Shown here in pieces: positions 1-64,000 of a stretch of DNA of 64,000 bases. Numbering within the stretch: the stretch's first letter is position 1; every line of letters begins with the position of its first letter. The translations under genes and the position numbers were made by a program. The notes beneath the pieces were generated by a model. The model did not search any database and had not been told where the DNA came from. It worked only from the letters and a program-made list of their open reading frames with translations. The stretch is from a bacterium. Its GTDB lineage: Bacteria > Patescibacteriota > Saccharimonadia > Saccharimonadales > JAUPVS01. The stretch lies in the NCBI GenBank assembly GCA_029780855.1, contig JAKOXV010000003.1, forward strand, positions 84,953-148,952, written 5' to 3'.

Positions 1-356
1 GTAGCAGCCATGAGCTCTGCAGGGAAATCAGACACCACTACCATGGCGTCATAGGAATCAGACCGCATCATCTCCACCATATCCTGATACTCCTGCTTTT
101 CAATGCGGCGGCGGCGTAATTCAAAAGCTAAGCTACTGGGTAAACGCAGGGCCTCAACTATTGCATCGTCAAAAATCTCACCTAATGGCGATCCATCGCT
201 GCCGTATAGCTCACGGCCATCAAAACGGTACTCAAACGGAGTCCGCATGCTGCCTTCAAGCATTTCGGCAAGCCAAGTGGTGGTGTCATCATACAGTCGT
301 CGCTCACGGTCATATTCAACCGTTTGTCTGGACACCTCTACGTCTATTGTTTCCAT
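1..356 (-). CDS. hypothetical protein, N-terminal part only (gene runs off the left edge)
   Basis: Minus-strand frame is open from the ATG at 356-354 to the window edge (METIDVEVSRQTVEYDRERRLYDD...). A GAGGG Shine-Dalgarno lies ~9 nt upstream. It is absent from the ORF track because no stop falls in the window. The plus-strand ORFs at 103-521 look like Arg/Ser-rich shadows of it. Confidence 0.45.
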   Translation of the reverse strand, partial: METIDVEVSRQTVEYDRERRLYDDTTTWLAEMLEGSMRTPFEYRFDGRELYGSDGSPLGEIFDDAIVEALRLPSSLAFELRRRRIEKQEYQDMVEMMRSDSYDAMVVVSDFPAELMAA

Positions 357-391
357 GAAAAAACGCCCTCGCTTCAGAATGAGCAGGGGCG
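357..391 (-). promoter_or_regulatory. leader hairpin plus U-tract covering the ribosome-binding site of the gene starting at 356
   Basis: On the minus strand, cgcccctgct-cattctga-agcgagggcg forms a ~10-bp stem (one mismatch, one G-U). It is followed by TTTTTT-C-ATG, and the GAGGG SD lies in the 3' arm of the stem. Confidence 0.3.
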
Positions 392-607
392 AAAAATACA
401 CTGTCGCTCCTGCTCGGGAGACTTGTTTAGTACTGTATCTGGCTTAGTCCTCTTGGGACATCACAGTTGCGGCACAGCTCCCGATTCTAACGGGATTCCA
501 GTATGTTTATTTGTAAAATGACTCTTGTCTATATAGTAGTATAGCACCGAGCGCAGACACTACATGTAGTATTTTTTGCCTACTTGCGCAGTACTAGGTT
601 TAGAAGT

Positions 608-1600
608 ATGCTCAATACTACTATGGAACTGAAGCGAACGATTCGCCACGAGATTGAAAGCCGGCAATACGAGGTCCTGGAAGAGCTACAGTTACTGGCC
701 CAACCACACGCCGATGCCTCGAACGGACTGTTCACGACGCTTGCTATCGACCCCGAACTGTACCCAGCACAATCACTCAGTAACTATAAAATAGATGGTT
801 CACCGCAAGCCCCCGAAGTCGTAAAGATGGTAGCAGAATCCGTAGAGCCACGCTTTGGATTTTTTCTCAGCGAACTCGATCGTCAGGAGTCAGCAGAAGG
901 TCACCTCACCGAAGTAGCCGATTCTCTTCGCCAAGGTCACAACATCGTTCTGGTAACCAATCATGGAGATTTAAAAGATATAGCGTATACATTAGCGGCC
1001 TACTATATCAAGCTGAAGGAATTTGGCGTTGAAGCCTTCCACACCAGTTTGGTAATGAGCAAGATCATAAGTTTTCTTGGCCTAGAGGGCGAGACGCCAA
1101 CACCTGCCGCCGATGTTCTGAAGGTACTTTGTGATGAGCAGTACTTTACTTTTCCTCGCACCAGGAGTATTGCAGAATCAAATGTCGCCAAAGAAGTAGT
1201 AGACTACTACAATTACCGCGCGAAAGTCGCCATGGGCTGGCAACTCCGCAGAGGTAAGACACTCTTTGCTATGGCTGCCAGTGGCACGACCGATAAACCG
1301 CTCGCTGATTATGAGAATATTACGTTTATGTCTGGTGTCGGCAGCGGGACGGCAAAACTTATGGAAGGCAAGAAGAGCTTAGTGGTGCCGGTGGCTATCT
1401 GGACCGAAGGTGAACAAATGGTATTTGAGCCGCATGGACCGAGGGAGGTGTCGGGCAAAGAAGAGGCACACAAAACAATGCGCCTAATCGCTCACACGCT
1501 TAATGAGCGCGTGGACGATCGGATTTTTGTCTACCAGTACCCTGATTTTGCTTCTAACGTTGGAAAAGTTGCTGTCGAAAACGGGGCGCTTAAACTTTAG
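608..1600 (+). CDS. putative acyltransferase-like protein with divergent PlsC/LPLAT-type motifs
   Basis: ORF 584-1600; I prefer the ATG at 608. NHGDLKD fits the HX4D acyltransferase motif. FPRTRS resembles FPEGTRS, and VVPVAI resembles the PlsC block IV motif. Otherwise the protein is unrecognisable. Confidence 0.4.
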   Translation: MLNTTMELKRTIRHEIESRQYEVLEELQLLAQPHADASNGLFTTLAIDPELYPAQSLSNYKIDGSPQAPEVVKMVAESVEPRFGFFLSELDRQESAEGHLTEVADSLRQGHNIVLVTNHGDLKDIAYTLAAYYIKLKEFGVEAFHTSLVMSKIISFLGLEGETPTPAADVLKVLCDEQYFTFPRTRSIAESNVAKEVVDYYNYRAKVAMGWQLRRGKTLFAMAASGTTDKPLADYENITFMSGVGSGTAKLMEGKKSLVVPVAIWTEGEQMVFEPHGPREVSGKEEAHKTMRLIAHTLNERVDDRIFVYQYPDFASNVGKVAVENGALKL

Positions 1601-2393
1601 CAAGCACCAGAATAATCACTAGTACGGCTACGATCATGCGGTAGTAGGCAAAAGCCGCCAGCGTATGTTTGCTCAAGTAATTCAGTAGGAACTTAATTGC
1701 AAAAAGCCCGCTCAACAACGCGGTGATAATACCCACAATAAAAACTGTTTTTTCAGACTGGAACTGACTAAACGTTGCTGGTTCAGTAAATACTTTCAGT
1801 ATGGCGCCGCCGATGATTGGTATCCCTAGCAAGAAAGAAAAGCGTGTCGCAGCAACTCGATCCATGCCAGAAAATATTCCCGCTGTAATGGTACTCCCGG
1901 AACGTGATACACCAGGTACAACCGCAGCCGCCTGACTAAAACCAATGATCAACGCCTGCTTGGTAGAGGTGTTATCTAGCTGCGTAGGCCGCTTAACCCG
2001 CTCGTGGTAGTACTTTTCTGCCGCTAGCATTATGAGTGCTACGACAAAAAGATTAATCGCCACCAGAATCGGTGATCGGAAGGCGGATTCTGCTGGTTTT
2101 TCTAGCAATACCCCAATGAAGACCGCAGGAATCGTTGCGAGCACCAACAACCAAGCGAGCTTTGTTTCCTTTTGCTTGGTAAATATGGCTTTTATAAGTA
2201 CCCAGATGTCCTTATAAAAATACACGAGCAGCGCAATTAAGGTACCTAGGTGGAGGGCTACATCAAAACTCAGGCCAACCTGCGTGATATTCATAAAGTG
2301 ATGGGCAAGCACGAGATGCCCTGAACTAGAGACGGGAATAAACTCTGTAAGGCCCTGGATCAGACCAAGGATTATCGCTTGAAGGATGGTCAT
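1590..2393 (-). CDS. uppP: undecaprenyl-diphosphate phosphatase
   Basis: 267-aa polytopic protein. The N-terminus LIQGLTEFIPVSSSGHL and the later PGVSRSGSTI are the two classic UppP/BacA motifs. Confidence 0.9.
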   Translation of the reverse strand: MTILQAIILGLIQGLTEFIPVSSSGHLVLAHHFMNITQVGLSFDVALHLGTLIALLVYFYKDIWVLIKAIFTKQKETKLAWLLVLATIPAVFIGVLLEKPAESAFRSPILVAINLFVVALIMLAAEKYYHERVKRPTQLDNTSTKQALIIGFSQAAAVVPGVSRSGSTITAGIFSGMDRVAATRFSFLLGIPIIGGAILKVFTEPATFSQFQSEKTVFIVGIITALLSGLFAIKFLLNYLSKHTLAAFAYYRMIVAVLVIILVLAKV

Positions 2394-2860
2394 ATGGTTT
2401 TAGTATACCGCTTTTTTAATGAGGATAGCCTGGGAATAAAACTTTGTGCCGCACCATCCAGACCCAACACCTTGAGGGAGCCCACCAATACATACAGCTG
2501 ATCAAGTTCAGTCCCCTTTAGCTCCCCGCCTTGCTCTGCTTGCTTGAAGTAGTGGTCAACCTTTTCTACCAGCCACTTTTCTTCCCCCGCTTTTATTTCA
2601 TTAGAGCTTAATGATGCCGGCTTTTCGGTTGCAACTACTTCTAAGGATCGTGCAGCATGATCGCGTTTACGCAGATGACCGCGTTTAATTAGGTTATTTA
2701 TATGCAGGGATACGGTTGCAACGGATGTGTAGTTGAGACTTTTCATAACTTCACGGTAGCTTGGACTGTACCCGTGTTCAGCAATAAAAGCCTCGATGAA
2801 ACTCAGTAGTTCCTTTTGTTTCTTCGTAGGCCTAACCGTTTGTGTTTCTTGCTTATCCAT
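2390..2860 (-). CDS. LexA-type winged-helix DNA-binding protein without an S24 peptidase domain
   Basis: The N-terminus KKQKELLSFIEAFIAEHGYSPSYREVMKSLNYTSVATVSLHINNLIKRGHL matches the LexA DNA-binding domain pattern. The 156-aa protein has no Ser-Lys dyad or GDSM-type motif. There is a 4-nt overlap with uppP. Confidence 0.6.
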   Translation of the reverse strand: MDKQETQTVRPTKKQKELLSFIEAFIAEHGYSPSYREVMKSLNYTSVATVSLHINNLIKRGHLRKRDHAARSLEVVATEKPASLSSNEIKAGEEKWLVEKVDHYFKQAEQGGELKGTELDQLYVLVGSLKVLGLDGAAQSFIPRLSSLKKRYTKTI

Positions 2861-2868
2861 TTCAACCC

Positions 2869-3351
2869 TTAGTTATACGTTCCGTGGTGTGGCCGATGGG
2901 CTATGACCCGTGGCACCCGGCGATCAGTTTTCTTTTTCTTGGTGAATTTTTCTGGAAAAACCCAAAATCGGTACCAAATATAGTTCCATACCGTGAAGAA
3001 TCCTGAAGAAATAAACTGTCCGATATACGGGGTAACGCCAACACCCTTCAGGGCAGCCACTATCAAGTAATCGAGTACAAAGTCGAGAAGCGTAATGAAG
3101 ATGTATCGCCCGGTAACTTTTGTTTGGTTTTTAGCGAGTTCAGGATTTTTAAACACCCAGTATCGTTGCAGTAAATAGTTCACCGTCCAACCGGTAATAT
3201 TTGCGATTAGCTTGGCCCACCACAGACTTAATCCTAAGCCCTTATCACAGGCAAAGAATACTAGGTAGCCGGTCCAAAAATAGGCCCCACCACTAATAAA
3301 GTATTCAACAATCCTGGTTAGTTCACGTTTTTTGTTTAATTTTGCTGGCAT
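2869..3351 (-). CDS. GtrA-family small membrane protein
   Basis: 160 aa with 4 predicted TM helices. It shows the GtrA-like pattern (FxxxGxxxxxxxYxxF ... NYLLQRYWVF). Confidence 0.75.
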   Translation of the reverse strand: MPAKLNKKRELTRIVEYFISGGAYFWTGYLVFFACDKGLGLSLWWAKLIANITGWTVNYLLQRYWVFKNPELAKNQTKVTGRYIFITLLDFVLDYLIVAALKGVGVTPYIGQFISSGFFTVWNYIWYRFWVFPEKFTKKKKTDRRVPRVIAHRPHHGTYN

Positions 3352-4675
3352 TGGTTTTACTTCTTACGTTTAGTATAGCAGGTACAGACATGGCAATACC
3401 GGCAAAGCCCCACCATACCAACCCAAGCGTATCATCGGCCCAGGCGTGTGAAATTAGATTTACCAATGAAATACCCACAAAGCTAGCCATCAGTATCGTT
3501 GGTAATGCCCGATGGCGCCGGAACCACAAGCCTTGGAACAGAAATAGATTAATAAGAATGAATAGCACTACCCCCAATAAACCGATCTCTTGCGCTATTT
3601 GAACGTAGTAATTTTCTGCAATACGCGCCGGGGATTTGGTATTCCGGAACGATTCAGGTCCGGCTGTACCAGGACCATTCCCCAGTGGGTTTCGTGAAAC
3701 ATCACGCAACCCATTCATAAGTGCACTGGCCCGCGCCGAATTGCTACTGACGCTGGCCTGAGAAGTTTCATCTGAATGAAAAAGGGTGTTCTGAACAAAG
3801 TCATTATTACGTAACTGCCAGGTCACTACCGCTGCGCAGAGCATGCTGACCGAAACGGCAGTCACCGCAATTAGTCGCCATTTTTTTGTGGGAATATAAA
3901 ACCATGCAAGCGTTGCTACTCCTGCAAGCAATCCAATCCACGCACTTCTTGAGTACGTAAAGAATAGGACCGTGCCGGAAACGACAAGGAGCACACCACC
4001 GATCACACGGTATCGTTTGGTAGCTGCCACGGCTGCAAGAATTGGCAGAATGAGGTATACACCCAACGGGTTAGCGCCGCGGAGGGTAGATTGGATTCGT
4101 CTATAAGCAAGTTTTTGGTCAACCGTTTCAATCGGCTTTATGGTATCCGGTCCGTATCCAAAATGTCGCAAGAAATCAGCTGGCAGCACCAGCCTTTGCA
4201 GCAACCCGAACCCCACTACTATAGCGGCAGGTATTAGTAGCAGGTGCGCCCAAACTTCCAAAAACCAGGAATCATGCACCGCGATAACCCAAACCGTTAC
4301 AAAAAACCACAGGTATTGCAAGTTAATCACCCAGGCGTACAGCACCGCACTCGGACTAACGCTGTGAGTAACCAGCGAAACAATTCCGTAGCCCACAAAT
4401 AGAACCGCATAGAGCATAATCAATCGCACCAGCCACGTATCAAAAAACCGGCGAGCAAACGACTTATTTTTAATTAGCAAGGTGATTGCATAAACTCCTA
4501 AGCCCAGAATAATGAAGTCCTTGACCACCCTGAATACATCGAGGTGACCGAAATTGCTGCCTGCCCATGTGGTCAATAGAGCATGAAACGGCATCAACAC
4601 TAGCACAATAGTGGTTATCCATCGCACAACAAGCTGTAATGATAAAGATGTGTTTACTGAGGTTTGTTGTTTCAT
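3323..4675 (-). CDS. O-antigen ligase/polymerase-family (Wzy_C-type) polytopic membrane protein
   Basis: 450 aa with ~10-12 TM helices. It has a TYSRSAWIGLLAG motif and a large loop before the last helices, typical of the WaaL/Wzy family. Confidence 0.7.
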   Translation of the reverse strand: MKQQTSVNTSLSLQLVVRWITTIVLVLMPFHALLTTWAGSNFGHLDVFRVVKDFIILGLGVYAITLLIKNKSFARRFFDTWLVRLIMLYAVLFVGYGIVSLVTHSVSPSAVLYAWVINLQYLWFFVTVWVIAVHDSWFLEVWAHLLLIPAAIVVGFGLLQRLVLPADFLRHFGYGPDTIKPIETVDQKLAYRRIQSTLRGANPLGVYLILPILAAVAATKRYRVIGGVLLVVSGTVLFFTYSRSAWIGLLAGVATLAWFYIPTKKWRLIAVTAVSVSMLCAAVVTWQLRNNDFVQNTLFHSDETSQASVSSNSARASALMNGLRDVSRNPLGNGPGTAGPESFRNTKSPARIAENYYVQIAQEIGLLGVVLFILINLFLFQGLWFRRHRALPTILMASFVGISLVNLISHAWADDTLGLVWWGFAGIAMSVPAILNVRSKTNASKIKQKT

Positions 4676-4752
4676 AAATGTTACAATCTAGTATATAGCT
4701 AATGGACCGACTGTGCACCTTTCGTGCACAGTGCCTAAGCAAATAATCGCAT

Positions 4753-6198
4753 ATGAAAAACAACGCATCATTCGTCTATAGTTTCTTCTTGGTTATAGCT
4801 GATATCGTATCTCTAGTTGCGGCCTTCGCCGTAGCCTATCTGCTCCGCGGAGCCCTCGATGCCCGCCCCGTTGCCCATCCCGTCCCTGCCGCTACCTACC
4901 TAGGTTTGTTGCTTGGGTTAATCCCGTTTTGGCTACTCATATTTGGTCTGCTCGGCCTCTACAACAGCAATATTTATGAAAAACGTTTCCAAGAAATTGG
5001 CCGGCTCTTTATTGGATCATTCGTCGGACTACTCTTTGTAATTGCCATTGAGTACGCCACCATCCAAACCATTTTCCCTTCCAAGCTGGTTCCGTTTTAC
5101 GGCTTTTTACTGGCGTTTGGCTTTTTGGTCCTGCTGCGTAACCTTGCGCGAGCGATCAGGGTAATACTGTTTGGTTTTAATGTCGGAATAAGCCACATAC
5201 TGGTGGTTGGAGATACAAAAATCACCGAAGAACTTGTGGGAACCCTTAAAGACAGCAGGACTTCCGGATATAAAATTATTGGCATTGTTACTCAAAAAGC
5301 CTCAGCCAGTAAACGCTACCCAGGTATGGCAATCTTTTCTGACTTTGATACCGCCGCGAAGCATCTTAAACCGGAAGCAATTCACGGTATCATCCAGACC
5401 GGCCTGTATACCGATGCCGATAAAAACAACCAGATACTTAACTACGCTCAGGAGCATCATGTATCCTTCCGGTTTATCCCCGGTAATACCGAACTGTTCG
5501 TGGGCAACCTAGAAGTCGAGCTGTTTCGTCAGTCGGTTCCGGTTATTGCAGTACATCAAACACCCCTTATTGGCTGGGGACGTATACTGAAGCGCATATT
5601 CGATATGCTGGTGGTACTGCCGCTCATACTTATTGCGTTGCCGTTCATGCTTCTAGTAACTATAGGCGAAGTACTATTCAATGGCCGTGGGGGAATCTTC
5701 TTCCGTCAGGTGCGTCTGACACGTTTCAACCATGAATTTAAAGTATTCAAGTTCCGCACCATCAAGGGTACGTACAACGGGCTCACCCCAGAAGAAGCGT
5801 TTCAAAAAATGGGCAAACCAGAACTCGCCAAGCGCTACCGGGCAAATGGAGATTACCTACCTAAAGATCCTCGGTTCGGCTGGTATGGTCGGATTTTACG
5901 CGCCACGTCGCTTGATGAACTACCCCAGCTATTTAACGTGTTGCGGGGTGATTTAAGCCTGGTAGGACCCCGCCCGCTCATACCGCAAGAACTCGCCATA
6001 TATGAAAAGCGCCACGCCATACTCAGTGTTAAATCCGGCCTTACTGGCCTAGCGCAAGTTTCAGGACGACGAAATATTGGGTTTGACGAACGCCGAAAAC
6101 TCGATATGTACTACGTACAAAACTGGACGTTTTGGATGGATATTATCATTCTACTCAAAACGGTACGCGTCATCCTTACAGGTGAAGGAGCCAAATGA
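4753..6198 (+). CDS. initiating polyprenyl-phosphate sugar-1-phosphate transferase (WbaP/CpsE-type bacterial sugar transferase)
   Basis: N-terminal TM bundle plus the C-terminal motifs KFRTI, DELPQLFNVLRGDLSLVGPRP and YYVQNWTFWMD. Confidence 0.88.
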   Translation: MKNNASFVYSFFLVIADIVSLVAAFAVAYLLRGALDARPVAHPVPAATYLGLLLGLIPFWLLIFGLLGLYNSNIYEKRFQEIGRLFIGSFVGLLFVIAIEYATIQTIFPSKLVPFYGFLLAFGFLVLLRNLARAIRVILFGFNVGISHILVVGDTKITEELVGTLKDSRTSGYKIIGIVTQKASASKRYPGMAIFSDFDTAAKHLKPEAIHGIIQTGLYTDADKNNQILNYAQEHHVSFRFIPGNTELFVGNLEVELFRQSVPVIAVHQTPLIGWGRILKRIFDMLVVLPLILIALPFMLLVTIGEVLFNGRGGIFFRQVRLTRFNHEFKVFKFRTIKGTYNGLTPEEAFQKMGKPELAKRYRANGDYLPKDPRFGWYGRILRATSLDELPQLFNVLRGDLSLVGPRPLIPQELAIYEKRHAILSVKSGLTGLAQVSGRRNIGFDERRKLDMYYVQNWTFWMDIIILLKTVRVILTGEGAK

Positions 6199-7316
6199 AC
6201 CCAAGCAGCCAGACCAGTGCCGTGCAACACAAGAAAATTGCGATTGTACACGATTGGCTATATGGTGGCGGAGCCGAGCAAGTCGTTTTGGAACTACACC
6301 AGATGTTTCCAGATGCCCCAATTTATACCTCATACTGCACCCCAGAGTGGCGCAAAAAACTTGATAATAAAGTCATAACTGGCTATCTAAACCATTGGCC
6401 CTTTACTAAACTCCGGAAATTTTTACCCCTCTTGCGAATCTGGTGGTTTGAACACCTAGATTTGAGCGGTTTTGATCTCGTCATTAGCAGCTCAGGAAAC
6501 GGCGAAGCAAAAGGTATAAAAACACCGAAAAACACCACACACATTTGCTACTGCCACACGCCTACCCACTTTTACTGGCGACATTATAACCAATACCTCA
6601 AACACCCCGGCTTCGGTTTGTTAAATCCTGTTGTTCGTTTTGCACTCAAACTACTCGTAGGACCACTGCGAAGATGGGATTACAAGGCCGCTCAGCGCCC
6701 CGATTTTTTCATCGCTAACTCCACCCATATTCAAAACGATATACAAACGTTCTATGGTCGTGATGCGGTAGTTATCCATCCCCCCGTCGATGTGGAGCGG
6801 TTCGCCAAGGCAAAAACCACACAACGCACCGGCTTCGTAACAATGGGGAGGCAGGTACCCTATAAACACACCGATCTCATTATCAAAGCCTGTAATGAGC
6901 TGCGGTTGCCACTAAAAGTCATTGGTCGCGGCCCCGAACACGACAAGCTCGTAAAACTCGGCGGTCCAACGATTACGTTCCTAACAGACATAACAGACCA
7001 AGAAATGCCAGACCAACTTGCCAGTGCCGAAGCCTTCATTTTTGCAGCCTACGAAGACTTTGGAATCGCACCAATAGAAGCTATGGCCACCGGTACGCCC
7101 GTTATCGCGTACAAAGCCGGCGGCGCCCTCGACTACGTACTAGAGGGCCAAACCGGAATATTCTTTGATTCTCAAAACACCGAATCGCTAGTTTCAGCTC
7201 TTAGAGGCTATTCTTCGCGCAAATTTACCACAGGCAATATTCGTACTATGGCGACGAAATATTCATCGAAAGAGTTCCGCGATTCATTCGAGTCATATAT
7301 CTCAAGTAGGATCTAA
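6195..7316 (+). CDS. glycosyltransferase, GT-B fold (GT4-like)
   Basis: C-terminal EDFGIAPIEAMATGTPVIA (EX7E-type motif). ATGA overlap with the upstream gene. Confidence 0.8.
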   Translation: MNPSSQTSAVQHKKIAIVHDWLYGGGAEQVVLELHQMFPDAPIYTSYCTPEWRKKLDNKVITGYLNHWPFTKLRKFLPLLRIWWFEHLDLSGFDLVISSSGNGEAKGIKTPKNTTHICYCHTPTHFYWRHYNQYLKHPGFGLLNPVVRFALKLLVGPLRRWDYKAAQRPDFFIANSTHIQNDIQTFYGRDAVVIHPPVDVERFAKAKTTQRTGFVTMGRQVPYKHTDLIIKACNELRLPLKVIGRGPEHDKLVKLGGPTITFLTDITDQEMPDQLASAEAFIFAAYEDFGIAPIEAMATGTPVIAYKAGGALDYVLEGQTGIFFDSQNTESLVSALRGYSSRKFTTGNIRTMATKYSSKEFRDSFESYISSRI

Positions 7317-8086
7317 ATAACATGTAGAATGGACTCAAGCGCCAGTGCGGTATCTTGCCAACGAGATACCTCTAAGCTATCAATTCCCATTGCTTTGACC
7401 GGGTAATCATTGCCTCCCTCTACTAGGCGGTCACCAAAGAACAGGATATCCTCTTTGCTTATTTCGAGCATACTAATCAATTTTTCCATTCCATATGCCT
7501 TATCAATTCCTGGTTTTGTGATGTCAATCGAAGTAGATCCACCGCTACGCACTTCGAATTCAGGAATTAACTCAGCAACGTAATCCCGAAGTTTCTTCTT
7601 TTTACTTCCATCTGGGTCCCATTTTTCTTTTTTCTCTACCCCTTCTAAGCCCAATTCATCAACTATATCCTGACCTAACGCAGAGAAAGTTATCTGGCTA
7701 CCCCTATCTTCTATTGTTTCTCCGTACACTTTCGCTTCTTTGTAGCCCAGCTTTACTACACCCGTTTCTAGAGCATCAATTATCTTCTTTTTTTCTGATT
7801 CGGTGAAGTCTTCGGCATACACTTGCTTCCACTTTTTACTAAGTAAATCAAAAATGTAATACTGCGTGCCGCACGTTGGCATAATATGCAGTTTTTCGAG
7901 TTTAGAAGGCTCAACATGAAGATTGGCTAATAGTTGTTTTTCAAATTGCCCAAACTTTCCACCAGAGATTACGCAGACCTGAAAACTGTCTAGTAGTTTG
8001 TCGAGAATTTCAGCCATCCGGTCTTCCAAGGGAGACTTGCTAGCAGCAAGCGTTCCATCCAAATCAAAAGCAATAACCTTCTTCAC
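7313..8086 (-). CDS. HAD-IIB hydrolase, phosphomannomutase-like
   Basis: The N-terminus FDLDGTLA is HAD motif I. It also has ISGG and a C-terminal GDRLVEGGNDY. It sits directly downstream of a ManC-like gene. Confidence 0.55.
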   Translation of the reverse strand: MKKVIAFDLDGTLAASKSPLEDRMAEILDKLLDSFQVCVISGGKFGQFEKQLLANLHVEPSKLEKLHIMPTCGTQYYIFDLLSKKWKQVYAEDFTESEKKKIIDALETGVVKLGYKEAKVYGETIEDRGSQITFSALGQDIVDELGLEGVEKKEKWDPDGSKKKKLRDYVAELIPEFEVRSGGSTSIDITKPGIDKAYGMEKLISMLEISKEDILFFGDRLVEGGNDYPVKAMGIDSLEVSRWQDTALALESILHVI

Positions 8087-8096
8087 AACAACCCTC

Positions 8097-9140
8097 CTAT
8101 TTTTTACCGTTGATACGCTTACTTACTTCCCCTACTTTTTGTGCTAGGTCTTTGCGAGCAACTAATATTCCGTGCTTGGTATTAATAACCACAACGTTAT
8201 CCAGGCCTATAACGGCAAGTGGAACGTCCGTATAGCTTTGCACGAACGAGTTTTGTACATCTTCTAGTTTAATATCGTCCCCGTGTGTATGGTTTCCTTT
8301 CGTGTCGCTCTCTACAGCTTTATGTATATCACCAAAAGATCCCAGGTCCATCCAATCAAAGGATGCGGGCACTACCAGTAGGTCGTCAACATGCTCAATC
8401 AGAGCATAGTCTATCGTGTCATTCTCAAAGCCCAGATATGTTTCTTTGTACTCTTTTTCATTCTTCGTAGCAACAAGTTTTTCATAGCTGGCATACATCT
8501 TTGGAGCATGCTTTCTCATGTTGTCTTTGAACGTGTTTACCGAGCCCACAAAATAGCCGCAGTTCCAAAGATAATTACCGCTCTTAATATATTTTTTGGC
8601 TGTATCGAAGTCGGGCTTTTCCTTGAATGAATGAACATTATATACAAACAATTCTTCGTCATACAGACCGTCTTTCTGTATATACCCAAAGCCAGTTGCC
8701 GGGTAGTCTGGCTCTACACCCACAAGCACAATCCGTTTTTCCTTTTTAGAAACCTTTTCTGCTACTTTGAAGCTGTGTGTGAAGCCGGCGATATCACGGA
8801 TGTAGTGGTCTGCAGAAAGAAAGGCAATGGGTTCATCTGGATCTTCCCTCTTGGAAACATGTTCAAGGGCCGCTACAATGCAGCTCGCTGTGCCGCGGCG
8901 AGCGGGTTCGATAATAAACGCTTCATCGTTGAGTTCTGGGAGCTGTTCCTTTACATGATGGGCGTGGCTAATTTCAGGCAATACATACACGGCTGAGCTA
9001 ATCTTTTTTGCTCGTTCGTAAGTATTTTGTAGTAAGGATTTGTCCTGTCCGTTTATGACGAGTAGGTGTTTAGGGTAATCAGGCGTAGAGAGAGGCCACA
9101 GTCTTGTTCCCGACCCCCCAGCAATAATAACCGTAATCAT
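8097..9140 (-). CDS. mannose-1-phosphate guanylyltransferase-like sugar nucleotidyltransferase
   Basis: The N-terminus IIAGGSGTRLWPLS is the ManC/nucleotidyltransferase signature. No C-terminal isomerase/cupin domain is present. Confidence 0.75.
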   Translation of the reverse strand: MITVIIAGGSGTRLWPLSTPDYPKHLLVINGQDKSLLQNTYERAKKISSAVYVLPEISHAHHVKEQLPELNDEAFIIEPARRGTASCIVAALEHVSKREDPDEPIAFLSADHYIRDIAGFTHSFKVAEKVSKKEKRIVLVGVEPDYPATGFGYIQKDGLYDEELFVYNVHSFKEKPDFDTAKKYIKSGNYLWNCGYFVGSVNTFKDNMRKHAPKMYASYEKLVATKNEKEYKETYLGFENDTIDYALIEHVDDLLVVPASFDWMDLGSFGDIHKAVESDTKGNHTHGDDIKLEDVQNSFVQSYTDVPLAVIGLDNVVVINTKHGILVARKDLAQKVGEVSKRINGKK

Positions 9141-9145
9141 TGCTT

Positions 9146-10120
9146 CTATTCTACCAATAGTTTGTTAGTTTGTTTGTTGTGAGTTTTAAAATACTCAATT
9201 GTTTTTAGCAACCCGTCGTGCAGATCTATCGTGGGTCTCCAGTCTAATTGTGCTTCTGCCTTCTGAATTACTGGTTTGCGCTGCATAGGGTCGTCTCCCG
9301 GCAAAGGCTTATACGTAATTATCGATTTACTCTCAGTTAGTTCCACAACAATCTCTGCAAGCTCTTTGATAGTAAATTCTCCCGGATTTCCTAGATTAAT
9401 CGGACCTTCCACGTCTGATTCAATCATTGACACAAAACCTCGAATTAGATCATCCACGTAGCAGAAGCTCCTCGTTTGGTTACCCTCTCCATATATCGTA
9501 ATCGGCTTTCCTTCTAAAGCTTGGCAAATAAAGTTAGATACCACGCGCCCATCGTCTGGATCCATCCTTGGACCATAGGTGTTAAATATACGTACAATGC
9601 CGGTATTTACACTGTACTTTTTTCGGTAGACATATATCATTGCCTCGGCAAAACGCTTTGATTCATCATACATACTCCTTGGTCCGTAACTATTAACGCT
9701 ACCTTTGTATGATTCAGGCTGGGGGTGTACTTCTGGATCACCATACACTTCACTAGTGGATGCCTGAAAGAACCTGGCACCGTTTTTCTTAGCTAAGTTG
9801 AGTAAGTTTTTTACGCCTACAGAACCCACCAGAAGCGTTTCGACCGCTAGTCGTTGGTAATGTGGTGGACTTGCCGGAGAGGCAAGATTAGCTATTACAT
9901 CAATTTTCTTATCACGCAGCACTTCAGGAAACTCCAAGCAAATATCGTGCTCTATAAAAGTAAACCGCTCGTTATTGCCTAGGTGCGCAATATTTTGCCT
10001 TGAACCAGTAGAAAGATTATCAACTGCAACTACTTCGTAGCCTTTCTTCAGTAGCACATCACATAGGTGGGAACCCAAAAATCCTGCACCTCCGGCAATG
10101 ATCGCCACTTTACCTGCCAT
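9146..10120 (-). CDS. UDP-glucuronate decarboxylase-like extended SDR (probable UDP-xylose synthase)
   Basis: GGAGFLGSHLCDVLLKKGYEVVAVDNLSTGS Rossmann motif and a YDESKR catalytic YxxxK. Start moved to MAGKVAIIAGG (10120) so it no longer overlaps ugd by 90 nt. It lies immediately downstream of ugd. Confidence 0.65.
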   Translation of the reverse strand: MAGKVAIIAGGAGFLGSHLCDVLLKKGYEVVAVDNLSTGSRQNIAHLGNNERFTFIEHDICLEFPEVLRDKKIDVIANLASPASPPHYQRLAVETLLVGSVGVKNLLNLAKKNGARFFQASTSEVYGDPEVHPQPESYKGSVNSYGPRSMYDESKRFAEAMIYVYRKKYSVNTGIVRIFNTYGPRMDPDDGRVVSNFICQALEGKPITIYGEGNQTRSFCYVDDLIRGFVSMIESDVEGPINLGNPGEFTIKELAEIVVELTESKSIITYKPLPGDDPMQRKPVIQKAEAQLDWRPTIDLHDGLLKTIEYFKTHNKQTNKLLVE

Positions 10121-11432
10121 CGACCACTCTTCTTCCGATGCTTGTGTAATAGAAGCCCTCTGCTTCCATTGCGTCAAGGTCGTATATGTTTCGTCCATCA
10201 AAAATAACCGGTGACTTTACGGTTTTTTTGATTTTCTTGAAATCGGGCGTCCTAAATTCGCCCCATTCAGTGGCAATTATTAGGGCGTCTGCATCACGCA
10301 ATGCATCATACGGAGTTTCGGAAAATTGTAACTGATTAGAGCCGGAATAGATTCGCTTTACATTCTCCGCAGCTTCGGGGTCATACGCCGTTATTTTGGC
10401 TCCCTTATCGACTAACTCATCGATAATTTCCAACGCAGGAGCTTCCCGTATGTCATCCGTATCGGGCTTGAATGCAAGTCCCCACAACGCAAAGGTTTTA
10501 TCGCGAAGGTCGTCTTTGTAGAACTCTCGGATCTTTTTTACTAATACTTTTTTCTGTTGCGTGTTTACCTTCATGACTGCATCTATTAGTTTGAAGTCAT
10601 ATTCTTTTTCTTCTGAAATTTTGTGTAGTGCCAGTACGTCCTTAGGGAAGCAGCTTCCCCCATACCCTATACCGGGATACAAAAAACGGCTACCAATCCT
10701 GTCGTCCGCTCCGATACCCTCTCTAACCATATCTATATCTGCGCCTAGTTTTTCGGACAAATTTGCCATTTCATTCATGAACGAAATCTTCATGGCCAAG
10801 AACGTATTCGCGGCGTATTTTGTAATTTCTGCAGAGCGCTCATCCATATGAATCATTTGACTTCCTTGTCTCACGAATGGGATATACAGCTCATCTAACA
10901 GTTTACGAGCCCTATTAGAGGTTGTGCCGATAACTATTCTATCCGGCTTCAAAAAATCACTCACCGCAAACCCTTCACGCAAAAACTCAGGATTAGAAGC
11001 TACATCAAAATCTACAGTTGCAGACTCAGCAATTTTGTCGCGAACTTTCTCTGCGGTTCCAACAGGAACGGTACTTTTATCAACTATTACTGCATAGTTA
11101 TTGAGCAGAGGTCCTATATCTTTCGCAACACTTAAAACATAACTAAGATCAGCAGAACCATCCTCTCCGGGAGGGGTAGGTAAAGCCAGGAAGACAACTT
11201 GCGCATCCTTGATGCCTGAACTTAAGTCTGTCGTAAAGCTCAGCCTCTTTTCAGATATGTTACGAGAGAAAAGGTTCTCAAGGTCTGGCTCATATATTGG
11301 GACTTTTCCCGAGCGCATTTGTTTCACTTTATTTTCGTCAATATCTACACACGTAACCGTATTGCCCATTTCAGCAAAGCACGTACCCGTAACAAGACCC
11401 ACATATCCCGTACCTACAACAGCTATCTTCAT
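10110..11432 (-). CDS. ugd: UDP-glucose 6-dehydrogenase
   Basis: MKIAVVGTGYVGLVTGTCFAEMGN, plus GGSCFPKD containing the catalytic Cys. Full-length at 440 aa. Confidence 0.92.
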   Translation of the reverse strand: MKIAVVGTGYVGLVTGTCFAEMGNTVTCVDIDENKVKQMRSGKVPIYEPDLENLFSRNISEKRLSFTTDLSSGIKDAQVVFLALPTPPGEDGSADLSYVLSVAKDIGPLLNNYAVIVDKSTVPVGTAEKVRDKIAESATVDFDVASNPEFLREGFAVSDFLKPDRIVIGTTSNRARKLLDELYIPFVRQGSQMIHMDERSAEITKYAANTFLAMKISFMNEMANLSEKLGADIDMVREGIGADDRIGSRFLYPGIGYGGSCFPKDVLALHKISEEKEYDFKLIDAVMKVNTQQKKVLVKKIREFYKDDLRDKTFALWGLAFKPDTDDIREAPALEIIDELVDKGAKITAYDPEAAENVKRIYSGSNQLQFSETPYDALRDADALIIATEWGEFRTPDFKKIKKTVKSPVIFDGRNIYDLDAMEAEGFYYTSIGRRVVDGR

Positions 11433-11559
11433 TTGTTTTCCATGTTAATCTCCGGGTATTGTAGCAACCTAAAACGCGCTAGTCGAATGTAAAACATTTT
11501 ATTGATAATGCTGAAATATTATGCTAGTGTTTATAGAGGTAGCTGATAAAATAAACATT

Positions 11560-12132
11560 ATGAAAACTAGGAATCAACGTGCTTCATCCAGAAAGCGGCT
11601 AATTATAGCCCTCATTATTATTGTCATACTATTCGTGCTTGCTGGACTAGCATATTACCTTTACCAAAAAAAACATCAGACAAAGATTTCTCCTGCGCCT
11701 ACTCCAACTATCACACAATTGCCTAAGCAGCCTGCATCAAACAACGGAGAAAAGAAGCCGACAACGCCAAATACCGTAAACGACGGAACTGCAACAGATA
11801 ATAATGGTCAGATTAGCGAGCCAATTTCATCATCTCCCTCACAATGGACTAGTTCTGCATCTGGTTTAGTTACGGTCAAGAAGCCGATTGCGGGTGAGGT
11901 AGTGACAAACGGTTTTGAGCTTGCAGGGACTGCAAAGGTCTCTAAGCTTCAGTACAGACTTTTAGATAATGAAGTTGGCGTCATCTCACGTGGTTTTATT
12001 AATGTTGTGTCGGGAAATTTCTCGGTAAATGTTAGTTTTTCGCCTCATAGCAAGGCCGGACGTCTAGATGTTTTCACTACTGATGATAATGGGGTTGAAT
12101 CTAATGAGGTTCAAATTAATGTCCGGTTTTAG
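11560..12132 (+). CDS. N-terminally anchored extracytoplasmic protein with an Ig-like C-terminal domain
   Basis: One TM helix (LIIALIIIVILFVLAGLAYYL), a Pro/Thr/Asn-rich linker, then a beta-rich ~90-aa domain. The start is uncertain (11521 or 11560). Confidence 0.45.
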   Translation: MKTRNQRASSRKRLIIALIIIVILFVLAGLAYYLYQKKHQTKISPAPTPTITQLPKQPASNNGEKKPTTPNTVNDGTATDNNGQISEPISSSPSQWTSSASGLVTVKKPIAGEVVTNGFELAGTAKVSKLQYRLLDNEVGVISRGFINVVSGNFSVNVSFSPHSKAGRLDVFTTDDNGVESNEVQINVRF

Positions 12133-14146
12133 TTTGCGGACCGGCAAAAGAGGTAAGGTATACGTCCCTCTTTTAGTCCTTCTGGGGGTTTTATTGTTTT
12201 CATTTATTTACGCTCCAAAAACGGAAGCAGCTAGCTACAACTACACCGATTTTCCAATGGAAGACTCTGTAATGAGAGCATCTAACACCATGACAGCTTC
12301 CCAGATTCAGAATTTCCTTACAGAAAAAGGTAGTGGCTTGGCTGTTTTTCAGGATGTTGAAGATTGCGGAAGCCCGAGCGGTTCACACTATTCGTACTAT
12401 ACCGCTTACTATCATTGCGGCAATACCATGTCTGCAGCCCAAATAATCTACGATGCTGCCCAGGCCTATGGCATAAACCCACAAGTACTTTTGGCAACAA
12501 TGCAGAAAGAACAGTCTTTGATTACCACGCCCAATCCTACCTCGTCTCAGCTAAATTATGCGATGGGGTATGGATGTCCTGATTCTGGAGGTTGCGGATA
12601 CGCCGGATTTTTCAATCAAGTGGATAATGCAGCCTGGCAATTGAGAACGGACATGGAGTTAGGCGCTGGTAACAATTGGTGGGGATATGCTCCTTCAAGT
12701 TATCCATGTAATGGTGCAACCCGTTACTATAGTGCTGCACTCAAAACGGGTAATAATGTAACATTTTATGATGATTATGGCACTGGCTATACAAATTTTG
12801 TCATGCCAAACATGGCTACTGCAACGCTGTACTGCTACACTCCTCACGTTTACCCAGGAAGCTCAAAACAATACTACTCAGGTAGCTACTGGTTTGTTTA
12901 CTACTTTAACCGCTGGTTCGTATCGTACTCTTGGCAGTGGATGAGCCAGTATGCGTATACCGACCAAACAAAGACAACTCCAAAGAGTCTCAATGGTATT
13001 CTACCGGGAGAGCGTGTGTATGTGGGCTTTACTGCAAAGAACACCGGAAACCAAACCTGGTCAAACACCGGGGCTAATCCGGTAATGGTGGGCACCGTAT
13101 CGCCACAAGAAAGAAATAGCATATTCTACGATGGTACTTGGTTAAGTCCCACTCGTCCCGCAACCCTCAAGGAAGCAAGTGTAGCGCCTGGACAGACCGG
13201 TACGTTTGAATTCTGGTTAACTATACCGGATTCTCCAGGAGGGTATAACGAAAGATTCAGCCTAATTGCTAATGGCACTGCTTGGTTTAACGATGTCGGT
13301 CTTAGCTATGGCATCGGTGTTGCACCCAGAATATTTTCTTGGCAGTGGATGAGCCAGTATGCGTATACCGACCAAACAAAGACAACTCCAAAGAGTCTCA
13401 ATGGTATTCTACCGGGAGAGCGTGTGTATGTGGGCTTTACTGCAAAGAACACCGGAAACCAAACCTGGTCAAACACCGGGGCTAATCCGGTGAGAGTAGG
13501 GACACTCTCTCCCCTGGAAAGATCTAGCCAGTTTGCTGACGGTTCATGGATTGGTAACAGCAGACCCGCAACCCTCAAGGAAGCAAGTGTAGCGCCTGGA
13601 CAGACCGGTACGTTTGAATTCTGGTTAACTATACCGGATTCTCCAGGAGGGTATAACGAAAGATTCGGGATAGTAGCCGAAGGTCTAAGGTGGTTTAACG
13701 ATGTCGGTCTTAGCTATGGCATCGGTGTTGCACCCAGAATATTTTCTTGGCAGTGGATGAGCCAGTATGCGTATACCGACCAAACAAAGACAACTGGAGT
13801 AGATCTGATGAACGTACACCCCGGAAATAAGATGTATGTCGGTTTTACGGCAAAGAACACCGGAAACCAAACCTGGTCAAACACCGGGGCTAATCCGGTA
13901 AGAGTAGGGACTACATCCCCGCTTGAGCGTACAAGTGTTTTCGCTCAAGATAGCGGATGGCTGGGACCAAGCAGACCCGCAACCCTCAAGGAAGCAAGTG
14001 TAGCGCCTGGACAGACCGGTACGTTTGAATTCTGGTTAACATCGCCCAGTACAGCGGGCTCATATAACGAAAGGTTTAATTTATTAAGCGAAGGCCGGAC
14101 TTGGTTTAATGATTTAGGCTTAAGCTACGGTATTAAGTCCCAGTAA
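12119..14146 (+). CDS. secreted protein with a lysozyme-like N-terminal domain and three tandem ~136-aa beta-sandwich repeats
   Basis: Signal peptide ending KTEA-AS. GINPQVLLATMQKEQSL resembles the catalytic-Glu helix of SLT/GH73-type muramidases. Three FSWQWMSQYAYTDQ...FTAKNTGNQTW repeats follow. Start chosen at 12119 because a GAGG lies 9 nt upstream. Confidence 0.6.
   Translation: MSGFSLRTGKRGKVYVPLLVLLGVLLFSFIYAPKTEAASYNYTDFPMEDSVMRASNTMTASQIQNFLTEKGSGLAVFQDVEDCGSPSGSHYSYYTAYYHCGNTMSAAQIIYDAAQAYGINPQVLLATMQKEQSLITTPNPTSSQLNYAMGYGCPDSGGCGYAGFFNQVDNAAWQLRTDMELGAGNNWWGYAPSSYPCNGATRYYSAALKTGNNVTFYDDYGTGYTNFVMPNMATATLYCYTPHVYPGSSKQYYSGSYWFVYYFNRWFVSYSWQWMSQYAYTDQTKTTPKSLNGILPGERVYVGFTAKNTGNQTWSNTGANPVMVGTVSPQERNSIFYDGTWLSPTRPATLKEASVAPGQTGTFEFWLTIPDSPGGYNERFSLIANGTAWFNDVGLSYGIGVAPRIFSWQWMSQYAYTDQTKTTPKSLNGILPGERVYVGFTAKNTGNQTWSNTGANPVRVGTLSPLERSSQFADGSWIGNSRPATLKEASVAPGQTGTFEFWLTIPDSPGGYNERFGIVAEGLRWFNDVGLSYGIGVAPRIFSWQWMSQYAYTDQTKTTGVDLMNVHPGNKMYVGFTAKNTGNQTWSNTGANPVRVGTTSPLERTSVFAQDSGWLGPSRPATLKEASVAPGQTGTFEFWLTSPSTAGSYNERFNLLSEGRTWFNDLGLSYGIKSQ
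12929..14146 (+). repeat. three tandem 408-bp in-frame coding repeats, mosaic of 100%-identical and strongly diverged blocks
   Basis: Unit starts (tcttggcagtggatgagccag) are at 12929, 13337 and 13745. Copies 1 and 2 are identical over their first 154 nt. All three share the block cccgcaaccctcaaggaagcaagtgtagcgcctggacagaccggtacgtttgaattctggttaac. Confidence 0.92.
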
Positions 14147-16201
14147 ATGTTGCAAATTTTATCTAAACAATTCTTCCTCGACACTCCACGCAGAAGATGG
14201 TTAATTGCCTTTCTGATATTCTTTGTAATGAGCTGGGTGTATATGGGCTCCTCACTCACAAAATGCAGTACTAGTGTGCTGGGTAACCCTGGTGACCATA
14301 CTGCAGGAATAATGTACTACACATGGGTACATCCCAGCAGTCCGCTGTTGGGCTATACAAACTTTACAAACTATCCGTTCGGTGAAAACTTATGGCAGCC
14401 CCTGGCGCTAACGTCAATTATTCCCTCTTCTCTCCATGTATTACTAACCTACTTAACAAACTTAGTGTGTGCCTGGAATCTTTTGGTCCTTATCGGCTAT
14501 ATGGGTTCTTGCCTAGCTATGTTCGGGTTAATTTATTGGCTAACAAGCAGGTTTGGTATCTCAATATTCGCAGCGTATGCGGCAACTTTCACTCCATATC
14601 ATTTATTTGCAAGCCAAGGACAAATTGCGGGTTTACTTAACTTCATATTCATTTTAGGGCTCTGGCAGTTTATACGTCTTTGGAAGTCTCCAAGTATTGG
14701 TAAAGCTCTGTTACTCGGACTCTTATTTGGTATTGGATTTTTTACTGATGGATACTTTATTTTAATTGGTGCAACCATGCTGCTCTCACTATGGATCAGT
14801 ACCATAACAGGAGCCCTGCTCATCAAGACGGAACGTAGACGAATCTTTATTAAAATTATTCCTTTCCTAACAATGGCAAGCGTGACTGCAGCAGTTTTTC
14901 TTCTACCACTATACTGGGTCCAGCTGAGGTTCTCGTCGCAGATAAAAGATATATTAGGAAATGCAAGAGGAAATATACTCAATGATGCACAGATTTATTC
15001 TGCCAAGCCGATAATGTATTTTAGCCGTTCAGAGTTAATTTATATTGGGACAATAATTTTTATACTTAGCATTATAGGCTCATATTTCACACTAAGAAAT
15101 ATATATAAATCGAAAACTAACAATTACGATTTTCGTACAAATATTGCAGGGTGGACTTCAATATTTCTTGTGATAGTTAGTGGATTAGTAAGTCTAAAGC
15201 CAATATTCTATATCTGGGGACATAGAGTGTATACGCCTTCATGGATTATCATTCACTTTACGGAATCTTGGCGAGTATTTGGACGTTTGTATGTTCTCGT
15301 AGACACAGGAGTTGTCGTCCTAGCTGCAATAGGACTCTATTATATTAGTCGAAAAAATAAAAAAGCTGGTCAATTCTTACTCATACTATCTTTTATGCTT
15401 CTTGTTGTAGATTTTTCAATACTTAAGATCGATCGACCTATTCCCGTATATAACTATACTAAGGCTCCGGCTGTATACAAATGGCTGAAAGAAAACAAAT
15501 CCGTTAAGGCGACAGCTGAATACCCACTCGATGAAATGCCCCAAGGAGCCTACTTATCCCAGTATTACACATTTCAAGAAATTAGTAGCAAGCCCATGGT
15601 TAATAGCATGCTGCCAAATAGCGATAAGGCATCGTTAAGGAGAAGTATTGCTGGAATTAACGATCCCCAAACCCTTCCAATCTTGAGAGCGCTTGGCGTA
15701 GGAGTTGTAAATATTCGACCCGCGGCACCAAATAATTTTTCGCTTACTTATCGTCATTCAATAAAAAATAATAATGAACTGCAGCACATCTTCTCCTACA
15801 ATACTCCGGCATTTTGGTTAGATTCATATGTAATCAAACCAGGGCGCGTTACTAGATACGCTCTGAAGATCAGAGATATAAAGTATTTTCAAGTAAAGGT
15901 CGATGATTACGGTCATGCAAAATATATGGTTGACAACAACCCAATACTAGATATCGAGAAACTGCCAGGTGTCAACTCAAAAACCGAAAACATAACTGTT
16001 AGCTTGGTTGCATCGGCAGATAGTGTGCGCGATCTAAAAATTACCCAGGGTTCTCGGGTTTTATGGAGCGGAGTACTACGAACCAAGCCAGAATTGCTTC
16101 TTTTTAGCGCTTCAACTAGTGCGCCAATACGATTTAGTAATGAAAAGAACACTTCACCTACGCATATAGAGATTTCCCAACTACAGATTATTGAGAAGTA
16201 A
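14147..16201 (+). CDS. large polytopic membrane protein, putative GT-C-type glycosyltransferase (paralogue A)
   Basis: 684 aa with ~12 TM helices and a ~250-aa C-terminal soluble domain. The first extracytoplasmic loop (GNPGDHTAG...NYPFGENLW) and C-terminal AEYPLDE...INDPQT blocks are shared with the 16188-18404 protein. Its ATG directly abuts the upstream stop. Confidence 0.5.
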   Translation: MLQILSKQFFLDTPRRRWLIAFLIFFVMSWVYMGSSLTKCSTSVLGNPGDHTAGIMYYTWVHPSSPLLGYTNFTNYPFGENLWQPLALTSIIPSSLHVLLTYLTNLVCAWNLLVLIGYMGSCLAMFGLIYWLTSRFGISIFAAYAATFTPYHLFASQGQIAGLLNFIFILGLWQFIRLWKSPSIGKALLLGLLFGIGFFTDGYFILIGATMLLSLWISTITGALLIKTERRRIFIKIIPFLTMASVTAAVFLLPLYWVQLRFSSQIKDILGNARGNILNDAQIYSAKPIMYFSRSELIYIGTIIFILSIIGSYFTLRNIYKSKTNNYDFRTNIAGWTSIFLVIVSGLVSLKPIFYIWGHRVYTPSWIIIHFTESWRVFGRLYVLVDTGVVVLAAIGLYYISRKNKKAGQFLLILSFMLLVVDFSILKIDRPIPVYNYTKAPAVYKWLKENKSVKATAEYPLDEMPQGAYLSQYYTFQEISSKPMVNSMLPNSDKASLRRSIAGINDPQTLPILRALGVGVVNIRPAAPNNFSLTYRHSIKNNNELQHIFSYNTPAFWLDSYVIKPGRVTRYALKIRDIKYFQVKVDDYGHAKYMVDNNPILDIEKLPGVNSKTENITVSLVASADSVRDLKITQGSRVLWSGVLRTKPELLLFSASTSAPIRFSNEKNTSPTHIEISQLQIIEK

Positions 16202-18404
16202 CACAACCTAAATCAGCTATTTCCATATTATATCCTTTGTCATTCGTTAAAGTTATTTTTGTTCCTGCCAATACCTGAACCGGTACATACTCTGAACCCA
16301 CAATTTTACTAAAAGCTACACCACTATCTGCAGTAACCGTAACGTTAGCCCTAGGCGCACCAGCAATCTTCACTTTAAAACACTGCTTCTGCACTTCTGT
16401 TGATTTGCTTGAACCAGGAATTGGTACTACATTAATTTCGCTATTATTTACAGCTTCGTACGACCAATCTGTAGCCGATTTGATAAGATTGGTGTTCCTA
16501 ACAAATCCTTTGCCAAGTGCAAGCATTTGTGAAGTTTTACTTTTTCTAACCTTAGCAATAACGATATTGTCATTTTTTACCGTTGGCGTATATGCTAATA
16601 GATTGAACTTACTTTGCGGAGCAGCGTACACAACTTCAAGACCATCTATATTCCCAATGACAGATTTATCAACGCCATGAACTACAACTGCATCTATACC
16701 CAGACCTCCGAGAACCTTAACTGTTTGCGGATCAGAAATATCTTTCAATGATTGCCTTAACTCTTCTTCTTTTGTGGTTGGAATATTGCCATTAAACAAG
16801 CGTTTCTTGTGGGCCAGCTGCATAGATAGGTAATATGCCATTGCGTTTGATTCGCCTCCTGCCTTTTCGAGTGGATATTCTGCTACTGTTTTAATTTCGT
16901 CTTGTCGACCAAGCCAGTTATATGCGGATGGTACATCAGTTTTGTAACTAAATGTTGAGAGCTTATTTCCAGAAAAAGGTCGAAATGCTTGGTACTCTAC
17001 CATGATAAGTCCAAAGAGTAGCACAAAAGCCACTGGGAGAACTTTTCTGTATTTAGAGAAATAATCAGAAAAGAACGCGAGAACTATAGCAAATAAAGTT
17101 ACTACCCCAAAGTTTACCACCACATACAAACGTGCAATTGTCCGCCAGGTAGTAGTTATTTTTAACATTGCATAGGAAGGAGTAGGAATGATTCCGAATA
17201 GCTTAACTGGCGGAAATGAGATTGCGGCAGCTAAAAGAACAACCCCCAGCATACCAAATATTACTAGTCTTTGATCATATCCTAATTTAAGTTTAGTTCT
17301 TCTACCGTTTAAACGCTCCCAGCCCATAACTACAAGTCCTGTGAGCGTAATAACTAGAATTGTAATACTAATCCCTACAGTGTCCTCACCGATTCCACAA
17401 GGAAAACCTTCATGTAAATCATTGACTGCCGTTACATAAACATCCTTTCCTACCATTCTTTCAAAAATAGGGTGCAATACAAACGGGGCGGCATACTCAT
17501 ACGGTAGGTTACTGCATGCTTTAGTTTCGTAAAAAACATTTCCCCTAACAGCAGCGACAGAAGTTGATATTTGGCGACTGTTTGAAATGGTTATTCCTAG
17601 CAGTGGTGTGACTAGCATTAGAAACAGTGCAACAGCTAAGAATATCGTTTTAGATTTTTTAAGCGTGTTTACAATATTTCTATTGCCAGTAGTGAAAAAT
17701 TGAATCACCAACCAAACAATAGGAAGAGAAAGGACTATAGGTGCTGCTAATAGAGAAAAGTATGGGTCGAAGTAAAAGCAGACTGCAAGAAGCCCAGAAA
17801 AATATACAATATCTCTCTTACGTTTTTTTGTGACAAGGTTGAAGAATGTCCAAGCCACACCAATTAGTAAAGCCTGAAAACCGTATCCAGGATGGCCACC
17901 AACTTTCATTTGATAATACGGAGTAAACGAAACGGCATAGCCAGAGAGCCAAGCAATCCACTTCCTCCGCGATAAAGCATACACAAAACCAAACATTGTT
18001 AGAGCACTAACAAAGAAACCGAACATATTAAATACATTGTAGCCACACACAGCACCAAATACCTTAGATGAACCCCACAGCGCAACCGATTGGCCCGATA
18101 GACTGTAGTTAACAGGGCTATAAAGGTTTTCGCCAACAGGGAAATTTGTTACATTTTCGCTCGCACCCAATGGTGGCTGGCTCGGTGATATTCCGAATTT
18201 CCAGACAGGCCCCGCGGTATTGTCGCCAAATCCGTATAATGTATTTTTACAGTCCCATACACTCGGCCCCATGTAATAAACAGAAAAGAAAAGATATGAA
18301 ACAATTACAAAACCTACAAACCAGTACTTCTTGATAAGGCGAAGCATTAATTGAACCGCCTCGATAACAGTTATACGTTTAGCTATATTTTCACTCTTGT
18401 GCAT
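16188..18404 (-). CDS. large polytopic membrane protein, putative GT-C-type glycosyltransferase (paralogue B)
   Basis: 738 aa with the same architecture as paralogue A (GFGDNTAG...NFPVGENLY; AEYPLEK...ISDPQT). The convergent 3' ends overlap by 14 nt. Confidence 0.5.
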   Translation of the reverse strand: MHKSENIAKRITVIEAVQLMLRLIKKYWFVGFVIVSYLFFSVYYMGPSVWDCKNTLYGFGDNTAGPVWKFGISPSQPPLGASENVTNFPVGENLYSPVNYSLSGQSVALWGSSKVFGAVCGYNVFNMFGFFVSALTMFGFVYALSRRKWIAWLSGYAVSFTPYYQMKVGGHPGYGFQALLIGVAWTFFNLVTKKRKRDIVYFSGLLAVCFYFDPYFSLLAAPIVLSLPIVWLVIQFFTTGNRNIVNTLKKSKTIFLAVALFLMLVTPLLGITISNSRQISTSVAAVRGNVFYETKACSNLPYEYAAPFVLHPIFERMVGKDVYVTAVNDLHEGFPCGIGEDTVGISITILVITLTGLVVMGWERLNGRRTKLKLGYDQRLVIFGMLGVVLLAAAISFPPVKLFGIIPTPSYAMLKITTTWRTIARLYVVVNFGVVTLFAIVLAFFSDYFSKYRKVLPVAFVLLFGLIMVEYQAFRPFSGNKLSTFSYKTDVPSAYNWLGRQDEIKTVAEYPLEKAGGESNAMAYYLSMQLAHKKRLFNGNIPTTKEEELRQSLKDISDPQTVKVLGGLGIDAVVVHGVDKSVIGNIDGLEVVYAAPQSKFNLLAYTPTVKNDNIVIAKVRKSKTSQMLALGKGFVRNTNLIKSATDWSYEAVNNSEINVVPIPGSSKSTEVQKQCFKVKIAGAPRANVTVTADSGVAFSKIVGSEYVPVQVLAGTKITLTNDKGYNMEIADLGCVTSQ

Positions 18405-18432
18405 ACTATATTATCCAATCTCTGTATAACGT

Positions 18433-19503
18433 TTAAGCAGCTCCGTTACCAGTTTTTTTTCTAGAAATAAGCGGCAGAACAAATATTTTCAGGAAGGCGC
18501 TCCAAATCCCTGCCCCATAAAAAGCAACAAACACCGGCGCTAGGATGAATAGGCTTAGAGCGTCCTTAAACTCTACACCACTTAATATACTGATTAATAA
18601 ACCTAAAACCCAAAAGATGCAACCAGCTAATACTGATGGAAAGATTAAGCTAGGGTAGATTGTCCAAAAAACTGGGATAGAAACTGTAGCTATCAGAAAT
18701 AAGACAATAAACCAAAAGAATTTATTACCATCACGTCTTAAAAAGCCATCAACAAAAACTTTGCCCCTATGATGGACATGCTTGGTGAACTGTCTAAGGG
18801 AGGTCCGAGCGTGATATAAACACCAATAGTCTGGACTTATATTTATGCTATTCGATTCAGCGATATGTCTGATTAGTAGTGTATCGTCATTGGATGTTTT
18901 AAGATCTTTAGTGTTGTCGACAAACCATTCGTTAGCTTCTTTCAGGATGGTTCTTGTTGCAATAAAGCACGTTGTTCCTTTGGGATAGTCATCGAAGCCT
19001 TGAATACCATATGATATATCTCTTGGATTTTTAAAATAATTGCGCCACGCGAGGAAAGCTACCGCCTCCCAGAACCTCGCGTAAATATTTCCTACTTTCT
19101 CAACCCTGACATGACTACACCATACTTGGCGGCTAGGGCCCTTTTGTTGTTGTTTTAGTACGTACTTTAATGCTTCCTTCCCGATAAATACTCTCGTATC
19201 TACAAATAGTAGTAGTTCGTATTTTGCATTTTCTGTACCTGTTTTGCGTGCAACAAATCGCCCGCTGTTTTTTTGAGTTACAAAATTAATAGGCAGGTCC
19301 GTGTCAGTTTTTAACTGCTCAATAACCTCGATAGTATTGTCTGTAGAACCATCATTTACAATAAGTACTTCATAGGCCTTAATTCCAGCCTCCTCAACAG
19401 CCTTCACCACTTTCGCAATTGTCTTTGGTAACCAGACGGCTCCATTGTAAGTTGGTATCACTACCGAAATGGACTTAGGCTGTTTTACTTGTTCTATTTT
19501 CAT
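18433..19503 (-). CDS. glycosyltransferase family 2 with a C-terminal membrane domain
   Basis: SVVIPTYNG ... VNDGSTDNT GT-A signature, followed by 3-4 C-terminal TM helices. Confidence 0.8.
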   Translation of the reverse strand: MKIEQVKQPKSISVVIPTYNGAVWLPKTIAKVVKAVEEAGIKAYEVLIVNDGSTDNTIEVIEQLKTDTDLPINFVTQKNSGRFVARKTGTENAKYELLLFVDTRVFIGKEALKYVLKQQQKGPSRQVWCSHVRVEKVGNIYARFWEAVAFLAWRNYFKNPRDISYGIQGFDDYPKGTTCFIATRTILKEANEWFVDNTKDLKTSNDDTLLIRHIAESNSINISPDYWCLYHARTSLRQFTKHVHHRGKVFVDGFLRRDGNKFFWFIVLFLIATVSIPVFWTIYPSLIFPSVLAGCIFWVLGLLISILSGVEFKDALSLFILAPVFVAFYGAGIWSAFLKIFVLPLISRKKTGNGAA

Positions 19504-19596
19504 ATTCCCCTAGTTGATTATAGATACCGTATTATACCGTAAAAATCGACGCTCTGGCCAGTTAGGCCTAACTATACTAAGATGGAATAGCTCAGT

Positions 19597-20862
19597 ATGA
19601 AAAAAGTAGAAAATTTTTACACACGGTCTTTCCTATTTGTTTTTTTGTCTTTGTTTGGAGCAGGCATTAATTACCTTATTTATCCATTCCTCTCTAGATC
19701 CTTTACCCTTAGTCAATTCGGAGACTACGTCACAATTATCGGAATATCGAACCAGGCAATGGGAATTTTGCTTGCATTTTCCGTTTTGTCTATTGCGCTT
19801 GTAAAACAGTATGGAGAAGAAGAAGCCAATGAAAAAACAAAGATAATCCAAAAAGTCCTTTTCTGGACTATCATGGTGCTCGCTGTTCTGGTGGTTGTAT
19901 TTTCTTCGTTTTTACAGAACCTATTAAATATTGAGCATGCAGCATCTTTCATTATTTTGGCCTTAATAATACTACTTGCTGTCCCGGCAAACGTTTGGAC
20001 GGGCTACTTACAGGGACACAAAGAACAGGTTAGAGTTGGTATTTTCACATTAACCAGTGCAACAATAAAGTTCATTGCCATTGCCGTAATGTCCCTTTCT
20101 TTTGGGGTAGTTGGCGGCCTATGGGGTTTTTGGCTGAGCTCTCTTATCGGCTTGTTTGTCCTATATTACCTACCAGGTAAAAAAATACCTAAGCTTGATT
20201 CATTATTTACACGACTAACAAAAACCGAAAGAAGTTATTTAAAGACTAACTTTATCTACATAGCACAGGCTATATTTGTCGTATCAAGTATAGTTTTTCT
20301 ACAGAATTACGATATTATTCGAGTTAAGGCAGTTTTTAATCCCTCTATAGCAGGGATATATGGCGGTATAAGTGTATTAAGTAATGCGTTGTATTTTATT
20401 GCATTTTTGTTAATTTGGATTCTCCTCCCCGAATTCAGTATACATAACCCTAAAAATAACCGTAGAGTACTTCGTACTGCATACCTTTTGATCATCATAC
20501 TAACGCTAGCAGTTGTTATAGGGGGACTTCTACTCGGCAATCGGCTTCTGCCTCTAGTTTTTGGCCATGATTTCGTAAACCAAAATAACACGCTTGTTGT
20601 CGCACTTTTATATCAAATCAGTCTGGTATCGGTTGCTCTATACTCTTTCTACTTACTTATTCTTCGTAGAATTCAAAGCGTAATACTTACAGGATCCGTA
20701 CTGTTCTCTTGCCTTGTTATTCCCATATTTTTCTCAACTACACCCTTCCGTATGATCTCTTCACTTCTTTTTTCTGTAGTTGCGGGTTCACTCCTTTTCA
20801 TTATGTTGTCCGGAAAGGAAATACTTTCAAAGAATCGCTCGAATACTAAGAGTGCTCATTAA
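19597..20862 (+). CDS. Wzx-type oligosaccharide/polysaccharide flippase (MOP superfamily)
   Basis: 421 aa with ~12 TM helices and an N-terminus typical of polysaccharide biosynthesis/flippase proteins. It sits inside a glycan locus. Confidence 0.7.
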   Translation: MKKVENFYTRSFLFVFLSLFGAGINYLIYPFLSRSFTLSQFGDYVTIIGISNQAMGILLAFSVLSIALVKQYGEEEANEKTKIIQKVLFWTIMVLAVLVVVFSSFLQNLLNIEHAASFIILALIILLAVPANVWTGYLQGHKEQVRVGIFTLTSATIKFIAIAVMSLSFGVVGGLWGFWLSSLIGLFVLYYLPGKKIPKLDSLFTRLTKTERSYLKTNFIYIAQAIFVVSSIVFLQNYDIIRVKAVFNPSIAGIYGGISVLSNALYFIAFLLIWILLPEFSIHNPKNNRRVLRTAYLLIIILTLAVVIGGLLLGNRLLPLVFGHDFVNQNNTLVVALLYQISLVSVALYSFYLLILRRIQSVILTGSVLFSCLVIPIFFSTTPFRMISSLLFSVVAGSLLFIMLSGKEILSKNRSNTKSAH

Positions 20863-22024
20863 TTACTTGCAACAACCCCCTCCCATGCTGCTCCCATGAA
20901 TAGTTGTTCTTAACTTTTTTCCAAGCATTAATCCCCAGAGATCGAGACAGGTTCTTGTCTTTGTTTAGTCTATTTAGATGACTGCATATAGTTTTTGTAT
21001 CTTTTTCTTTTGTATAATAACCATCCTCGCCATCTGCAAATAAACTACAGACTCCTTGCCCACGAGGTATTATAAAAGTCGTCCCCCTGCCCGCCGCTTC
21101 CATTGCTGGCATACCGAAACCCCTATCGTCATTTGTTTGTAGAAGAATTTGGGCTTCTGCATAGTATTTCGTTAGCTCATCTTCGCTTACTTCTCCAATT
21201 ATTTCAATCCGCTTCGTGAGTTTATTTTCCTTAAGAAGCTGTGTAAATTCCTTTCTATATTCAGGATCAACCCATTTTCCGACCATTTTTATTCTAATCC
21301 CCGGAACCTCTTTTACTATATCGAGTAAATACTCCGGATGCTTCCCACGTTTCCAAGCAGTGACGATTAGCACATAGTCTTTCTTCTTTAAAAGTTTTTT
21401 CAGAGGATGAACGGAAGGATATACGGTTGCAATCTTTTTCTTTGGATCGATTTGTCGGATAAACTCATTATGAGCATCACCACCTACCAAAACTTTATCC
21501 ATATTCCTTATAACGAAACTGTCCAAAACATATGCAATTTTTTTAAGCACCCACATCACGGGTGACAGAAAGTTTTTACTATAAACACGCTCAAGAATGT
21601 ACGATACTGGATCCCAAATAAATGCAGAAAAGGGAATTTTCCTTATTTTTTTCAAAGAAATCGCACTAAAGCAAGTGTACGTACCATGAACAATAAAATA
21701 ATCATATTCACTTTTCTTTACAACAAACGGCAACAGGAAGGGATATGTTATATGAAATGTTGAAAAAAAATTAAAAACAGGAAATGGTAGCGAAAAGCGC
21801 AATAATCTAGGTAGGCGGTCATCTAAATACACGATAGGTACGCCTTTTAATAAGTCCGGAAAGGCGTTTGGAACAACCGCTTTTCGTCTAAGAACTACGA
21901 GCACGGCGTCTTGGCCCATCGCTCTCAAAGCTTTAACTTCTTCTATGGCAATCTTCTCAACTCCGCCAACGTTTAAACGGTCAATTAGTACCCCTATCTT
22001 CGATTGTTTGTTTTTGTGTTTCAT
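20846..22024 (-). CDS. glycosyltransferase, GT-B fold (GT4-like)
   Basis: N-terminus GGVEKIAIEE and C-terminus DRGFGMPAMEAAGRGTTFI (EX7E-type region). Confidence 0.75.
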   Translation of the reverse strand: MKHKNKQSKIGVLIDRLNVGGVEKIAIEEVKALRAMGQDAVLVVLRRKAVVPNAFPDLLKGVPIVYLDDRLPRLLRFSLPFPVFNFFSTFHITYPFLLPFVVKKSEYDYFIVHGTYTCFSAISLKKIRKIPFSAFIWDPVSYILERVYSKNFLSPVMWVLKKIAYVLDSFVIRNMDKVLVGGDAHNEFIRQIDPKKKIATVYPSVHPLKKLLKKKDYVLIVTAWKRGKHPEYLLDIVKEVPGIRIKMVGKWVDPEYRKEFTQLLKENKLTKRIEIIGEVSEDELTKYYAEAQILLQTNDDRGFGMPAMEAAGRGTTFIIPRGQGVCSLFADGEDGYYTKEKDTKTICSHLNRLNKDKNLSRSLGINAWKKVKNNYSWEQHGRGLLQVINEHS

Positions 22025-23208
22025 TACTTTGTAAATATGGTGATGATTTGCTTTTTTTCTGCCTCTGTTAGTTCGGGATTATTGCCAAAATATAGGCCCT
22101 GTTCATGGATAATACTAGCATTTGACTGCTTGCCGTAGCCACGACTGTCATATTTTTTAAAGAAGGGTTGTTTTGTCATGTCTCCACCTACAATCGGTCG
22201 TAGTTCTATTTTACCATCACAAGCACTCACTAGTTCATCACGGATCTCTTTTGTTTTGCAAATTACTGGAAAAGCAAAATTTGAAACAACATCAATATGG
22301 TCATAGTAAATTGGGTAAAATCTATCATCTTGATCGTAAATACTTTTAGCAATTTGTTTAAAAGTATCTTGACGTATTTTTACAATTTCATCTAGGTATG
22401 GTATTTGCGTGTTGCCAATAAAGCCATTTATCTCTGTTGGCCTAAGGTTATACCCGAGATCATAGAAAGTATACCTTGAATAAAATGTACTATTTACTTT
22501 GTGTCGATCTCTAATCTTCTGTTGATGTTTCTCTGCTAAGTTTCTATCCCACCCATGAGCCCTTACGAGTCGTAGCATGTTTGCGACATCTTCATCGTCT
22601 GTGCAAATTGCTCCGCCCTCGATTGTTGACATATGATGACCTACATAGAACGAAAAGGTGCTGGCTAGACCAAAATTACCTAGTTTTGTTCCCTCGAAAA
22701 CAGTGCCGAGTGATTCACAATTGTCTTCTACGAGCAAAATTTTTTCTTTATCGCATACCTCTTTTATGGCATCTATGTCATCGCAAAATCCTAGCAAATT
22801 GGTTAGGAAAAGCATTTTTATTTCATGCCTTCTAAGAGTTTTTTTAAGCTGTCTGCTTGAAACGTTTAATGTATCGATCTCCACATCTATCGGTACTACG
22901 TGTAATCCTAGCTCAATCAACGGCATCACATTCGTTGACCATGTAAGGGTAGAGATGCCGACTTTATCGCCTTTTTCAAGCATCCCAAGATTTAATAAAA
23001 CTTGAACAATAGCCAGATTTGCAGAGCTACCACTATTTACAAACACACAGTGTTTTCTACCCTGCCACTCTGCGAAGTTTTCTTCAAATTTCTGGCACTC
23101 GGGACCAAAACTTAACATTTCTGCGCCATTGATGAATGAGACCAATTTGTTTTTGGTCTCTTCCTCGTGATAAAACGTCGATTTGATTAATTTAATCATT
23201 TTTCGCAT
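22024..23208 (-). CDS. ColD-like PLP-dependent GDP-4-keto-6-deoxy-D-mannose 3-dehydratase (DegT/DnrJ/EryC1 family)
   Basis: LVEDNCESLG...FSFYVGHHMSTIEGGAICTDDED...RAHGWDRNL closely parallels my recollection of E. coli ColD (LLEDNCESMG...SFYSHHIATMEGGCIVTDDEE...RAHGWTRNL). His replaces the usual Schiff-base Lys. Confidence 0.65.
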   Translation of the reverse strand: MRKMIKLIKSTFYHEEETKNKLVSFINGAEMLSFGPECQKFEENFAEWQGRKHCVFVNSGSSANLAIVQVLLNLGMLEKGDKVGISTLTWSTNVMPLIELGLHVVPIDVEIDTLNVSSRQLKKTLRRHEIKMLFLTNLLGFCDDIDAIKEVCDKEKILLVEDNCESLGTVFEGTKLGNFGLASTFSFYVGHHMSTIEGGAICTDDEDVANMLRLVRAHGWDRNLAEKHQQKIRDRHKVNSTFYSRYTFYDLGYNLRPTEINGFIGNTQIPYLDEIVKIRQDTFKQIAKSIYDQDDRFYPIYYDHIDVVSNFAFPVICKTKEIRDELVSACDGKIELRPIVGGDMTKQPFFKKYDSRGYGKQSNASIIHEQGLYFGNNPELTEAEKKQIITIFTK

Positions 23209-23310
23209 TATATAGGACGTCTCAGCAAATTCATACCATAGTTGTAAAAATGAAAATACATTCTCATGAAAAACATCAGGTTTACGCTATAATGAGAGAA
23301 GATACTCCAT

Positions 23311-24246
23311 ATGAAGCAAGAACTTATCAGCATAGTTATACCAGTCTACAACGAGGAATCAAATATAGCCTGGTTCTATAGTGAACTAAAAACTCAACTC
23401 ATAAAAAAATCCAGCCATAATATTGAAATAATCTATGTTGATGACGGAAGTACCGACAGATCTCTAGATATCATCAAAGACCTTGCTAAACATTCTGATA
23501 CCGTTCGTTATGTTGTACTCTCCAGAAATTTCGGCAAAGAAGCTGCAACGTCTGCCGGTTTAGCTTATGCTTCCGGCGATGCCGTAGTTATTATGGACGC
23601 AGATGGCCAACACCCTATCGAGTTAGTCGGAGAGTTTATTAAGCTATGGCATGAAGGATTTGAGGTGATTGTTGGAGTGCGTTCTGGTAATATTGGCGAA
23701 GGATTCGTCAAGCGCTATGGATCGGTTCTTTTCTATAGGCTCCTGAGAATTATTGGAGGGAAATCTGTAACTCCAGGCACTACTGACTTTAGACTAATTG
23801 ACCGAAAGGTTGTCGATCAGTTCATCAAACTTACGGAACGGAATCGTGTCACTAGAGATCTTATTGACTGGCTCGGGTACAGGAGAGCAGAGATTCCATT
23901 TGAGGCAAATGCTCGGCATGCCGGTAACGCAACTTATTCAACAAGAAAGTTGTTTAGTCTCGCAATAAACGGGATCGTTTCACATTCAACGCGTCCGCTA
24001 AAAATAATCGCGCTCATAGGTTCGATCATCTCCGTGCTTTCAGGGTTTTTGGCAACTCTGTTTTTAATTCAAAGATACTTCCTAGGAGATCCACTCAACA
24101 TCACGGGGAGCGCTTTGTTGGCGCTTTTCGTAACTTTTTTGGTAGGCATAGTTCTTGTTTGTCAGGGTTTGTTGGCACTCTATCTTGAAAGCGTATACTA
24201 CGAGGCGCAGAATCGGCCTTTGTACGTAGTCAGGGAAAGTAAGTAA
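23311..24246 (+). CDS. polyprenol-phosphate glycosyltransferase (GT2, GtrB/ArnC/DPM1-like)
   Basis: SIVIPVYNEE, VDDGSTDRS and DADGQHP motifs plus two C-terminal TM helices, the canonical architecture for this family. Confidence 0.82.
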   Translation: MKQELISIVIPVYNEESNIAWFYSELKTQLIKKSSHNIEIIYVDDGSTDRSLDIIKDLAKHSDTVRYVVLSRNFGKEAATSAGLAYASGDAVVIMDADGQHPIELVGEFIKLWHEGFEVIVGVRSGNIGEGFVKRYGSVLFYRLLRIIGGKSVTPGTTDFRLIDRKVVDQFIKLTERNRVTRDLIDWLGYRRAEIPFEANARHAGNATYSTRKLFSLAINGIVSHSTRPLKIIALIGSIISVLSGFLATLFLIQRYFLGDPLNITGSALLALFVTFLVGIVLVCQGLLALYLESVYYEAQNRPLYVVRESK

Positions 24247-25353
24247 GTGCATGTTCTTTGGTTTTCGTGGAAGGATATTAAGCACCCGCTATCAGGCGGT
24301 GCAGAGACAGTATCACACCAACTTATGACACGCCTTGTGCAGGATGGGCATGAGGTAACACTCATAACTTCTCTCTACCCTGGTGCTAAGCAATTCGAAA
24401 CACTTGACGGCATACAAATATACCGAACCGGTGGCAGAACGTCGGTTTATATTAAAGCTTGGAGGTTATTTCGCAATCAATTAAAAGATTGGCCGGATTT
24501 AGTCGTTGACGAAATGAATACAGTACCATTCGCGAGCGCCTTCTATACAAAAAAACGCTCCATCCTACTAACTTACCAACTAGCCCGAGAGGTATGGTTC
24601 TATCAAATGTTTTTCCCGCTATCTTTATTGGGCTATCTTTTGGAGCCCATTTACCTGTATATCCTCTCTAAAACCTACAAAACTATCATTACTGAATCGG
24701 AGAGTACGCGCCAAGATCTACAAAGGTATGGATTCTCGAATGATAATATTCATGTAGTCCGTGTAGGGATCAAGACTAAACCGATCCCAAAATTAAAGCC
24801 AAAAAAATTGACGAATACAATTCTAGTTTTGGGCTCAATACGGCCAATGAAGCAAACACTTGATGCCGTCAAAGCATTTGAGTACGCTAGAGATTTAAAC
24901 CCTAAACTTCGGTTGGTTATAGCCGGGGATGACAACGGAAGATATGCTAGTAAAGTTAAGGACTATGCAACTCTTTCCAGACACGGGTCGGCTATATCAA
25001 TATTAGGAAGGGTATCTGGTAAAAAACGAGAAAGCCTCATGCGTGAATCATCCATGATTCTCGTCACTTCAGTCAAGGAAGGATGGGGCTTGATAGTAAC
25101 CGAAGCTAACAGCCAAGGAACAGTTGCTATTGCTTACGACAGTGATGGACTAAGGGACAGCGTGATTAACGGAAAGACTGGTGTACTTGTGCAACCGGGC
25201 GACACTAAAGCTATGGGAAACGAGATCAATCAACTATTTAAAGATGCTAAAACGGCTGAGAATTTTCGCATAAATGCGTTTGAATACTCTAAAAGATTCA
25301 CATTTGAAAAATCATACGATGACTTCAAGCAAGCATTGGGTATTACGAAGTAA
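24247..25353 (+). CDS. glycosyltransferase, GT-B fold (GT4-like)
   Basis: GTG start abutting the upstream stop. It has GGAETV at the N-terminus and EGWGLIVTEANSQGTVAIA at the C-terminus. Confidence 0.75.
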   Translation: MHVLWFSWKDIKHPLSGGAETVSHQLMTRLVQDGHEVTLITSLYPGAKQFETLDGIQIYRTGGRTSVYIKAWRLFRNQLKDWPDLVVDEMNTVPFASAFYTKKRSILLTYQLAREVWFYQMFFPLSLLGYLLEPIYLYILSKTYKTIITESESTRQDLQRYGFSNDNIHVVRVGIKTKPIPKLKPKKLTNTILVLGSIRPMKQTLDAVKAFEYARDLNPKLRLVIAGDDNGRYASKVKDYATLSRHGSAISILGRVSGKKRESLMRESSMILVTSVKEGWGLIVTEANSQGTVAIAYDSDGLRDSVINGKTGVLVQPGDTKAMGNEINQLFKDAKTAENFRINAFEYSKRFTFEKSYDDFKQALGITK

Positions 25354-25422
25354 AACCGTGGTGTTTTTAACTTAAAAGGGGTGGTTACTTTAAGGTAAGC
25401 TATCGTTTATAATGGATACCTA

Positions 25423-26589
25423 ATGGGAAAGAAAAAAACAGTCAAAGTTTTTGTTGACGGCGAAGTTTTAGTTATCAAGCACTTTAGCGGCATAGGGCAC
25501 TACACCGCCGAACTATTAAAAGCGGTTGACCGTTTACTTTTTGAAGATGAATATTCTCATTTCCGTTTTGAGATTGGCGTCCCAAGAAGTGACGCGCACA
25601 GAATACATCGTTTTTCGTTTGATAACTTTTCTTTCCGAAAAATGCCTTTTTCACCGCACGTTGCAAACGGGCTGAAGCAAAGAAAGCGTTTACCTCCAAT
25701 CGACCTTCTTTATGGTAAAAGAGTTTATTTGTTCCCAAACTATAGCTCATGGCCTACATACTTTTCTCCCTCCATACCGGTCATATATGACTTATCTTTT
25801 ATTCATCATTCAGAGTTTGTGGAACCAAAAAACCAAGAGTTTTTAGTTGAGCAAGTTGGACTGTCTGTTAAAAGAAGCAAAAAAATCATAACTATTTCTC
25901 ATAATAGTAAAAATGAAATCATCAAAGAGTTTACTCTCAAAGACAGTGATGTAGAAATCGCTTTCCCCGCTGTTGATATGCACAATTTCTACCGAAGCTC
26001 CGATCATACCATTGCGCATACTAAGGCAAAGTATGGAGTGTTTGGTGACTATGTCCTTTTTGTGGGCAATATTGAGCCAAGAAAGAATCTTATTTCTCTG
26101 CTAGAAGCATATGATCAGTTACCAAAAGATGTCCAAAATAAGTACGGCCTACTTCTCGTAGGTGCAAAGGGATGGCTTGATGATGAAATCCATAGAAGAA
26201 TAATTAGCATGAGAATGCGTGGATTGCGTGTTATGCAACCAACGGATTATGTTGAAGATGATGACTTACCGGCATTATATAGTGGCGCATCGGTTTTTGC
26301 TTATGTAAGCCGATATGAGGGCTTCGGGATCCCACCAATAGAAGCAATGGCTTGCGGGACTCCTGTTTTGAGTAGCGACAACTCCTCTTTGCCGGAAGCT
26401 GTTGGCGATGCGGCTTCACTTGTAGATGCGACCGATATTAAAAGCATGTCAAAACAACTTGCAAAACTACTAACCAACAACAAGCTGCGTCAGGAGTTGG
26501 TCAAGAATGGGTACGAACAAATCATGAAATTTGACTGGGAAGAAAGCGCCAAAGTTCTTCTGAAGACACTCGAGGAGGCGGCGGCGTGA
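25423..26589 (+). CDS. glycosyltransferase, GT-B fold (GT4-like)
   Basis: VGNIEPRKN and YEGFGIPPIEAMACGTPVLSS motifs. Confidence 0.8.
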   Translation: MGKKKTVKVFVDGEVLVIKHFSGIGHYTAELLKAVDRLLFEDEYSHFRFEIGVPRSDAHRIHRFSFDNFSFRKMPFSPHVANGLKQRKRLPPIDLLYGKRVYLFPNYSSWPTYFSPSIPVIYDLSFIHHSEFVEPKNQEFLVEQVGLSVKRSKKIITISHNSKNEIIKEFTLKDSDVEIAFPAVDMHNFYRSSDHTIAHTKAKYGVFGDYVLFVGNIEPRKNLISLLEAYDQLPKDVQNKYGLLLVGAKGWLDDEIHRRIISMRMRGLRVMQPTDYVEDDDLPALYSGASVFAYVSRYEGFGIPPIEAMACGTPVLSSDNSSLPEAVGDAASLVDATDIKSMSKQLAKLLTNNKLRQELVKNGYEQIMKFDWEESAKVLLKTLEEAAA

Positions 26590-27824
26590 AGATTGCATTT
26601 GATTTACGTCCTCTCCAAATCGGACATCAAAACCGAGGGATTGGAGCCTATATACTGAACATTTTGGAGAGGATGCCAAAGAATGACGGCCTTACATATA
26701 TTTTTCTTCGCTATGATTCATCCAATCCTATCGACAAGTATAACTTAGGTGGAGAACTAAATTATATTGATGTTGTCATCAAAAAACGCAGTTTTAGTAA
26801 GAACCCCATCAAACTGTTGCTATATGTATATAGCAATCTTGTTCCCGCATTCAATAAACTAAAGCGTCACAAGCCAGATGTATTCGTGCAATGTGATTAT
26901 TTACTGGGTGCTCCAAAAAATTTACGCACCAAAATTATTACTATTTCATATGATCTGATTCCTTATGTGCTTCGAGGCTACTATCTGCCCTCTTGGAGGA
27001 AATATGTTGGTTTTAGACACTTAAGAATTCGCTCGAGAGTTCGACTAATACTACATGCTTGGTTTTATGAGCAGAAATATCGTAACGGTATTCGATTACT
27101 GAAAAGATCAAAGAGAGTAATTAGTATATCCAAAAGCACCACTAGCGACTTAGTACGTCTGGGTAGAGTTCCAGAAAACAAAATAAGCACCATATATCCG
27201 GCCGCCTCTTTTAGGAAAAACAAGCAAGATGTGATTATTCGAGACGAAATTAAAGAATTGGTAAAAAATCTGAAAGGACCAACCATCCTTTACGTAGGTG
27301 CGACCGATAGACGGCGCCAGGTAAAGGAGCTTATTTTTGCCTACAATCTTTATAACGCTCGCGAAGGGGCTATTAATCTTTTACTTGGCGGTAAAGAATT
27401 CAGTACTGATAGTAAGTCTTTGGATCCCAAAGTAAAACAAGAAATCCTGAGCAGTTCCTACAGCGATACGATACATATGCTTGGCAAGATCACCGAAGCA
27501 GAAAAGAAATACTTACTAGAGAACTCTTCTGTATTCGTTTACCCGACCCTATATGAAGGTTTTGGACTTCCTGTGTTAGAGGCAATGGAGGCGGGTTGTC
27601 CAGTTATAACGTATCGGAATTCTTCGCTACCAGAGATAGCAGATGGGGCTGTGCTGTTTACGGAGGAGTATGGTGGCTACGAGATCTATATTTCCTTGTG
27701 CAGAATACTACAGGATGATAAGCTCGCTTCACGACTCGTCAAAGAAGGCAAAGCCAAGGCTAAACTTTTCAATTGGGAGAATTCAGCAAATCAGTTCTGG
27801 GAAGAAATTATGAACTGTAAGTAA
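26586..27824 (+). CDS. glycosyltransferase, GT-B fold (GT4-like)
   Basis: GTGA start/stop overlap with the upstream gene. YEGFGLPVLEAMEAGCPVIT motif. Confidence 0.75.
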   Translation: MKIAFDLRPLQIGHQNRGIGAYILNILERMPKNDGLTYIFLRYDSSNPIDKYNLGGELNYIDVVIKKRSFSKNPIKLLLYVYSNLVPAFNKLKRHKPDVFVQCDYLLGAPKNLRTKIITISYDLIPYVLRGYYLPSWRKYVGFRHLRIRSRVRLILHAWFYEQKYRNGIRLLKRSKRVISISKSTTSDLVRLGRVPENKISTIYPAASFRKNKQDVIIRDEIKELVKNLKGPTILYVGATDRRRQVKELIFAYNLYNAREGAINLLLGGKEFSTDSKSLDPKVKQEILSSSYSDTIHMLGKITEAEKKYLLENSSVFVYPTLYEGFGLPVLEAMEAGCPVITYRNSSLPEIADGAVLFTEEYGGYEIYISLCRILQDDKLASRLVKEGKAKAKLFNWENSANQFWEEIMNCK

Positions 27825-27870
27825 GAACAAAAGTGTTCGAATTAACCAGAAAAGCCTATAATTATCATTT

Positions 27871-28845
27871 ATGAGACATTCTTTTAAACAACTTATCCTC
27901 AAAATACCTTTGTTAAGTACCGTCGCAATAATATCCAAACGAGTCATTAAATTACCGTCAGATTATTCTAGTAACCAGATGCGGTTAGATAATATAAATA
28001 ACCAGGTCACAATTATCCAGCAGCTTGTTGATGCTAATAGTGCTCAAGTTGAAAAATTAGTCAGCAAATACGACAGGAGACAAATGGTTTTAGATAACAT
28101 ACAGAAACAACTTTCTCTCCTACAACAAAGCCTAGAATCTGGTGTCACGAAACACCAAAAAAAAATTAATAAAAAAGAACTGTTTGCCGATGATCACTCA
28201 TTAGATGTTTTCTACACAAATTTTGAAGACAAGTTCCGGGGTAGCGAAGACCTCATAGAAGAACGGCTAAAAGAATATCTTCCGTATTTCACACAGAGTT
28301 CCATAGATTTTAAGAAACATCCAGTTCTTGATATTGGAAGTGGACGAGGAGAGCTACTTAAGACACTCAAAGATGCAAAAATAAATGCAATCGGTCTTGA
28401 TATTAATAGCGATATGGTCGAGAGGGCTAATGCTATGGGGCTAAAAACTAAACAGGGCGATGCATCCGAGTTCTTGCAGAATACCGCCTCACAAACTTAC
28501 GGGGCTATTACTGGTTTTCATATAGCCGAACACTTGCCCTTTCCCGTTTTGTACAGAACCCTTGCGGAAATTCACCGAGTTTTAGTTCCAGGAGGATTTG
28601 TTATATTTGAAACACCTAATCCTGAAAATGTTTTTGTTGGTACTCATAACTTCTACATGGACCCTTCACACCTTCATCCCCTACCACCAGCACTCATGGA
28701 GTTCACTCTTGAGACGTGTGGTTATAATTCCATAGAAATCAAACGCATACACCCAGACAAAACCCCTAAGGAGAACTCTTTACCAGCAGACCTTAGCAAT
28801 CGATTTTATGGCCCAAGAGACTATGCAGTTGTTGGCTACAAGTAA
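27871..28845 (+). CDS. class I SAM-dependent methyltransferase with an N-terminal coiled coil (possible glycan chain-terminating methyltransferase)
   Basis: Heptad-rich aa ~35-95. FYTNFEDKFRGSEDLIEERLKEYLPYF is followed by the LDIGSGRGE SAM-binding motif. It is adjacent to wzt/wzm. Confidence 0.75.
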   Translation: MRHSFKQLILKIPLLSTVAIISKRVIKLPSDYSSNQMRLDNINNQVTIIQQLVDANSAQVEKLVSKYDRRQMVLDNIQKQLSLLQQSLESGVTKHQKKINKKELFADDHSLDVFYTNFEDKFRGSEDLIEERLKEYLPYFTQSSIDFKKHPVLDIGSGRGELLKTLKDAKINAIGLDINSDMVERANAMGLKTKQGDASEFLQNTASQTYGAITGFHIAEHLPFPVLYRTLAEIHRVLVPGGFVIFETPNPENVFVGTHNFYMDPSHLHPLPPALMEFTLETCGYNSIEIKRIHPDKTPKENSLPADLSNRFYGPRDYAVVGYK

Positions 28846-28849
28846 TGTA

Positions 28850-30025
28850 TTAGGATACCTCAATAATAAAGCCGGGGTCTATGTCATAAGGAAGACGGCG
28901 TTTCTTCTTTATATCAAGCATCGTAGCATCATCCCACCAATCGGAAACCGTTATTCCGTCTGCATGCTGTAGAGCTATATCAATACTGTATTTTCCGTCA
29001 CTAAATATATTTGGCATAGATATGGTTATTAGTTTTTTCTCTCCTTTTGTAATTTCAGGAATTTGAACTTTTTCTTTTTTTGTATTTGTACCCGTTACCT
29101 CTTTACCGGTACTACTTCTAACGCGCACGCCAATGACCAATCCTGAAAAATCCTTGTTTGCTTGTATCGCGACTTTTAGCTTGATAGACTCGTCGGAAAC
29201 GCTCGATTCAACGCTCGACACAACAACAGCTCCATCGCCCCATCTACTACTCTCTGAATCAGTGGAACCTTTGTTATTTTCAATTACATTGAAAAGTTTT
29301 GTATATGCTTGTGCAACTTTATCTGTGTCCCCAAGCAGAGCGAGTTTGTTATTTTCAATCAACATTGCTCTATCGCAATATTCGCGCACTGCGCTCATGT
29401 CATGAGTTACAAATATCACGGTTATTTTCTCTTTTTTAAGTTTCTTAAAATACTCGAAGCACTTGCGCTGAAAATCTGCATCTCCCACTGCCAAGACTTC
29501 ATCTATTAGCAGTACGTCTGCTTTGGCTCTGACAGCCATAGAAAAAGCCAAGCGCACCTGCATACCAGATGAGTAGTTCTTTAGCTTTTGATCCATAAAC
29601 TCTTCAAGCTCAGCAAAGTTAACAATGTCACTATACTGGCCATCGATTTCCTTCTCGCTAAAACCAAGCATTGCGCCGTTAAGGTAGACATTTTGCCTGC
29701 CCGTTAGCTCGGGATTAAAACCTACACCTAGCTCTATGAAGGGCACTAATTTCCCTTTTACACTTACGCTCCCTTGGGTTGGCTGGTAAATGCCTGCTAA
29801 CATTTTTAGCAAAGTACTCTTACCACTACCGTTACGCCCAACAATTCCGAAGAATTCACCTTTACTTACCTCGAATGACACGTCCTTAACTGCGTGCTGT
29901 GTTTCGATCCTTTTGTTTCGGTGGTGCAACATTCTTGTAAAACCAGCTTTAACCGTTCCGGTTCGCTCTTGAGGAAGACGAAAATTCTTTGAAACATGTT
30001 TTACGCTAACAACAATATCAGGCAT
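28850..30025 (-). CDS. polysaccharide ABC exporter ATP-binding protein (Wzt/TagH-type) with an extra C-terminal beta-rich domain
   Basis: Walker A GRNGSGKST, signature SSGMQVRL and Walker B LLIDE. A ~140-aa extra C-terminal domain is present. Start set at MPDIVV (30025), giving an ATGA overlap with wzm. Confidence 0.87.
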   Translation of the reverse strand: MPDIVVSVKHVSKNFRLPQERTGTVKAGFTRMLHHRNKRIETQHAVKDVSFEVSKGEFFGIVGRNGSGKSTLLKMLAGIYQPTQGSVSVKGKLVPFIELGVGFNPELTGRQNVYLNGAMLGFSEKEIDGQYSDIVNFAELEEFMDQKLKNYSSGMQVRLAFSMAVRAKADVLLIDEVLAVGDADFQRKCFEYFKKLKKEKITVIFVTHDMSAVREYCDRAMLIENNKLALLGDTDKVAQAYTKLFNVIENNKGSTDSESSRWGDGAVVVSSVESSVSDESIKLKVAIQANKDFSGLVIGVRVRSSTGKEVTGTNTKKEKVQIPEITKGEKKLITISMPNIFSDGKYSIDIALQHADGITVSDWWDDATMLDIKKKRRLPYDIDPGFIIEVS

Positions 30026-30849
30026 CAGACTTCCTCCGCGAAGTATGGAGAACACTTTTTAAAATACACAACTGAGAACAGTAATACCGCAATCACGATT
30101 CCTAGAGGAATAAAAACTGAATAGTTTGTCCCAAACACATCCCCGATTGTAGTTGTTTTGTCAGTAACTAGCCCGTATCGTGCACCTTGAATTATTTGCG
30201 CAACCGGATTTATCATGATTAGCTTGGCGAGCACTGTGCTTTTATCGCTGATGAACGAAAATGCATACAATATCGGTGTGGCGTAGAAACCTACCTGTAC
30301 TATAACTTCCCAAATATAGTTTATGTCTCTAAAACGAACATACATAGCACTTAGGATGAACGCTATGGATAGAGAAAAGATGAATAACTCTGAAACGATT
30401 AACGGAAAAAGGAATGCATTGTGATTAGGCTCTGCATGCCCTAACCACATAAAGAACACAACAACTAGCATGTTAAGGGAAAAATTAATAAGCGCAGATA
30501 CGGACACTGCTAGTACGATGACATAGCGCGGAAAACTAATTTTTCGCATTAGATCTCCCTTTCCTACGATAGAAGCTACACTTCCAGACGTTACTTCAAT
30601 AAAAAAGTTCCACAACACGATGCCGAGAAGCAGGTAAACTCCAAAGTGAGGAACGTCCCCACCTGTTTTAAGTATGACCACGAAAACAACATAGAGAACC
30701 AGGAATAGAAACAGCGGACGGAGTAGAGACCAGAAATAACCTAAAACTGAATTTTGGTATCTAATTCGAAAATCTGTTTTAACTAGCTGCTTGAGCAGGA
30801 TAATCGAATAACGATACCTCCCCCTAAGTCTTTCTGCGCTTCTTTTCAT
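30025..30849 (-). CDS. polysaccharide ABC exporter permease (ABC-2 type, Wzm/TagG-like)
   Basis: 274 aa with 6 TM helices and an ABC-2 N-terminus (LVKTDFRIRYQNSVLGYFWSLLRP). Confidence 0.87.
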   Translation of the reverse strand: MKRSAERLRGRYRYSIILLKQLVKTDFRIRYQNSVLGYFWSLLRPLFLFLVLYVVFVVILKTGGDVPHFGVYLLLGIVLWNFFIEVTSGSVASIVGKGDLMRKISFPRYVIVLAVSVSALINFSLNMLVVVFFMWLGHAEPNHNAFLFPLIVSELFIFSLSIAFILSAMYVRFRDINYIWEVIVQVGFYATPILYAFSFISDKSTVLAKLIMINPVAQIIQGARYGLVTDKTTTIGDVFGTNYSVFIPLGIVIAVLLFSVVYFKKCSPYFAEEV

Positions 30850-30924
30850 TGGTTACTTTATTATAAGGAATTCTGTGTAGCGTAAGCAAATGGTAGAGAT
30901 GAGAAAATCTGATATAGTTTAGTT

Positions 30925-31884
30925 ATGAGCAATATTTTAGTTACGGGTGTTAATGGTTTTGTTGGACGTCATCTGGCAAAAGAGTTGCACGATCAAGGAT
31001 ACGGCGTTTTGGGGCTTGGTCAAGAAAAAAACACACCAAAGGAGCTTAAAAATTACTTGAGTGGATACTTTGCTTGTGACCTCAATGATTACGCTCAAGT
31101 TAGTGATCTACCGTTCGATTCGGTATCCGCTATAGTTAATCTTGCTGGGCTTGCAAATGTCGCAGAATCGTTTAAGTTACCTGGTCAGTACGAAAAGGTA
31201 AATGTTAATATTATTTCCAATCTAGCATCTGCCGTTGCAAAAAAGAAGCATCCAGTACGACTTGTTGCTGTAAGCACCGGTGCCGTATATGACCCTAATC
31301 AAAATATGCCCCTAACAGAAATGTCGAGTCTTGTACGGCTTGACAACACCAGCCCTTACGTTAAGAGTAAGATAAAGATGGAAGAGGTAGCTGAGGAGTC
31401 ACGAAGAAATGGGGTGGACTGCGTAATCGTTCGGCCGTTTAATCACATTGGTCCAGGACAAAATCCCGGCTTTCTAGTACCAGACCTAGCAAAACAAGTT
31501 CAAGAAACAGTTTCATCAGGCACTAATCAGATTCAGGTAGGTGACCTTAGCACTAGAAGAGATTATACGGACGTAAGGGACGTAGTAAGGGCATATAGAC
31601 TTTTAGCAACGGTTGATGGAGGCAGTCTAAACCACTCAATATATAACGTTTGTAGTGGAACTCCGTGTTCTGGAGCAAAAATACTTGAACTAGTCTCTAA
31701 AGAACTCGGAATCCCTAAACTGGAAGTAACAGTAGACAAGAGTCGAATCCGACCAAATGATCCTCCTGAGCTTTACGGAAGTTACGAAAAACTAAAAGCT
31801 GATACTGGATGGGAGCCGACTATCCCACTAGACCAAACTATCGCCGATTTTGTTTCCTGGCGCAAATCTAGCCCAGCTGAATAA
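30925..31884 (+). CDS. Rmd-like GDP-4-dehydro-6-deoxy-D-mannose reductase (extended SDR)
   Basis: VTGVNGFVGRHL, RPFNHIGPGQ, VGDLSTRRDYTDVRDV, YNVCSG and TGWEPTI blocks parallel my recollection of Pseudomonas Rmd. It is convergent with gmd. Confidence 0.68.
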   Translation: MSNILVTGVNGFVGRHLAKELHDQGYGVLGLGQEKNTPKELKNYLSGYFACDLNDYAQVSDLPFDSVSAIVNLAGLANVAESFKLPGQYEKVNVNIISNLASAVAKKKHPVRLVAVSTGAVYDPNQNMPLTEMSSLVRLDNTSPYVKSKIKMEEVAEESRRNGVDCVIVRPFNHIGPGQNPGFLVPDLAKQVQETVSSGTNQIQVGDLSTRRDYTDVRDVVRAYRLLATVDGGSLNHSIYNVCSGTPCSGAKILELVSKELGIPKLEVTVDKSRIRPNDPPELYGSYEKLKADTGWEPTIPLDQTIADFVSWRKSSPAE

Positions 31885-32920
31885 TCTGTTCTTCTGCAGC
31901 TAAATCATGGGTTACCATAAGTTTGACGAGACCTTTAAAGTCTACATCTCGTTTCCAGCCGAGTTCTTTTTCTGCTTTTGAAGGATCACCTAACAGCAAA
32001 TCTACCTCGGCAGGACGGAAGAACTCTGGGTTAATGGAAACCAGTGTCTTTCCGGTGCTAGTGTCTACGCCTTTTTCATCGGCTCCATTGCCTTCCCATT
32101 TTAGATCGATATCAATCTCTTTAAATGCTAGCTCACAAAATTCCCGGATAGAGTGGGTTTCTCCTGTAGCCAACACATAATCATCTGGTTTGGATTGCTG
32201 AAGCATGAGCCACATTCCTTTTACGTAATCGCCCGCATAACCCCAGTCGCGTTTTGAATCTAAGTTACCCAGTTCGATCTTTTCTTGTTTTCCGTACTTA
32301 ATACGTGCAACGGACTGGCTAATTTTTCGGGTTACGAACTCTGGACCCCGGCGCTCACCTTCGTGATTAAACAGAATTCCGCTGAGCGCGAACATGCCGT
32401 AGCTTTCGCGGTAATTCCGAGTTATCCAATGTCCATAAAGCTTAGCTACACCATAAGGACTACGTGGGTGGAATGTGGCGGTTTCAGTGTAGCCTTTTTC
32501 CGGCCGGTTATAGTCTAATCCTCCGAACATTTCGCTGGTACTAGCCTGATAAAAGCGCGTTGTTTTCTCTAGACCTGCGAGCCGAATGGCTTCAAGCATA
32601 TTGAGCACTCCCTTACCAGTCACATCGGCCGTAAGTACAGGGTCGCGGAAAGAATAACCAACATGACTGATTGCAGCCAGGTTATATACTTCATCTGGTT
32701 TGATTTCTTGCATTGCTCGCGTTAGTGCGGCAAGATCCAAAAGGTCGGCCATAACAAGATGTACGTATGGCATTTCCGCCTGTACAGCTTTATATCTTGG
32801 GTGGCTGGCTTCCATTTGCCCACGGATAATCCCGTATACTTCGTAGCCTTTTTCATGCAAAAACTTTGCCAAATGGCCGCCGTCTTGACCTGCGATTCCC
32901 GTAATAAGTGCGCGTTTCAC
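31868..32920 (-). CDS. gmd: GDP-mannose 4,6-dehydratase
   Basis: ALITGIAGQDGGHLAKFLHEKGYEVYGI, QASTSEMFG, SPYGVAKLY and NHEGERRG, all canonical Gmd blocks. Confidence 0.93.
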   Translation of the reverse strand: MKRALITGIAGQDGGHLAKFLHEKGYEVYGIIRGQMEASHPRYKAVQAEMPYVHLVMADLLDLAALTRAMQEIKPDEVYNLAAISHVGYSFRDPVLTADVTGKGVLNMLEAIRLAGLEKTTRFYQASTSEMFGGLDYNRPEKGYTETATFHPRSPYGVAKLYGHWITRNYRESYGMFALSGILFNHEGERRGPEFVTRKISQSVARIKYGKQEKIELGNLDSKRDWGYAGDYVKGMWLMLQQSKPDDYVLATGETHSIREFCELAFKEIDIDLKWEGNGADEKGVDTSTGKTLVSINPEFFRPAEVDLLLGDPSKAEKELGWKRDVDFKGLVKLMVTHDLAAEEQIIQLG

Positions 32921-32944
32921 TAAACTTTTCCCTCTTTTATTACA

Positions 32945-33121
32945 TTAAACAATTTCAACATCTGCGGCAGTTAGCGTTCTTCCACCGAGACTTTGATTAT
33001 ACCGCATCAGTGCTTCTGTATATTTTTCGATAGCATCTTTTGAGTAAGGATCCACCCCAAGTTCTTCCGCAAATAATGCTAATGAACCTGGATTTTCTGA
33101 TGTCGTATCAATCTCTTCCAT
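32945..33121 (-). CDS. small acidic hypothetical protein (58 aa)
   Basis: ORF 32945-33214 trimmed to the internal ATG (MEEIDTTSENPG...), which avoids overlap with the divergent GT start at 33177. No recognisable motif. Confidence 0.3.
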   Translation of the reverse strand: MEEIDTTSENPGSLALFAEELGVDPYSKDAIEKYTEALMRYNQSLGGRTLTAADVEIV

Positions 33122-33176
33122 TATTACCCTCTTTATATTATTTGCATTCCCACTTAGACTATTAGTATAGATAATT

Positions 33177-34268
33177 ATGAAACGAATTGCCATTGATGCC
33201 CGCGAGTTGCGCACCAGTACCGGACGCTATATTGAGCGGTTACTACACTACTTACAACTGATTGATTCGGATCACGAATATGTAGTGCTTCTAAAACCTA
33301 ATGATTTTGATAGTTGGACCCCAACCAACAAGAAGTTTTCTAAGGTTGCTTGCCCCTACAAAGAGTTTACTTTTGCAGAGCAATTAGGGATGCATAGTCA
33401 GATCCGTTCACTAAAAGTGGATCTCGTCCATTTCCCTATAGTTCAGCAGCCAATCCTGTACCGGGGCGATGTAGTAACGAGCATGTTAGATCTCACTACA
33501 GTTCGTTTTAGGAATCCTGCAAAAAATGTTGCGATATTCTGGATCAAACAACAGGTTTACAAGGTAGTAAACAAGGTGGTGGCAAGAAAGTCCAAGCACA
33601 TCATCACCATTAGCGACTTCGTAAAAAACGATATTGCTCAATATGCCCACATACCCACCGACAAAATCACGACTACTTACTTGGCGGCGGATAAGATTAC
33701 TGATGAGTCGGAGACTGTCGCAGACATGAAAGGAAAGCAGTTTATTATGTACGTTGGGCGACCGCAGCCACACAAAAACCTAGAGCGACTTGTTCAAGCA
33801 TTTAAGAAACTTAATGAGACACATCCGGAACTTCATTTGGTGCTAGCGGGTAAAAAAGATGTGCTGTTTGAAATGCTCGAACAGTACGTAAAAGATAACG
33901 GTGTCAAAAATGTGTACTTCACCGGTTTTGTAAGCGAAGGGCAGCTTAGGTGGCTGTACGAAAACGGCCAGGCGTATGTATTTCCAAGTTTGAGTGAAGG
34001 GTTTGGCTTGCCAGGCCTAGAAGCGATGCAGTACAACCTGCCAGTGGTATCCAGCAATGCTACCTGCCTGCCCGAGGTTTACAAAGATGCTGCGCTGTAT
34101 TTTAACCCCGTAAGTATTGACGATATGGCGATAAAAATTAAGCAGGTCTTAAGCGATAAAAAGCTTGCCAATGATTTAGCAAAAAAGGGAAGCGAACTGG
34201 TCAAAACGTATTCTTGGGAACGCATGGCCCAGCAAACCCTAGACGTATATCGATCTGTAATCGACTAA
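33177..34268 (+). CDS. glycosyltransferase, GT-B fold (GT4-like)
   Basis: VGRPQPHKN and SEGFGLPGLEAMQYNLPVVSS motifs. Confidence 0.8.
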   Translation: MKRIAIDARELRTSTGRYIERLLHYLQLIDSDHEYVVLLKPNDFDSWTPTNKKFSKVACPYKEFTFAEQLGMHSQIRSLKVDLVHFPIVQQPILYRGDVVTSMLDLTTVRFRNPAKNVAIFWIKQQVYKVVNKVVARKSKHIITISDFVKNDIAQYAHIPTDKITTTYLAADKITDESETVADMKGKQFIMYVGRPQPHKNLERLVQAFKKLNETHPELHLVLAGKKDVLFEMLEQYVKDNGVKNVYFTGFVSEGQLRWLYENGQAYVFPSLSEGFGLPGLEAMQYNLPVVSSNATCLPEVYKDAALYFNPVSIDDMAIKIKQVLSDKKLANDLAKKGSELVKTYSWERMAQQTLDVYRSVID

Positions 34269-36985
34269 GACCGCTTCAGAATCATGTGGCAGATTACTGC
34301 CATAGTACTAACGCCTACTATCGAGAGAATAACAACCAGAATAGGTGTAATTGGTTTGTGTTCAGTTTTGATGTTGGTGAAGCTGGCTGCGGAAGAAGGG
34401 ATTCTATTCAAGTACTTAGGTGTTGACGTTTCAACACCCGCAACTTGGGCTGTTTGTAAATTGACACGGTTGCTATCGGGAGTAGTTTGAACAGAAGCGG
34501 CACTTACGATTCCGTTCAATTGGCTTTCTCCGCCACTAACAACAGGAATGGGCTCCGTTTCAATTGGCAAAGTAACTCTTTCAGACACCAGATCTCCATT
34601 AACCACCCAAGCCTGGAGACTACCAGAAAGATTAAATGAACCCGGAATCACTATCGACTCCTCAGTGTCTGCAGCACTAACAATAGGATCCCCGTTAGAG
34701 TCAGCAATAAACACGAGGGTGCCAATATTGGCCCCCTTCCACGAAACACGAATTGAACCGTCAGATATTTTCGTTGCAGTTAGGCTTGTGGGGATGGCTG
34801 GTGGCGTCAGGTCTCTGGGTGCGTCTTGAGTCTGTTCAACTGTAACGGGCAATGTGAGCAACGCCTGCTGTTTGTTTTCTGAATAACCAGCGACGGTCAA
34901 CATTCCCGTACTATTGACGTCTTTAAATATATGGGTTGTATTGGGCGAATCTGTAGATTCATCCCACTCGCCATCATTGTTGTAGTCCCACTTATAGATT
35001 TGGTATGTCTGGCCACTTTGAGAAACATCTAGAATCGTCGGAACATTAACATGCGCGATCACGCTACTCTGGGGCTTGAAGCCATTCTGTGACAACGGAC
35101 TCTGGGTGGTATCCAGATTGAACGACGTTAGACTTAAGGTTTTTGGCTTATTGCTAAGAACGCGCCACATTACATCTGAGTAAGCCGCTTTATTGAAGGA
35201 ATCATACGTAAGAAATAACCCGCCGGTAGATTCGGCTATTTTTTTAAGCTGGTCATACATTTTACCCATATCGGGATAATCGGCCCTTGGGTATGGCTTA
35301 TTTGGAACTACGATAGTTATTGCAACACCTTTAGCAGTTGCCAAGGCGAGTTCGTCCTGTAACTTACGGGTGATTTCATGTATATACCACTTATTGCCAT
35401 CATTATGGGCAGTACATACCTGTTGCGTAAGCACCATCCTGGTGTTTTCACAGATAAGCGGTCCAAGCTGGGTAGAGACCGGGGCATTAGTATTATCTGG
35501 AGTACATACATTTTTATCGGGCATACCAAAATAGGAAAGTAACGACGTATTGCATATATCGTAGGTAACACTCTCTTTTGCGGGTCGATTGGTAAACAGA
35601 ACCAGGTTCTTAGTTGCCCCTTCCCGCCAGTTCGCCTGAGTAACCGCCCTCTCGATAGCCAATCCGTGCGGATCGGGGTAGTTTGTACCGCCACCGTAAC
35701 TCCTCTGACCCCATCCGACATTCCATAAAAAGTTATAGGTCAAGTTTCCACTTGTAGTCCTTTGGAATGGTTTAATCTGCTGACGCATAGTTATGCGCGC
35801 AAAATCCTTTTGATATGCATCAAAATCCTCGTTATAGTCCATGATTCCGTACTGTACATTAGTAAAGAATCCCTCTAGCGGCTCCACGACATTGTCGGTC
35901 TCGTGACGTAAGTACCCAAGCAGGTCATCTACCCATGTACTTGTATTAACGAGATACATGAAATCTATTGGCTTATCATTTGCAACCGTAGGAATATTTT
36001 GGAGTACGCCCTTGTCATTATCTACACCACCTTTGTTTCTGTTGCGCGCATAAAGGATAGGGGAAAGTAGTTGAATAGTTTCATCGGCCGCTTGTTTAGC
36101 ACCTAGCCAGCTGTACCGCTCATGACCTGCCGCAACGGTACTCATCGATAGGCCACCAGATCGAGTAACCGCCGTATTAATACCGTCGCCACCCGTACAG
36201 ACAAAATCATCATCAAAGCACCAGCTGAAAGTTTTGAGCTTCATATCTTCTGGCGTGTATGGATCTCGAGCGCCTGCCAAACCGCGGCTTTTTTCTCCGG
36301 CTGTGCCGCGCTTCCATGGATACGGCTTTGATTTTTGCCAGAACTTCAGGGGGTTGTAGTCGCTTGCCTGAAATTTTGGATCTCCAAAAAGATTGAGTGC
36401 CGCAACGCGTGAACGTTCAAAGGCAGTAAGTTTGAATATTGCCCGTCCCATGAGGTCTGCTCCCTGAGAGTAGCCACCCAGCACTATTTGCTGCTCGGGA
36501 CAGTGAGCTATTTCATCCTTAATATACCCTACTGTTTCTTCCTCGCCGTCAGCTACACTGTTTTGATAGTCACCCCAGGGCCACCAAGTAAGCTTTGCGT
36601 TAATGGCATTATTAATTGTGGCAGGCCCAAATATACCGACCGCGGGGTAACCGCGGTCGTTGTACTTGTTCGGAAAGTTGTGTACCGAAACTGCTTTATA
36701 GTCTACTTTTGGGTAGTCTCGATTTATATTCTTCTCTATTTGCTGAAAGAAGGCCCCGGGTACTTCCTCTAGTCTCTTGAATGGAGCATCAAAAGGTTTT
36801 TCTAGATATTCATTACCGTTATTTGAAGATGATCCTCTCGCAAATATAACTAGTACATCCGCACATTTGTCGGTCTGATTATCTATCCTTTGTGCAGTAC
36901 CTAGATTTCGGAAGAGCGCAACAGAAACAAGTAGGGTAATTACTACAATCGATAGCCTACGAGTTTGCAAAGACGAAAAGTTCAT
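34265..36985 (-). CDS. large C-terminally anchored surface protein: cutinase-like alpha/beta hydrolase, vWA-like region, PKD-like and Fn3-like domains
   Basis: Signal/anchor RRLSIVVITLLVSVALF. Cutinase signatures CADVLVIFARGSS and the GGYSQGA nucleophile elbow. WDYNNDGEWD is PKD-like and SLTATKISDGSIRVSWKG is Fn3-like. The C-terminus ends in a TM helix, ITPILVVILSIVGVSTMAVICHMILKRS. Confidence 0.65.
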   Translation of the reverse strand: MNFSSLQTRRLSIVVITLLVSVALFRNLGTAQRIDNQTDKCADVLVIFARGSSSNNGNEYLEKPFDAPFKRLEEVPGAFFQQIEKNINRDYPKVDYKAVSVHNFPNKYNDRGYPAVGIFGPATINNAINAKLTWWPWGDYQNSVADGEEETVGYIKDEIAHCPEQQIVLGGYSQGADLMGRAIFKLTAFERSRVAALNLFGDPKFQASDYNPLKFWQKSKPYPWKRGTAGEKSRGLAGARDPYTPEDMKLKTFSWCFDDDFVCTGGDGINTAVTRSGGLSMSTVAAGHERYSWLGAKQAADETIQLLSPILYARNRNKGGVDNDKGVLQNIPTVANDKPIDFMYLVNTSTWVDDLLGYLRHETDNVVEPLEGFFTNVQYGIMDYNEDFDAYQKDFARITMRQQIKPFQRTTSGNLTYNFLWNVGWGQRSYGGGTNYPDPHGLAIERAVTQANWREGATKNLVLFTNRPAKESVTYDICNTSLLSYFGMPDKNVCTPDNTNAPVSTQLGPLICENTRMVLTQQVCTAHNDGNKWYIHEITRKLQDELALATAKGVAITIVVPNKPYPRADYPDMGKMYDQLKKIAESTGGLFLTYDSFNKAAYSDVMWRVLSNKPKTLSLTSFNLDTTQSPLSQNGFKPQSSVIAHVNVPTILDVSQSGQTYQIYKWDYNNDGEWDESTDSPNTTHIFKDVNSTGMLTVAGYSENKQQALLTLPVTVEQTQDAPRDLTPPAIPTSLTATKISDGSIRVSWKGANIGTLVFIADSNGDPIVSAADTEESIVIPGSFNLSGSLQAWVVNGDLVSERVTLPIETEPIPVVSGGESQLNGIVSAASVQTTPDSNRVNLQTAQVAGVETSTPKYLNRIPSSAASFTNIKTEHKPITPILVVILSIVGVSTMAVICHMILKRS

Positions 36986-37421
36986 ATGTCCTGAAGTCAT
37001 ATGAAACTCCTAGACTTACTGCATCAATAGAACATTCGTATTCAACTACTCGTCGTCCTTCACTATCCGTATTGTCTGTCATAACAGGATCTTTACATCC
37101 TGTTTCTTCAAGTAAATCCTTTAACATACTGACAATGTTTTTATCTTTTAGTGTAAAGGTTTTACTTTTTAGGAAGCAGGCCGTTTCAGATTCTATTGGA
37201 CATTGGCGACCAGCTATGCCTTTGTTGATAGTCTCTTTTTCTAGCTTCCAGTCAGCGGGGAACGTCATTCGATTAAATACCCGCTCCACGTCACTGTAGT
37301 TGGGGGTGGTTGAGGTAAAAGGATATACAGCAAAGTTAACGTAAAGTAATCCAAAAATAATAATAACTACACCAAATAAGATGCTTAAAACTTTTAACGT
37401 CTTATGGTTACGCAAGTTCAC
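36957..37421 (-). CDS. hypothetical N-terminally anchored protein
   Basis: 154 aa with one TM helix (VLSILFGVVIIIFGLLYVNF) and a Cys-containing ectodomain. No recognisable motif. Confidence 0.5.
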   Translation of the reverse strand: MNLRNHKTLKVLSILFGVVIIIFGLLYVNFAVYPFTSTTPNYSDVERVFNRMTFPADWKLEKETINKGIAGRQCPIESETACFLKSKTFTLKDKNIVSMLKDLLEETGCKDPVMTDNTDSEGRRVVEYECSIDAVSLGVSYDFRTYELFVFANS

Positions 37422-37495
37422 CCCCCTTAGTTGTTACTCACATTATGCGCCTAGCGGAGCATAAACTTCAACTTTTTCTCAGGGAATATAGCGAA

Positions 37496-38008
37496 CTAGG
37501 CTTCTGATTCCTCAGTGGGTGCTTCTACTGATTCGCCGGGCTTTAGAACAATATGGCGGTCGCGGCCTTCGCCAACGGATTCGGTTACTAGTCCTTCTTC
37601 ATCTGCAAGCTTGTGAATTGTACGGCGGTCTGCGGGGTTCATGGGTTTTAGTTCCATTGGTTCACCGGTTTCTTTGACCTTGTTTACCCATTCCAGGGCT
37701 TTTTCAGCAAGTCGGTCTGCGCGGTTCTTTTTATAATCTGCGATGTCTACATTAGCCCGTACAAGTTCATAGCCCTGATTTCTCAGTGCGTTCATGACCA
37801 TAAACTGCAAAGAACGCATCGTTTCACCACGCTGACCGATCAGAAAGCCGTTGAGGTGCGTAGACGGCACATGTAGTTCGATTACTTCGTCATCCTCTGT
37901 GGTGGCGTACACATCCACGTTGAGTCCAAAGAAAGAAATGATATTTTCTAGGTACTTTTTAGCGTATTGGATTGATTCTTCTACGCCCTTGGCTTGTGTG
38001 TCGCTCAT
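37496..38008 (-). CDS. jag: Jag/SpoIIIJ-associated RNA-binding protein (KH + R3H)
   Basis: GFLIGQRGETMRSLQ is a KH GXXG loop. PMNPADRRTIHKLA is an R3H motif. It occupies the conserved position downstream of yidC. Confidence 0.85.
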   Translation of the reverse strand: MSDTQAKGVEESIQYAKKYLENIISFFGLNVDVYATTEDDEVIELHVPSTHLNGFLIGQRGETMRSLQFMVMNALRNQGYELVRANVDIADYKKNRADRLAEKALEWVNKVKETGEPMELKPMNPADRRTIHKLADEEGLVTESVGEGRDRHIVLKPGESVEAPTEESEA

Positions 38009-38943
38009 GCACGTTTCCTCCGTTTAGCTTTTTTAGCTGTTTTAGAGGATTTTTTGGCTTTTGGCTTGGGTGTTTTCTTTTCTATGACTTCGCCTTCGAT
38101 AACTTGTTTGCCGTTTTTCTTATCGGCTAATTCTTCCATTTCTTCTTCGTCTTCGCGCAATACCCGGTCTTGCTGGAAGTAGGCGATAAAGCTACTGGTG
38201 AACCAGTACAGGGAAAGCGCTGAGGCGATACCAAGCGTTACAAAAAAGATAAAGATTGGAATCATCATGGTGGTAAAGCGGCCAGTTGCTGCCTGCATTT
38301 CACCGGTGTCAGCCTGCTTACCGGAAGAAGCGTCCTTAAGGATTTGCTTAAGACCCTTACCGTCTTTTGGCGATGGCATGAGCTGTTTGCTCTGCAAGTA
38401 CTGCATGAAGGCGCTCAAGAACACCAGAACGAGAGCCGGGAAGTACCATACACCGTCTTTGAGGGCTGGGCGAGCAAGGTCTACAAAACCAAACAAGGTG
38501 GCGTCAAACTTTGAAATGTCGCTACCGACTTCTTTGATCCAGGAAAGGTTCCGTACGAACGGGTAGGAAAATTCGATGAGCTGGTGTGGATCAAGGATGA
38601 GCTTGCGCAAACCGATATACAAACCAATTAGGATAGGGAGCTGCACAATAGTGATGCCGAGCGTTGAAAACGGATTAATCCCGCGCTCTTTATAGAGCTC
38701 CATGGTGAGCATTGATTCTTTTTGACGGTCGCCTTTGGTTTGCTGCTTGATGCGCTTTAGTTCTGGTTGCAGCTTGCGCATTTCTTTAGTGTGGTGCAGC
38801 TGCTTCTTGACGAGAGGCCAGAGCAAAATACGAACAATAAGCGTAAAGATTATGATGGCCAGACCAAAGTTATGGCCAGGCAGAATGGCATAGATAAAGA
38901 CGAGCAGGTTAAAAATAGGTTGGACGATGATGGTCGTAAACAT
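38005..38943 (-). CDS. yidC: membrane protein insertase YidC (monoderm short type with a Lys-rich tail)
   Basis: LLWPLVKKQ...MRKLQPELKRIKQ and ELYKERGINPF motifs with 5 TM helices. The C-terminus is basic (KKTPKPKAKKSSKTAKKAKRRKRA). Confidence 0.9.
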   Translation of the reverse strand: MFTTIIVQPIFNLLVFIYAILPGHNFGLAIIIFTLIVRILLWPLVKKQLHHTKEMRKLQPELKRIKQQTKGDRQKESMLTMELYKERGINPFSTLGITIVQLPILIGLYIGLRKLILDPHQLIEFSYPFVRNLSWIKEVGSDISKFDATLFGFVDLARPALKDGVWYFPALVLVFLSAFMQYLQSKQLMPSPKDGKGLKQILKDASSGKQADTGEMQAATGRFTTMMIPIFIFFVTLGIASALSLYWFTSSFIAYFQQDRVLREDEEEMEELADKKNGKQVIEGEVIEKKTPKPKAKKSSKTAKKAKRRKRA

Positions 38944-39338
38944 TAATTCTCCTTTTGTTCTATAATATCACGTCCGCCCCTGTTTTTCTCACCATTCACA
39001 AGCTTGGCCTGCACAAAAAGGCTGGTTATGTGATTCTGTAAATCATTGTGCGGCATGTCAGCCACTGTTTGGTTAAAAACAGTCACCACGATATCAGGCG
39101 TTCCAACTATTTGATCAGCCTGCAAACGAATAACTTCGTAGATTCGACGGCGGATACGGTTGCGGACCACAGCAGATTTACTAACTTTTTTACTCACCAC
39201 TACCGCAACCCTAAAGGCTTTACGCCGATCGTTCTGAGCAAAGCGCAAACTCATAAACGCACCACGGATTGTCTTTCCGTGTTGATACACAAACTTTAAG
39301 CTGTTATATCCGTGGAACCGGTGGGTGCGCCCAATCAT
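38943..39338 (-). CDS. rnpA: ribonuclease P protein component
   Basis: 131-aa basic protein with a VSKKVSKSAVVRNRIRRRIYE (RNR motif) region. It lies between rpmH and yidC. Confidence 0.85.
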   Translation of the reverse strand: MIGRTHRFHGYNSLKFVYQHGKTIRGAFMSLRFAQNDRRKAFRVAVVVSKKVSKSAVVRNRIRRRIYEVIRLQADQIVGTPDIVVTVFNQTVADMPHNDLQNHITSLFVQAKLVNGEKNRGGRDIIEQKEN

Positions 39339-39399
39339 ATGTAGTACCTATATGTATTGTACCTGTTGCACACGGCGCACAGGATAAATTATATGAAAT

Positions 39400-39537
39400 T
39401 TAATGCGTAAGGCGGGTGCGACCCTTGAGTCGGCGTCGTTTGATAACATTGCGGCCGGCTTTATTTGCCATACGGGCAAAAAACCCGTGCTCGCGTGCTC
39501 GGTGTCGTTTCTTTGGTTGATACGTTCGTTTTGGCAT
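39400..39537 (-). CDS. rpmH: 50S ribosomal protein L34
   Basis: My minus-strand translation is [45 protein letters not shown]. It is missing from the ORF track, where the + ORF 39403-39588 is its shadow. Confidence 0.95.
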
Positions 39538-39866
39538 AGGGTTAAATTATTGCATAAAATCCATTATTATCCAAGCCCCTGTTACTAAGGTGTTAATTTT
39601 TGGCATGTACTTGCGATTCCTAAAAACCTTTCGTACCCCTCCCCTGCTACGTGATTTTCACAATGTTTACCCCACTAATCCACAAAACTTATCCACCATT
39701 CATTGGGTTTTATCCACAGTTTAACTGGGGTGGTTTATCTGTGTGTATAATTTTTCACCGGTCAATCATAAAATACCCTCCCCTTCCCCTACGGGCTTTT
39801 CTACTTGTGGAAAACTTTGTATAGTCTGTGTAGAATATACAAAACGCGAGGTATAAGGAGCGGTAC
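39538..39866. other. DnaA-box cluster upstream of dnaA (putative oriC part or dnaA autoregulatory region)
   Basis: TTATCCACA at 39710-39718, TTATCCACC at 39689-39697 and TAATCCACA at 39676-39684. TTATCCAAG at 39567-39575. TGTGGAAAA (reverse complement TTTTCCACA) at 39806-39814. Confidence 0.6.
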
Positions 39867-41240
39867 ATGGTAGAGACCAATTTGTGGCAGGCAGTCTTGG
39901 GCGAAATAGAACTTTCGCTATCCCGAGCAAGCTATGTTACGTGGTTCAAAAACACCCGGCAGCTCCGCTTCAAAAATGGGGTGCTGGTGGTAGGTGTGCC
40001 AAATGTCTTTATAAAGCAGCAGCTGGAGCGGAAGTATAACCAGCTCATTTCTGACATTCTGGAGCGTACCGGTAATAAGCCAGAAAAGATTGAGTTTAAG
40101 ATTTACTCTGGTATTGCAGGAAGTCGTAAACCTACAGAAGACGAACCGGTAATCCTCCAAACTACCCAGGCTACCGTCACCAAACAGTCCGGTCCCAGAA
40201 GTAATGCGCTCAGCCACTCATACCGCCAAGGACTGAATGAACGATACACGTTTGAAACATTTATTGTTGGTTCAGCCAACGAACTTGCATACGCTGCATG
40301 CCAAGCAATCGCTCAAAATCCCGGCACCAAATACAACCCGTTGTTTTTATACGGTGGCGTGGGAATTGGCAAGACCCACCTTATTCAGGCTGTCGGTAAC
40401 GCAGTGTTAAGCAACAAGAAAGATGCCCGAGTGGTATATGCCTCCACCGAACAGTTCGTGCAAGAGTTCGTTGACGCGCTGCGCTACAAAAAGAACACCG
40501 ACTTTGCCAATCACTACCGGAACGTAGACGTACTGATTGTTGATGACGTGCAGTTTTTGGCTGGCAAAGAAAAGATTCAGGAAGAGTTCTTCCATACATT
40601 CAATGCACTCCACCAAGCAAATAAACAAATTATTATTAGTAGCGATAAGCCACCGAAAGATATTCCTACCCTGGAAGAACGGCTGCGATCACGATTTGCC
40701 TGGGGTATGACTATTGATATGCAAACACCGGATTTTGAAACGCGCTGCGCAATTCTGCAGATTAAGGCATCCGCTCATAACCAGGATTTGCCGAATGACC
40801 TAGTGGAATACCTGGCAACCAACGTACACACCAACATTCGTGAGCTTGAAGGTGCCCTGAATCAGCTACTAGCGTTTTGTGAAATGCGCGGCTTACAACC
40901 AGACTTAGCCATTGCCACCGGTTTACTGGGCGCTAATAAAACTCGCCCTAAACACTTAAGTGCCAAGCAGATTATTGAGCGCACCGCCCGGCACTTCTCT
41001 ATTCCTATGGAAGATATCTTAGGCCCAAAGCGCGACAAAGATATTGTAGTACCCCGCCAGATCGCTATGTACATGCTGCGGAGCGAGCTCCACTTAAGTT
41101 TTCCAAAGATCGCCCGCGAACTTGGCCGCAAAGATCACACTACAGCTATACATTCTGTTGAGAAGATAGAGAAAGAATCGTCGTTTGACGCCGATATCCG
41201 TAATGCTATCGCCGAAATAAAGGAGCGTTTGTATGCCTAA
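39867..41240 (+). CDS. dnaA: chromosomal replication initiator protein DnaA
   Basis: Walker A GGVGIGKTHL, LIVDDVQFL, the IRELEGAL sensor region, and the C-terminal DHTTAIHSVEKI DNA-binding helix. Confidence 0.97.
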   Translation: MVETNLWQAVLGEIELSLSRASYVTWFKNTRQLRFKNGVLVVGVPNVFIKQQLERKYNQLISDILERTGNKPEKIEFKIYSGIAGSRKPTEDEPVILQTTQATVTKQSGPRSNALSHSYRQGLNERYTFETFIVGSANELAYAACQAIAQNPGTKYNPLFLYGGVGIGKTHLIQAVGNAVLSNKKDARVVYASTEQFVQEFVDALRYKKNTDFANHYRNVDVLIVDDVQFLAGKEKIQEEFFHTFNALHQANKQIIISSDKPPKDIPTLEERLRSRFAWGMTIDMQTPDFETRCAILQIKASAHNQDLPNDLVEYLATNVHTNIRELEGALNQLLAFCEMRGLQPDLAIATGLLGANKTRPKHLSAKQIIERTARHFSIPMEDILGPKRDKDIVVPRQIAMYMLRSELHLSFPKIARELGRKDHTTAIHSVEKIEKESSFDADIRNAIAEIKERLYA

Positions 41241-41502
41241 AAACATGGTATACGTATGTGGAAAGCCCGTGCATAGCCTTTGGGTAGAGCTGTGTAAGGT
41301 TCTAGGCTTTGCACAGCCTTTAGATTTTCACTATTTTAAAGTTGGGCATATCCCCATGGTTATCCAGAAGTTTGTACAAGCTTTGTACTCAACTTTTCCA
41401 CCCAGCAATTTGTATTTTTACCCCTGTTATTTTTCAGTTACACACACTATACACAGGCCCTATGATAACAATAACTATTTATATAAAGGAGAATAGTTAC
41501 TT
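41241..41502. other. second cluster of degenerate DnaA boxes plus an AT-rich stretch in the dnaA-dnaN spacer (putative oriC/DUE)
   Basis: TGTGGAAAG at 41257-41265, TTATCCAGA at 41360-41368, TTTTCCACC at 41394-41402 and TTACACACA at 41438-41446. The stretch ataacaataactatttatataaa is AT-rich and sits just before dnaN. Confidence 0.5.
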
Positions 41503-42594
41503 ATGAAGCTGCAAGTAACCCAGGAAAATCTGAGCAAGGCACTAGGCAATGTGGCCCGAATCGCTAATACGCGTAGTACCTTACCTATTCTTTCTAATGT
41601 CTTATTAAAAACCGTAAACAATCGGCTCAGTATTGCGGCTACCAATTTAGATATTGCAATCACACAGTACATTGGTTCTAAAGTTTCGACAGAGGGAACC
41701 ATTACCGTCCCTGCCCGACTGATGCAGGATTTTGTAAGCAGCTTACCGAGCGGTGTTATTGATTTGACACTTGATGACATAAAGCTACATGTCAGTACTG
41801 AACAGTATCAATCAGTCATTAATGGTGTACCAGCAGATGACTACCCGGTAATGCCAGCAATAGAAAACGGGGTTGAGTGGACGATTCCCTCTAATGTCCT
41901 GAAAAAGGGTTTACAGCAAGTTGTGTTTGCCGCGTCGAACGATGAAACTCGTCCGGTACTAACGGGCATATATTTCCACAGCGAAGGTGGAAAACTATTT
42001 ATGGCAGCCACCGATAGTTACCGCTTAGCAGAAAAAGAACTCATGAAAACCAAAGAGGAGATTTCCCTACTCGTACCCGCTAACGCCATGCAGGATCTGT
42101 TGCGGATTATTGGTGATACAGAAGACGATGTACATATTATTCATGATGACCAACAGGTTTTATTCAGGGTTGATGATGTGGAATTAGTGGCTCGGCTTAT
42201 TGAGGGAAATTATCCACCGTATAAGAAGCTTATTCCGGCTACCTTTGCTACATCAGCCAAGCTAAAACGGAGTGAGTTAAATAGTATTACAAAGGTTTCT
42301 AGTCTGTTTGCCCGAGAGAGTGCTGGGAGTATCACGATTAAAGTAGACGAAGAAAAGCAAACAGTTAGTATCCACTCTATCGCCTCACAGCTTGGGGAAA
42401 ATACCGCCGGTGCGAGCGCTGAGGTTACTGGAAGTGGTGATATTACCCTCAACTCCCGTTACGTGCTTGATGCACTAGGCGCGATACACGGCGATAGCGT
42501 TACATTTGGTTTCAATGGTAAGTTAGAAGCTTGTAGTTTTAGGGATAACGACGAGCCAGATTACGTACATATCATTATGCCGCTGAAAAGCTAG
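41503..42594 (+). CDS. dnaN: DNA polymerase III beta sliding clamp
   Basis: 363 aa. The N-terminus MKLQVTQENLSKAL...RSTLPILSNVLL, plus TDSYRLA and a C-terminus ending IIMPLK, are typical of DnaN. Confidence 0.95.
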   Translation: MKLQVTQENLSKALGNVARIANTRSTLPILSNVLLKTVNNRLSIAATNLDIAITQYIGSKVSTEGTITVPARLMQDFVSSLPSGVIDLTLDDIKLHVSTEQYQSVINGVPADDYPVMPAIENGVEWTIPSNVLKKGLQQVVFAASNDETRPVLTGIYFHSEGGKLFMAATDSYRLAEKELMKTKEEISLLVPANAMQDLLRIIGDTEDDVHIIHDDQQVLFRVDDVELVARLIEGNYPPYKKLIPATFATSAKLKRSELNSITKVSSLFARESAGSITIKVDEEKQTVSIHSIASQLGENTAGASAEVTGSGDITLNSRYVLDALGAIHGDSVTFGFNGKLEACSFRDNDEPDYVHIIMPLKS

Positions 42595-42619
42595 CAAGAA
42601 AGTTCGGTACAATACGGGT

Positions 42620-43675
42620 ATGATCACCAACATCCGTTTACAACACTTCAGGTCATACAACGACGAATCGTTTGAATTTGATAATGGGGTGAATATTATT
42701 GTTGGTCCTAACGCCAGTGGAAAGACGAACCTACTGGAAGCCATACTTATGGTTAGTCGCGGTAAATCCTACCGGGCGGCAGATAGTGAATTGATTACCC
42801 ACACCCAACCGTGGGCCCGTATTGATGCCTTTGCAGAGAAAGAACATCGGGTAGTAAAGCTGCAGCGAGAAGATGAGCAAGTAAAAAAGAGTTTTGAAGT
42901 TGATGATAAGGTCTTTAGTAGGCTTGGTAGTGCTCACACTATTCCGGTAGTACTGTTTGAGCCGGATCATTTGAGTATGTTGAGCGGTTCACCTGAAGGC
43001 CGCCGTAATTTTATTGATGAATTGATTGAACAGGTAACGCCTGGCTACAGCACCACACTTCGGCATTACAAGCGGGCTCTCGCGCAGCGGAACAGACTTT
43101 TAAAAAACGGCATACAAGCCGCCGACGAACAGCTTTTTGCTTGGGATGTGAGGTTGAGTGATCTTGGCGCCCATATTGTCTCAGAACGCGTTAAAATGCT
43201 TGAGACGATAAATAAAGACCTACCCCACATCTATAGCGAGTTAGCTAAGCAGCTGAGCGTAGCAAAGATTGCGTATAGTAATGAAACAGAACCGACGCTG
43301 TATGCGTCTTACTTACTTAATAAATTAGAAAAAGATCGAAGCCTGGACATAGCACGGGGTTTTACCGGTACGGGGCCTCACCGCGAAGACCTCATAATGT
43401 TTTTGCACAATAAACTACTTTCCCAAACTGCTTCACGCGGTGAAAGCCGGACAATGCTACTAGCTCTGAAGATTATTGAACTAAAGATTATTGAAAAAGC
43501 ACGAGACAAAAAGCCGCTACTGCTCCTTGATGACGTCTTTAGTGAGTTGGATGGATCGCGGCGTAAATCTCTCACTGAACATATGCAAGAGTACCAGACA
43601 TTCATAACCACCACCGATGCTGATGTGGTAGTTAAGGACTTTATTCAGTCGGTACAAACTATTCTGCTTGGATAA
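42620..43675 (+). CDS. recF: DNA replication/repair protein RecF
   Basis: GPNASGKTNLLEAI Walker A, a SRGESRTMLLALK signature-like region, and LLLDDVFSELD Walker B. Confidence 0.92.
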   Translation: MITNIRLQHFRSYNDESFEFDNGVNIIVGPNASGKTNLLEAILMVSRGKSYRAADSELITHTQPWARIDAFAEKEHRVVKLQREDEQVKKSFEVDDKVFSRLGSAHTIPVVLFEPDHLSMLSGSPEGRRNFIDELIEQVTPGYSTTLRHYKRALAQRNRLLKNGIQAADEQLFAWDVRLSDLGAHIVSERVKMLETINKDLPHIYSELAKQLSVAKIAYSNETEPTLYASYLLNKLEKDRSLDIARGFTGTGPHREDLIMFLHNKLLSQTASRGESRTMLLALKIIELKIIEKARDKKPLLLLDDVFSELDGSRRKSLTEHMQEYQTFITTTDADVVVKDFIQSVQTILLG

Positions 43676-44350
43676 CTACTGCGCGTCTGTGGCGTTGATC
43701 GCCGATAAGACTTCTTTAGGAACCTGAGGGAACTTTGCGGTTGTTAGTATAAGTTCTGGCGGGTTGGAAACAAGTTTCCAGCGGCCGTCTTCCTTATGTA
43801 CCACCACTCTAAAGATATCGAAGTAGCTTGTTCGCCGCTGTTCGGCGGTGAGACGTGGAACAATTAGCGCGCCGTACCACGTGCCGTCACCGTACATCTT
43901 TTCGGTGTTAATTTCGTACTGACTTGCGAGCAATGGCAGGGCGCTGTTCAGTGTGGCACGAATCTGAGATGATTCGGTGCTCAGTAGTGAACCGAGTGCA
44001 GTGTCGGTGAGGGCCAGAGTAATGTCTACGGTTACGGGTTTAGAGTCAACGACGATTTTACGGTCTTTTTTGGTGTACTGGTCGCCGGCCGTGGCTTGCC
44101 AAACATAGTCCCCTTTAGTGAGTTTAATAGTTTGAGGTGAAGAAACTTCTTGGACTAGATTTGAGTCGTTGATAATTTGGGCGTTTGGTGTGTCGCCCCC
44201 CGGTGATTTATAAAACTTAACGGTTACACCTTTTGTAGGGCTAACAAAGTTTACGGTCACCGTTTGCTTTTTGGGTAGCAATTTGTACACCGCGTAGCCT
44301 GCCCCACCAATAACCGCGACGATTATCAGGAGTGTAATAAATCGTCTCAT
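43676..44350 (-). CDS. hypothetical bitopic membrane protein (last gene of the T4SS-like operon)
   Basis: One N-terminal TM helix (FITLLIIVAVIGGAGYAVY) and a beta-rich ectodomain. 4-nt overlap with the upstream gene. Confidence 0.5.
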   Translation of the reverse strand: MRRFITLLIIVAVIGGAGYAVYKLLPKKQTVTVNFVSPTKGVTVKFYKSPGGDTPNAQIINDSNLVQEVSSPQTIKLTKGDYVWQATAGDQYTKKDRKIVVDSKPVTVDITLALTDTALGSLLSTESSQIRATLNSALPLLASQYEINTEKMYGDGTWYGALIVPRLTAEQRRTSYFDIFRVVVHKEDGRWKLVSNPPELILTTAKFPQVPKEVLSAINATDAQ

Positions 44351-44973
44351 TGCTGGCCTCCGGTTGTTCCGCTAAACGGATTGGTAAAATTGGTGAACGT
44401 AATATCGTAATTAGTTGGGTCAAAACCCCATTTGCGGATTTCGGCTATTGCTACCTGTCTGCCTACCGGCGTGGAGGCAGAAATATACAGGCGAAGATCA
44501 CCGTTTGCTGCATTCCCGTAATCTATATTGAAAAGCGGGCTTTTGTATGGAAGGAAGCCAAGAATAGGATTCTCTTTTAGGTACTGCTGGCCTGCCTGAT
44601 CCGAGCTGTTGCCAACAACCCCTTCAACCTTCAAAAACTCGGCTTGATGTGTAGAGGCATACTGCTGTGCGGCGGTTGTTTTCGGTGTGAGAAGTGCGGT
44701 AATAGGTATAGTAGTCGGCACGGTAAATTTCTTTGATACCGTGCTGAAACCATCACTGCTGACCAGCAGGGTGTGTTCGCCCTCTTTTAGATAGACGGTT
44801 CCCTGACCAACTGATTGGTTATCGATCTTGATAGTGGCAATACGAGGGGCCACCACAATCTCTACGGATTTTTTACCGAGCCGGTTTAGAGCCTGAATAA
44901 GTACAAACCCAATGATTACACCAAGCGTGATGACTATCAGGAGAATGATTTGTTTAGTTCTATTTTGCTGCAC
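44347..44973 (-). CDS. hypothetical bitopic membrane protein with a PEGA-like beta-sandwich
   Basis: TM helix IILLIVITLGVIIGFVLI. VEIVVAPRIATIKIDNQSVGQGTVYLKEGEHTLLVSSDGF resembles a PEGA domain. It is contiguous with the upstream stop. Confidence 0.5.
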   Translation of the reverse strand: MQQNRTKQIILLIVITLGVIIGFVLIQALNRLGKKSVEIVVAPRIATIKIDNQSVGQGTVYLKEGEHTLLVSSDGFSTVSKKFTVPTTIPITALLTPKTTAAQQYASTHQAEFLKVEGVVGNSSDQAGQQYLKENPILGFLPYKSPLFNIDYGNAANGDLRLYISASTPVGRQVAIAEIRKWGFDPTNYDITFTNFTNPFSGTTGGQQ

Positions 44974-46926
44974 CTACTTCTTCCTAAACCATCTTATTGT
45001 TGAACCGTCCCAGCCGGTGGGGCCAATCTTCTCCACATTATCCGCCATTGGTGCGCGGCTATCAAGCGAGGATGATGCGATCGGCCCGTTAAAGCCTGGC
45101 TGATTCCCTACCCAGAAGAAGGTGTGGCCGTTATCTTCCCCGCTGGCAGTGGTATAAAAGCCAACATCTCCCGGCTGTAAGTCGGCACTGTTAGTAATAA
45201 TGCCAAGCTCTTGCCAGTTTTCACGTGCCCACTTTAGCTGGGTTGGAGTGGCCCCTCCTTTGCCGGCGTAGTTATAGTTGGGTTCAAAACCGCTGTCGAT
45301 CATGGCAGTAGTCACAAATCCTCCACAGTCGACACCCGGATAATTTATTCCCCCGACATACCGTCCTTCGCTGCGTGCTTTTGCTACAGCATCGGCATAT
45401 TCAGGCTTCATGGTTTGGTATGGTTTTCGGTGGTATTCCGGCCAGGCGTAGTTTAGAGCGGTGGCAATTATTCCCTGCCCATTAACGGCGCTACCACCAC
45501 AGCCGTTTGTGCCCGTCCCGGTGGTTGGTACAGCTTTTTCTATCCCCTCAACAATTGCGTTAGCGTAGGCGGATTTTTGCTCGTCATTCAGTCCGCTACC
45601 ACCACCCGCTTCTAGGTAAATCCACGGAACTTTAGCAAACAATTGAACGAGTGGAATGTTTCCTGGTTCCAATCCGGCACGCCCGTCAAAGCTATTGTCT
45701 TTTACCTGCACCTGAGCGCCATTGGCCATTTCCTTGGCGTCACGGGCTGCTTTCATGGTCTGGGCATACTGCTGGCTTTTATCGGCAATAGCTTGATCGG
45801 TAAAGGTAACTTTATTGGGTTCGGTACCTCGGTATAAGCCGACCTTTTGGGTATAGATTTCTCCCCAGGTTCCAAAATCTATTCCTGGGTTGTCATGAAT
45901 ACTAACCGCAACGGTAGCATTGGCGCTGGTGCCAAGATCCGCTCGCTGCCGCAAGGAAACCGTATCGTTTACGTCATTTTTAGTCATGACCACGCGGTAA
46001 CCGGCTTGTTCCAGAGCGGTTTTAGCACGGCTGGCAACGTCAAACACATCGTTCATTTCTGGCTGGTTTGGATAGTCATGGTCGGTTAAACCGGTAGCGG
46101 GGTCTTTGGTGGATACATCTGTTCCGCTATGTCCAGGATCCAGTAGGATAACCGCTTGACCGGTACTTGTGGAAGTAGACGTAGAGGTAGATCCAGATAT
46201 GCTGGTGCTGGCAGTGGCTTGTAGGCCGCCGGCTTTTGCTTGATCCAGGATACTTTGCGCATTGGCTATACGTTCTGGCTGTGGCGCTCCATCGTGTCGT
46301 TCGTATTCAACTTCAAACAATAGCGTCGCAGAAGCTACGTCTGTTGTAGCTTTTAGTTTATCGGCAAAGCCTTTTAGGTATCCTTCGGTGAGTGTGTACC
46401 AGAGGTAGTCTAGCTGGAGGGTTAAATCACCGGCGATTATCCCCTTTTCTTGTGAGATCCGGCGCAGGTCATCCTTATAGTTGCTTGCGGTAAACTGCAC
46501 GATACCGTAGCCGGCGCCGCCCGGGGGCACGTTATCATCCAAACTGGATGGCTGCCCAGCAACCGAGATTTCGCCCCTGGAGTTGGCGAATCCATACTGT
46601 ACGAGGCGAGGTTCAAAATGGGATTCACTCTGCATGTTGCCCAAGATACCAGCCGCCTGGAAATCGGTCAGTCCCTTACCCACCAAGTAGTTGAATATTT
46701 TTGCCATATTATCATCACCGGCAAGGATTGATGATGAGGTAGCTTGACACTCTTTGCTGGGGTCGTAGTAGACAGTGTTATTGATGATAGAACGTAAGTC
46801 GCTGTAGGTTACGCCGGCGCTGGCTTTTGCGGTCAGCACGATGAATGATGACATGAACAAGGCCATGAAGAGCGAAAAAGCTCGGAACAGCAGCAGTTTC
46901 TTTTTGATAGTTAGCAGTTTTTTCAT
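44974..46926 (-). CDS. secreted three-domain peptidoglycan hydrolase: lysozyme-like, MurNAc-L-Ala amidase and NlpC/P60-or-CHAP-like domains
   Basis: A signal peptide is present. AAGILGNMQSESHFEP matches the tail-lysozyme-type motif. ILLDPGHSGTD...AVSIHDN matches the Amidase_3 pattern. GVDCGGFV...GDVGFY...GHTFFWVG is a papain-like Cys/His pattern. Confidence 0.75.
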   Translation of the reverse strand: MKKLLTIKKKLLLFRAFSLFMALFMSSFIVLTAKASAGVTYSDLRSIINNTVYYDPSKECQATSSSILAGDDNMAKIFNYLVGKGLTDFQAAGILGNMQSESHFEPRLVQYGFANSRGEISVAGQPSSLDDNVPPGGAGYGIVQFTASNYKDDLRRISQEKGIIAGDLTLQLDYLWYTLTEGYLKGFADKLKATTDVASATLLFEVEYERHDGAPQPERIANAQSILDQAKAGGLQATASTSISGSTSTSTSTSTGQAVILLDPGHSGTDVSTKDPATGLTDHDYPNQPEMNDVFDVASRAKTALEQAGYRVVMTKNDVNDTVSLRQRADLGTSANATVAVSIHDNPGIDFGTWGEIYTQKVGLYRGTEPNKVTFTDQAIADKSQQYAQTMKAARDAKEMANGAQVQVKDNSFDGRAGLEPGNIPLVQLFAKVPWIYLEAGGGSGLNDEQKSAYANAIVEGIEKAVPTTGTGTNGCGGSAVNGQGIIATALNYAWPEYHRKPYQTMKPEYADAVAKARSEGRYVGGINYPGVDCGGFVTTAMIDSGFEPNYNYAGKGGATPTQLKWARENWQELGIITNSADLQPGDVGFYTTASGEDNGHTFFWVGNQPGFNGPIASSSLDSRAPMADNVEKIGPTGWDGSTIRWFRKK

Positions 46927-46929
46927 AGC

Positions 46930-49900
46930 CTACGGTGCCTGCCCTACTCCATTTACGACCGTGTCGGATAGAGCTGCATAGTTGAAGGGGTGGATGTTTC
47001 CGGGTTTGTAATTGTCAGGTGCGGCGCTTGCCCAGTCAATTACCGTAAAGCCCTTGGAGCTCGCCAGGCGGTTCAGTATGTCATTCATAGCTGGATACTG
47101 GCTTCCGGAGTCAGCGGTTGAATACAGGTTAGTCCAGTAGATCTTGGTGTTTGGATTTAAGCCCTTTATTTTATCGATCAGCGCTGAAACATTCCCTTCA
47201 AATGCTGGATCTCCAGGGTCATTGGTGCCCAGCCCTACCACGACTACGCCGGCGTTTTTGACGATATCCTGATCCTGGTCGACCTGCGTAAAGCCACCAG
47301 GCGTAGGACCGCTGCTGCCGGTTCCGCCACAACCAGGACCACTTAGGTCAGTTTTAAGGTGTCGGCCACAGAGTGCTGATATGTCGATCTTTCGCCAACC
47401 TTTTTGGGTCAGTTTATCGTTGAGTGAGCCGCTATCACGCATTCCAACGGTTAGTGAATCACCAAGAACATAAATGTTACTGTTTTGTGCACCGGAACTG
47501 GCCGAATCTTTGGTGGGGTTAGCTAGGTCTTGGGTAAGGATTTCTACCGAGGTTGCATCCAGCCCTTTATATATGCGGTAGTGCAGGGCTTCATCGGTGG
47601 AAAGCGAGGCTACGCTACAATCTGCATCTTCTTTTACCCGTTTGTTGGCATCGTACTGACTGGCGTCGGTAAAACACTTCTGGTACTTGTTATCGAGGTC
47701 GGCGATGTTGTAGTGAGCTTTTATATAGGCTTCATTACCGGAGAGTGAAAAATCTTCATCGGTTTTCATTTTGTTGATTTCGTCTTGCGAATAGCCCCAT
47801 TGCAACATTCCGTAGTGTGGGTCGTAACCATTTGCTTCAGCCGCCAGTGCTGGTTTGGTTACAAAAGAGAATGGCATAGATAAGGTGCGCAGTGAAAAAA
47901 TAGAACCGATCTTCATGAAACCAGTCCGTAAGGTATTTGATATACCCAGCAAGCTGGTGGGGGTTTGGGCAACCACGCTACCGGTTATTGAGTACGGGTT
48001 GTGTATAGAGAAGTACCGAGCGAATACGCTTTGTCGTGCCCAGTGATCTTTTAGATCCTGGCGGCTGGCGGCATCTGCAACTAACGTTTCCTGTTCAGTC
48101 ATTGGCCGGCCGTATAGGCTAGTGCGGATAGATTGGTTCTGGGCTACATCGGTACCAATACTTGCCCGTTCATAGTAGTCAGCGCCCTTCTCCATTCCAG
48201 TAAAGGACTGGTTTGATACAGCCATGCTGACATACTGCAGACCCAGGGCATAGAGGCTCATACCGCCGAGTGTCAACATTCCCTTTGCGGAGAATACGCC
48301 TCTCGCGCTACTGACGACCGACTTGCCCAATTCATTGATGATAATTGTCGCCATGCCCTTGCCACCTTCTTCTTTAGCAACTGCGGCTTCGGGACCAGTG
48401 AGCACACCAATCGCAGTGGTGACCGCAACCTCTGCTACGACTCCAGCGATTAGACCCTCAGGACTGAGGAGTGCATTACAAAACTGTTTATCTACTTGAT
48501 CAGTGGCACCGCCAATTAAACCGCCGAAACCAGGGATATTCTTTGCGACTCCGGTTAAACCGCCAGAAGCTAGAAATGTGGGACTGGTTACGGCATTGAT
48601 GATGTTAGTCAAGGTGCTGCTGGCGCCGCCCGGCTCCAGCCTGGGCGCCTGAAAGTTTTCCGGATACGTCGGAGTTTGGTTGCTATTAACCTGGTACTGG
48701 TATGCAGGTGAAGCTTCTGCATCGGCAAGCTGTACGCTGCCGGCTCCTATGGCGTTACTCAAACCACCGGCGTCACCATAGCCGGTTTTGGCTTGGTCGC
48801 CCATGGCAGTTACATGTAACCCTTCCCGGGCTGCGTTATCCATGTTGGATCTGGCGGCTTCTTCTAAGCGGTCAGGACTAAATGCTTCGTGAGCCATACA
48901 GGCCATGGAGGCAACAATAGTGGCGGTTCCTACTTTGCTGGCAACATCGGCCACTTTGGTTGCGGTTTGGGTATTAGCGGTGAATGATTTTTGGGCGGCT
49001 TCATAGAGTTCAGGCGGGTATGGTTTACCACGGTCATCGAGGAATTTACGGATTTTATCGGGATTTGTAAGGTCGTCTTTGGTTTGATCAACAATATCAA
49101 TACCGGTGTCAGCAGGTACTTTGCCCTCCGTGACTTTTTGGTTGGCTTCCACTAAATTTTCTGTTTGAGCTTTTACTTCACTTAAACCAACAAAGTTTCT
49201 GGCTGCTTGCCGCCACGCAGAAAAGTCAAAACCGATATTTTTGGCCACCGTATCAAACGCCGCGCTCCGGATGTAGCGTTCTGAAAACGCCTCATTATCG
49301 CTCACTACAGACTTAACGCTATCAACGAACTTTGAGCGAACCTGGGCACGTTCCCTAAAATTACTAATCTTGCCAAGATCTGAATATGACTCGCCATGCC
49401 CAAGATCCCGGGCTACCGTATCTAGTGTCACTCGCCTATTCTCTATCTGCACTCCGTTGACGTTTCCGTCTCCATCGAACGTAAAGTTGAACTTGCCGTC
49501 GCTGCCCAAGGCGGCCAGGTCTCTGTTGGGGTCTATTCCCCGTACTTTCTGCCACAGCGAGCGGTCAGCAAGCTCTAATGACCCGTTTCCGCGGGCCAAA
49601 GCACCATCAAACAAGTTTTGGGTGTTCCGCTCATTCATTATGCCGTTCAAGCGCGCATAGCCAGCTCCGGTGAGTACTTCAGAAAAATGGATCACCTTGA
49701 GTGACGACATCGCAATAAAGATAATTATGATCGCCGCCAGACTTAGAACGCCGGTGATTCCGAGTGCAAAAAAGCCCTTTTTACGGCGGTTACGGCGTTG
49801 CGTATTTGGCGGGGTGTCATTGTAGAAACCGCCACCATTTTCTAGATCGTCTTGCTCTTCCGATTCTGCTTCGGTGGTTGCTTCGCCAGTTCCGGCGTCT

Positions 49901-49959
49901 TCCTCGGCAAGCGCCAAGCCCGCTGCATCCAATCTATCTTGCTGGTCGGTATCGGCCAC
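46930..49959 (-). CDS. 1009-aa membrane protein with an acidic N-terminus, a large unknown ectodomain and a C-terminal SGNH/GDSL hydrolase domain
   Basis: TM helix FFALGITGVLSLAAIIIIFIAM. Gly/Ala-rich hydrophobic segments occur around aa 470-600. The C-terminus has IYVLGDSLTVG (block I) and VVVGLGTNDPG (block III). Confidence 0.6.
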   Translation of the reverse strand: MADTDQQDRLDAAGLALAEEDAGTGEATTEAESEEQDDLENGGGFYNDTPPNTQRRNRRKKGFFALGITGVLSLAAIIIIFIAMSSLKVIHFSEVLTGAGYARLNGIMNERNTQNLFDGALARGNGSLELADRSLWQKVRGIDPNRDLAALGSDGKFNFTFDGDGNVNGVQIENRRVTLDTVARDLGHGESYSDLGKISNFRERAQVRSKFVDSVKSVVSDNEAFSERYIRSAAFDTVAKNIGFDFSAWRQAARNFVGLSEVKAQTENLVEANQKVTEGKVPADTGIDIVDQTKDDLTNPDKIRKFLDDRGKPYPPELYEAAQKSFTANTQTATKVADVASKVGTATIVASMACMAHEAFSPDRLEEAARSNMDNAAREGLHVTAMGDQAKTGYGDAGGLSNAIGAGSVQLADAEASPAYQYQVNSNQTPTYPENFQAPRLEPGGASSTLTNIINAVTSPTFLASGGLTGVAKNIPGFGGLIGGATDQVDKQFCNALLSPEGLIAGVVAEVAVTTAIGVLTGPEAAVAKEEGGKGMATIIINELGKSVVSSARGVFSAKGMLTLGGMSLYALGLQYVSMAVSNQSFTGMEKGADYYERASIGTDVAQNQSIRTSLYGRPMTEQETLVADAASRQDLKDHWARQSVFARYFSIHNPYSITGSVVAQTPTSLLGISNTLRTGFMKIGSIFSLRTLSMPFSFVTKPALAAEANGYDPHYGMLQWGYSQDEINKMKTDEDFSLSGNEAYIKAHYNIADLDNKYQKCFTDASQYDANKRVKEDADCSVASLSTDEALHYRIYKGLDATSVEILTQDLANPTKDSASSGAQNSNIYVLGDSLTVGMRDSGSLNDKLTQKGWRKIDISALCGRHLKTDLSGPGCGGTGSSGPTPGGFTQVDQDQDIVKNAGVVVVGLGTNDPGDPAFEGNVSALIDKIKGLNPNTKIYWTNLYSTADSGSQYPAMNDILNRLASSKGFTVIDWASAAPDNYKPGNIHPFNYAALSDTVVNGVGQAP

Positions 49960-49993
49960 GATGTTTCCTATAACTACCTTTATGTTTATTTAA

Positions 49994-51919
49994 TTATACA
50001 CCGGGGTATAATCTGTTTGCTAAATCTATAGTACCCTCAGGTTTATTTATTTCACCCTGCTGACCTGTAGCTGCCTGAACCTGTTGCGGATTAGTAGAAA
50101 TTAACCCGGTCTCTGTAGGACTGGCGGTAATCTGGATATGGACGTGGTTCTGGCCGGCAAAGAACAGGCCTTGCCCAACGGGGAACTGACTAAGCCGCTT
50201 CTTTTCTTCACTGGTAAGCTTAAATACGTCAGATAGTACATCCACCGCTGAAGGCGATTGCTTGAGCAGAAGCTGCATAGAAGCGTTGGCCACAATTGCG
50301 CGACCCATACGTGAACCCATAAAGTCTTCCACATCTTGAGAAATGGTGGTTACCCCCAGGTTGTATTTACGGGCCCGCTTAGCAAGACTAAACAGGAAGT
50401 TGGCTGAGTCTTCGTATTTCATAAGCTGCCACGCCTCGTCGACGATCAGGATGCGACGTTTTTGGTCGGTTTTGGTCTTGTTCCAGATGTAGTTGAGTAC
50501 GATATACATAGCAACCGGGCGGAGTTCATCCTCAAGATCGCGTACGTTAAAGACCACCATTGGGTTATCGATATCAATATTTGATTGCTGTGAAAAGATT
50601 CCCGCAAAGGTACCGCTCGTATACTTACGCAAACGCTGAGCTAACTGCGGTCCGGTGCCACCCATATGCAGTAGCGTGTCGTAGAGGTCAGTAATAGTTG
50701 GCGGTGTACCGGTGTGCGTAAGTGGGTCGTTGGTGATACCGGCTTTGGCGTACGTTTCAATCAGCGCAGCATCAAGGTCGGCTTCTTCTACCGGAGTAAG
50801 CGCGGGCGCTACCACCTGGTTACCAGCACCAGAGAGCATCTGTGCCTGTGCTCCGCCCATCATTAAGCGCAATAGACCGTGGAGCGTAATCAGGTTACTA
50901 CGGAGTGCGTTATCGGCCTCTTCTGTATCCACGACTTTTGGAAGATCAAATGGATTTATGCGGGTTGCGGAATTGAGGCTCAAGCGTACATATGCCCCGC
51001 CCACCGCATCACACATGCGCTGGTATTCGTTTTCTGGGTCAATAATAAACACTTCCGTACCAAACATCATGCTGCGGAGCGCCTCAAGCTTTACGGCAAA
51101 AGATTTACCAGCACCAGATTTTGCAAACACCGTAGAGTTGCTGTTTTCCAGGGTAAAGCGGTCAAAAATTACCAGCCCTGAGTTGTGCATATTTATGCCG
51201 TATAGGATTCCGTTGTCCTGGCTCAGATCGGCAGAGGTAAATGGAAAGCTCGTGCTGAGTGCGCCGGTGCTCATGTTGCGGCGGATTTGTAGCTGGTCGG
51301 TAAATTGCGGAATGGTACTATTGAGCGCTTGTTCTTGCTGGGAGGTGGCTGGCTTGGAGTACACGAGCTGCTGTCCCAAAATCGATTCCACTTTGTGGGA
51401 TACAAATTCCAGCTCATCCATACTGTTGGCATAAAGCGTGAAATACAGTCCAAACCGGAAAAAGCGTTCTTCACCCACCTGTAGTTTGTCGCGCATTTCT
51501 TCGGCGTCCATGATAGCGGCCTGTTTGCCTGGATCACGCACTCTTCCCTTTTCGGCGTCAATTTGCAGCCCTGCTTCAAGCTGACCTACTTTTTTACGAA
51601 GGTTTTCCAGAACAATCTGACTTTCAACCGGGTATATGAACATAGAAAGGTCGATCACCTCGTCAAGGTTTACCATACCACTCAACCAACCGGTGTACAG
51701 CTGGCGCGGGTAGCCAAAAACGTAGTACGTACGGGCAAAACGAGTACCAAGGTGAAAATAATTTGGCTTGAATTCTATGGAACTTGGCGCAATAAAGTCC
51801 CTAAGTGCCGTTATGCCCTTGCGAAACGCTTCCTCAACTTCCATTTGCTCGCGTTGCTGCTGGGCTTGTGCGAGTGATACGGGGTCTGTTGGAGGGTTTT
51901 GTTTTTTACCAAACGCCAT
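49994..51919 (-). CDS. virB4: VirB4/TrbE/PrgJ-family type IV secretion ATPase
   Basis: Walker A KSGAGKSF and Walker B ILIVDEAWQLM. The N-terminus has a FIAPSSIEF...RTYYVFGYP block typical of monoderm VirB4 homologues. Confidence 0.85.
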   Translation of the reverse strand: MAFGKKQNPPTDPVSLAQAQQQREQMEVEEAFRKGITALRDFIAPSSIEFKPNYFHLGTRFARTYYVFGYPRQLYTGWLSGMVNLDEVIDLSMFIYPVESQIVLENLRKKVGQLEAGLQIDAEKGRVRDPGKQAAIMDAEEMRDKLQVGEERFFRFGLYFTLYANSMDELEFVSHKVESILGQQLVYSKPATSQQEQALNSTIPQFTDQLQIRRNMSTGALSTSFPFTSADLSQDNGILYGINMHNSGLVIFDRFTLENSNSTVFAKSGAGKSFAVKLEALRSMMFGTEVFIIDPENEYQRMCDAVGGAYVRLSLNSATRINPFDLPKVVDTEEADNALRSNLITLHGLLRLMMGGAQAQMLSGAGNQVVAPALTPVEEADLDAALIETYAKAGITNDPLTHTGTPPTITDLYDTLLHMGGTGPQLAQRLRKYTSGTFAGIFSQQSNIDIDNPMVVFNVRDLEDELRPVAMYIVLNYIWNKTKTDQKRRILIVDEAWQLMKYEDSANFLFSLAKRARKYNLGVTTISQDVEDFMGSRMGRAIVANASMQLLLKQSPSAVDVLSDVFKLTSEEKKRLSQFPVGQGLFFAGQNHVHIQITASPTETGLISTNPQQVQAATGQQGEINKPEGTIDLANRLYPGV

Positions 51920-51921
51920 GG

Positions 51922-52851
51922 TTACTGTAAGTTCCTTTCCAGTTGCGGTTGTGGGGCGGCACCCTGACCCTTAGTAACTACCGGCGCAGTCAGATTATTG
52001 AAGTTCTTTAGTTGCTGCCGGGTGGCCGTATCAGGGTTATAGGTGTCATAGTACAGCTCGATCAGTTCTTGGGTATCAAGTGGCAAACCTTGTACACCAC
52101 ACTGCATAAGACCGCCCAGGACTGCCTGAACGCGGTTACGGAGTTCGGTTTTGGCTTGCTCTAGCTCACTTTCATTGATAGTTACGTGCTGCTCTTTGTT
52201 GTTGAACAGCCCGAACAGTCCGGTAAAGAAGCTCTTACTCTGCGTAATAGCCTTCTGAACATCGGCTACCGGAAAATATGGAATAACAATGTAGAACTTT
52301 TTATCCATAATGTTGGTTTGCACGGATAGGTCGGCCATAAAGTTGATGTAATCTTCCATGAGTAGTGCGAGCAGCATGTTATCGTGCTCGGTACGGATTT
52401 TATCCAGCTTATCTATGTAGGGCTGTAAATCCACTTTTTGGGAGCGGATGAAAATCTGAATTGGAAAGTACAGGGAATTTAAAAACCCCTGGTAGCCGTT
52501 TTCTACGGCTTCTTGTTCTTGGAGGCTCATAAGGTCATAGTTGATGCTTTTTAGCATTACGACAGACCTGAACGAACCGTCGTTCATAATCACTACACCA
52601 TCACGGATTTCGGTAATCTGCAGGGTGTTCTGTGTACTATTAGGGTTAGTCTTACTAGGGTGTAACGGTTGCCCCGGAGCGGGCGGTTGTACTGACCCGA
52701 CCGTTGCTTGCGTCTGCGGGTATTGTGCCTGGGGCTGAGGTTGAGGATACGGTTGTGGTGCGGGGGCGCTAGGTTGTGCGGGCAGAGGGTACCCTTGGTT
52801 TGGGTACTGATTTGGAACTGGCTGATTTGTGTTTGGCGCAGAAGGATTCAT
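51922..52851 (-). CDS. hypothetical protein with a Pro/Gln-rich N-terminus and a ~230-aa globular C-terminal domain
   Basis: 309 aa. It is 2 nt upstream of virB4 and probably translationally linked to it. No enzymatic motif is seen. Confidence 0.5.
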   Translation of the reverse strand: MNPSAPNTNQPVPNQYPNQGYPLPAQPSAPAPQPYPQPQPQAQYPQTQATVGSVQPPAPGQPLHPSKTNPNSTQNTLQITEIRDGVVIMNDGSFRSVVMLKSINYDLMSLQEQEAVENGYQGFLNSLYFPIQIFIRSQKVDLQPYIDKLDKIRTEHDNMLLALLMEDYINFMADLSVQTNIMDKKFYIVIPYFPVADVQKAITQSKSFFTGLFGLFNNKEQHVTINESELEQAKTELRNRVQAVLGGLMQCGVQGLPLDTQELIELYYDTYNPDTATRQQLKNFNNLTAPVVTKGQGAAPQPQLERNLQ

Positions 52852-52884
52852 TTATTAAAACCCACCCCTAACTTAAAATTTGAT

Positions 52885-53916
52885 CTAGCGGAGCGATACG
52901 ACAACTTCGTCCTCGGGAGGCTGTTTTTTATTAACCTGCCGCGATATCGTCGCAACCGTTAAATCATCACGATTAACATAGTTTAGTGTATCAGCCTTTT
53001 GTGTATCTGTCACCTCTGATGCAGCGTTCTTTTTGACAGCCTCTGCAGTAGTTTTTGCTTGTTCTTCCGGTGTAGGCAAAATACGCGTGTGGCCGTAAGC
53101 TAATCCTTTTACTTCCTTCTTTTGCTTATGAATTTTACTCAGCAACGCGTCTTCTTCCGCCTTGGAAACGGTCTGGGGTTGTGGCATGGGGTATGACTGC
53201 TGCGGTGCTTGGTAGGCGGGGGCCGATTGGGCTACGGGAGCGGGATGTTGCTGTGCGGTTCTGATCTGGTTCATTTGCTGAACAATCTGCTGGCGGTGCG
53301 CCTGGCTGGATGCTTGGGTGAGCTGCGTCATGTGCTGGGCTACGGGGTTATTCTGGTAGTCAAAAATATCATCGTTTACCGTGACATCAAGGTCGGGAAC
53401 TTGTGGAACAGAAACTGATTCCGGTGTTAGTAAGCGATCAGAACTTGGTTGTTCGGTGGCGTACGCGGGACTCTGGAACATGTTAATGTCCATACCCTTT
53501 ACTGCCCAACCACGGGTGTCAATTGTCTGTGCTAGCGCTTCAAGGCGACTTTTAACCTGATACTCGTTGAGACCATTCGTGAGAACCTGTTCAATCTTTT
53601 TGGGTGCAGTAATGGTGACCAGTTCCTGCAATCCAGATTGGTTCCATATGCGCGTTCGGGGCTTCAAGAAAAACCGTATTTTAGCCAGCAGCCAAACTTC
53701 AGAACTTTGATCATGCCCGAATGGAGCGGCCAGTACGGCAAATAGTAGCGCCGGTGGTAAGAACGGTAGCGCCAGTAGCGGCTGCACAAAGAACAGTCGG
53801 AACATAATAAACCCCAACACCACCACGATCACCGCATAAATGAACTGCCGTAAGGTTAGCGGCCCAAGTAGCTTATCTTCTGCCTCGATGTCTTGAATTA
53901 CTTTATATGTTGCCAT
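52885..53916 (-). CDS. PrgI-family (VirB3-like) membrane protein with a long Gln/Pro-rich C-terminal extension
   Basis: MATYKVIQDIEAEDKLLGPLTLRQFIYAVIVVVLGFIMF followed by a second TM helix is the PrgI-type N-terminus. I prefer the ATG at 53916 to the TTG at 53928. Confidence 0.65.
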   Translation of the reverse strand: MATYKVIQDIEAEDKLLGPLTLRQFIYAVIVVVLGFIMFRLFFVQPLLALPFLPPALLFAVLAAPFGHDQSSEVWLLAKIRFFLKPRTRIWNQSGLQELVTITAPKKIEQVLTNGLNEYQVKSRLEALAQTIDTRGWAVKGMDINMFQSPAYATEQPSSDRLLTPESVSVPQVPDLDVTVNDDIFDYQNNPVAQHMTQLTQASSQAHRQQIVQQMNQIRTAQQHPAPVAQSAPAYQAPQQSYPMPQPQTVSKAEEDALLSKIHKQKKEVKGLAYGHTRILPTPEEQAKTTAEAVKKNAASEVTDTQKADTLNYVNRDDLTVATISRQVNKKQPPEDEVVVSLR

Positions 53917-53931
53917 GGTTAGGTCCAACCC

Positions 53932-56847
53932 TTACTTCTCTTCTTGTGGTTCATTGCCTCGAATAATTTCATCAGTGCCTGGAGCGGCCCTTCTGCTAAG
54001 CCCTTTTTCGACAGATTTTCTTGCAGCCTCTATTTCATCGCTGGTAAGTGGACGATTACCAGCTTCATTCTGCCTATTCTTAACCTCAGAACTAACCAGT
54101 ATGTCCATAATGTTGCTTCGTAGGGAGGCGTTGTTGTATGACGCATATGCAGTCTCGAGCACTTGCCTAATCTCACCAGCTTTTGAGGATCCTCCGGTAA
54201 GGGCGTGGATCATAGTGTTACCAAGCATGTTGCCTTCACCAATCTTAAGACCCTTAGAGGAACCGATATCTTGGACACTCATCTTCTCGGCTTGCTCAAC
54301 TGCAGCGCGGCTGTCTGGTGCAACAGCTTTCCAGCCACCTTTTGTGGTCTTGCCATCTTTGCCCGTTACCTCTAGTTCGCTATCCCACACGGTGGAATAG
54401 CCAGTTTTGGTGAGCGCACCCGCTCTACCACCGGCAACTTCAGCAGAGGTCTTGAAGGTGTTACCCATTCCAGGCATTTCCCCGTTAAGCTGGTTGGCGA
54501 GAGTGGAAATTTCAGTTGCATCAGTGAAGCCCATTGAAGCTTTAGCGAGCCCTGCGGCACCGGCAATCGATGCTCGGCCGTACTCCTCGCTTCGGTGGGC
54601 GGCATACAAGAAGGAGGCATTGTTGCGGAGCTGTTCGGCCGCCATAACGGCGTTTCGGTCTATATCGCCCTTGCTGTCTCGCTTTTGTTCAAGTTGTTTT
54701 GCTAGGGTTTCAATTCCACCCTGGGTGCCATCCCATTTGGTAAGCGCTCCAAGTGCCTGATCATTCATGCCTGAGCGTGATAGAACGCCAGAGAGTTTTT
54801 CGGTTGCATCCCATTTGGACTGCCCAATTTGGCCCATAAGTGCAGCTCCGCCGGTGTAGCCAATTGCTCTTCCTACCTCGGATTTACCAAACCTAATCTT
54901 TGCGGCACTCTTGGGATCTACCATACTACTCGCAAGGCTGTTGTATTTTGCAAACCGGCTTCCTTCACCAAAGAGGCGACTCTCAGATGCCCTGGTTCCC
55001 AGTTCTTTGACCTGTTCGCCACGTTTTGCGGTGCGGCCACGGCGGAAGTTGCGGAGACGGTCAAACGCGCCCCGGCCACGGTCATTAACCATACCGGATA
55101 GGTTGGCGACTGCACCGCCAGATAACCTAATGGCATAAGGAAGGGCGAAGTACGGGCCAAAGTAACAAACAAATTTCACGAATGTTGCAAAGAAACCGGT
55201 TGGGTCAGAAAACGTTGCGTCAACTAACCCCGCAAAGCTACGTCCCATAGCAATAAACCCAACAATAATCGGGTACACAATCAAAGATCTGGAGAAAAAG
55301 TCGTACCAGAGTTTCCAACCTTTTTGGGTGTTCGGAAGTATGAACATAACGATTGCCAACGGCGCCACAATAACTAAGAACGCAATAATAACCTGACGTA
55401 ATACCAGTACAGCTAGGGCAATGATGACTCCAAGCGCGGCTGTAACGATGAAGCTAAGCATTCCAAGGCCACCCAAGATACCAAAGCCTGCAAGCAGTCC
55501 TAGACCTCCCACGGCGACTTGACCAGACCATACCTCAATACCATTGTTTGTGGCACTAAAAGCACGGGTGATTATATTTCCCACATCTGCGCCGATTACA
55601 TTGGTGGCATCAATTGCAAACTTCATCAATGGCCAAGAAAAGGTAATCATAATGACCGCGGCAATAATACGTGGCAGCACCTTTTTTACGGTGTAGGCAT
55701 CAAAAACCCCAAAACCTAATGCCTGGGAAATGACCATTACTAACCCAACAATCACTAGCAGACCTAATGCAATGGTTCTAAAGTTGCTCCAGGCATTGTA
55801 GAGAGAACTATTGCTAGACATTAACGTTCCGGTATCAAATTTGAGGGTATCACTAATCGCGGTGTCTAGCTTTTTGACCACATCTTGTGCAGCGTTAATA
55901 AGCCCACAGAACAGCCAGTTCAGCGGGTTAAGCCAATTAAGACCGTCGACGTGGCAAGTAATCCCCGTATCCCCATTGGCGTCAGTGCTTCCAGAAGCTC
56001 CCGCTTGCCCCACAGTGGCATCACTATAGGCGTTGCTAGGCATCGCAATCGGGTAATCTACGTCACTGTTCACTGCAGAATCGTTCGAGACAATCTTACA
56101 GTTCGCGTCACCAGAATTTGCAGTGTTGCTCCCACCATCCGCAAGTTCGTACATTCGCATGTTGTTACCCGAGACATAAATGTTATCTACACACGTTTTG
56201 TTTTGCTGGCTAAACTCTTTATCACGCATGTAGCGGTTAGGGTCAATTGTGGACTTGGTAAAATCCCAGTCACTATTATCATCAACACGGTGGATCACGT
56301 TCCCATCAGAGCTGTAGTAGTAAATAAAACTGTTTGGCTGCACGTTATTTAGAGATATGGAAACACTATTTGGGTCGCTGTTCTGACATTTTGTAGCAGT
56401 ATTTGAACTAAGAAAATCAACGTCAATCGTTGCCTTACTGAAATCGTAGGTGTTTTCTGCAGCGGTGCGCTTAGGGTCGGTGGTGCCTCGGTTGAGGTTT
56501 GCGAGAGTAAGTGTCGCATGACAGCTTGTGTGCCCGTCCGGGCTTAACCACCCAACCCCATTGAAGTTTGCCGAATCAACCGAGTTGCTATTGTTGCGAG
56601 AATTGGTTGAGGTAAATCGGACCACTTGAGAACCGATCTTTACATCGATGTTGCTGCGGTTTATCCAGGTACCGGAAGCGTTCTTAATATCGTCGTTACT
56701 AACTGCAGAAGCGTCTGCATGGGTTGAGTTATCCTGTGCGTTAGCAGTACCGGGCTTGAGGATCGGCAAGAAGATTGATGCTAGGAATCCCACCATCAGT
56801 ACATAAAAAAATACTTTCTTACTATTTCTTTTTGACGCTAGCTTCAT
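53932..56847 (-). CDS. VirB6/TrbL-like polytopic channel protein with large N-terminal ecto- and C-terminal soluble domains
   Basis: 971 aa. It has a signal/anchor, a ~330-aa Asn/Ser/Asp-rich ectodomain, ~7 TM helices (aa ~360-610) and a ~360-aa C-terminal domain. It sits immediately upstream of the PrgI-like gene, as VirB6 homologues do in monoderm T4SS operons. Confidence 0.55.
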   Translation of the reverse strand: MKLASKRNSKKVFFYVLMVGFLASIFLPILKPGTANAQDNSTHADASAVSNDDIKNASGTWINRSNIDVKIGSQVVRFTSTNSRNNSNSVDSANFNGVGWLSPDGHTSCHATLTLANLNRGTTDPKRTAAENTYDFSKATIDVDFLSSNTATKCQNSDPNSVSISLNNVQPNSFIYYYSSDGNVIHRVDDNSDWDFTKSTIDPNRYMRDKEFSQQNKTCVDNIYVSGNNMRMYELADGGSNTANSGDANCKIVSNDSAVNSDVDYPIAMPSNAYSDATVGQAGASGSTDANGDTGITCHVDGLNWLNPLNWLFCGLINAAQDVVKKLDTAISDTLKFDTGTLMSSNSSLYNAWSNFRTIALGLLVIVGLVMVISQALGFGVFDAYTVKKVLPRIIAAVIMITFSWPLMKFAIDATNVIGADVGNIITRAFSATNNGIEVWSGQVAVGGLGLLAGFGILGGLGMLSFIVTAALGVIIALAVLVLRQVIIAFLVIVAPLAIVMFILPNTQKGWKLWYDFFSRSLIVYPIIVGFIAMGRSFAGLVDATFSDPTGFFATFVKFVCYFGPYFALPYAIRLSGGAVANLSGMVNDRGRGAFDRLRNFRRGRTAKRGEQVKELGTRASESRLFGEGSRFAKYNSLASSMVDPKSAAKIRFGKSEVGRAIGYTGGAALMGQIGQSKWDATEKLSGVLSRSGMNDQALGALTKWDGTQGGIETLAKQLEQKRDSKGDIDRNAVMAAEQLRNNASFLYAAHRSEEYGRASIAGAAGLAKASMGFTDATEISTLANQLNGEMPGMGNTFKTSAEVAGGRAGALTKTGYSTVWDSELEVTGKDGKTTKGGWKAVAPDSRAAVEQAEKMSVQDIGSSKGLKIGEGNMLGNTMIHALTGGSSKAGEIRQVLETAYASYNNASLRSNIMDILVSSEVKNRQNEAGNRPLTSDEIEAARKSVEKGLSRRAAPGTDEIIRGNEPQEEK

Positions 56848-56926
56848 AATCTCTGTTCAGTATAGCAAAGACACTATAACTTAAACAGAATAATTTTACA
56901 GACGAATTCGCAAGTCTATACGGCTT

Positions 56927-57955
56927 TTATTTCAGAACTACGTACTGAGCATTCGTTTGGGTATTGAGGTATGTACCATCAGCTTGCCGTACGAATATAT
57001 AGGTACTGACGCCCTGAGTTGTGACGACCGGCTTGTTGGCGGTGTTAGCTAGTATTTGGTCACGGTCTTCCCATGACTTAGACTCAGCCCAGTACAAATC
57101 AACAGGTTCATCAACGGTAATCTTGATAGTCTTACTATCAATAGCCGTGGCGTGAATAGCAGAACTTGGTATGTCTTTTATGTCATATATATGAGCCATA
57201 TCCTGGCCATAATTGTTCATGAACTCTTGGACTTTTGGTTCGTCATTCTTGAGGTATCTGATAAGGTCCTGGTGATTCGTTGTGGCTGAGAGGATTTGTT
57301 CGTCACCAGTGGTCCTATAAGCGGCAATGCGGTCGTAGAACTGCTGAAGCATGGTGCGCTGCTCTAACGAATTCTGAGCAATATATTCAGGAGTAACCGG
57401 CTGGCCTCCATCAATAGGAGTGCCAATCTCTGATACGCTAATCACCTCACCATTTAGTCGTTGGGCATGGTTGCCGTCATTTACTACTTCTACGGCCGTG
57501 GTGGTGGTTGAAGGTGCTTCGGTACTTTGCGGAGTATTGTTTGCAACTTGTTCCTGTGGATCAGCTACGACTTTGTCCCCTTTTGATCCTGAGGTTAGGT
57601 ACGCACCACCAAGCACGCCTGCTGCAAGTGCCAAGCCCGCACCAATTTTTGCCGTACGACTATTGCGTAGGCGCTGCCACCCAGAAGAATTAGCTTCAGG
57701 TGCTTCACGATGAGTTGTCGCGACTTTAGAAGTATTGTCAATTTCTGGGCGAAGTCGTGTGGCGCTTTGGCGCTCCTCTGTAAGGTTTGCGGATAGTCCT
57801 GGTGTTTTCGCGTCGAGTACAGGAGTATCAGTAGAGGGGTTTCCGACGGTATCAAAGAGAGTTCCCTGAGCATCACTTACTTCCGCCGGAACAATATCGG
57901 GCTGTTCCTGTGAGTTAGAGGTTTTAGGTGAATGTGGTTCGTGTGCAAGCGTCAT
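56927..57955 (-). CDS. bitopic membrane protein, first gene of the T4SS-like operon (VirB8-like topology only)
   Basis: Disordered N-terminus, one TM helix (IGAGLALAAGVLGGAYL) and a ~200-aa alpha+beta C-terminal domain. A good SD (AAGGGGA) precedes the ATG. Confidence 0.5.
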   Translation of the reverse strand: MTLAHEPHSPKTSNSQEQPDIVPAEVSDAQGTLFDTVGNPSTDTPVLDAKTPGLSANLTEERQSATRLRPEIDNTSKVATTHREAPEANSSGWQRLRNSRTAKIGAGLALAAGVLGGAYLTSGSKGDKVVADPQEQVANNTPQSTEAPSTTTTAVEVVNDGNHAQRLNGEVISVSEIGTPIDGGQPVTPEYIAQNSLEQRTMLQQFYDRIAAYRTTGDEQILSATTNHQDLIRYLKNDEPKVQEFMNNYGQDMAHIYDIKDIPSSAIHATAIDSKTIKITVDEPVDLYWAESKSWEDRDQILANTANKPVVTTQGVSTYIFVRQADGTYLNTQTNAQYVVLK

Positions 57956-58099
57956 GGGTGTCCCCTTTCTGCTTATTAAGATTTGTAATGCGCTCAGGAA
58001 GAACGTTACAGTTCATTATACCACTAATGTTTTGAAAAGTCAATGATTGGGGTGCGCAACTCTTTTATTAGGAAAACTTTTAGGGTAAAATGCAATAAA

Positions 58100-58615
58100 A
58101 TGAACGATCAAAACCAAAACAATCCAAAACCAGATTATGGATTTATCCTTAATCAACAGGCACCTACCCCGAAGCCCAAGCACAGTAAAAAGGTGCTTGT
58201 ACTGATTGGGCTTGGCGGTGTACTGATCGTTGCGTTAATAGGTTCGTATGTACTTACTAGCTCGCTCAATAAAGTGAGTAACCAGACGCAAACCAACCAG
58301 GCGGCCGCTGCCACCCACTTGCGGAACATCGCTAGCGGTGATACAGCAGCGGCATATAGCGAACTCAGCACCAATACCCAAACCAACTACACCCAAGAAG
58401 CCTATAAGAGCGAAGTGCTCAAAACGCTCACCGATAAGATAGACATCGGTACCTGCAGTGAAGATACTGCAAAACATACCGCCACCACGGTATACTTTGC
58501 TTGCTCCAGTAGTGATAAAAAGTTCAAAGTAACACTTAAGCTGGTAACTACAGAGGAAAACTCTCAAACACGTATTCAGCGTTATGAAGTGGTGGGAGCG
58601 GAGAAAGTGTCATGA
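58100..58615 (+). CDS. bitopic membrane protein, first gene of the pilin operon
   Basis: ORF 58043-58615 trimmed to MNDQNQNNPKPDYGF. It has one TM helix (VLVLIGLGGVLIVALIGSYVL) and a small ectodomain with 2 Cys. Confidence 0.45.
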   Translation: MNDQNQNNPKPDYGFILNQQAPTPKPKHSKKVLVLIGLGGVLIVALIGSYVLTSSLNKVSNQTQTNQAAAATHLRNIASGDTAAAYSELSTNTQTNYTQEAYKSEVLKTLTDKIDIGTCSEDTAKHTATTVYFACSSSDKKFKVTLKLVTTEENSQTRIQRYEVVGAEKVS

Positions 58616-59268
58616 AAAAACTGATTTTTATCGTCTTTTTGCTCGCCGTCATGGTTGCGCCGTTTATGGTGAGCAAGCCAGCGGCTGCAGCTGCTGACCC
58701 CGGGTGTTATGAAGTTGTTCCGGTCCCAGGGATTGGTGCAGCAGTAGGTAAAGTCGACTGTAGCGTTCTTTCGTTCTATGCAAGCAATTGGGGCGGAGCT
58801 GCACCAGGAGAATGTTGGATAATAGGCTTATCCGCTTCAGGTTTGCCTGAAGGCTCACCGCAGCCACAAAAACAGGACTGTGCCACGCTAACCGTAACGG
58901 CGCAATCTAACCTAGATGGCACGATAGACACCGTGGATCAGGCGCGATCCAGGATTATTAATGACCAGCGCCAGCAGGCGAATGCGAGCAGTCCGGTAGG
59001 TTGTGCGTACTCTGATTTACAGAACCAATCAGACAACTGTACGATTATGCACTACGTTAATATTGTGATTGATGTGCTATCTGCGGCAGTTGGTATTATA
59101 GTGATAATCATGATTGTCGCTGGCGGCATACAATACATAACAGCAGGGGGCGATCCCCAAAGGGTAACTGCAGCGAAAGCTCGCATAGCAAACGCCGTGC
59201 TTGCATTAGTGGCGTTCTTGTTCCTCTTCGCCTTCTTGCAATGGATCGTACCAGGAGGACTATTTTAA
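58612..59268 (+). CDS. T4SS pilin-like protein 1 (VirB2/TrbC-like C-terminus fused to a ~130-aa Cys-rich ectodomain)
   Basis: Signal peptide (...KPAAAAA), 7 Cys in the ectodomain, then a helix - IQYITAGGDPQRVTAAKARIANAVLALV - helix module. Confidence 0.65.
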   Translation: MKKLIFIVFLLAVMVAPFMVSKPAAAAADPGCYEVVPVPGIGAAVGKVDCSVLSFYASNWGGAAPGECWIIGLSASGLPEGSPQPQKQDCATLTVTAQSNLDGTIDTVDQARSRIINDQRQQANASSPVGCAYSDLQNQSDNCTIMHYVNIVIDVLSAAVGIIVIIMIVAGGIQYITAGGDPQRVTAAKARIANAVLALVAFLFLFAFLQWIVPGGLF

Positions 59269-59657
59269 TGTTTTGGACACAGATTTTTGCAGCGGCCTGT
59301 AACAAGGGGCAAACCTTTTTTGGGCTCCCACCATGGTACCAGTACGTGCCTACCGAAAGTTACACGCCGCCCGGCGGCGTAGAACAGTGCCGCGTGTTGG
59401 TAGATTTCACGGCGCACCCGCGCGACATCTTGCTGGTTAGCTTTGGTATTTTCGATATCTTACTTAGGATTGCTGGCATGATTGCGGTCGGGTACGTGAT
59501 CTACGGAGGATTTCTGTACATGACCAGCCAGGGTGAGCCTGACAAGACTCAGAAAGCCAAGAATACTCTACTGGGAGCATTTATTGGACTGATTATTGTG
59601 CTCATTGCAGTGCCGCTGGTAACGTTTATTGGTAATTCTATTGGAGGAAAACTGTAA
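59268..59657 (+). CDS. T4SS pilin-like protein 2
   Basis: TAATG overlap with the upstream gene. It has the helix - FLYMTSQGEPDKTQKAKNTLLGAFIGLI - helix module. Confidence 0.6.
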   Translation: MFWTQIFAAACNKGQTFFGLPPWYQYVPTESYTPPGGVEQCRVLVDFTAHPRDILLVSFGIFDILLRIAGMIAVGYVIYGGFLYMTSQGEPDKTQKAKNTLLGAFIGLIIVLIAVPLVTFIGNSIGGKL

Positions 59658-59658
59658 G

Positions 59659-59994
59659 ATGTTTAGTTTTTTGCTGTATAAAACCGCCGTACGTTTTGCC
59701 GAAGCAATCAACGTCAATAGCCTACCGGGAGCAAAGAACCCTGACCAGACCCAGGCCTATGTGAGTAAGAACGGCGCGATTTTAGAAATTACTCGCCTGG
59801 TATTTGGCGCTTTTGGTGCAATCGCAGTGTTAATTATTGCCATAGCGGGCGTACAGTACGTGATTTCTCAGGGTGAAGCGCAAAAAATTTCTAAAGCAAA
59901 AAACACCATTATTTATGCAGTGCTCGGCCTGATCATTTCAATCACCGCCTACGGAATTGTTAGCTTTGTACTGAATAGGATCAATGTATCATGA
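59659..59994 (+). CDS. T4SS pilin-like protein 3
   Basis: Starts 1 nt after the upstream stop. It has the helix - VQYVISQGEAQKISKAKNTIIYAVLGLI - helix module and no obvious cleavable signal peptide. Confidence 0.6.
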   Translation: MFSFLLYKTAVRFAEAINVNSLPGAKNPDQTQAYVSKNGAILEITRLVFGAFGAIAVLIIAIAGVQYVISQGEAQKISKAKNTIIYAVLGLIISITAYGIVSFVLNRINVS

Positions 59995-60383
59995 AAAAAC
60001 TAATGGTTGGATTACTGGCTATAGTGTCGGCGCTGGGCTTGCTCACACTTGCTCTTCCCGTCCACGCCGCCGATGTAGTAGGTGGTGCCTGTGGCGTGCC
60101 GGGAGCATCTGGCTCGTCGATATGTTCAAGCACCGGCGCTACTAACCCCGTTTCAGGATCAGGCGGCGTGCTCATGCAGGCCATAAACCTGATTGCTATC
60201 GGTGGTGGTATTGCTGCAGTTATTGTCATTATTGTTGCCGGAGTAAGATTTATTACCTCAAACGGTGACCCTAATAATGTTACTGCTGCTCGCAACACTA
60301 TTCTGTACGCCGTTATCGGTTTGGTCGTTATTGTGGTGTCCCGTTCAATCGTGGTGTTTGTTATAAACTACATAAATAAATAG
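59991..60383 (+). CDS. T4SS pilin-like protein 4
   Basis: ATGA overlap with the upstream gene. Signal peptide ...LPVHA-AD and a Cys pair (GGACGVPGASGSSICSS). It has the VRFITSNGDPNNVTAARNTILYAVIGLV module. Confidence 0.68.
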   Translation: MKKLMVGLLAIVSALGLLTLALPVHAADVVGGACGVPGASGSSICSSTGATNPVSGSGGVLMQAINLIAIGGGIAAVIVIIVAGVRFITSNGDPNNVTAARNTILYAVIGLVVIVVSRSIVVFVINYINK

Positions 60384-60417
60384 GAATATAATAAGAAGGA
60401 ATAAAAGGAATACAGAC

Positions 60418-60825
60418 ATGAAAAAATTACTAATAGCCGTCGCCCTACTGTTTAACTTTAGTGCCGTAACGCTTGCGCTGGCTCCAGCTGCAGTCGTGCA
60501 TGCTGACACTAAAGCGTCGTTGTGTGAGGGTGTTGGCCTTACTTCTGACAATACCGGGTGTAATCAACCCACCAATCCTGATGGTTCGCCAAGCGGTACT
60601 TCGGTAGAAGGGATTATCAAGACAGCGATTAACCTGATTAGTGTCGTCGTTGGTGTTATTGCGGTAATCATGATCATCATCGGTGGATTGCGCTACATTA
60701 CCTCTGGAGGTGATTCTGCCAAGACGGCCAGCGCCAAAGATACCATCCTCTATGCCATCATCGGTCTGGTGATTGTAGCGCTCGCTCAGGTGATCGTTAA
60801 GTACGTGCTAAACAAGATAGGATAA
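60418..60825 (+). CDS. T4SS pilin-like protein 5
   Basis: Signal peptide ...VVHA-DT and a Cys pair (SLCEGVGLTSDNTGCN). It has the LRYITSGGDSAKTASAKDTILYAIIGLV module. Confidence 0.7.
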   Translation: MKKLLIAVALLFNFSAVTLALAPAAVVHADTKASLCEGVGLTSDNTGCNQPTNPDGSPSGTSVEGIIKTAINLISVVVGVIAVIMIIIGGLRYITSGGDSAKTASAKDTILYAIIGLVIVALAQVIVKYVLNKIG

Positions 60826-60901
60826 GCGGTATTTCCACTTGATGGACTACCTCCTATTGTGATATAACCAAAACAGCTTTAAAGAAAGGTTTATAAAAAT
60901 A

Positions 60902-61318
60902 ATGATTACAAAAGTAAAACTACTAGTTCTCTCGGCATTAATGGCTGTGGGCTTTTTGACTCCAGCACTAATTCCCGCCACGGTATCAGCTCAGGCAAAC
61001 ATTGAAAATGGTCTTTGTGCCGGTGCTAACCTGGATGCTACAAGCACCGAAAGCTGTAACGTAAACGATACTGCAGCAACAGACAAGATTAACGGCATTA
61101 TCAAACTGATCATCAACCTCTTCTCACTCGTTGTGGGAGTAGTATCGGTTATCATGATCATCATCGGTGGCCTTAAGTACATAACTTCTGGTGGAGACTC
61201 CGGAAATGTGACGAGCGCAAAGAACACTATTCTCTACGCCATAATCGGTTTAGTGATAGTTGCCCTCGCGCAATTTATCGTGCGCTTCGTTCTCTCAAAG
61301 TTGAGTCAGCAAGCGTAA
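60902..61318 (+). CDS. T4SS pilin-like protein 6
   Basis: Signal peptide ...TVSA-QA and a Cys pair (GLCAGANLDATSTESCN). It has the LKYITSGGDSGNVTSAKNTILYAIIGLV module and is the closest paralogue of protein 5. Confidence 0.7.
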   Translation: MITKVKLLVLSALMAVGFLTPALIPATVSAQANIENGLCAGANLDATSTESCNVNDTAATDKINGIIKLIINLFSLVVGVVSVIMIIIGGLKYITSGGDSGNVTSAKNTILYAIIGLVIVALAQFIVRFVLSKLSQQA

Positions 61319-61344
61319 TAGTTACGCCATAGACCTTTCCTTTA

Positions 61345-61378
61345 ACCACCCTCAAGATCATGGGGGTGGTTTTATTTT
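61345..61378 (+). terminator. Rho-independent terminator after the pilin operon
   Basis: accaccc (61345-61351) pairs with gggtggt (61364-61370), followed by tttatttt. Confidence 0.6.
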
Positions 61379-61401
61379 GTTACGTAGCTATGCGGGTCCA
61401 C

Positions 61402-61430
61402 AAAAAAACGCCCCCGGTGGAGGCGTTTTG
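61402..61430 (-). terminator. Rho-independent terminator of hsp20 (works best on the minus strand)
   Basis: aaacgcc (61406-61412) pairs with ggcgttt (61422-61428). On the minus strand the stem is followed by a TTTTTTT run. It lies 17 nt past the hsp20 stop. Confidence 0.65.
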
Positions 61431-61446
61431 AATGAGGCTTGCTAGT

Positions 61447-61923
61447 TTACAATACCTGGATCTTCTTTACGGTATCTTGCTTTAGTTTCCTGAAGCTAAT
61501 GGTAAGGACTCCGTCCTTGAGCATCGCTTCTACTTCATCTTCTTTTACGGGTACAGGAAGTGCAAGACTGCGAGAGAATTCGCCCCAGTAGCATTCCTGG
61601 ACAAAGTAGTTCTCTACATCGTCTTCGTTACCGGCGGAGAGCGTACCCCGAATGCTGAGCGTGTTATCAGAAATACTCACATCGAGATCGTTTTTGTTTA
61701 CGCCCGCAGTACGAGCTTTAACGACCAAACGGTCTTTTGTTTCGTATACGTCGACGGCTAGCTGACCTGGCAGTGCTGCGTCATCATCCCACTCTTCCTC
61801 TGCGGGACCCTGTTGGGCGCTTACATCAATGTCATCGCTTGTTGGCAAATCATCATCGCCTAGAAACGCTGCAGTAAGTTCGTCCTCCATCAATAGATCT
61901 TCGTCACGGTTACGTCGTGCCAT
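61447..61923 (-). CDS. Hsp20/alpha-crystallin family small heat-shock protein
   Basis: C-terminal alpha-crystallin pattern: VDVYETKDRLVVKARTAGV...DVSISDNTLSIRG...FSRSLALPVPV...GVLTISF. Confidence 0.85.
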   Translation of the reverse strand: MARRNRDEDLLMEDELTAAFLGDDDLPTSDDIDVSAQQGPAEEEWDDDAALPGQLAVDVYETKDRLVVKARTAGVNKNDLDVSISDNTLSIRGTLSAGNEDDVENYFVQECYWGEFSRSLALPVPVKEDEVEAMLKDGVLTISFRKLKQDTVKKIQVL

Positions 61924-62055
61924 ATATGTTGTTACCCTCCGCGCATGAACGCTTTATGTCATTATTTTGCGTTTTTATCTTTATGCCAGTATAACTTAGC
62001 GTTGGTAGCCTATGCAACGTCTATAGGCGAATATTTACAACACAATAATCACAAC

Positions 62056-62721
62056 ATGTTCATAACCGAAAAAATCATCAGCATTTTTGCACCGCACACC
62101 TGTATATTGTGCGACACGGAAGGATTAGTGCTTTGTGGCTGGTGTAGTCAGGAAGCGTTTTATTCTGTTCCGCCCCGCTGTTATCGGTGTCGGGCCGCTT
62201 CGGCCGAGTCAGCGACCTGCAAAAAATGCCGGAGCGGCTCGGTACTTTCCAATGTGTGGGTATTTACGGAGTACGGTGGTGTGTCGCGCGAGGTGTTGCG
62301 GCGACTAAAATTTGGACGTGCTCAAGCGGCTGCACAAGATATTGCTAGGGCGCTTGACGATGTGGTCCCCTTCCTTGCGCCTGACACAGTCATCACACAT
62401 GTACCTACAGCAACTAGTCGAGTTCGCATGCGGGGATATGATCAGTCGCGATTGATTGCCAAGGAGTTTGCTCGGCTTCGCAGCCTTCCCTACCGGAGTC
62501 TGCTGCTGCGAATTGGGCAGGCTCGACAGGTAGGATCTACGCGCGTCGAACGTGCCCGGCAGGTAGACGGAGCTTTCCGGCTACTCAGGCGTATCCCCGA
62601 GAAAGTCCTGCTGATTGATGATGTAGTTACCACCGGGGCGACCATAGAATCAGCCGCCAAACTGCTAAAAACCCATGGAGCTAAAAAAGTGCACGCAGCA
62701 GTGTTTGCCCAAAAGCAGTGA
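62056..62721 (+). CDS. comF: ComF-family protein (zinc-finger + phosphoribosyltransferase fold)
   Basis: CILC...CGWC and CYRC...CKKC cysteine pairs, plus C-terminal VLLIDDVVTTGATIESA. Start trimmed from 61945 to the ATG at 62056 and remains uncertain. Confidence 0.8.
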   Translation: MFITEKIISIFAPHTCILCDTEGLVLCGWCSQEAFYSVPPRCYRCRAASAESATCKKCRSGSVLSNVWVFTEYGGVSREVLRRLKFGRAQAAAQDIARALDDVVPFLAPDTVITHVPTATSRVRMRGYDQSRLIAKEFARLRSLPYRSLLLRIGQARQVGSTRVERARQVDGAFRLLRRIPEKVLLIDDVVTTGATIESAAKLLKTHGAKKVHAAVFAQKQ

Positions 62722-62727
62722 AACACT

Positions 62728-62755
62728 TTGTTTGTAGCGCAATTGCTGGTATAAT
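62728..62755 (+). promoter_or_regulatory. candidate sigma70-type promoter for tRNA-Ser(UGA)
   Basis: A perfect TATAAT at 62750-62755 lies 23 nt before the tRNA 5' end. A weak TTGTTT -35 candidate sits ~16 nt upstream. Confidence 0.3.
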
Positions 62756-62778
62756 CACCCCTGTTATTCAATTATATT

Positions 62779-62868
62779 GGAAGGGTGACCGAGTGGTTTA
62801 AGGTAACGGTCTTGAAAACCGTCGTGCCGGAAACGGTACCGTGGGTTCGAATCCCACCCCTTCCGCCA
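62779..62868 (+). tRNA. tRNA-Ser (anticodon UGA), CCA encoded
   Basis: Acceptor ggaaggg/cccttcc. Anticodon stem acggt/accgt with loop cuUGAaa. Long variable arm. T-arm gtggg-ttcgaat-cccac. Discriminator G followed by CCA. Confidence 0.9.
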
Positions 62869-63019
62869 CGTTCTCATGTCTGCATCTTGTAGGCGGGAGA
62901 ACGTGCTGAACGGCTGTATTGAGAATCCACGCGGGTTCGGCGAACGAGGAGCGGAGATGAAAAGATGCTTGCATGTTTTTATCGAGCACCGCAGGAAGGA
63001 GTGCGCGTCAGCGCGCGAT

Positions 63020-63037
63020 ATCCCACCCCTTCCGCCA
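63020..63037 (+). repeat. direct repeat of the last 18 nt of tRNA-Ser(UGA)
   Basis: atcccaccccttccgcca at 63020-63037 is identical to 62851-62868, 169 nt upstream. Confidence 0.9.
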
Positions 63038-63076
63038 AGTTTTTGCTATACTAGCCTGGTTCCATACATACAATAC

Positions 63077-63169
63077 GGAGGAGTACCCAAGTGGCTGAAG
63101 GGGACGGTTTGCTAAATCGTTAGTGGGGAGCAATCTCCAGCGAGGGTTCGAATCCCTCCTCCTCCGCCA
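63077..63169 (+). tRNA. tRNA-Ser (anticodon GCU), CCA encoded
   Basis: Acceptor ggaggag/ctcctcc. Anticodon stem acggt/atcgt with loop uuGCUaa. Long variable arm. T-arm gaggg-ttcgaat-ccctc. Discriminator G followed by CCA. Confidence 0.9.
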
Positions 63170-63176
63170 AATTAAG

Positions 63177-63207
63177 ATAGTCCCTGAGTAAGGGGCTATT
63201 TTAATTT
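63177..63207 (+). terminator. Rho-independent terminator after tRNA-Ser(GCU)
   Basis: atagtccc (63177-63184) pairs with ggggctat (63192-63199) with one G-U, followed by tttaattt. Confidence 0.55.
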
Positions 63208-63329
63208 ACACGCGAAGAGTAAGGATTCGAACGGGAGTGCCAGCGGCACTCCCCGCACCTTGCTCGTCATATGCCAGTGGTATATGTAAGAGTAAACTTG
63301 GCAAAAGTTTTTTCCTTTTGCCGTTTAGG

Positions 63330-63350
63330 CGAATCCCTCCTCCTCCGCCA
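63330..63350 (+). repeat. direct repeat of the last 21 nt of tRNA-Ser(GCU)
   Basis: cgaatccctcctcctccgcca at 63330-63350 is identical to 63149-63169, 181 nt upstream. Confidence 0.9.
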
Positions 63351-63443
63351 GGAGAGAAAAGTTACTGCCGTGAAGGCCGTGGCCTTTTGTCTTTTAGGTA
63401 CCCAAACCACGATACTGCAGCGTGGTCTTGTATACTTAACCCC

Positions 63444-63593
63444 ATGGCAATCCAACCAAAATGTGACAAATGCGGTGAGGAGCTTACTGAATTTGGTGGC
63501 ATACTCCTGAGCCCACCAAATGATCAAGGTGACGTCAAGAAGTTCCACCTCTGTTCGCAGTGCTATCAGGCGTTCGCCAATGAACTGACGTAG
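63444..63593 (+). CDS. small zinc-ribbon protein (49 aa)
   Basis: MAIQPKCDKCGEELTEFGG...HLCSQCYQAF has two CxxC pairs. The longer ORF (from 63237) would read through the tRNA 3'-end repeat, so I use the internal ATG at 63444. Confidence 0.4.
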   Translation: MAIQPKCDKCGEELTEFGGILLSPPNDQGDVKKFHLCSQCYQAFANELT

Positions 63594-63620
63594 TATTCGA
63601 TTCACCTTTTACCTGTTCTC

Positions 63621-64000: not shown

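Follow-up and report, generated by a model that had tools for sequence, protein, structure and literature searches.

Three peptidoglycan-hydrolase modules in one protein of a Saccharimonadales T4SS gene cluster, and their exchange between related species

The window analysed here, a stretch of 64 kb, carries a cluster of T4SS genes next to dnaA, dnaN and recF. One gene of the cluster encodes a 650-aa protein in which a sequence-only reading of the DNA had seen three different peptidoglycan-cleaving domains, placed inside a T4SS-like operon. The operon is indeed there, with VirB4, PrgI and six VirB2-like pilin genes present. The hydrolase gene lies in a tightly packed minus-strand operon together with VirB4 and PrgI, and the pilin genes adjoin on the opposite strand. 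The genes are as follows:

39867..43675, plus strand: dnaA, dnaN and recF, flanking the T4SS cluster; the junction is shared with Southlakia epibionticum ML1 and with about 60 further species
43676-44350, minus strand: 224-aa protein, counterpart of SEML1_0004
44347-44973, minus strand: PEGA-like 208-aa protein, counterpart of SEML1_0005
44974..46926, minus strand: whole ORF of the three-module peptidoglycan hydrolase, 650 aa; ATG start, stop codon at 44974-44976
46930..49959, minus strand: upstream neighbour ('slot 1'), 1009 aa; its stop codon lies 3 nt before the hydrolase ATG
49994..51919, minus strand: VirB4/TraC-type ATPase, 83-93% identical in many Saccharimonadales
51922..57955, minus strand: T4SS-cluster proteins of 309 aa, 347 aa (PrgI, VirB3-like), 971 aa (multi-TM) and 342 aa, in the order of SEML1_0009-0012
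58612..61318, plus strand: array of six VirB2-like T4SS pilin genes, Pfam T4SS_pilin E 1.6e-6 to 2e-15

The order dnaA-dnaN-recF, 224-aa protein, PEGA protein, hydrolase, ~1000-aa protein, VirB4, ~300-aa protein, PrgI, ~1000-aa protein equals that of SEML1_0001-0011 in S. epibionticum ML1. The hydrolase is the second gene downstream of virB4, and this position is fixed in the loci of about 60 species. By Tn-seq, genes 0004-0011 of S. epibionticum ML1 are growth-defective or essential (PMC10633639). The hydrolase gene is a member of the operon and is syntenic with an essential gene cluster. Among its neighbours, the PEGA-like 208-aa and the 224-aa proteins each have an N-terminal hydrophobic segment, and their genes abut or overlap those next to them. 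The slot 1 protein has hydrophobic segments at 61-96 and 501-522, the large region past the first of them being presumably extracellular, and a C-terminal GDSL/SGNH hydrolase module; the C-terminal module of this protein differs among species. No VirB8/PrgL-like docking partner was identified in the 64-kb window. Homologues of peptidases and lysozymes encoded downstream of virB4 have been suggested as possible replacements for VirB1 (PMC12102498).

The 650-aa protein corresponds exactly to a minus-strand ORF, and every motif quoted in the sequence-only reading is found in its translation (AAGILGNMQSESHFEP, GSTSTSTSTSTGQ, ILLDPGHSGTD, AVSIHDN, GVDCGGFV and GHTFFWVG). An identical copy is contained in public data (P0001). 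An AF2 model of the full-length protein has folded domains at 72-232, 256-466 and 484-650 with low-confidence linkers between them; pLDDT is about 75-95 for most 10-residue blocks, and low-confidence local loops occur at 113-125 and 415-420. The parts of the protein, all on the minus strand, are listed below from the N-terminus:

46822..46926, minus strand: Lys-rich N-terminus and hydrophobic helix, residues 1-35 (sequence, AF2)
46747..46749, minus strand: Cys60, linker Cys preceding the lysozyme module; invariant in the 22-homologue alignment
46231..46713, minus strand: phi29-gp13-type lysozyme module (Phage_lysozyme2), residues 72-232; Pfam E 7.7e-32
46624-46626, minus strand: presumed catalytic Glu101; invariant in 22 homologues
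46162..46230, minus strand: Ser/Thr-rich linker GSTSTSTSTSTGQ, residues 233-255 (sequence; pLDDT <50 at 234-255)
45529..46161, minus strand: zinc MurNAc-L-Ala amidase module (Amidase_3), residues 256-466; Pfam E 1e-14
46129-46131, minus strand: amidase H266, invariant
46057-46059, minus strand: amidase E290, invariant
45895-45897, minus strand: amidase H344, invariant
45610-45612, minus strand: amidase E439, invariant
45478..45528, minus strand: linker with Cys476 (45499-45501), residues 467-483; pLDDT <50 at 469-483
44977..45477, minus strand: divergent NlpC/P60-like papain-fold module, residues 484-650 (family profile, AF2)
45325-45327, minus strand: Cys534 of the NlpC/P60-like module, invariant
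45124-45126, minus strand: His601 of the NlpC/P60-like module, invariant

The N-terminus had been read as a signal peptide. The Lys-rich start, a hydrophobic segment at 11-37 (AF2 helix 2-36) and an AKA|SA motif at 33-37 agree with an export signal, but a cleaved signal is indistinguishable here from an uncleaved anchor. By inspection we predict either a Sec-type signal peptide or a membrane anchor.

The first enzymatic module matches Phage_lysozyme2 (PF18013) at residues 72-228 with 110.8 bits (cut-off 28.2), over positions 1-138 of the 140-position model. The lysozyme family profile aligns with phi29 gp13 (3csq) at E 2.3e-17 over the entire domain, and Foldseek matches the module to 3csq at E 1.4e-5. 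A gapless alignment of hydrolase residues 73-111 with gp13 residues 17-55 places E101 on chain residue 45, the Glu of GNMQSES, which we take to be the catalytic Glu of gp13. Lysozymes of this type serve phage tails in penetrating cells from the outside (gp13; PHROGs of tape-measure proteins and endolysins), and the module is predicted from its sequence to cut glycan strands. SLT has no Pfam match in the window hydrolase, where the glycosidase is Phage_lysozyme2.

For the second module, the match to Amidase_3 (PF01520) spans residues 260-463 (55.4 bits, cut-off 27; model positions 1-173 of 174). H266, E290 and H344 align with the conserved His, Glu and His of the solved amidases 4rn7 and 8c2o, which we assume to be zinc ligands. 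E439 (in WIYLEAGG) falls within the Pfam match; it is unaligned to a solved structure, as is the second half of the module, because the module contains a large insertion. Foldseek recovers Rv3717, AmiP, CwlV and AmiA at E 1e-10 to 1e-7, the best being mycobacterial Rv3717/Ami1 (4lq6, 7agl; E 1.4e-10, TM 0.71). The module stays below the NCBIfam cut-offs for AmiA/AmiB/AmiC, CwlD and Rv3717 (12-25 bits against 221-700). The NCBIfam alignment with Rv3717 spans nearly the entire model, but with 25 bits where 335 are required the module falls outside the Rv3717 subfamily. Rv3717 is moreover a single-domain enzyme, whereas the window protein has three modules.

The C-terminal module is more divergent. 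NLPC_P60 (PF00877) matches residues 525-615 below its cut-off of 23, at 18.0 bits for the full protein and 20.9 for the domain alone. The NlpC/P60-like assignment is made despite this score because of a family profile, individual member matches and the AF2 fold. A profile built from 33 family sequences matches E. coli MepS/Spr (2k1g) at E 4.8e-6, with DCGGFV opposite DCSGFV and GHTF opposite RHVG; 18 of the 33 family members match PF00877 individually at E<=0.01, the best at 4.8e-7. AF2 models the module at pLDDT 91, and the leading PDB/BFVD matches are NlpC/P60, CHAP and Tae1, although these structural matches are weak (E 4e-3, TM 0.4-0.57). In the full-length model C534 is the first residue of helix 534-545, and strand 598-605 contains H601. 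MepS is the closest solved relative by profile and fold, at an identity of about 16% and TM 0.42-0.57. Its third His (VHAS) aligns with a variable position in the window family, which has xASxS instead, and S618 and S620 are conserved on the next strand; the third polar residue of the triad is probably one of these two candidates. The domain family is large, with 634 clusters (50% identity) at E<=1e-30.

In an alignment of 22 homologues, whose identity to the window hydrolase is 36-49%, the expected catalytic positions are invariant throughout: E101 in the lysozyme module, H266, E290, H344 and E439 in the amidase, and C534 and H601 in the C-terminal module. The domains and their conserved catalytic-type residues are shown directly, and the claim of three different peptidoglycan-hydrolase modules is borne out by Pfam, the family profile and AF2, with the putative catalytic residues conserved. 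In the domain HMM check that had been proposed, Phage_lysozyme2 and Amidase_3 pass their cut-offs, while NLPC_P60 falls short (18 bits against 23). The protein contains just three Cys. One is Cys60, and Cys476 is kept in at least 90% of the aligned homologues; we propose these two as a candidate disulfide pair.

How typical is such a protein at this position? Among 56 Saccharimonadales species loci, the slot holds two modules in 32, three in 19 and four in 5, and there are 30 different architectures in all. These counts are approximate, as the module HMMs were built from few Pfam-delimited seeds, with VanY, Glucosaminidase, SLT and other seedless families scored as '?', and any unassigned stretch of at least 130 aa was counted as one module. 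The modules swapped between species include M23, VanY, CHAP, C39-like, NlpC/P60, Amidase_2/3, GH3 and SLT, with both SLT and SLT_2 occurring in the slot of other species, and the minimal form is a glycosidase plus a Cys or metallo-peptidase. Multi-module hydrolases are normal at this slot, and their modules are reshuffled between closely related species.

VirB4 is 83-91% identical over 80 species, whereas the hydrolase has a median identity of 33% across 31% of its length, a span of about one module between species. The window hydrolase is itself a mosaic: its lysozyme is nearest to amidase-less proteins, and its amidase and C-terminal modules are nearest to another set. The hydrolase has evolved as a modular mosaic. 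Cysteines lie at the module boundaries, in the pattern C-[module]-CxC-[module]-C-[peptidase]. Other extracytoplasmic proteins of the cluster also evolve fast (PEGA 30%, the 224-aa protein 27%, PrgI 42%), so the divergence of the hydrolase may in part reflect the drift of surface proteins in general and not adaptation to hosts. No earlier account of shuffled modules, or of cysteines at their boundaries, in this locus turned up in a literature search, although the coverage of the search was incomplete and this is not proof of novelty. As a separate observation, the locus with the best VirB4 match of the GTDB scan (L002, 91%) has, behind slot 1, 1.2 kb free of ORFs of at least 100 aa; its slot-2 ORF of 316 aa had no Pfam match.

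The closest known counterpart by position is SEML1_0006 of S. epibionticum ML1, which occupies the same slot, with the PEGA protein on one side and the ~1000-aa protein on the other, near dnaA-dnaN-recF (Wang et al. 2023, PMC10633639). It is annotated with two lysozyme-like domains and a cysteine-proteinase domain (PMC10633639). At 644 aa it is close in size to the window protein and likewise has three hydrolase-type domains, among them Phage_lysozyme2 and, at the C-terminus, a cysteine-proteinase fold (PMC10633639). Tn-seq scores SEML1_0006 itself as growth-defective or essential. It differs in combining a glucosaminidase, a phage-tail lysozyme and a Cys peptidase without Amidase_3, a comparison made by position and annotation.

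PrgK of the Enterococcus faecalis plasmid pCF10 is also T4SS-encoded, N-terminally anchored and multi-domain, with glycan-cutting and Cys/His domains. LytM, SLT and CHAP are its three predicted hydrolase domains (PMC11323569), where the window protein has Phage_lysozyme2, Amidase_3 and an NlpC/P60-like module. In vitro, PrgK is active in SLT only; its LytM is degenerate, its CHAP inactive, and both damp the SLT muramidase (PMC11323569). Three domains need not be three activities, as this example illustrates. The window hydrolase differs from the degenerate LytM in keeping all expected catalytic positions. PrgK also binds PrgL (PMC11323569). A two-domain SLT plus CHAP layout is known for VirB1 homologues of some monoderms (PMC12102498), and the minimal glycosidase plus peptidase form of the slot parallels it. 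The sequence-only reading had held that T4SS hydrolases usually carry one or two lytic domains. That generalisation does not stand: PrgK has three, SEML1_0006 has three, and 24 of the 56 loci have three or four. We further take TraG of pIP501 to be an SLT plus CHAP homologue of VirB1, multi-domain and N-terminally anchored like PrgK.

Phage enzymes provide a second set of comparisons. The tail-knob hydrolase gp13 of phi29 (3csq), to which the whole lysozyme module is homologous, including at the Glu of GNMQSES, is a multi-module enzyme that opens its target wall from outside. Its own architecture is, we assume, Lys2 plus M23, that is two modules without an amidase or a Cys peptidase; a Lys2 plus M23 architecture is found in sister loci. 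However, gp13 is a virion protein and the window gene is chromosomal and T4SS-linked. In mycobacteriophage Lysin A, peptidase, amidase and glycosidase modules are combinatorially shuffled, mostly in three-domain proteins (Payne & Hatfull 2012, PMC3314691). Lysin A targets actinobacterial walls, and cultivated Saccharibacteria likewise grow on Actinobacteria. It differs in being phage-encoded and lysing from within, and its third domain is usually wall-binding instead of an enzyme.

We consider it reasonably probable that the hydrolase is the wall-opening enzyme of the Saccharibacterial T4SS, a working counterpart of VirB1, PrgK and TraG. The protein would be made from the VirB4 operon, and its N-terminal signal or anchor would take it into the Sec export pathway. 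Outside the membrane it would present three enzymes on flexible linkers: the gp13-type lysozyme would cut the glycan strand, the zinc amidase would remove stem peptides from MurNAc, and the Cys/His NlpC/P60-like peptidase would cut in the stem peptide or cross-link. Together these cuts could make a local gap in peptidoglycan, letting the T4SS channel and the VirB2-like pilus cross a wall. That the protein is exported, that each module is active, that the enzyme is coupled to the T4SS, and which wall it cuts are all inferred. We think that the enzyme would act where the epibiont touches its host, on the host's wall and perhaps on that of the producer too. An attack on the host wall is plausible, and module swapping amid near-identical VirB4 is compatible with it. 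Further pointers to a host-facing role are the 30 architectures in 56 loci, the mosaic make-up of the window protein, the phage-tail type of its lysozyme and the thickening of the host wall under TM7x, from roughly 15 nm to over 40 nm. The atypical third triad residue, the sub-cut-off NLPC_P60 score and the weak structural matches (TM 0.4-0.57) count against the wall-opening reading, as do the failure of E439 to align with a solved structure, the single active domain of PrgK, the fast evolution of the other extracytoplasmic proteins and the lack of a VirB8/PrgL-like match in the window.

The standard proposal for the T4SS hydrolases VirB1, PrgK and TraG is that they open the producer's own peptidoglycan for assembly of the secretion system, and the window hydrolase may do the same and never touch the host wall. 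Saccharibacteria do build their own peptidoglycan, and the two-module core form parallels the SLT plus CHAP of monoderm VirB1 homologues. But similar walls are expected at 85-90% VirB4 identity, and the modules are nevertheless swapped, and with them the bonds that are cut; we regard a role confined to the producer's wall as possible, though doubtful. The precedent of PrgK, with its degenerate LytM and inactive CHAP damping the SLT muramidase, also suggests that a single module might work while the others regulate, bind or dimerise. The atypical third triad residue of the NlpC/P60-like module fits this idea. Against it, the expected metal ligands and the nucleophile are all invariant in 22 homologues, unlike in the LytM of PrgK, which makes a single working module somewhat unlikely in our view.

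Other readings detach the protein from the secretion machine. Combined glycan, amide and peptide cuts yield small soluble products, the same protein carries a GH3 (NagZ-type exo-glucosaminidase) module in some species, and TM7x is unable to make UDP-GlcNAc, all of which would suit an enzyme that digests host peptidoglycan to importable sugars and peptides and sits beside the T4SS genes for co-regulation only. Yet about 60 species keep the tight operon with VirB4 and the genes of the cluster are essential together, which points to a machine component, and no muropeptide transporter is linked to the T4SS cluster, so nutrient harvesting is an unlikely explanation. Amidase_3 and NlpC/P60 enzymes often act in cell separation, and the locus adjoins replication origin genes; a housekeeping autolysin that serves growth or the separation of daughter cells and merely adjoins the T4SS genes is nonetheless very unlikely, as a change of architecture between close relatives is not expected of one and the slot two genes after virB4 is constant in about 60 species. 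Single modules do match phage endolysin and tape-measure PHROGs and phi29 gp13, as a remnant of a prophage endolysin or tail lysin would. We rejected this origin as hardly credible: the protein has a predicted export signal and belongs to a chromosomal T4SS operon by dnaA-dnaN-recF in many species, the 1009-aa, 208-aa and 224-aa neighbours have no PHROG matches, and the chromosomal synteny is conserved.

A bolder extension of the wall-opening reading concerns the slot 1 ~1000-aa protein and the hydrolase together. These may form a hypervariable cassette on a near-invariant secretion motor, with modules that, as disulfide-closed units, could be freely exchanged and matched to the chemistry of the host envelope. 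The cassette would then be a determinant of host range, opening the host wall for the T4SS pilus much as a phage-tail lysin does. We offer this tentatively and think it less likely than not.

The single protein in the window is a T4SS accessory enzyme of an expected type with an unusual module set. Genome-wide testing covers one Saccharibacterium, S. epibionticum ML1; it needs the T4SS to grow as an epibiont, and the role of this system has been described as completely unknown. The virB4-adjacent hydrolase genes are the most variable enzymatic parts of the T4SS cluster. If their module sets track the cell-wall chemistry of the host, they would provide a handle on host range that can be read from sequence in an uncultured lineage.

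The hydrolase is a member of a tightly packed minus-strand operon, since the stop codon of the upstream gene lies 3 nt before its ATG and the following gene begins at the base after its own stop. Reading upstream from it, the order is a 1009-aa protein, VirB4, a 309-aa protein, a PrgI-family protein and a 971-aa multi-TM protein. The features concerned are:

44974..46926, minus strand: hydrolase ORF, ATG start, 650 codons
46930-49959, minus strand: slot-1 protein (between virB4 and the hydrolase), 1009 aa; two hydrophobic segments, GDSL/SGNH module at the C-terminus
49994-51919, minus strand: VirB4, upstream of the slot-1 gene in the hydrolase operon
39867-57955: span of dnaA-dnaN-recF, the other flank of the operon, and the T4SS cluster
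58612-61318, plus strand: six tandem VirB2-like pilin genes (Pfam T4SS_pilin, E 1.6e-6 to 2e-15)

This layout is, gene for gene, that of SEML1_0001-0011 of Southlakia epibionticum ML1, a region defined as an essential T4SS (PMC10633639), and the six-pilin array matches the essential pilin array described for that organism. The hydrolase is therefore the positional counterpart of SEML1_0006, a protein already flagged: 644 aa, with glucosaminidase and phage-tail-lysozyme matches, a C-terminal cysteine-proteinase fold and a Tn-seq score of growth-defective or essential (PMC10633639, text and supplements). SEML1_0006 is the closest thing on record to the window hydrolase, in the same position with another module set. 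A later survey notes that peptidase and lysozyme homologues of these clusters may replace VirB1 (PMC12102498). In ML1 and some 60 Saccharimonadales species the T4SS cluster adjoins dnaA-dnaN-recF, a stretch presumed to hold the origin of replication. Elsewhere in the window, G+C is 0.38-0.41 at 14001-32000 vs 0.43-0.51 in the remainder, and two tRNA-Ser genes (anticodons TGA and GCT; 62779-62868 and 63077-63169, plus strand) lie 208 bases apart.

The motifs quoted in the sequence-only reading are all present in the translation, and the three modules proposed there are recovered, the lysozyme and amidase by Pfam and the Cys/His module, which scores under the Pfam cut-off, by family profile and AF2 fold. 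The full-length AF2 model has three folded domains, most blocks at pLDDT about 75-95, with low confidence in the inter-domain linkers and in two loops inside the folded domains. At the site of the proposed signal peptide, the N-terminus, MKKLLTIKKKLLLFRAFSLFMALFMSSFIVLTAKA followed by SA, begins with basic residues and contains a hydrophobic stretch (residues 11-37) and an AxA motif, and residues 2-36 are modelled as a single helix, a picture that does not distinguish a cleaved signal from an uncleaved anchor, the two being equally possible.

Residues 72-232 match Pfam Phage_lysozyme2 (E 7.7e-32). A 22-homologue profile aligns along the full N-terminal lysozyme domain of phi29 gp13 (3csq; E 2.3e-17), a structure that Foldseek also recovers. 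E101, invariant in the 22 homologues, aligns gap-free to gp13 chain residue 45, the Glu of the common GNMQSES motif, which we take to be catalytic. The amidase module, residues 256-466, matches Amidase_3 over 173/174 model positions (Pfam, E 1e-14), reaches none of the curated NCBIfam amidase subfamilies and has mycobacterial Rv3717/Ami1 as its top structural match (Foldseek, E 1.4e-10, TM 0.71). In the family profile H266, E290 and H344 fall on the His/Glu/His conserved in amidases of solved structure, presumably their zinc ligands, and these three and E439 are invariant among homologues. Because of an insertion of about 70 residues E439 is unalignable to a solved chain; conservation and position make it the candidate catalytic Glu.

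The C-terminal module (residues 484-650) scores 18-21 bits against Pfam NLPC_P60, under the gathering threshold of 23; PF00877 individually matches 18 of 33 family members, and the 33-sequence profile matches E. coli MepS (E 4.8e-6), pairing up the Cys and His motifs of the two. Its AF2 model is confident (pLDDT 91) and its leading PDB/BFVD matches, though weak, are all NlpC/P60, CHAP or Tae1-type enzymes. C534 and H601 are invariant in the 22 homologues; the third triad residue differs from the MepS His, the candidates being S618 and S620 of the following strand. The domain family comprises 634 clusters (50% identity, E<=1e-30) and is almost always C-terminal. One BFVD protein filed as viral, A0A8S5VVA6 (629 aa, the size of the hydrolase family), matches this module (TM 0.68, E 1.4e-7) far better than every other viral protein there; it may come from a Saccharibacterial contig assigned to the wrong source, or be a copy carried by a phage.

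The VirB4 motor is 85-93% identical to more than 120 database clusters, and 83-91% identical across 80 Saccharimonadales loci in a scan of GTDB species representatives. About 60 of the 80 share the order VirB4, an 800-1700-aa protein (approximately), a 390-1010-aa hydrolase, one or two small proteins, recF and dnaN.

Table. Median identity to the window proteins over the VirB4-scan loci.
VirB4: 86%
309-aa protein: 71%
DnaN: 69%
RecF: 53%
PrgI: 42%
Hydrolase: 33%, over only 31% of its length
1009-aa protein: 27%, over 23% of its length

VirB4 stands out as unusually conserved, above DnaN and RecF of the same loci. One contig labelled Candidatus Dormiibacterota (DATLRC010000014.1) has the same layout and a VirB4 86% identical to that of the window; the label is probably a binning error. 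Many loci carry, where the window has PEGA-like and 224-aa proteins, a protein of about 470-540 aa after the hydrolase (L004:17545-19065, L007:16737-18329, L008:18567-20177, L012:7057-8577), with conserved cysteine pairs at about residues 124/137 and 323/329, to which ten offline module HMMs gave no assignment.

The slot-1 protein is about 1000 aa long, with hydrophobic segments in its N-terminal part, and its C-terminal enzyme is swapped between loci: GDSL in the window, and among loci L002-L081 VanY (14/63), Exo_endo_phos (4), M23 (3), tyrosine-phosphatase-like, phosphoesterase, GDPD, M14, M74, CHAP and Amidase_2. That some of these are phosphoesterases suggests targets beyond peptidoglycan, e.g. 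teichoic acids, lipids or nucleic acids. At the hydrolase slot, Pfam finds Phage_lysozyme2 (Lys2) 38, GDSL 13, M23 10, C39-like 9, CHAP 8, Amidase_3 (Ami3) 7, NlpC/P60 (NlpC) 7, SLT_2 5, GH3 3, Glucosaminidase 3, SLT 3, VanY 2 and others in 85 proteins, arranged for example as GDSL + Lys2 + Ami3 + NlpC, GDSL + GH3 + Lys2 + CHAP, GH3 + Lys2 + M23, Ami3 + Lys2 + CHAP or GDSL + SLT_2 + M23 (per-protein scans). A census of 56 loci, using offline HMMs built from the Pfam coordinates of slot proteins, gave 30 architectures, with two modules in 32 loci, three in 19 and four in 5. The window triple occurs exactly in 2 loci, in 1 more with GDSL added, and in 18 of the best 140 representatives of the C-terminal domain family. 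With 24 of 56 loci carrying three or four modules, three are ordinary at the slot, and for PrgK of pCF10, too, three hydrolase domains are predicted; the view that T4SS hydrolases usually carry one or two, the chief argument for this protein being unusual, thus falls.

The window lysozyme module is nearest (52-57% identity) to amidase-less proteins with CHAP, VanY, C39-like or GDSL partners, while for its amidase (59-61%) and C-terminal (50-52%) modules the nearest relatives form another set, whose own lysozyme modules are more distant. Such differing relatives are direct evidence of module exchange.

Cysteines mark the module boundaries, being nearly confined to the linkers in the window hydrolase and at L003, L004, L006, L011, L074 and other loci. 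The hydrolase has three, the nucleophile C534 and two in linkers:

46747-46749, minus strand: linker cysteine C60
45499-45501, minus strand: linker cysteine C476

Across 247 multi-module relatives, cysteines reach a density of 2.6% in the linkers between modules, against 0.56% within modules. One Cys stands after the signal peptide, boundaries ahead of non-terminal modules usually have CC or CxC (GDSL to Lys2 37/41, Lys2 to Lys2 9/9), and those ahead of the terminal peptidase a single Cys (Lys2 to M23 18/18, Ami3 to NlpC 66/79). The simplest reading would be a chain of units, each module or module pair closed by a disulfide; in the window C60 and C476 may form such a bond.

On balance we favour a wall-opening enzyme that would be exported by Sec and coupled to the T4SS, its lysozyme module cutting glycan, its amidase MurNAc-L-Ala and its Cys/His module stem-peptide bonds. 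Functionally it groups with the accessory hydrolases VirB1, PrgK and TraG, although it lacks the SLT domain common among them and uses other families. A host-facing role is possible, and four things point that way: modules are swapped between near-identical VirB4 motors, the lysozyme is of phage-tail type, slot-1 enzymes vary (VanY, GDSL, endonuclease/phosphatase, GDPD, phosphoesterase) and the host wall thickens with TM7x. Rival accounts are a role on the producer's own wall only, a housekeeping autolysin, and a PrgK-like case with one active module.

Host peptidoglycan might also be harvested for nutrition, in favour of which TM7x is without UDP-GlcNAc synthesis and some slot hydrolases carry GH3 modules (L004:15278-17539, L052:15653-18103, L074:15337-18366; E 1e-46 to 1e-62). 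These are taken to be NagZ-like exo-glucosaminidases, whose exo action fits wall-fragment digestion or recycling better than hole-punching. Origin as a prophage remnant is effectively excluded, the three flanking proteins tested having no PHROG matches.

The combinatorial behaviour of the slot modules resembles that of mycobacteriophage Lysin A (PMC3314691). In the literature searched we found no prior description of the combined pattern, and it is at the level of the locus that the residual interest lies: an unvarying VirB4 motor combined with a highly variable cassette of enzymes and with cysteines at the module boundaries.

Follow-up and report, generated by a model that had tools for sequence, protein, structure and literature searches.

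Candidate RtT-like trailer units behind two adjacent tRNA-Ser genes in a Saccharimonadales genome

Results

Repeated tRNA 3' ends

In the 64-kb stretch of Saccharimonadales DNA analysed here (the window), each of two adjacent tRNA-Ser genes is followed on the same strand by a short unit that ends in an exact copy of the 3' end of that tRNA. The units may be RtT-like trailer units, one for each tRNA-Ser gene, whose transcription and processing would be shared with the tRNA; they show no detectable sequence homology to the RtT repeats of E. coli. This explanation is favoured tentatively, with a confidence that falls a little short of even. Judged by sequence comparison, the unit behind tRNA-Ser(UGA) (unit 1) is a sequence member of a family of units in other Saccharimonadales, and the unit behind tRNA-Ser(GCU) (unit 2) belongs to it by layout only.

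According to ARAGORN and Rfam, the 64 kb contain two tRNA genes and no more, both of them tRNA-Ser (Table 1). The last 18 nt of tRNA-Ser(UGA) (ATCCCACCCCTTCCGCCA, 62851-62868) and the last 21 nt of tRNA-Ser(GCU) (CGAATCCCTCCTCCTCCGCCA, 63149-63169) recur downstream, with start-to-start distances of 169 and 181 nt. Each repeat runs from within the T-loop through the encoded CCA. These tail repeats had been claimed in the sequence-only reading of the window; they are exact at 18/18 and 21/21 positions, and none is expected by chance. In shuffled sequences, with up to three mismatches allowed, chance matches number 0.01 for the 18-nt repeat and 0.00 for the 21-nt repeat.

The same reading had stated that no integrase lies between the repeats. 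This agrees with the two spacers (151 and 160 bp), which contain no credible ORF. Small ORFs across the spacers were rejected; they are not conserved or extend into tRNA-Ser(GCU). Neither a tRNA pseudogene nor a tRNA with an intron explains the repeats, as ARAGORN and Rfam are blank there and the 5' half of a tRNA is absent. The four hairpins that had been named are all present, with the positions of two corrected to 63003-63016 and 63233-63253. A 49-aa ORF lies right after the second repeat copy in the window.

Table 1. Features of the two tRNA-Ser genes and the units behind them
Feature	Position	Strand	Basis and remarks
tRNA-Ser(UGA)	62779..62868	+	Intact, CCA encoded; ARAGORN; Rfam tRNA, 60.5 bits
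Hairpin CGTTCTC...GAGAACG	62869..62903	+	Inverted repeat I3, MFE fold; adjoins the tRNA-Ser(UGA) 3' end
Helix P2, GAGAATCC-ACGC-GGGTTCGG	62921..62940	+	Sequence; pair counts over 7 units
Unit 1 insert, type A	62940..63019	+	BLAST, nhmmer, pair counts
Hairpin GCGCG-TCAG-CGCGC	63003..63016	+	Inside the unit 1 insert
Repeat 1 copy 2, end of unit 1	63020..63037	+	tRNA-Ser(UGA) positions 59-76 including CCA; 18/18 exact
Native spacer before tRNA-Ser(GCU)	63038..63076	+	By-eye comparison with L002, L161 and L166
tRNA-Ser(GCU)	63077..63169	+	Intact, CCA encoded; ARAGORN; Rfam tRNA, 55.9 bits
Terminator-like hairpin T1, AAUUAAGAUAGUCCC-UGAGUAA-GGGGCUAUUUUAAUU	63170..63206	+	MFE fold; directly after CCA; missed by the sequence-only reading
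Antisense copy of the tRNA-Ser(GCU) T-loop/acceptor 3' strand	63212..63232	+	Inverted repeat I1; decayed
Unit 2 interior	63233..63329	+	Three hairpins (63233-63253, 63260-63295, 63300-63322); fold z-score -8.8
Repeat 2 copy 2	63330..63350	+	tRNA-Ser(GCU) positions 56-76 including CCA; 21/21 exact
Second terminator-like hairpin T2	63367..63387	+	Terminator scan; after unit 2

Structure of the two units

The hairpin that adjoins tRNA-Ser(UGA) (62869-62903) has no U-tract and so does not resemble an intrinsic terminator; the terminator scan does not list it. Downstream, helix P2 pairs a decayed antisense T-arm with the sense 5' half of the T-arm. This sense segment, GGGTTCG (tRNA positions 51-57), is located in spacer 1 at 62933-62939 and had been missed earlier; a pattern search gives a match at 62933-62944. 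Unit 1 splits the T-loop at 58|59, with GGGTTCG followed by the insert and then by the tail copy, which begins ATCCC... at 63020.

Within the unit 1 insert, a GC clamp (62951-62952 with 62986-62987) encloses hairpin H2 (62956-62983), which has a CUUG loop and is followed by GAGCA. The segment GGAAGGAGTG (62994-63003) is able to pair with CACCCCTTCC of the tail copy, a pairing that mimics the top half of the tRNA acceptor/T-stem. Its counterpart in L150, GGGAGGAGTG, is in the same place and forms a G.U pair. The antisense parts of unit 1 are a decayed outer piece and an inner pairing of GGAAGGAGUG with CACCCCUUCC. The native spacer that separates unit 1 from tRNA-Ser(GCU) contains, by eye, an extended -10-like TGCTATACT that the promoter scan did not flag. 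Its last letters, ...AATAC immediately before tRNA-Ser(GCU), are common to relatives in the same by-eye comparison.

Behind tRNA-Ser(GCU), hairpin T1 has the style of the terminators after tRNA-Ser(GCU) in unit-free relatives (comparison with L002, L003, L004 and L006). The antisense copy, also missed earlier, matches at 16/19 positions (84% complementary, 63214-63232). The end of tRNA-Ser(GCU), T1 and the antisense copy form a long quasi-palindrome at 63146-63232 (BLAST self-match of 78% over 63 nt). The tail copy is predicted to pair with the antisense copy (63330-63350 with 63212-63232) and to close a four-way junction, and the MFE and centroid structures are the same. BLAST and HMM searches find no sequence relatives of the unit 2 interior in any locus. 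Unit 2 has no sense GGGTTCG, and its tail copy starts at position 56, so the 58|59 split is absent.

Units and empty sites in relatives

The comparator loci all have ComF proteins that are at most 56% identical to that of the window, and no close relative of the source genome is among them; the nearest ComF match (P0001, 99% identical) lies outside this set. A search with the downstream membrane protein gave the Logan contig L009 alone. The gene order ComF, tRNA-Ser(UGA), tRNA-Ser(GCU), membrane protein is conserved. The unit is absent from three relatives with this order (L002, L004 and L006). A search of related genomes for empty sites, suggested in the sequence-only reading, found them in L002 and L006. 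Equivalent units occur in at least nine other genomes (L150, L151, L161, L166, L167 with three units, L168, L170, L005 and L003).

The hosts of the family are tRNA-Ser(UGA/GCU/CGA) and tRNA-Arg(GCG) genes of Saccharimonadales. Without exception the units have the orientation of the tRNA, and a copy of the tail of the adjacent tRNA forms their end, mostly from T-loop position 59. Both window units and 15/15 family instances are directly downstream of a same-strand tRNA gene. The parts of a family unit are arranged as an antisense T-arm/acceptor copy, the sense GGGTTCG, a hairpin-rich insert and the sense tail. Tail copy and antisense segment match each genome's own acceptor-stem variant.

Unit 1 is 84% identical to the L151 unit over 74 nt (BLAST, E 1e-15), with ComF only ~46% identical. 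In nhmmer searches it matches the module HMM at E 1e-13 and the insert-only HMM at E 3e-9. One insert type is common to tRNA-Ser(UGA) of L005 and tRNA-Arg of L170 (96% over 28 nt). Across the window and ~287 kb of DNA from Saccharimonadales, there are no HMM matches away from tRNA trailers. For 8/42 Saccharimonadales tRNA genes, positions 59-70 recur as a free exact copy within 400 nt downstream, compared with 0/317 in other loci; antisense copies are found for 5/35 and 0/152, respectively.

In five genomes (L151, L161, L166, L167 and L168) the unit lies beyond a terminator of the style found in relatives that have no unit, and the tail copy is not followed by another terminator. Tail copies are shortened or interrupted in L151, L161, L166, L168 and L005. 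In L150 a further, incomplete unit follows in tandem (83% over 71 nt), which makes ~1.45 units in all. The tRNA pair is inverted in L005, L170 and L173. In L150 (DNA methylases) and L166 (Fic), lineage-specific genes come right after the second copy. A large serine recombinase in L170, the sole recombinase seen near a unit-bearing locus, adjoins a tRNA without a unit.

Fold and covariation

In a structural alignment of seven units made by hand, which biases the counts towards structure, paired cells amount to 93.5% and seven pairs are changed on both sides. Slid registers give 26-48% paired cells. The covariation score of these hand-aligned units is 0.268, compared with 0.138 in shuffles, and 0/500 shuffles reach 0.268. 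The same seven units have ~9 G.U pairs and 2 A.C pairs, an excess that assigns the fold to the tRNA-sense strand. CUUG, UUCG and GNRA loops are present on the tRNA-sense strand only. RNAalifold returns no consensus pairs from an automatic MAFFT alignment of 11 units, and this alignment is poor. The duplex energy of the closing helix is no better than in shuffles for the family, compared with a z-score of -4.3 for E. coli.

Comparison with E. coli RtT

The E. coli tyrT locus used for comparison is in NZ_AP018488.1, where RtT (Rfam RF00391, gene rttR) carries the RefSeq label 'processed from tyrT transcript'. E. coli RtT is described as a discrete RNA released by processing of the tRNA transcript (RefSeq; bioRxiv 10.1101/2024.07.17.603846). 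The 178-bp unit at this locus contains a 22-nt antisense copy (86%), the sense segment AGGTTCGA, a 68-nt insert and a 19-nt tail copy (AATCCTTCCCCCACCACCA).

The window has the same layout. In both loci, tRNA genes and units alternate on one strand, as tRNA, unit, tRNA and unit(s). The unit length is ~178 bp in E. coli and 169 and 181 bp in the window, and the exact tail copy from T-loop to CCA spans 19 nt in E. coli and 18 and 21 nt in the window. The antisense T-arm/acceptor copy has 22 nt at 86% in E. coli; that of unit 2 has 19 nt at 84%. The sense half of the T-arm is parted from the tail at 58|59 in E. coli RtT, unit 1 and the Saccharimonadales family, but not in unit 2. Closure by the antisense copy and the tail is part of the Rfam RtT consensus and also of the predicted fold of unit 2.

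The two systems also differ. E. coli RtT is a 3.14-fold tandem array, whereas the window has a single unit per tRNA. The tRNAs are Tyr for E. coli RtT (Proteobacteria) and Ser and Arg in the CPR. Unlike E. coli RtT, most tRNA-Ser(GCU) units are preceded by a terminator-like hairpin. Most Saccharimonadales units have a weak closing helix, whereas that of E. coli RtT is strong. Unit 2 has no sense GGGTTCG, unlike E. coli RtT with AGGTTCGA.

With the RtT covariance model, the Rfam gathering threshold (45 bits) was taken as the cut-off for membership, and the units of E. coli reach 121-134 bits. A covariance-model scan of the spacers had been suggested earlier; with the RtT model it gives no match to either unit, even at E<=10 (window 62000-64000, 62869-63040 and 63170-63355), and none at E<=1 on L167. 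Homology to the RtT inserts was not found: alignment scores are no better than those of shuffles, and the module HMM gives an E of 0.098 on the E. coli locus. By-eye likenesses to RtT inserts (UGAGAA, AGCGAGA and GCGCG-CAG-CGC) are statistically unsupported.

The 3'ETS of leuZ in E. coli is a functional RNA that is cut from a tRNA trailer by tRNA-processing enzymes. It is trailer-derived, like the proposed unit RNAs, but it has no copies of the tRNA 3' end and does not form repeated units.

Discussion

A trailer RNA processed with its tRNA

The sequence-only reading had offered, as one of three options, a structured RNA that is co-transcribed with the tRNA and ends in a tRNA-like 3' end. This option comes closest to the evidence, given the compensatory hairpins, the wobble pairs on the tRNA-sense strand and the RtT layout. 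Under the RtT-like explanation, a trailer unit would be a non-coding segment of ~170-180 bp on the tRNA strand, built partly from the tRNA's own 3' region, and would be transcribed together with its tRNA. A transcript would meet no terminator between tRNA-Ser(UGA) and unit 1, and would have to read through T1 in order to include unit 2. The unit RNA would fold on the tRNA-sense strand. Because its tail is tRNA 3' sequence, it may be trimmed to a discrete small RNA by the tRNA end-processing enzymes. In the DNA, the direct and inverted tRNA-derived repeats would permit gene conversion, unequal crossing-over and inversion. Through such recombination, the copy would stay the same as the tRNA beside it, insert types would pass from one tRNA locus to another and tandem units would arise.

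Several observations count against this explanation. Sequence homology to RtT was not found, the closing helix of the family is no stronger than in shuffles, and the structural counts come from seven sequences aligned by hand, with no consensus structure from the automatic alignment. A strong terminator-like hairpin precedes most tRNA-Ser(GCU) units, including unit 2, and no promoter was seen that belongs to these units, which makes their transcription doubtful. Shortened and interrupted tails also count against RtT-like units, since selection for the CCA end should not allow them.

Integration scars and miniature elements

The units may instead be integration scars or CIME-like non-autonomous elements, in which cargo was lost, or was never present and mobilisation occurred in trans. 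A recombinase would insert the element in the tRNA 3' end, and the new end of the element would displace the native one. This is an unlikely origin. Exact repeats from T-loop to CCA are the classical form of att duplication in tRNA genes (PMC4383910; PMC9897764). Duplications of this kind (attL/attR) are described for Islander islands and for phage mv4 at tRNA-Ser (PMC4383910; PMC9897764; bioRxiv 10.1101/2023.11.06.565760). As in the window, an intact tRNA gene is accompanied by a displaced, partial, direct copy of its 3' end that extends from the T-loop to the 3' end. The empty sites in L002 and L006 and the native-like DNA after the second copies in the window (the 63038-63076 spacer and T2) are congruent with insertion. 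So are the lineage-specific genes after the second copy (L150, L166 and the 49-aa ORF of the window) and the same insert type beside different tRNAs.

Unlike att-bounded islands, the window units enclose only 151-160 bp, without integrase or cargo, and the interior is conserved and structured. An integrase is absent from the units and from every ORF tested in the 64 kb; the tested ORFs, which are nearly every long ORF of the window, contain no integrase, transposase or reverse transcriptase domains. A circle of ~170 bp is a poor recombination substrate. Integrase arm sites would not be expected to contain compensatory hairpins or wobble pairs that fit one strand only. Antisense copies, which att-bounded islands do not have, track the local tRNA variant, and integration leaves this unexplained. 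In L151, L161, L166, L167 and L168, the unit follows a native-style terminator and none follows the copy, so the unit was probably not inserted into the tRNA gene there. The position beyond a terminator in relatives is a further difference from att-bounded islands, as is the lack of matches in viral collections.

Both cores are common in IMG/VR contigs, and the 21-nt core is present at both ends of one contig (L010/L021), which counts in favour of this origin. The core matches were set aside: they are ordinary tRNA-Ser genes of other hosts, with no short-range tail copy and no spacer match. The conserved inserts are absent from IMG/VR and the phage collection. The four insert motifs find nothing in IMG/VR, or chance matches in coding regions of unrelated GC-rich phages, and the two spacers have no BLAST match in the phage collection. 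The sequence-only reading had called for a search for spacer copies and for phages or integrases that carry the cores as attP; no copy of an insert was found in IMG/VR or the phage collection. Its proposal of two independent scars with deleted cargo is not supported, given the conserved family interior of unit 1 and the lack of an integrase or phage match. Classical integration scars in general are not supported.

The proposal of miniature elements that target tRNA genes stands in part. Shared insert types and empty sites agree with it, but no copies away from tRNA genes and no mobilising enzyme were found. CIMEs are bounded by att-like direct repeats, have no recombinase of their own and are thought to be derived from, or dependent on, autonomous elements (PMC5704250; PMC7563491). 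The window units are like them in having att-like direct repeats as bounds and no recombinase of their own. CIMEs are kilobases long and carry genes. Unlike CIMEs, the units have no helper element or recombinase that could be found, and no copies at non-tRNA sites. A MITE was rejected, with no copies away from tRNA genes in the window and ~287 kb and no transposase. Repeats of 18-21 nt far exceed the usual target duplications.

By-products of replication

The units may also be functionless by-products of replication or repair, with no role in RNA or recombination. This is improbable. A template switch at the hairpin after the tRNA would extend the palindrome into the tRNA 3' end and so give the antisense copy, and a second switch the sense copy. 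The units would then be shaped and spread by gene conversion, by unequal crossing-over and by small insertions. The quasi-palindrome made of the tRNA 3' end, T1 and the antisense copy fits such a switch, and it is seen both in the window (78% over 63 nt) and in L151 (78% over 60 nt). Its extent is graded, as terminator stems stop at CCA in L002 and L003 and include CGCCA/TGGCG in L006. The match between each copy and the variant of its own tRNA is what copying in situ would produce. Decay or shortening affects many units, and the partial tandem unit of L150 (83% over 71 nt) and the inverted tRNA pairs of L005, L170 and L173 also fit this origin.

Conservation of the inserts is not congruent with a lack of function. 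Inserts are 84-96% identical although ComF is ~45-50% identical, and neutral DNA would not stay alignable at this distance. Hairpin pairing is kept through two-sided changes. Useless units would be expected to be lost from ~1-Mb genomes that shed DNA readily. The same layout arose or persisted in E. coli, and the annotation there treats the RNA as a product of processing.

Single-stranded DNA, guide RNA and self-copying elements

There is a very small chance that the units are a widespread class of self-copying elements that capture the adjoining tRNA 3' end in sense and antisense form and, as folded RNA or single-stranded DNA, use it to direct recombination or copying at 58|59 of tRNA genes, with RtT and the Saccharimonadales units as two outcomes of one cross-phylum mechanism. 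It is scarcely more than conceivable that they are folded single-stranded DNA or guide-like RNA for a recombinase that acts at the tRNA T-arm, in which the sense and antisense segments would read the two target strands. Precedents for such a role are the attP of CTX phage, integron attC sites, the IS110 bridge RNA and the IS200/IS605 omega RNA. Relative to T-loop position 58|59, the left part is represented by antisense segments and the right part by sense segments, and the fold is strand-specific. L151, L170 and L167 contain C(GAA)G triloops, which are of high stability in DNA. Insert types have moved between tRNA loci, and the region is prone to rearrangement. However, tested window ORFs contain no TnpB, IS110-type, Cas1, integron-integrase or tyrosine/serine recombinase domains, and the sole recombinase near a unit-bearing locus (the large serine recombinase of L170) adjoins a tRNA without a unit. 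A guide that matches the intact upstream tRNA gene would target its own genome, and there are no copies outside tRNA trailers.

A TnpB/omega-RNA-like guide, an IS110 bridge RNA, a long casposase-type target duplication and the footprint of a tRNA-primed reverse transcriptase (18 nt being the stretch up to modified A58) were all set aside, as none of the associated protein domains was found in the window ORFs tested.

Implications

The RtT repeats of E. coli tyrT have so far been an isolated oddity without clear function. The RtT layout behind Ser and Arg tRNAs in a distant, genome-reduced phylum, shared despite the lack of sequence similarity, points to either a general function of trailer RNAs or a general mutational process at tRNA 3' ends, and many independent examples of units are now open to comparison. 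A repeated tRNA 3' end alone is not proof of an integrated element, and such units can mislead island finders that look for displaced fragments of tRNA genes. Beside these tRNA genes, the units also indicate a hotspot at which rearrangements and gene insertions occur. They are candidate small RNAs in the Saccharimonadales, a group in which RNA biology is almost unknown.

Repeated tRNA 3' ends in the window

The window contains two tRNA genes, each followed by an exact second copy of its own 3' end (see the table). The repeats are 18 nt for tRNA-Ser(UGA) and 21 nt for tRNA-Ser(GCU); their first nucleotides correspond to T-loop positions 59 and 56 of the tRNA, respectively, and they run to the encoded CCA. 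Shuffled sequences give approximately 0.01 and 0.00 chance matches, respectively, with up to 3 mismatches permitted. The duplications described in the sequence-only reading are thus exact and non-random, and the hairpins it listed are all real by inverted-repeat search and RNA folding. It did not list GGGTTCG (tRNA positions 51–57), the terminator-like first hairpin of spacer 2 (T1), or a decayed copy of the 3' end of tRNA-Ser(GCU) in inverted orientation (84% complementarity). In RNA folding, spacer 2 with its copy (z = −8.8) forms a four-way junction closed by pairing between the inverted and direct copies, and spacer 1 with its copy has z = −2.3. The segments behind tRNA-Ser(UGA) and tRNA-Ser(GCU) are referred to as units 1 and 2. 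Two Logan contigs of the same organism break within the tRNA 3' parts (L008 ends at window 62863; L009 starts at 63140). Identical tRNA k-mers in co-sampled strains are the likely cause, and this assembly effect does not indicate polymorphism.

Coordinates of features in the window and in loci from relatives
Feature	Location	Description
tRNA-Ser(UGA)	window 62779-62868	terminal 18 nt 62851-62868; second copy 63020-63037
tRNA-Ser(GCU)	window 63077-63169	terminal 21 nt 63149-63169; second copy 63330-63350
GGGTTCG	window 62933-62939
T1	window 63170-63206	terminator-like hairpin
Inverted copy	window 63214-63232	decayed
ComF gene	window 61945-62721	immediately upstream of the tRNA pair
Replication-origin region	window 37496-43675	KhpB/R3H, yidC, rnpA on minus strand; then dnaA (39867-41240), dnaN, recF
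Low-GC region	window 14000-32000
T4SS-pilin paralogues	window 58612-61318
49-aa ORF	window 63444-63593
Membrane-protein gene	window 63636 (start)	conserved
D12 methylase, EcoRI-like endonuclease	L009 1191-3028	~64330-66170 in window coordinates, past window end
DNA methylase genes	L150 7165-10343
Fic gene	L166 7168-8088
tRNA-Ser genes opposite ComF	L005 10680-12724; L170 8703-9276; L173 8647-8871
Large serine recombinase	L170 12210-13773
~70-75-nt repeat	L150 6879-6948, 7040-7110; L003 10948-11022 (reverse strand)
~75-90-nt element	L167 12051-12130; L168 10236-10315
Tail copies ending after position 70	L161 7084-7095; L166 7100-7111; L168 10465-10476
Tail copy with insertion	L151 7478-7507

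Genomic setting

By its ComF relatives, the organism belongs to the Saccharimonadales (CPR/Patescibacteria). The conserved gene order is T4SS pilins, HSP20, ComF, tRNA-Ser(UGA), tRNA-Ser(GCU) and a membrane protein. The window also holds the replication-origin region (dnaA), approximately 23 kb to the left of the tRNA locus, which is oriented away from it. A region of lower GC (0.38–0.41 vs 0.45–0.51 elsewhere) covers part of a large cluster for cell-envelope polysaccharides, in which glycosyltransferases are numerous and a Wzt/ABC-2 exporter is encoded; this region may have been horizontally acquired. Six tandem small T4SS-pilin paralogues (TrbC/VirB2-like) adjoin TrbL, PrgI, TraC-like and TraG-like genes; because this arrangement is kept in all relatives examined, it is core to the genome and not an ICE. 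Between unit 2 and the membrane-protein gene is an ORF of 49 aa that contains two CxxC pairs (MAIQPKCDKCGEEL...CSQCYQAF). Pfam gives no match for it, and its cluster in the protein collection has no other member; in the unit-free relatives L002, L003, L004 and L006, only approximately 90–120 nt separate the tRNA from the membrane-protein gene, which is too short for this ORF. Beyond the window end, in the same genome, genes for a D12 methylase and an EcoRI-like endonuclease closely follow the membrane-protein gene.

Occurrence of units among relatives

In L002, L004 and L006, the tail copy is absent from the same tRNA pair. The tRNA genes are 32–117 nt apart, and a terminator follows tRNA-Ser(GCU), with the membrane-protein gene approximately 90–120 nt on. 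The 169-bp and 181-bp segments of the window are therefore extra DNA. Behind tRNA-Ser(UGA), L150 has an exact 18-nt copy 159 nt on (1.45 units in all) and L005 has two units. Equivalent segments follow tRNA-Ser(GCU) in L151, L161, L166, L167 and L168. Units are also found behind tRNA-Arg(GCG) in L170, L166 and L003, and behind both tRNA-Ser(CGA) and tRNA-Arg(GCG) in L167. A free exact copy of positions 59–70 lies within 400 nt downstream of 8 of the 42 non-redundant Saccharimonadales tRNA genes, compared with 0 of 317 in all the other loci fetched. For antisense copies at a distance of up to 150 nt, the division is similar (5/35 vs 0/152 in the control).

The flanks of the units vary. In L150, the second copy is followed directly by two DNA methylase genes, and in L166 a Fic gene is next to the unit; the defence or toxin genes adjoining units in these loci and in the window genome are lineage-specific. 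In three relatives, the tRNA-Ser genes are on the opposite strand to ComF, and in L005 two copies of a tRNA, hairpin and unit block flank a gene for a 491-aa cytochrome b561/molybdopterin oxidoreductase. The tRNA locus is prone to rearrangement. In L170, tRNA-Ser(CGA) has no unit, and a convergent gene 138 nt downstream encodes a 444-aa large serine recombinase (Resolvase, Recombinase, Zn_ribbon_recom); an integrated element may lie beside this tRNA. A repeat of approximately 70–75 nt (GAGACAAAC..TTTTTCTCA CGCGCCGGCAAAA..TTTTGTCGGGCTGCTCTTTTCC), possibly a small element of mobile or terminator-pair type, is present as two direct copies around the second tail copy of L150 and as one inverted copy between the two tRNA-Ser genes of L003. 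Another element of approximately 75–90 nt, starting TTCGAC and ending GTCGAAG(A/G)ACC, lies directly after the CCA of tRNA-Ser(CGA) in L167 and tRNA-Ser(GCU) in L168, before the terminator and unit.

Anatomy of the unit family

Every unit is on the tRNA strand. Going downstream, the parts are a hairpin, in many cases a terminator; a copy of the T-arm/acceptor 3' strand in antisense (in Arg units this copy begins with TGGTA, complementary to TACCA); as a rule, a variable hairpin; GGGTTCG, the 5' half of the sense T-arm; a 55–90-nt insert with a hairpin clamped by GC...GAGC(A); and a sense tRNA copy that begins at position 59. This layout splits the sense T-arm precisely at position 58. In the L003 Arg unit, the sense fragment is uninterrupted. 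The tail copy shows a second recurrent boundary: three tRNA-Ser(GCU) units have a copy that ends at one shared point, after position 70 (ATCCCTCTCTCT or ATCCCTCCTCCT, lacking CCGCCA), and the L151 copy carries a 15-nt insertion between position 68 and CCGCCA.

Unit 1 is a sequence member of the family (BLAST, 84% over 74 nt with L151, E 1e-15; module HMM, E 1e-13; insert-only HMM, 3e-9). Both HMMs match only tRNA-adjacent units in approximately 287 kb of Saccharimonadales DNA. Unit 2 has the family's terminator, antisense copy and tail copy, and BLAST and HMM searches across the loci found no relative of its interior. Insert types cross tRNA identities: unit 1 (W1, Ser-UGA) resembles L151 (Ser-GCU), L161 resembles L166, and the L005 (Ser-UGA) and L170 (Arg) inserts are 96% identical over 28 nt. 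The tail copy and antisense segment match the acceptor-stem variant of their own genome.

Evidence for a folded strand

Structure was assessed on seven units, hand-aligned with the alignment fitted to the structure. In this alignment, the T-arm antisense–sense helix, GC clamp and hairpin have 93.5% standard pairs, with 7 pairs changed on both sides, and pairing falls to 26–48% in a slid register. The covariation score, likewise from this fitted alignment, is 0.268 vs 0.138 in shuffles, and 0/500 shuffles reach it. Automatic alignment of the units gave no consensus structure. The count of approximately nine G.U pairs vs two A.C mismatches assigns the fold to the tRNA-sense strand, the only strand with CUUG, UUCG and GNRA loops. 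C(GAA)G triloops, a motif of high stability in DNA, are present too. As read from sequence, folded RNA and folded single-stranded DNA both fit and cannot be told apart; that the units are folded-DNA or guide-RNA recombination sites is highly improbable.

Comparison with RtT

The E. coli tyrT operon has 3.14 repeats of a 178-bp unit, and each of them includes the terminal 19 nt of tRNA-Tyr. This layout was checked on NZ_AP018488.1, where the order is tRNA-Tyr, RtT, tRNA-Tyr, RtT, RtT, and the RefSeq note on the locus reads 'rtT sRNA, processed from tyrT transcript'. The E. coli unit consists of a 22-nt antisense T-arm/acceptor copy (86% complementary), CTA, the sense AGGTTCGA, a 68-nt hairpin insert and AATCCTTCCCCCACCACCA. 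The Saccharimonadales units share its layout, unit length, operon order and split at 58|59. In contrast, the inserts align at chance level, and the closing helix, formed in the Rfam RtT consensus by the antisense segment and tail copy, is strong in E. coli only. With the Rfam RtT model, neither L167 nor the window gives a match, the window not even when short slices are scanned at E<=10. Compared at this level, the likeness to RtT is one of layout, not of sequence homology.

Origin of the units

A tentative explanation, favoured here, is that the units are RtT-like trailers transcribed with the tRNA, folded and trimmed to a small RNA, with the repeats kept by conversion or crossing-over. Each unit would be transcribed together with its own tRNA. 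For unit 1, this is suggested by the absence of a terminator before it and its position between two tRNA genes; unit 2 would require read-through of T1. The folded units would then be trimmed by tRNA-processing enzymes, as reported for RtT, since each ends in the tRNA's own 3' sequence.

It is unlikely that the units are integration scars or miniature integrative elements. They carry neither integrase nor cargo, and integrase, transposase, reverse transcriptase and TnpB domains are absent from the ORFs tested, which include almost all long ORFs of the window. Searches of IMG/VR and the phage collection with the conserved inserts and both spacers gave no match. Five relatives have the unit behind a terminator styled like those of unit-free genomes, and the copy is not followed by another terminator, so there the unit was not inserted into the tRNA gene. 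The tRNA 3' end, terminator and antisense copy form one long quasi-palindrome whose extent is graded among genomes (the L006 terminator stem already takes in CGCCA/TGGCG), which suggests in-situ copying. Some features nonetheless favour a history of recombination: sharp repeat boundaries beginning in the T-loop, native-looking sequence after both second copies in the window, lineage-specific genes directly after the second copy in L150, L166 and the window, and the inverted tRNA pair in L005, L170 and L173. That the units are functionless products of template switching and crossing-over is also doubtful.

In the favoured RtT-like explanation, gene conversion and unequal crossing-over between tRNA-derived repeats would keep the copies identical, shuffle insert types among loci and make tandem units, as in L150. 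The interpretation in the sequence-only reading is supported in part: among its options, structured RNAs co-transcribed with the tRNAs come closest, and classical integration scars, lacking integrase, cargo and viral match, are not supported. RtT-like tRNA-trailer units are new in this phylum and at these tRNAs, where they form a lineage-specific sequence family.
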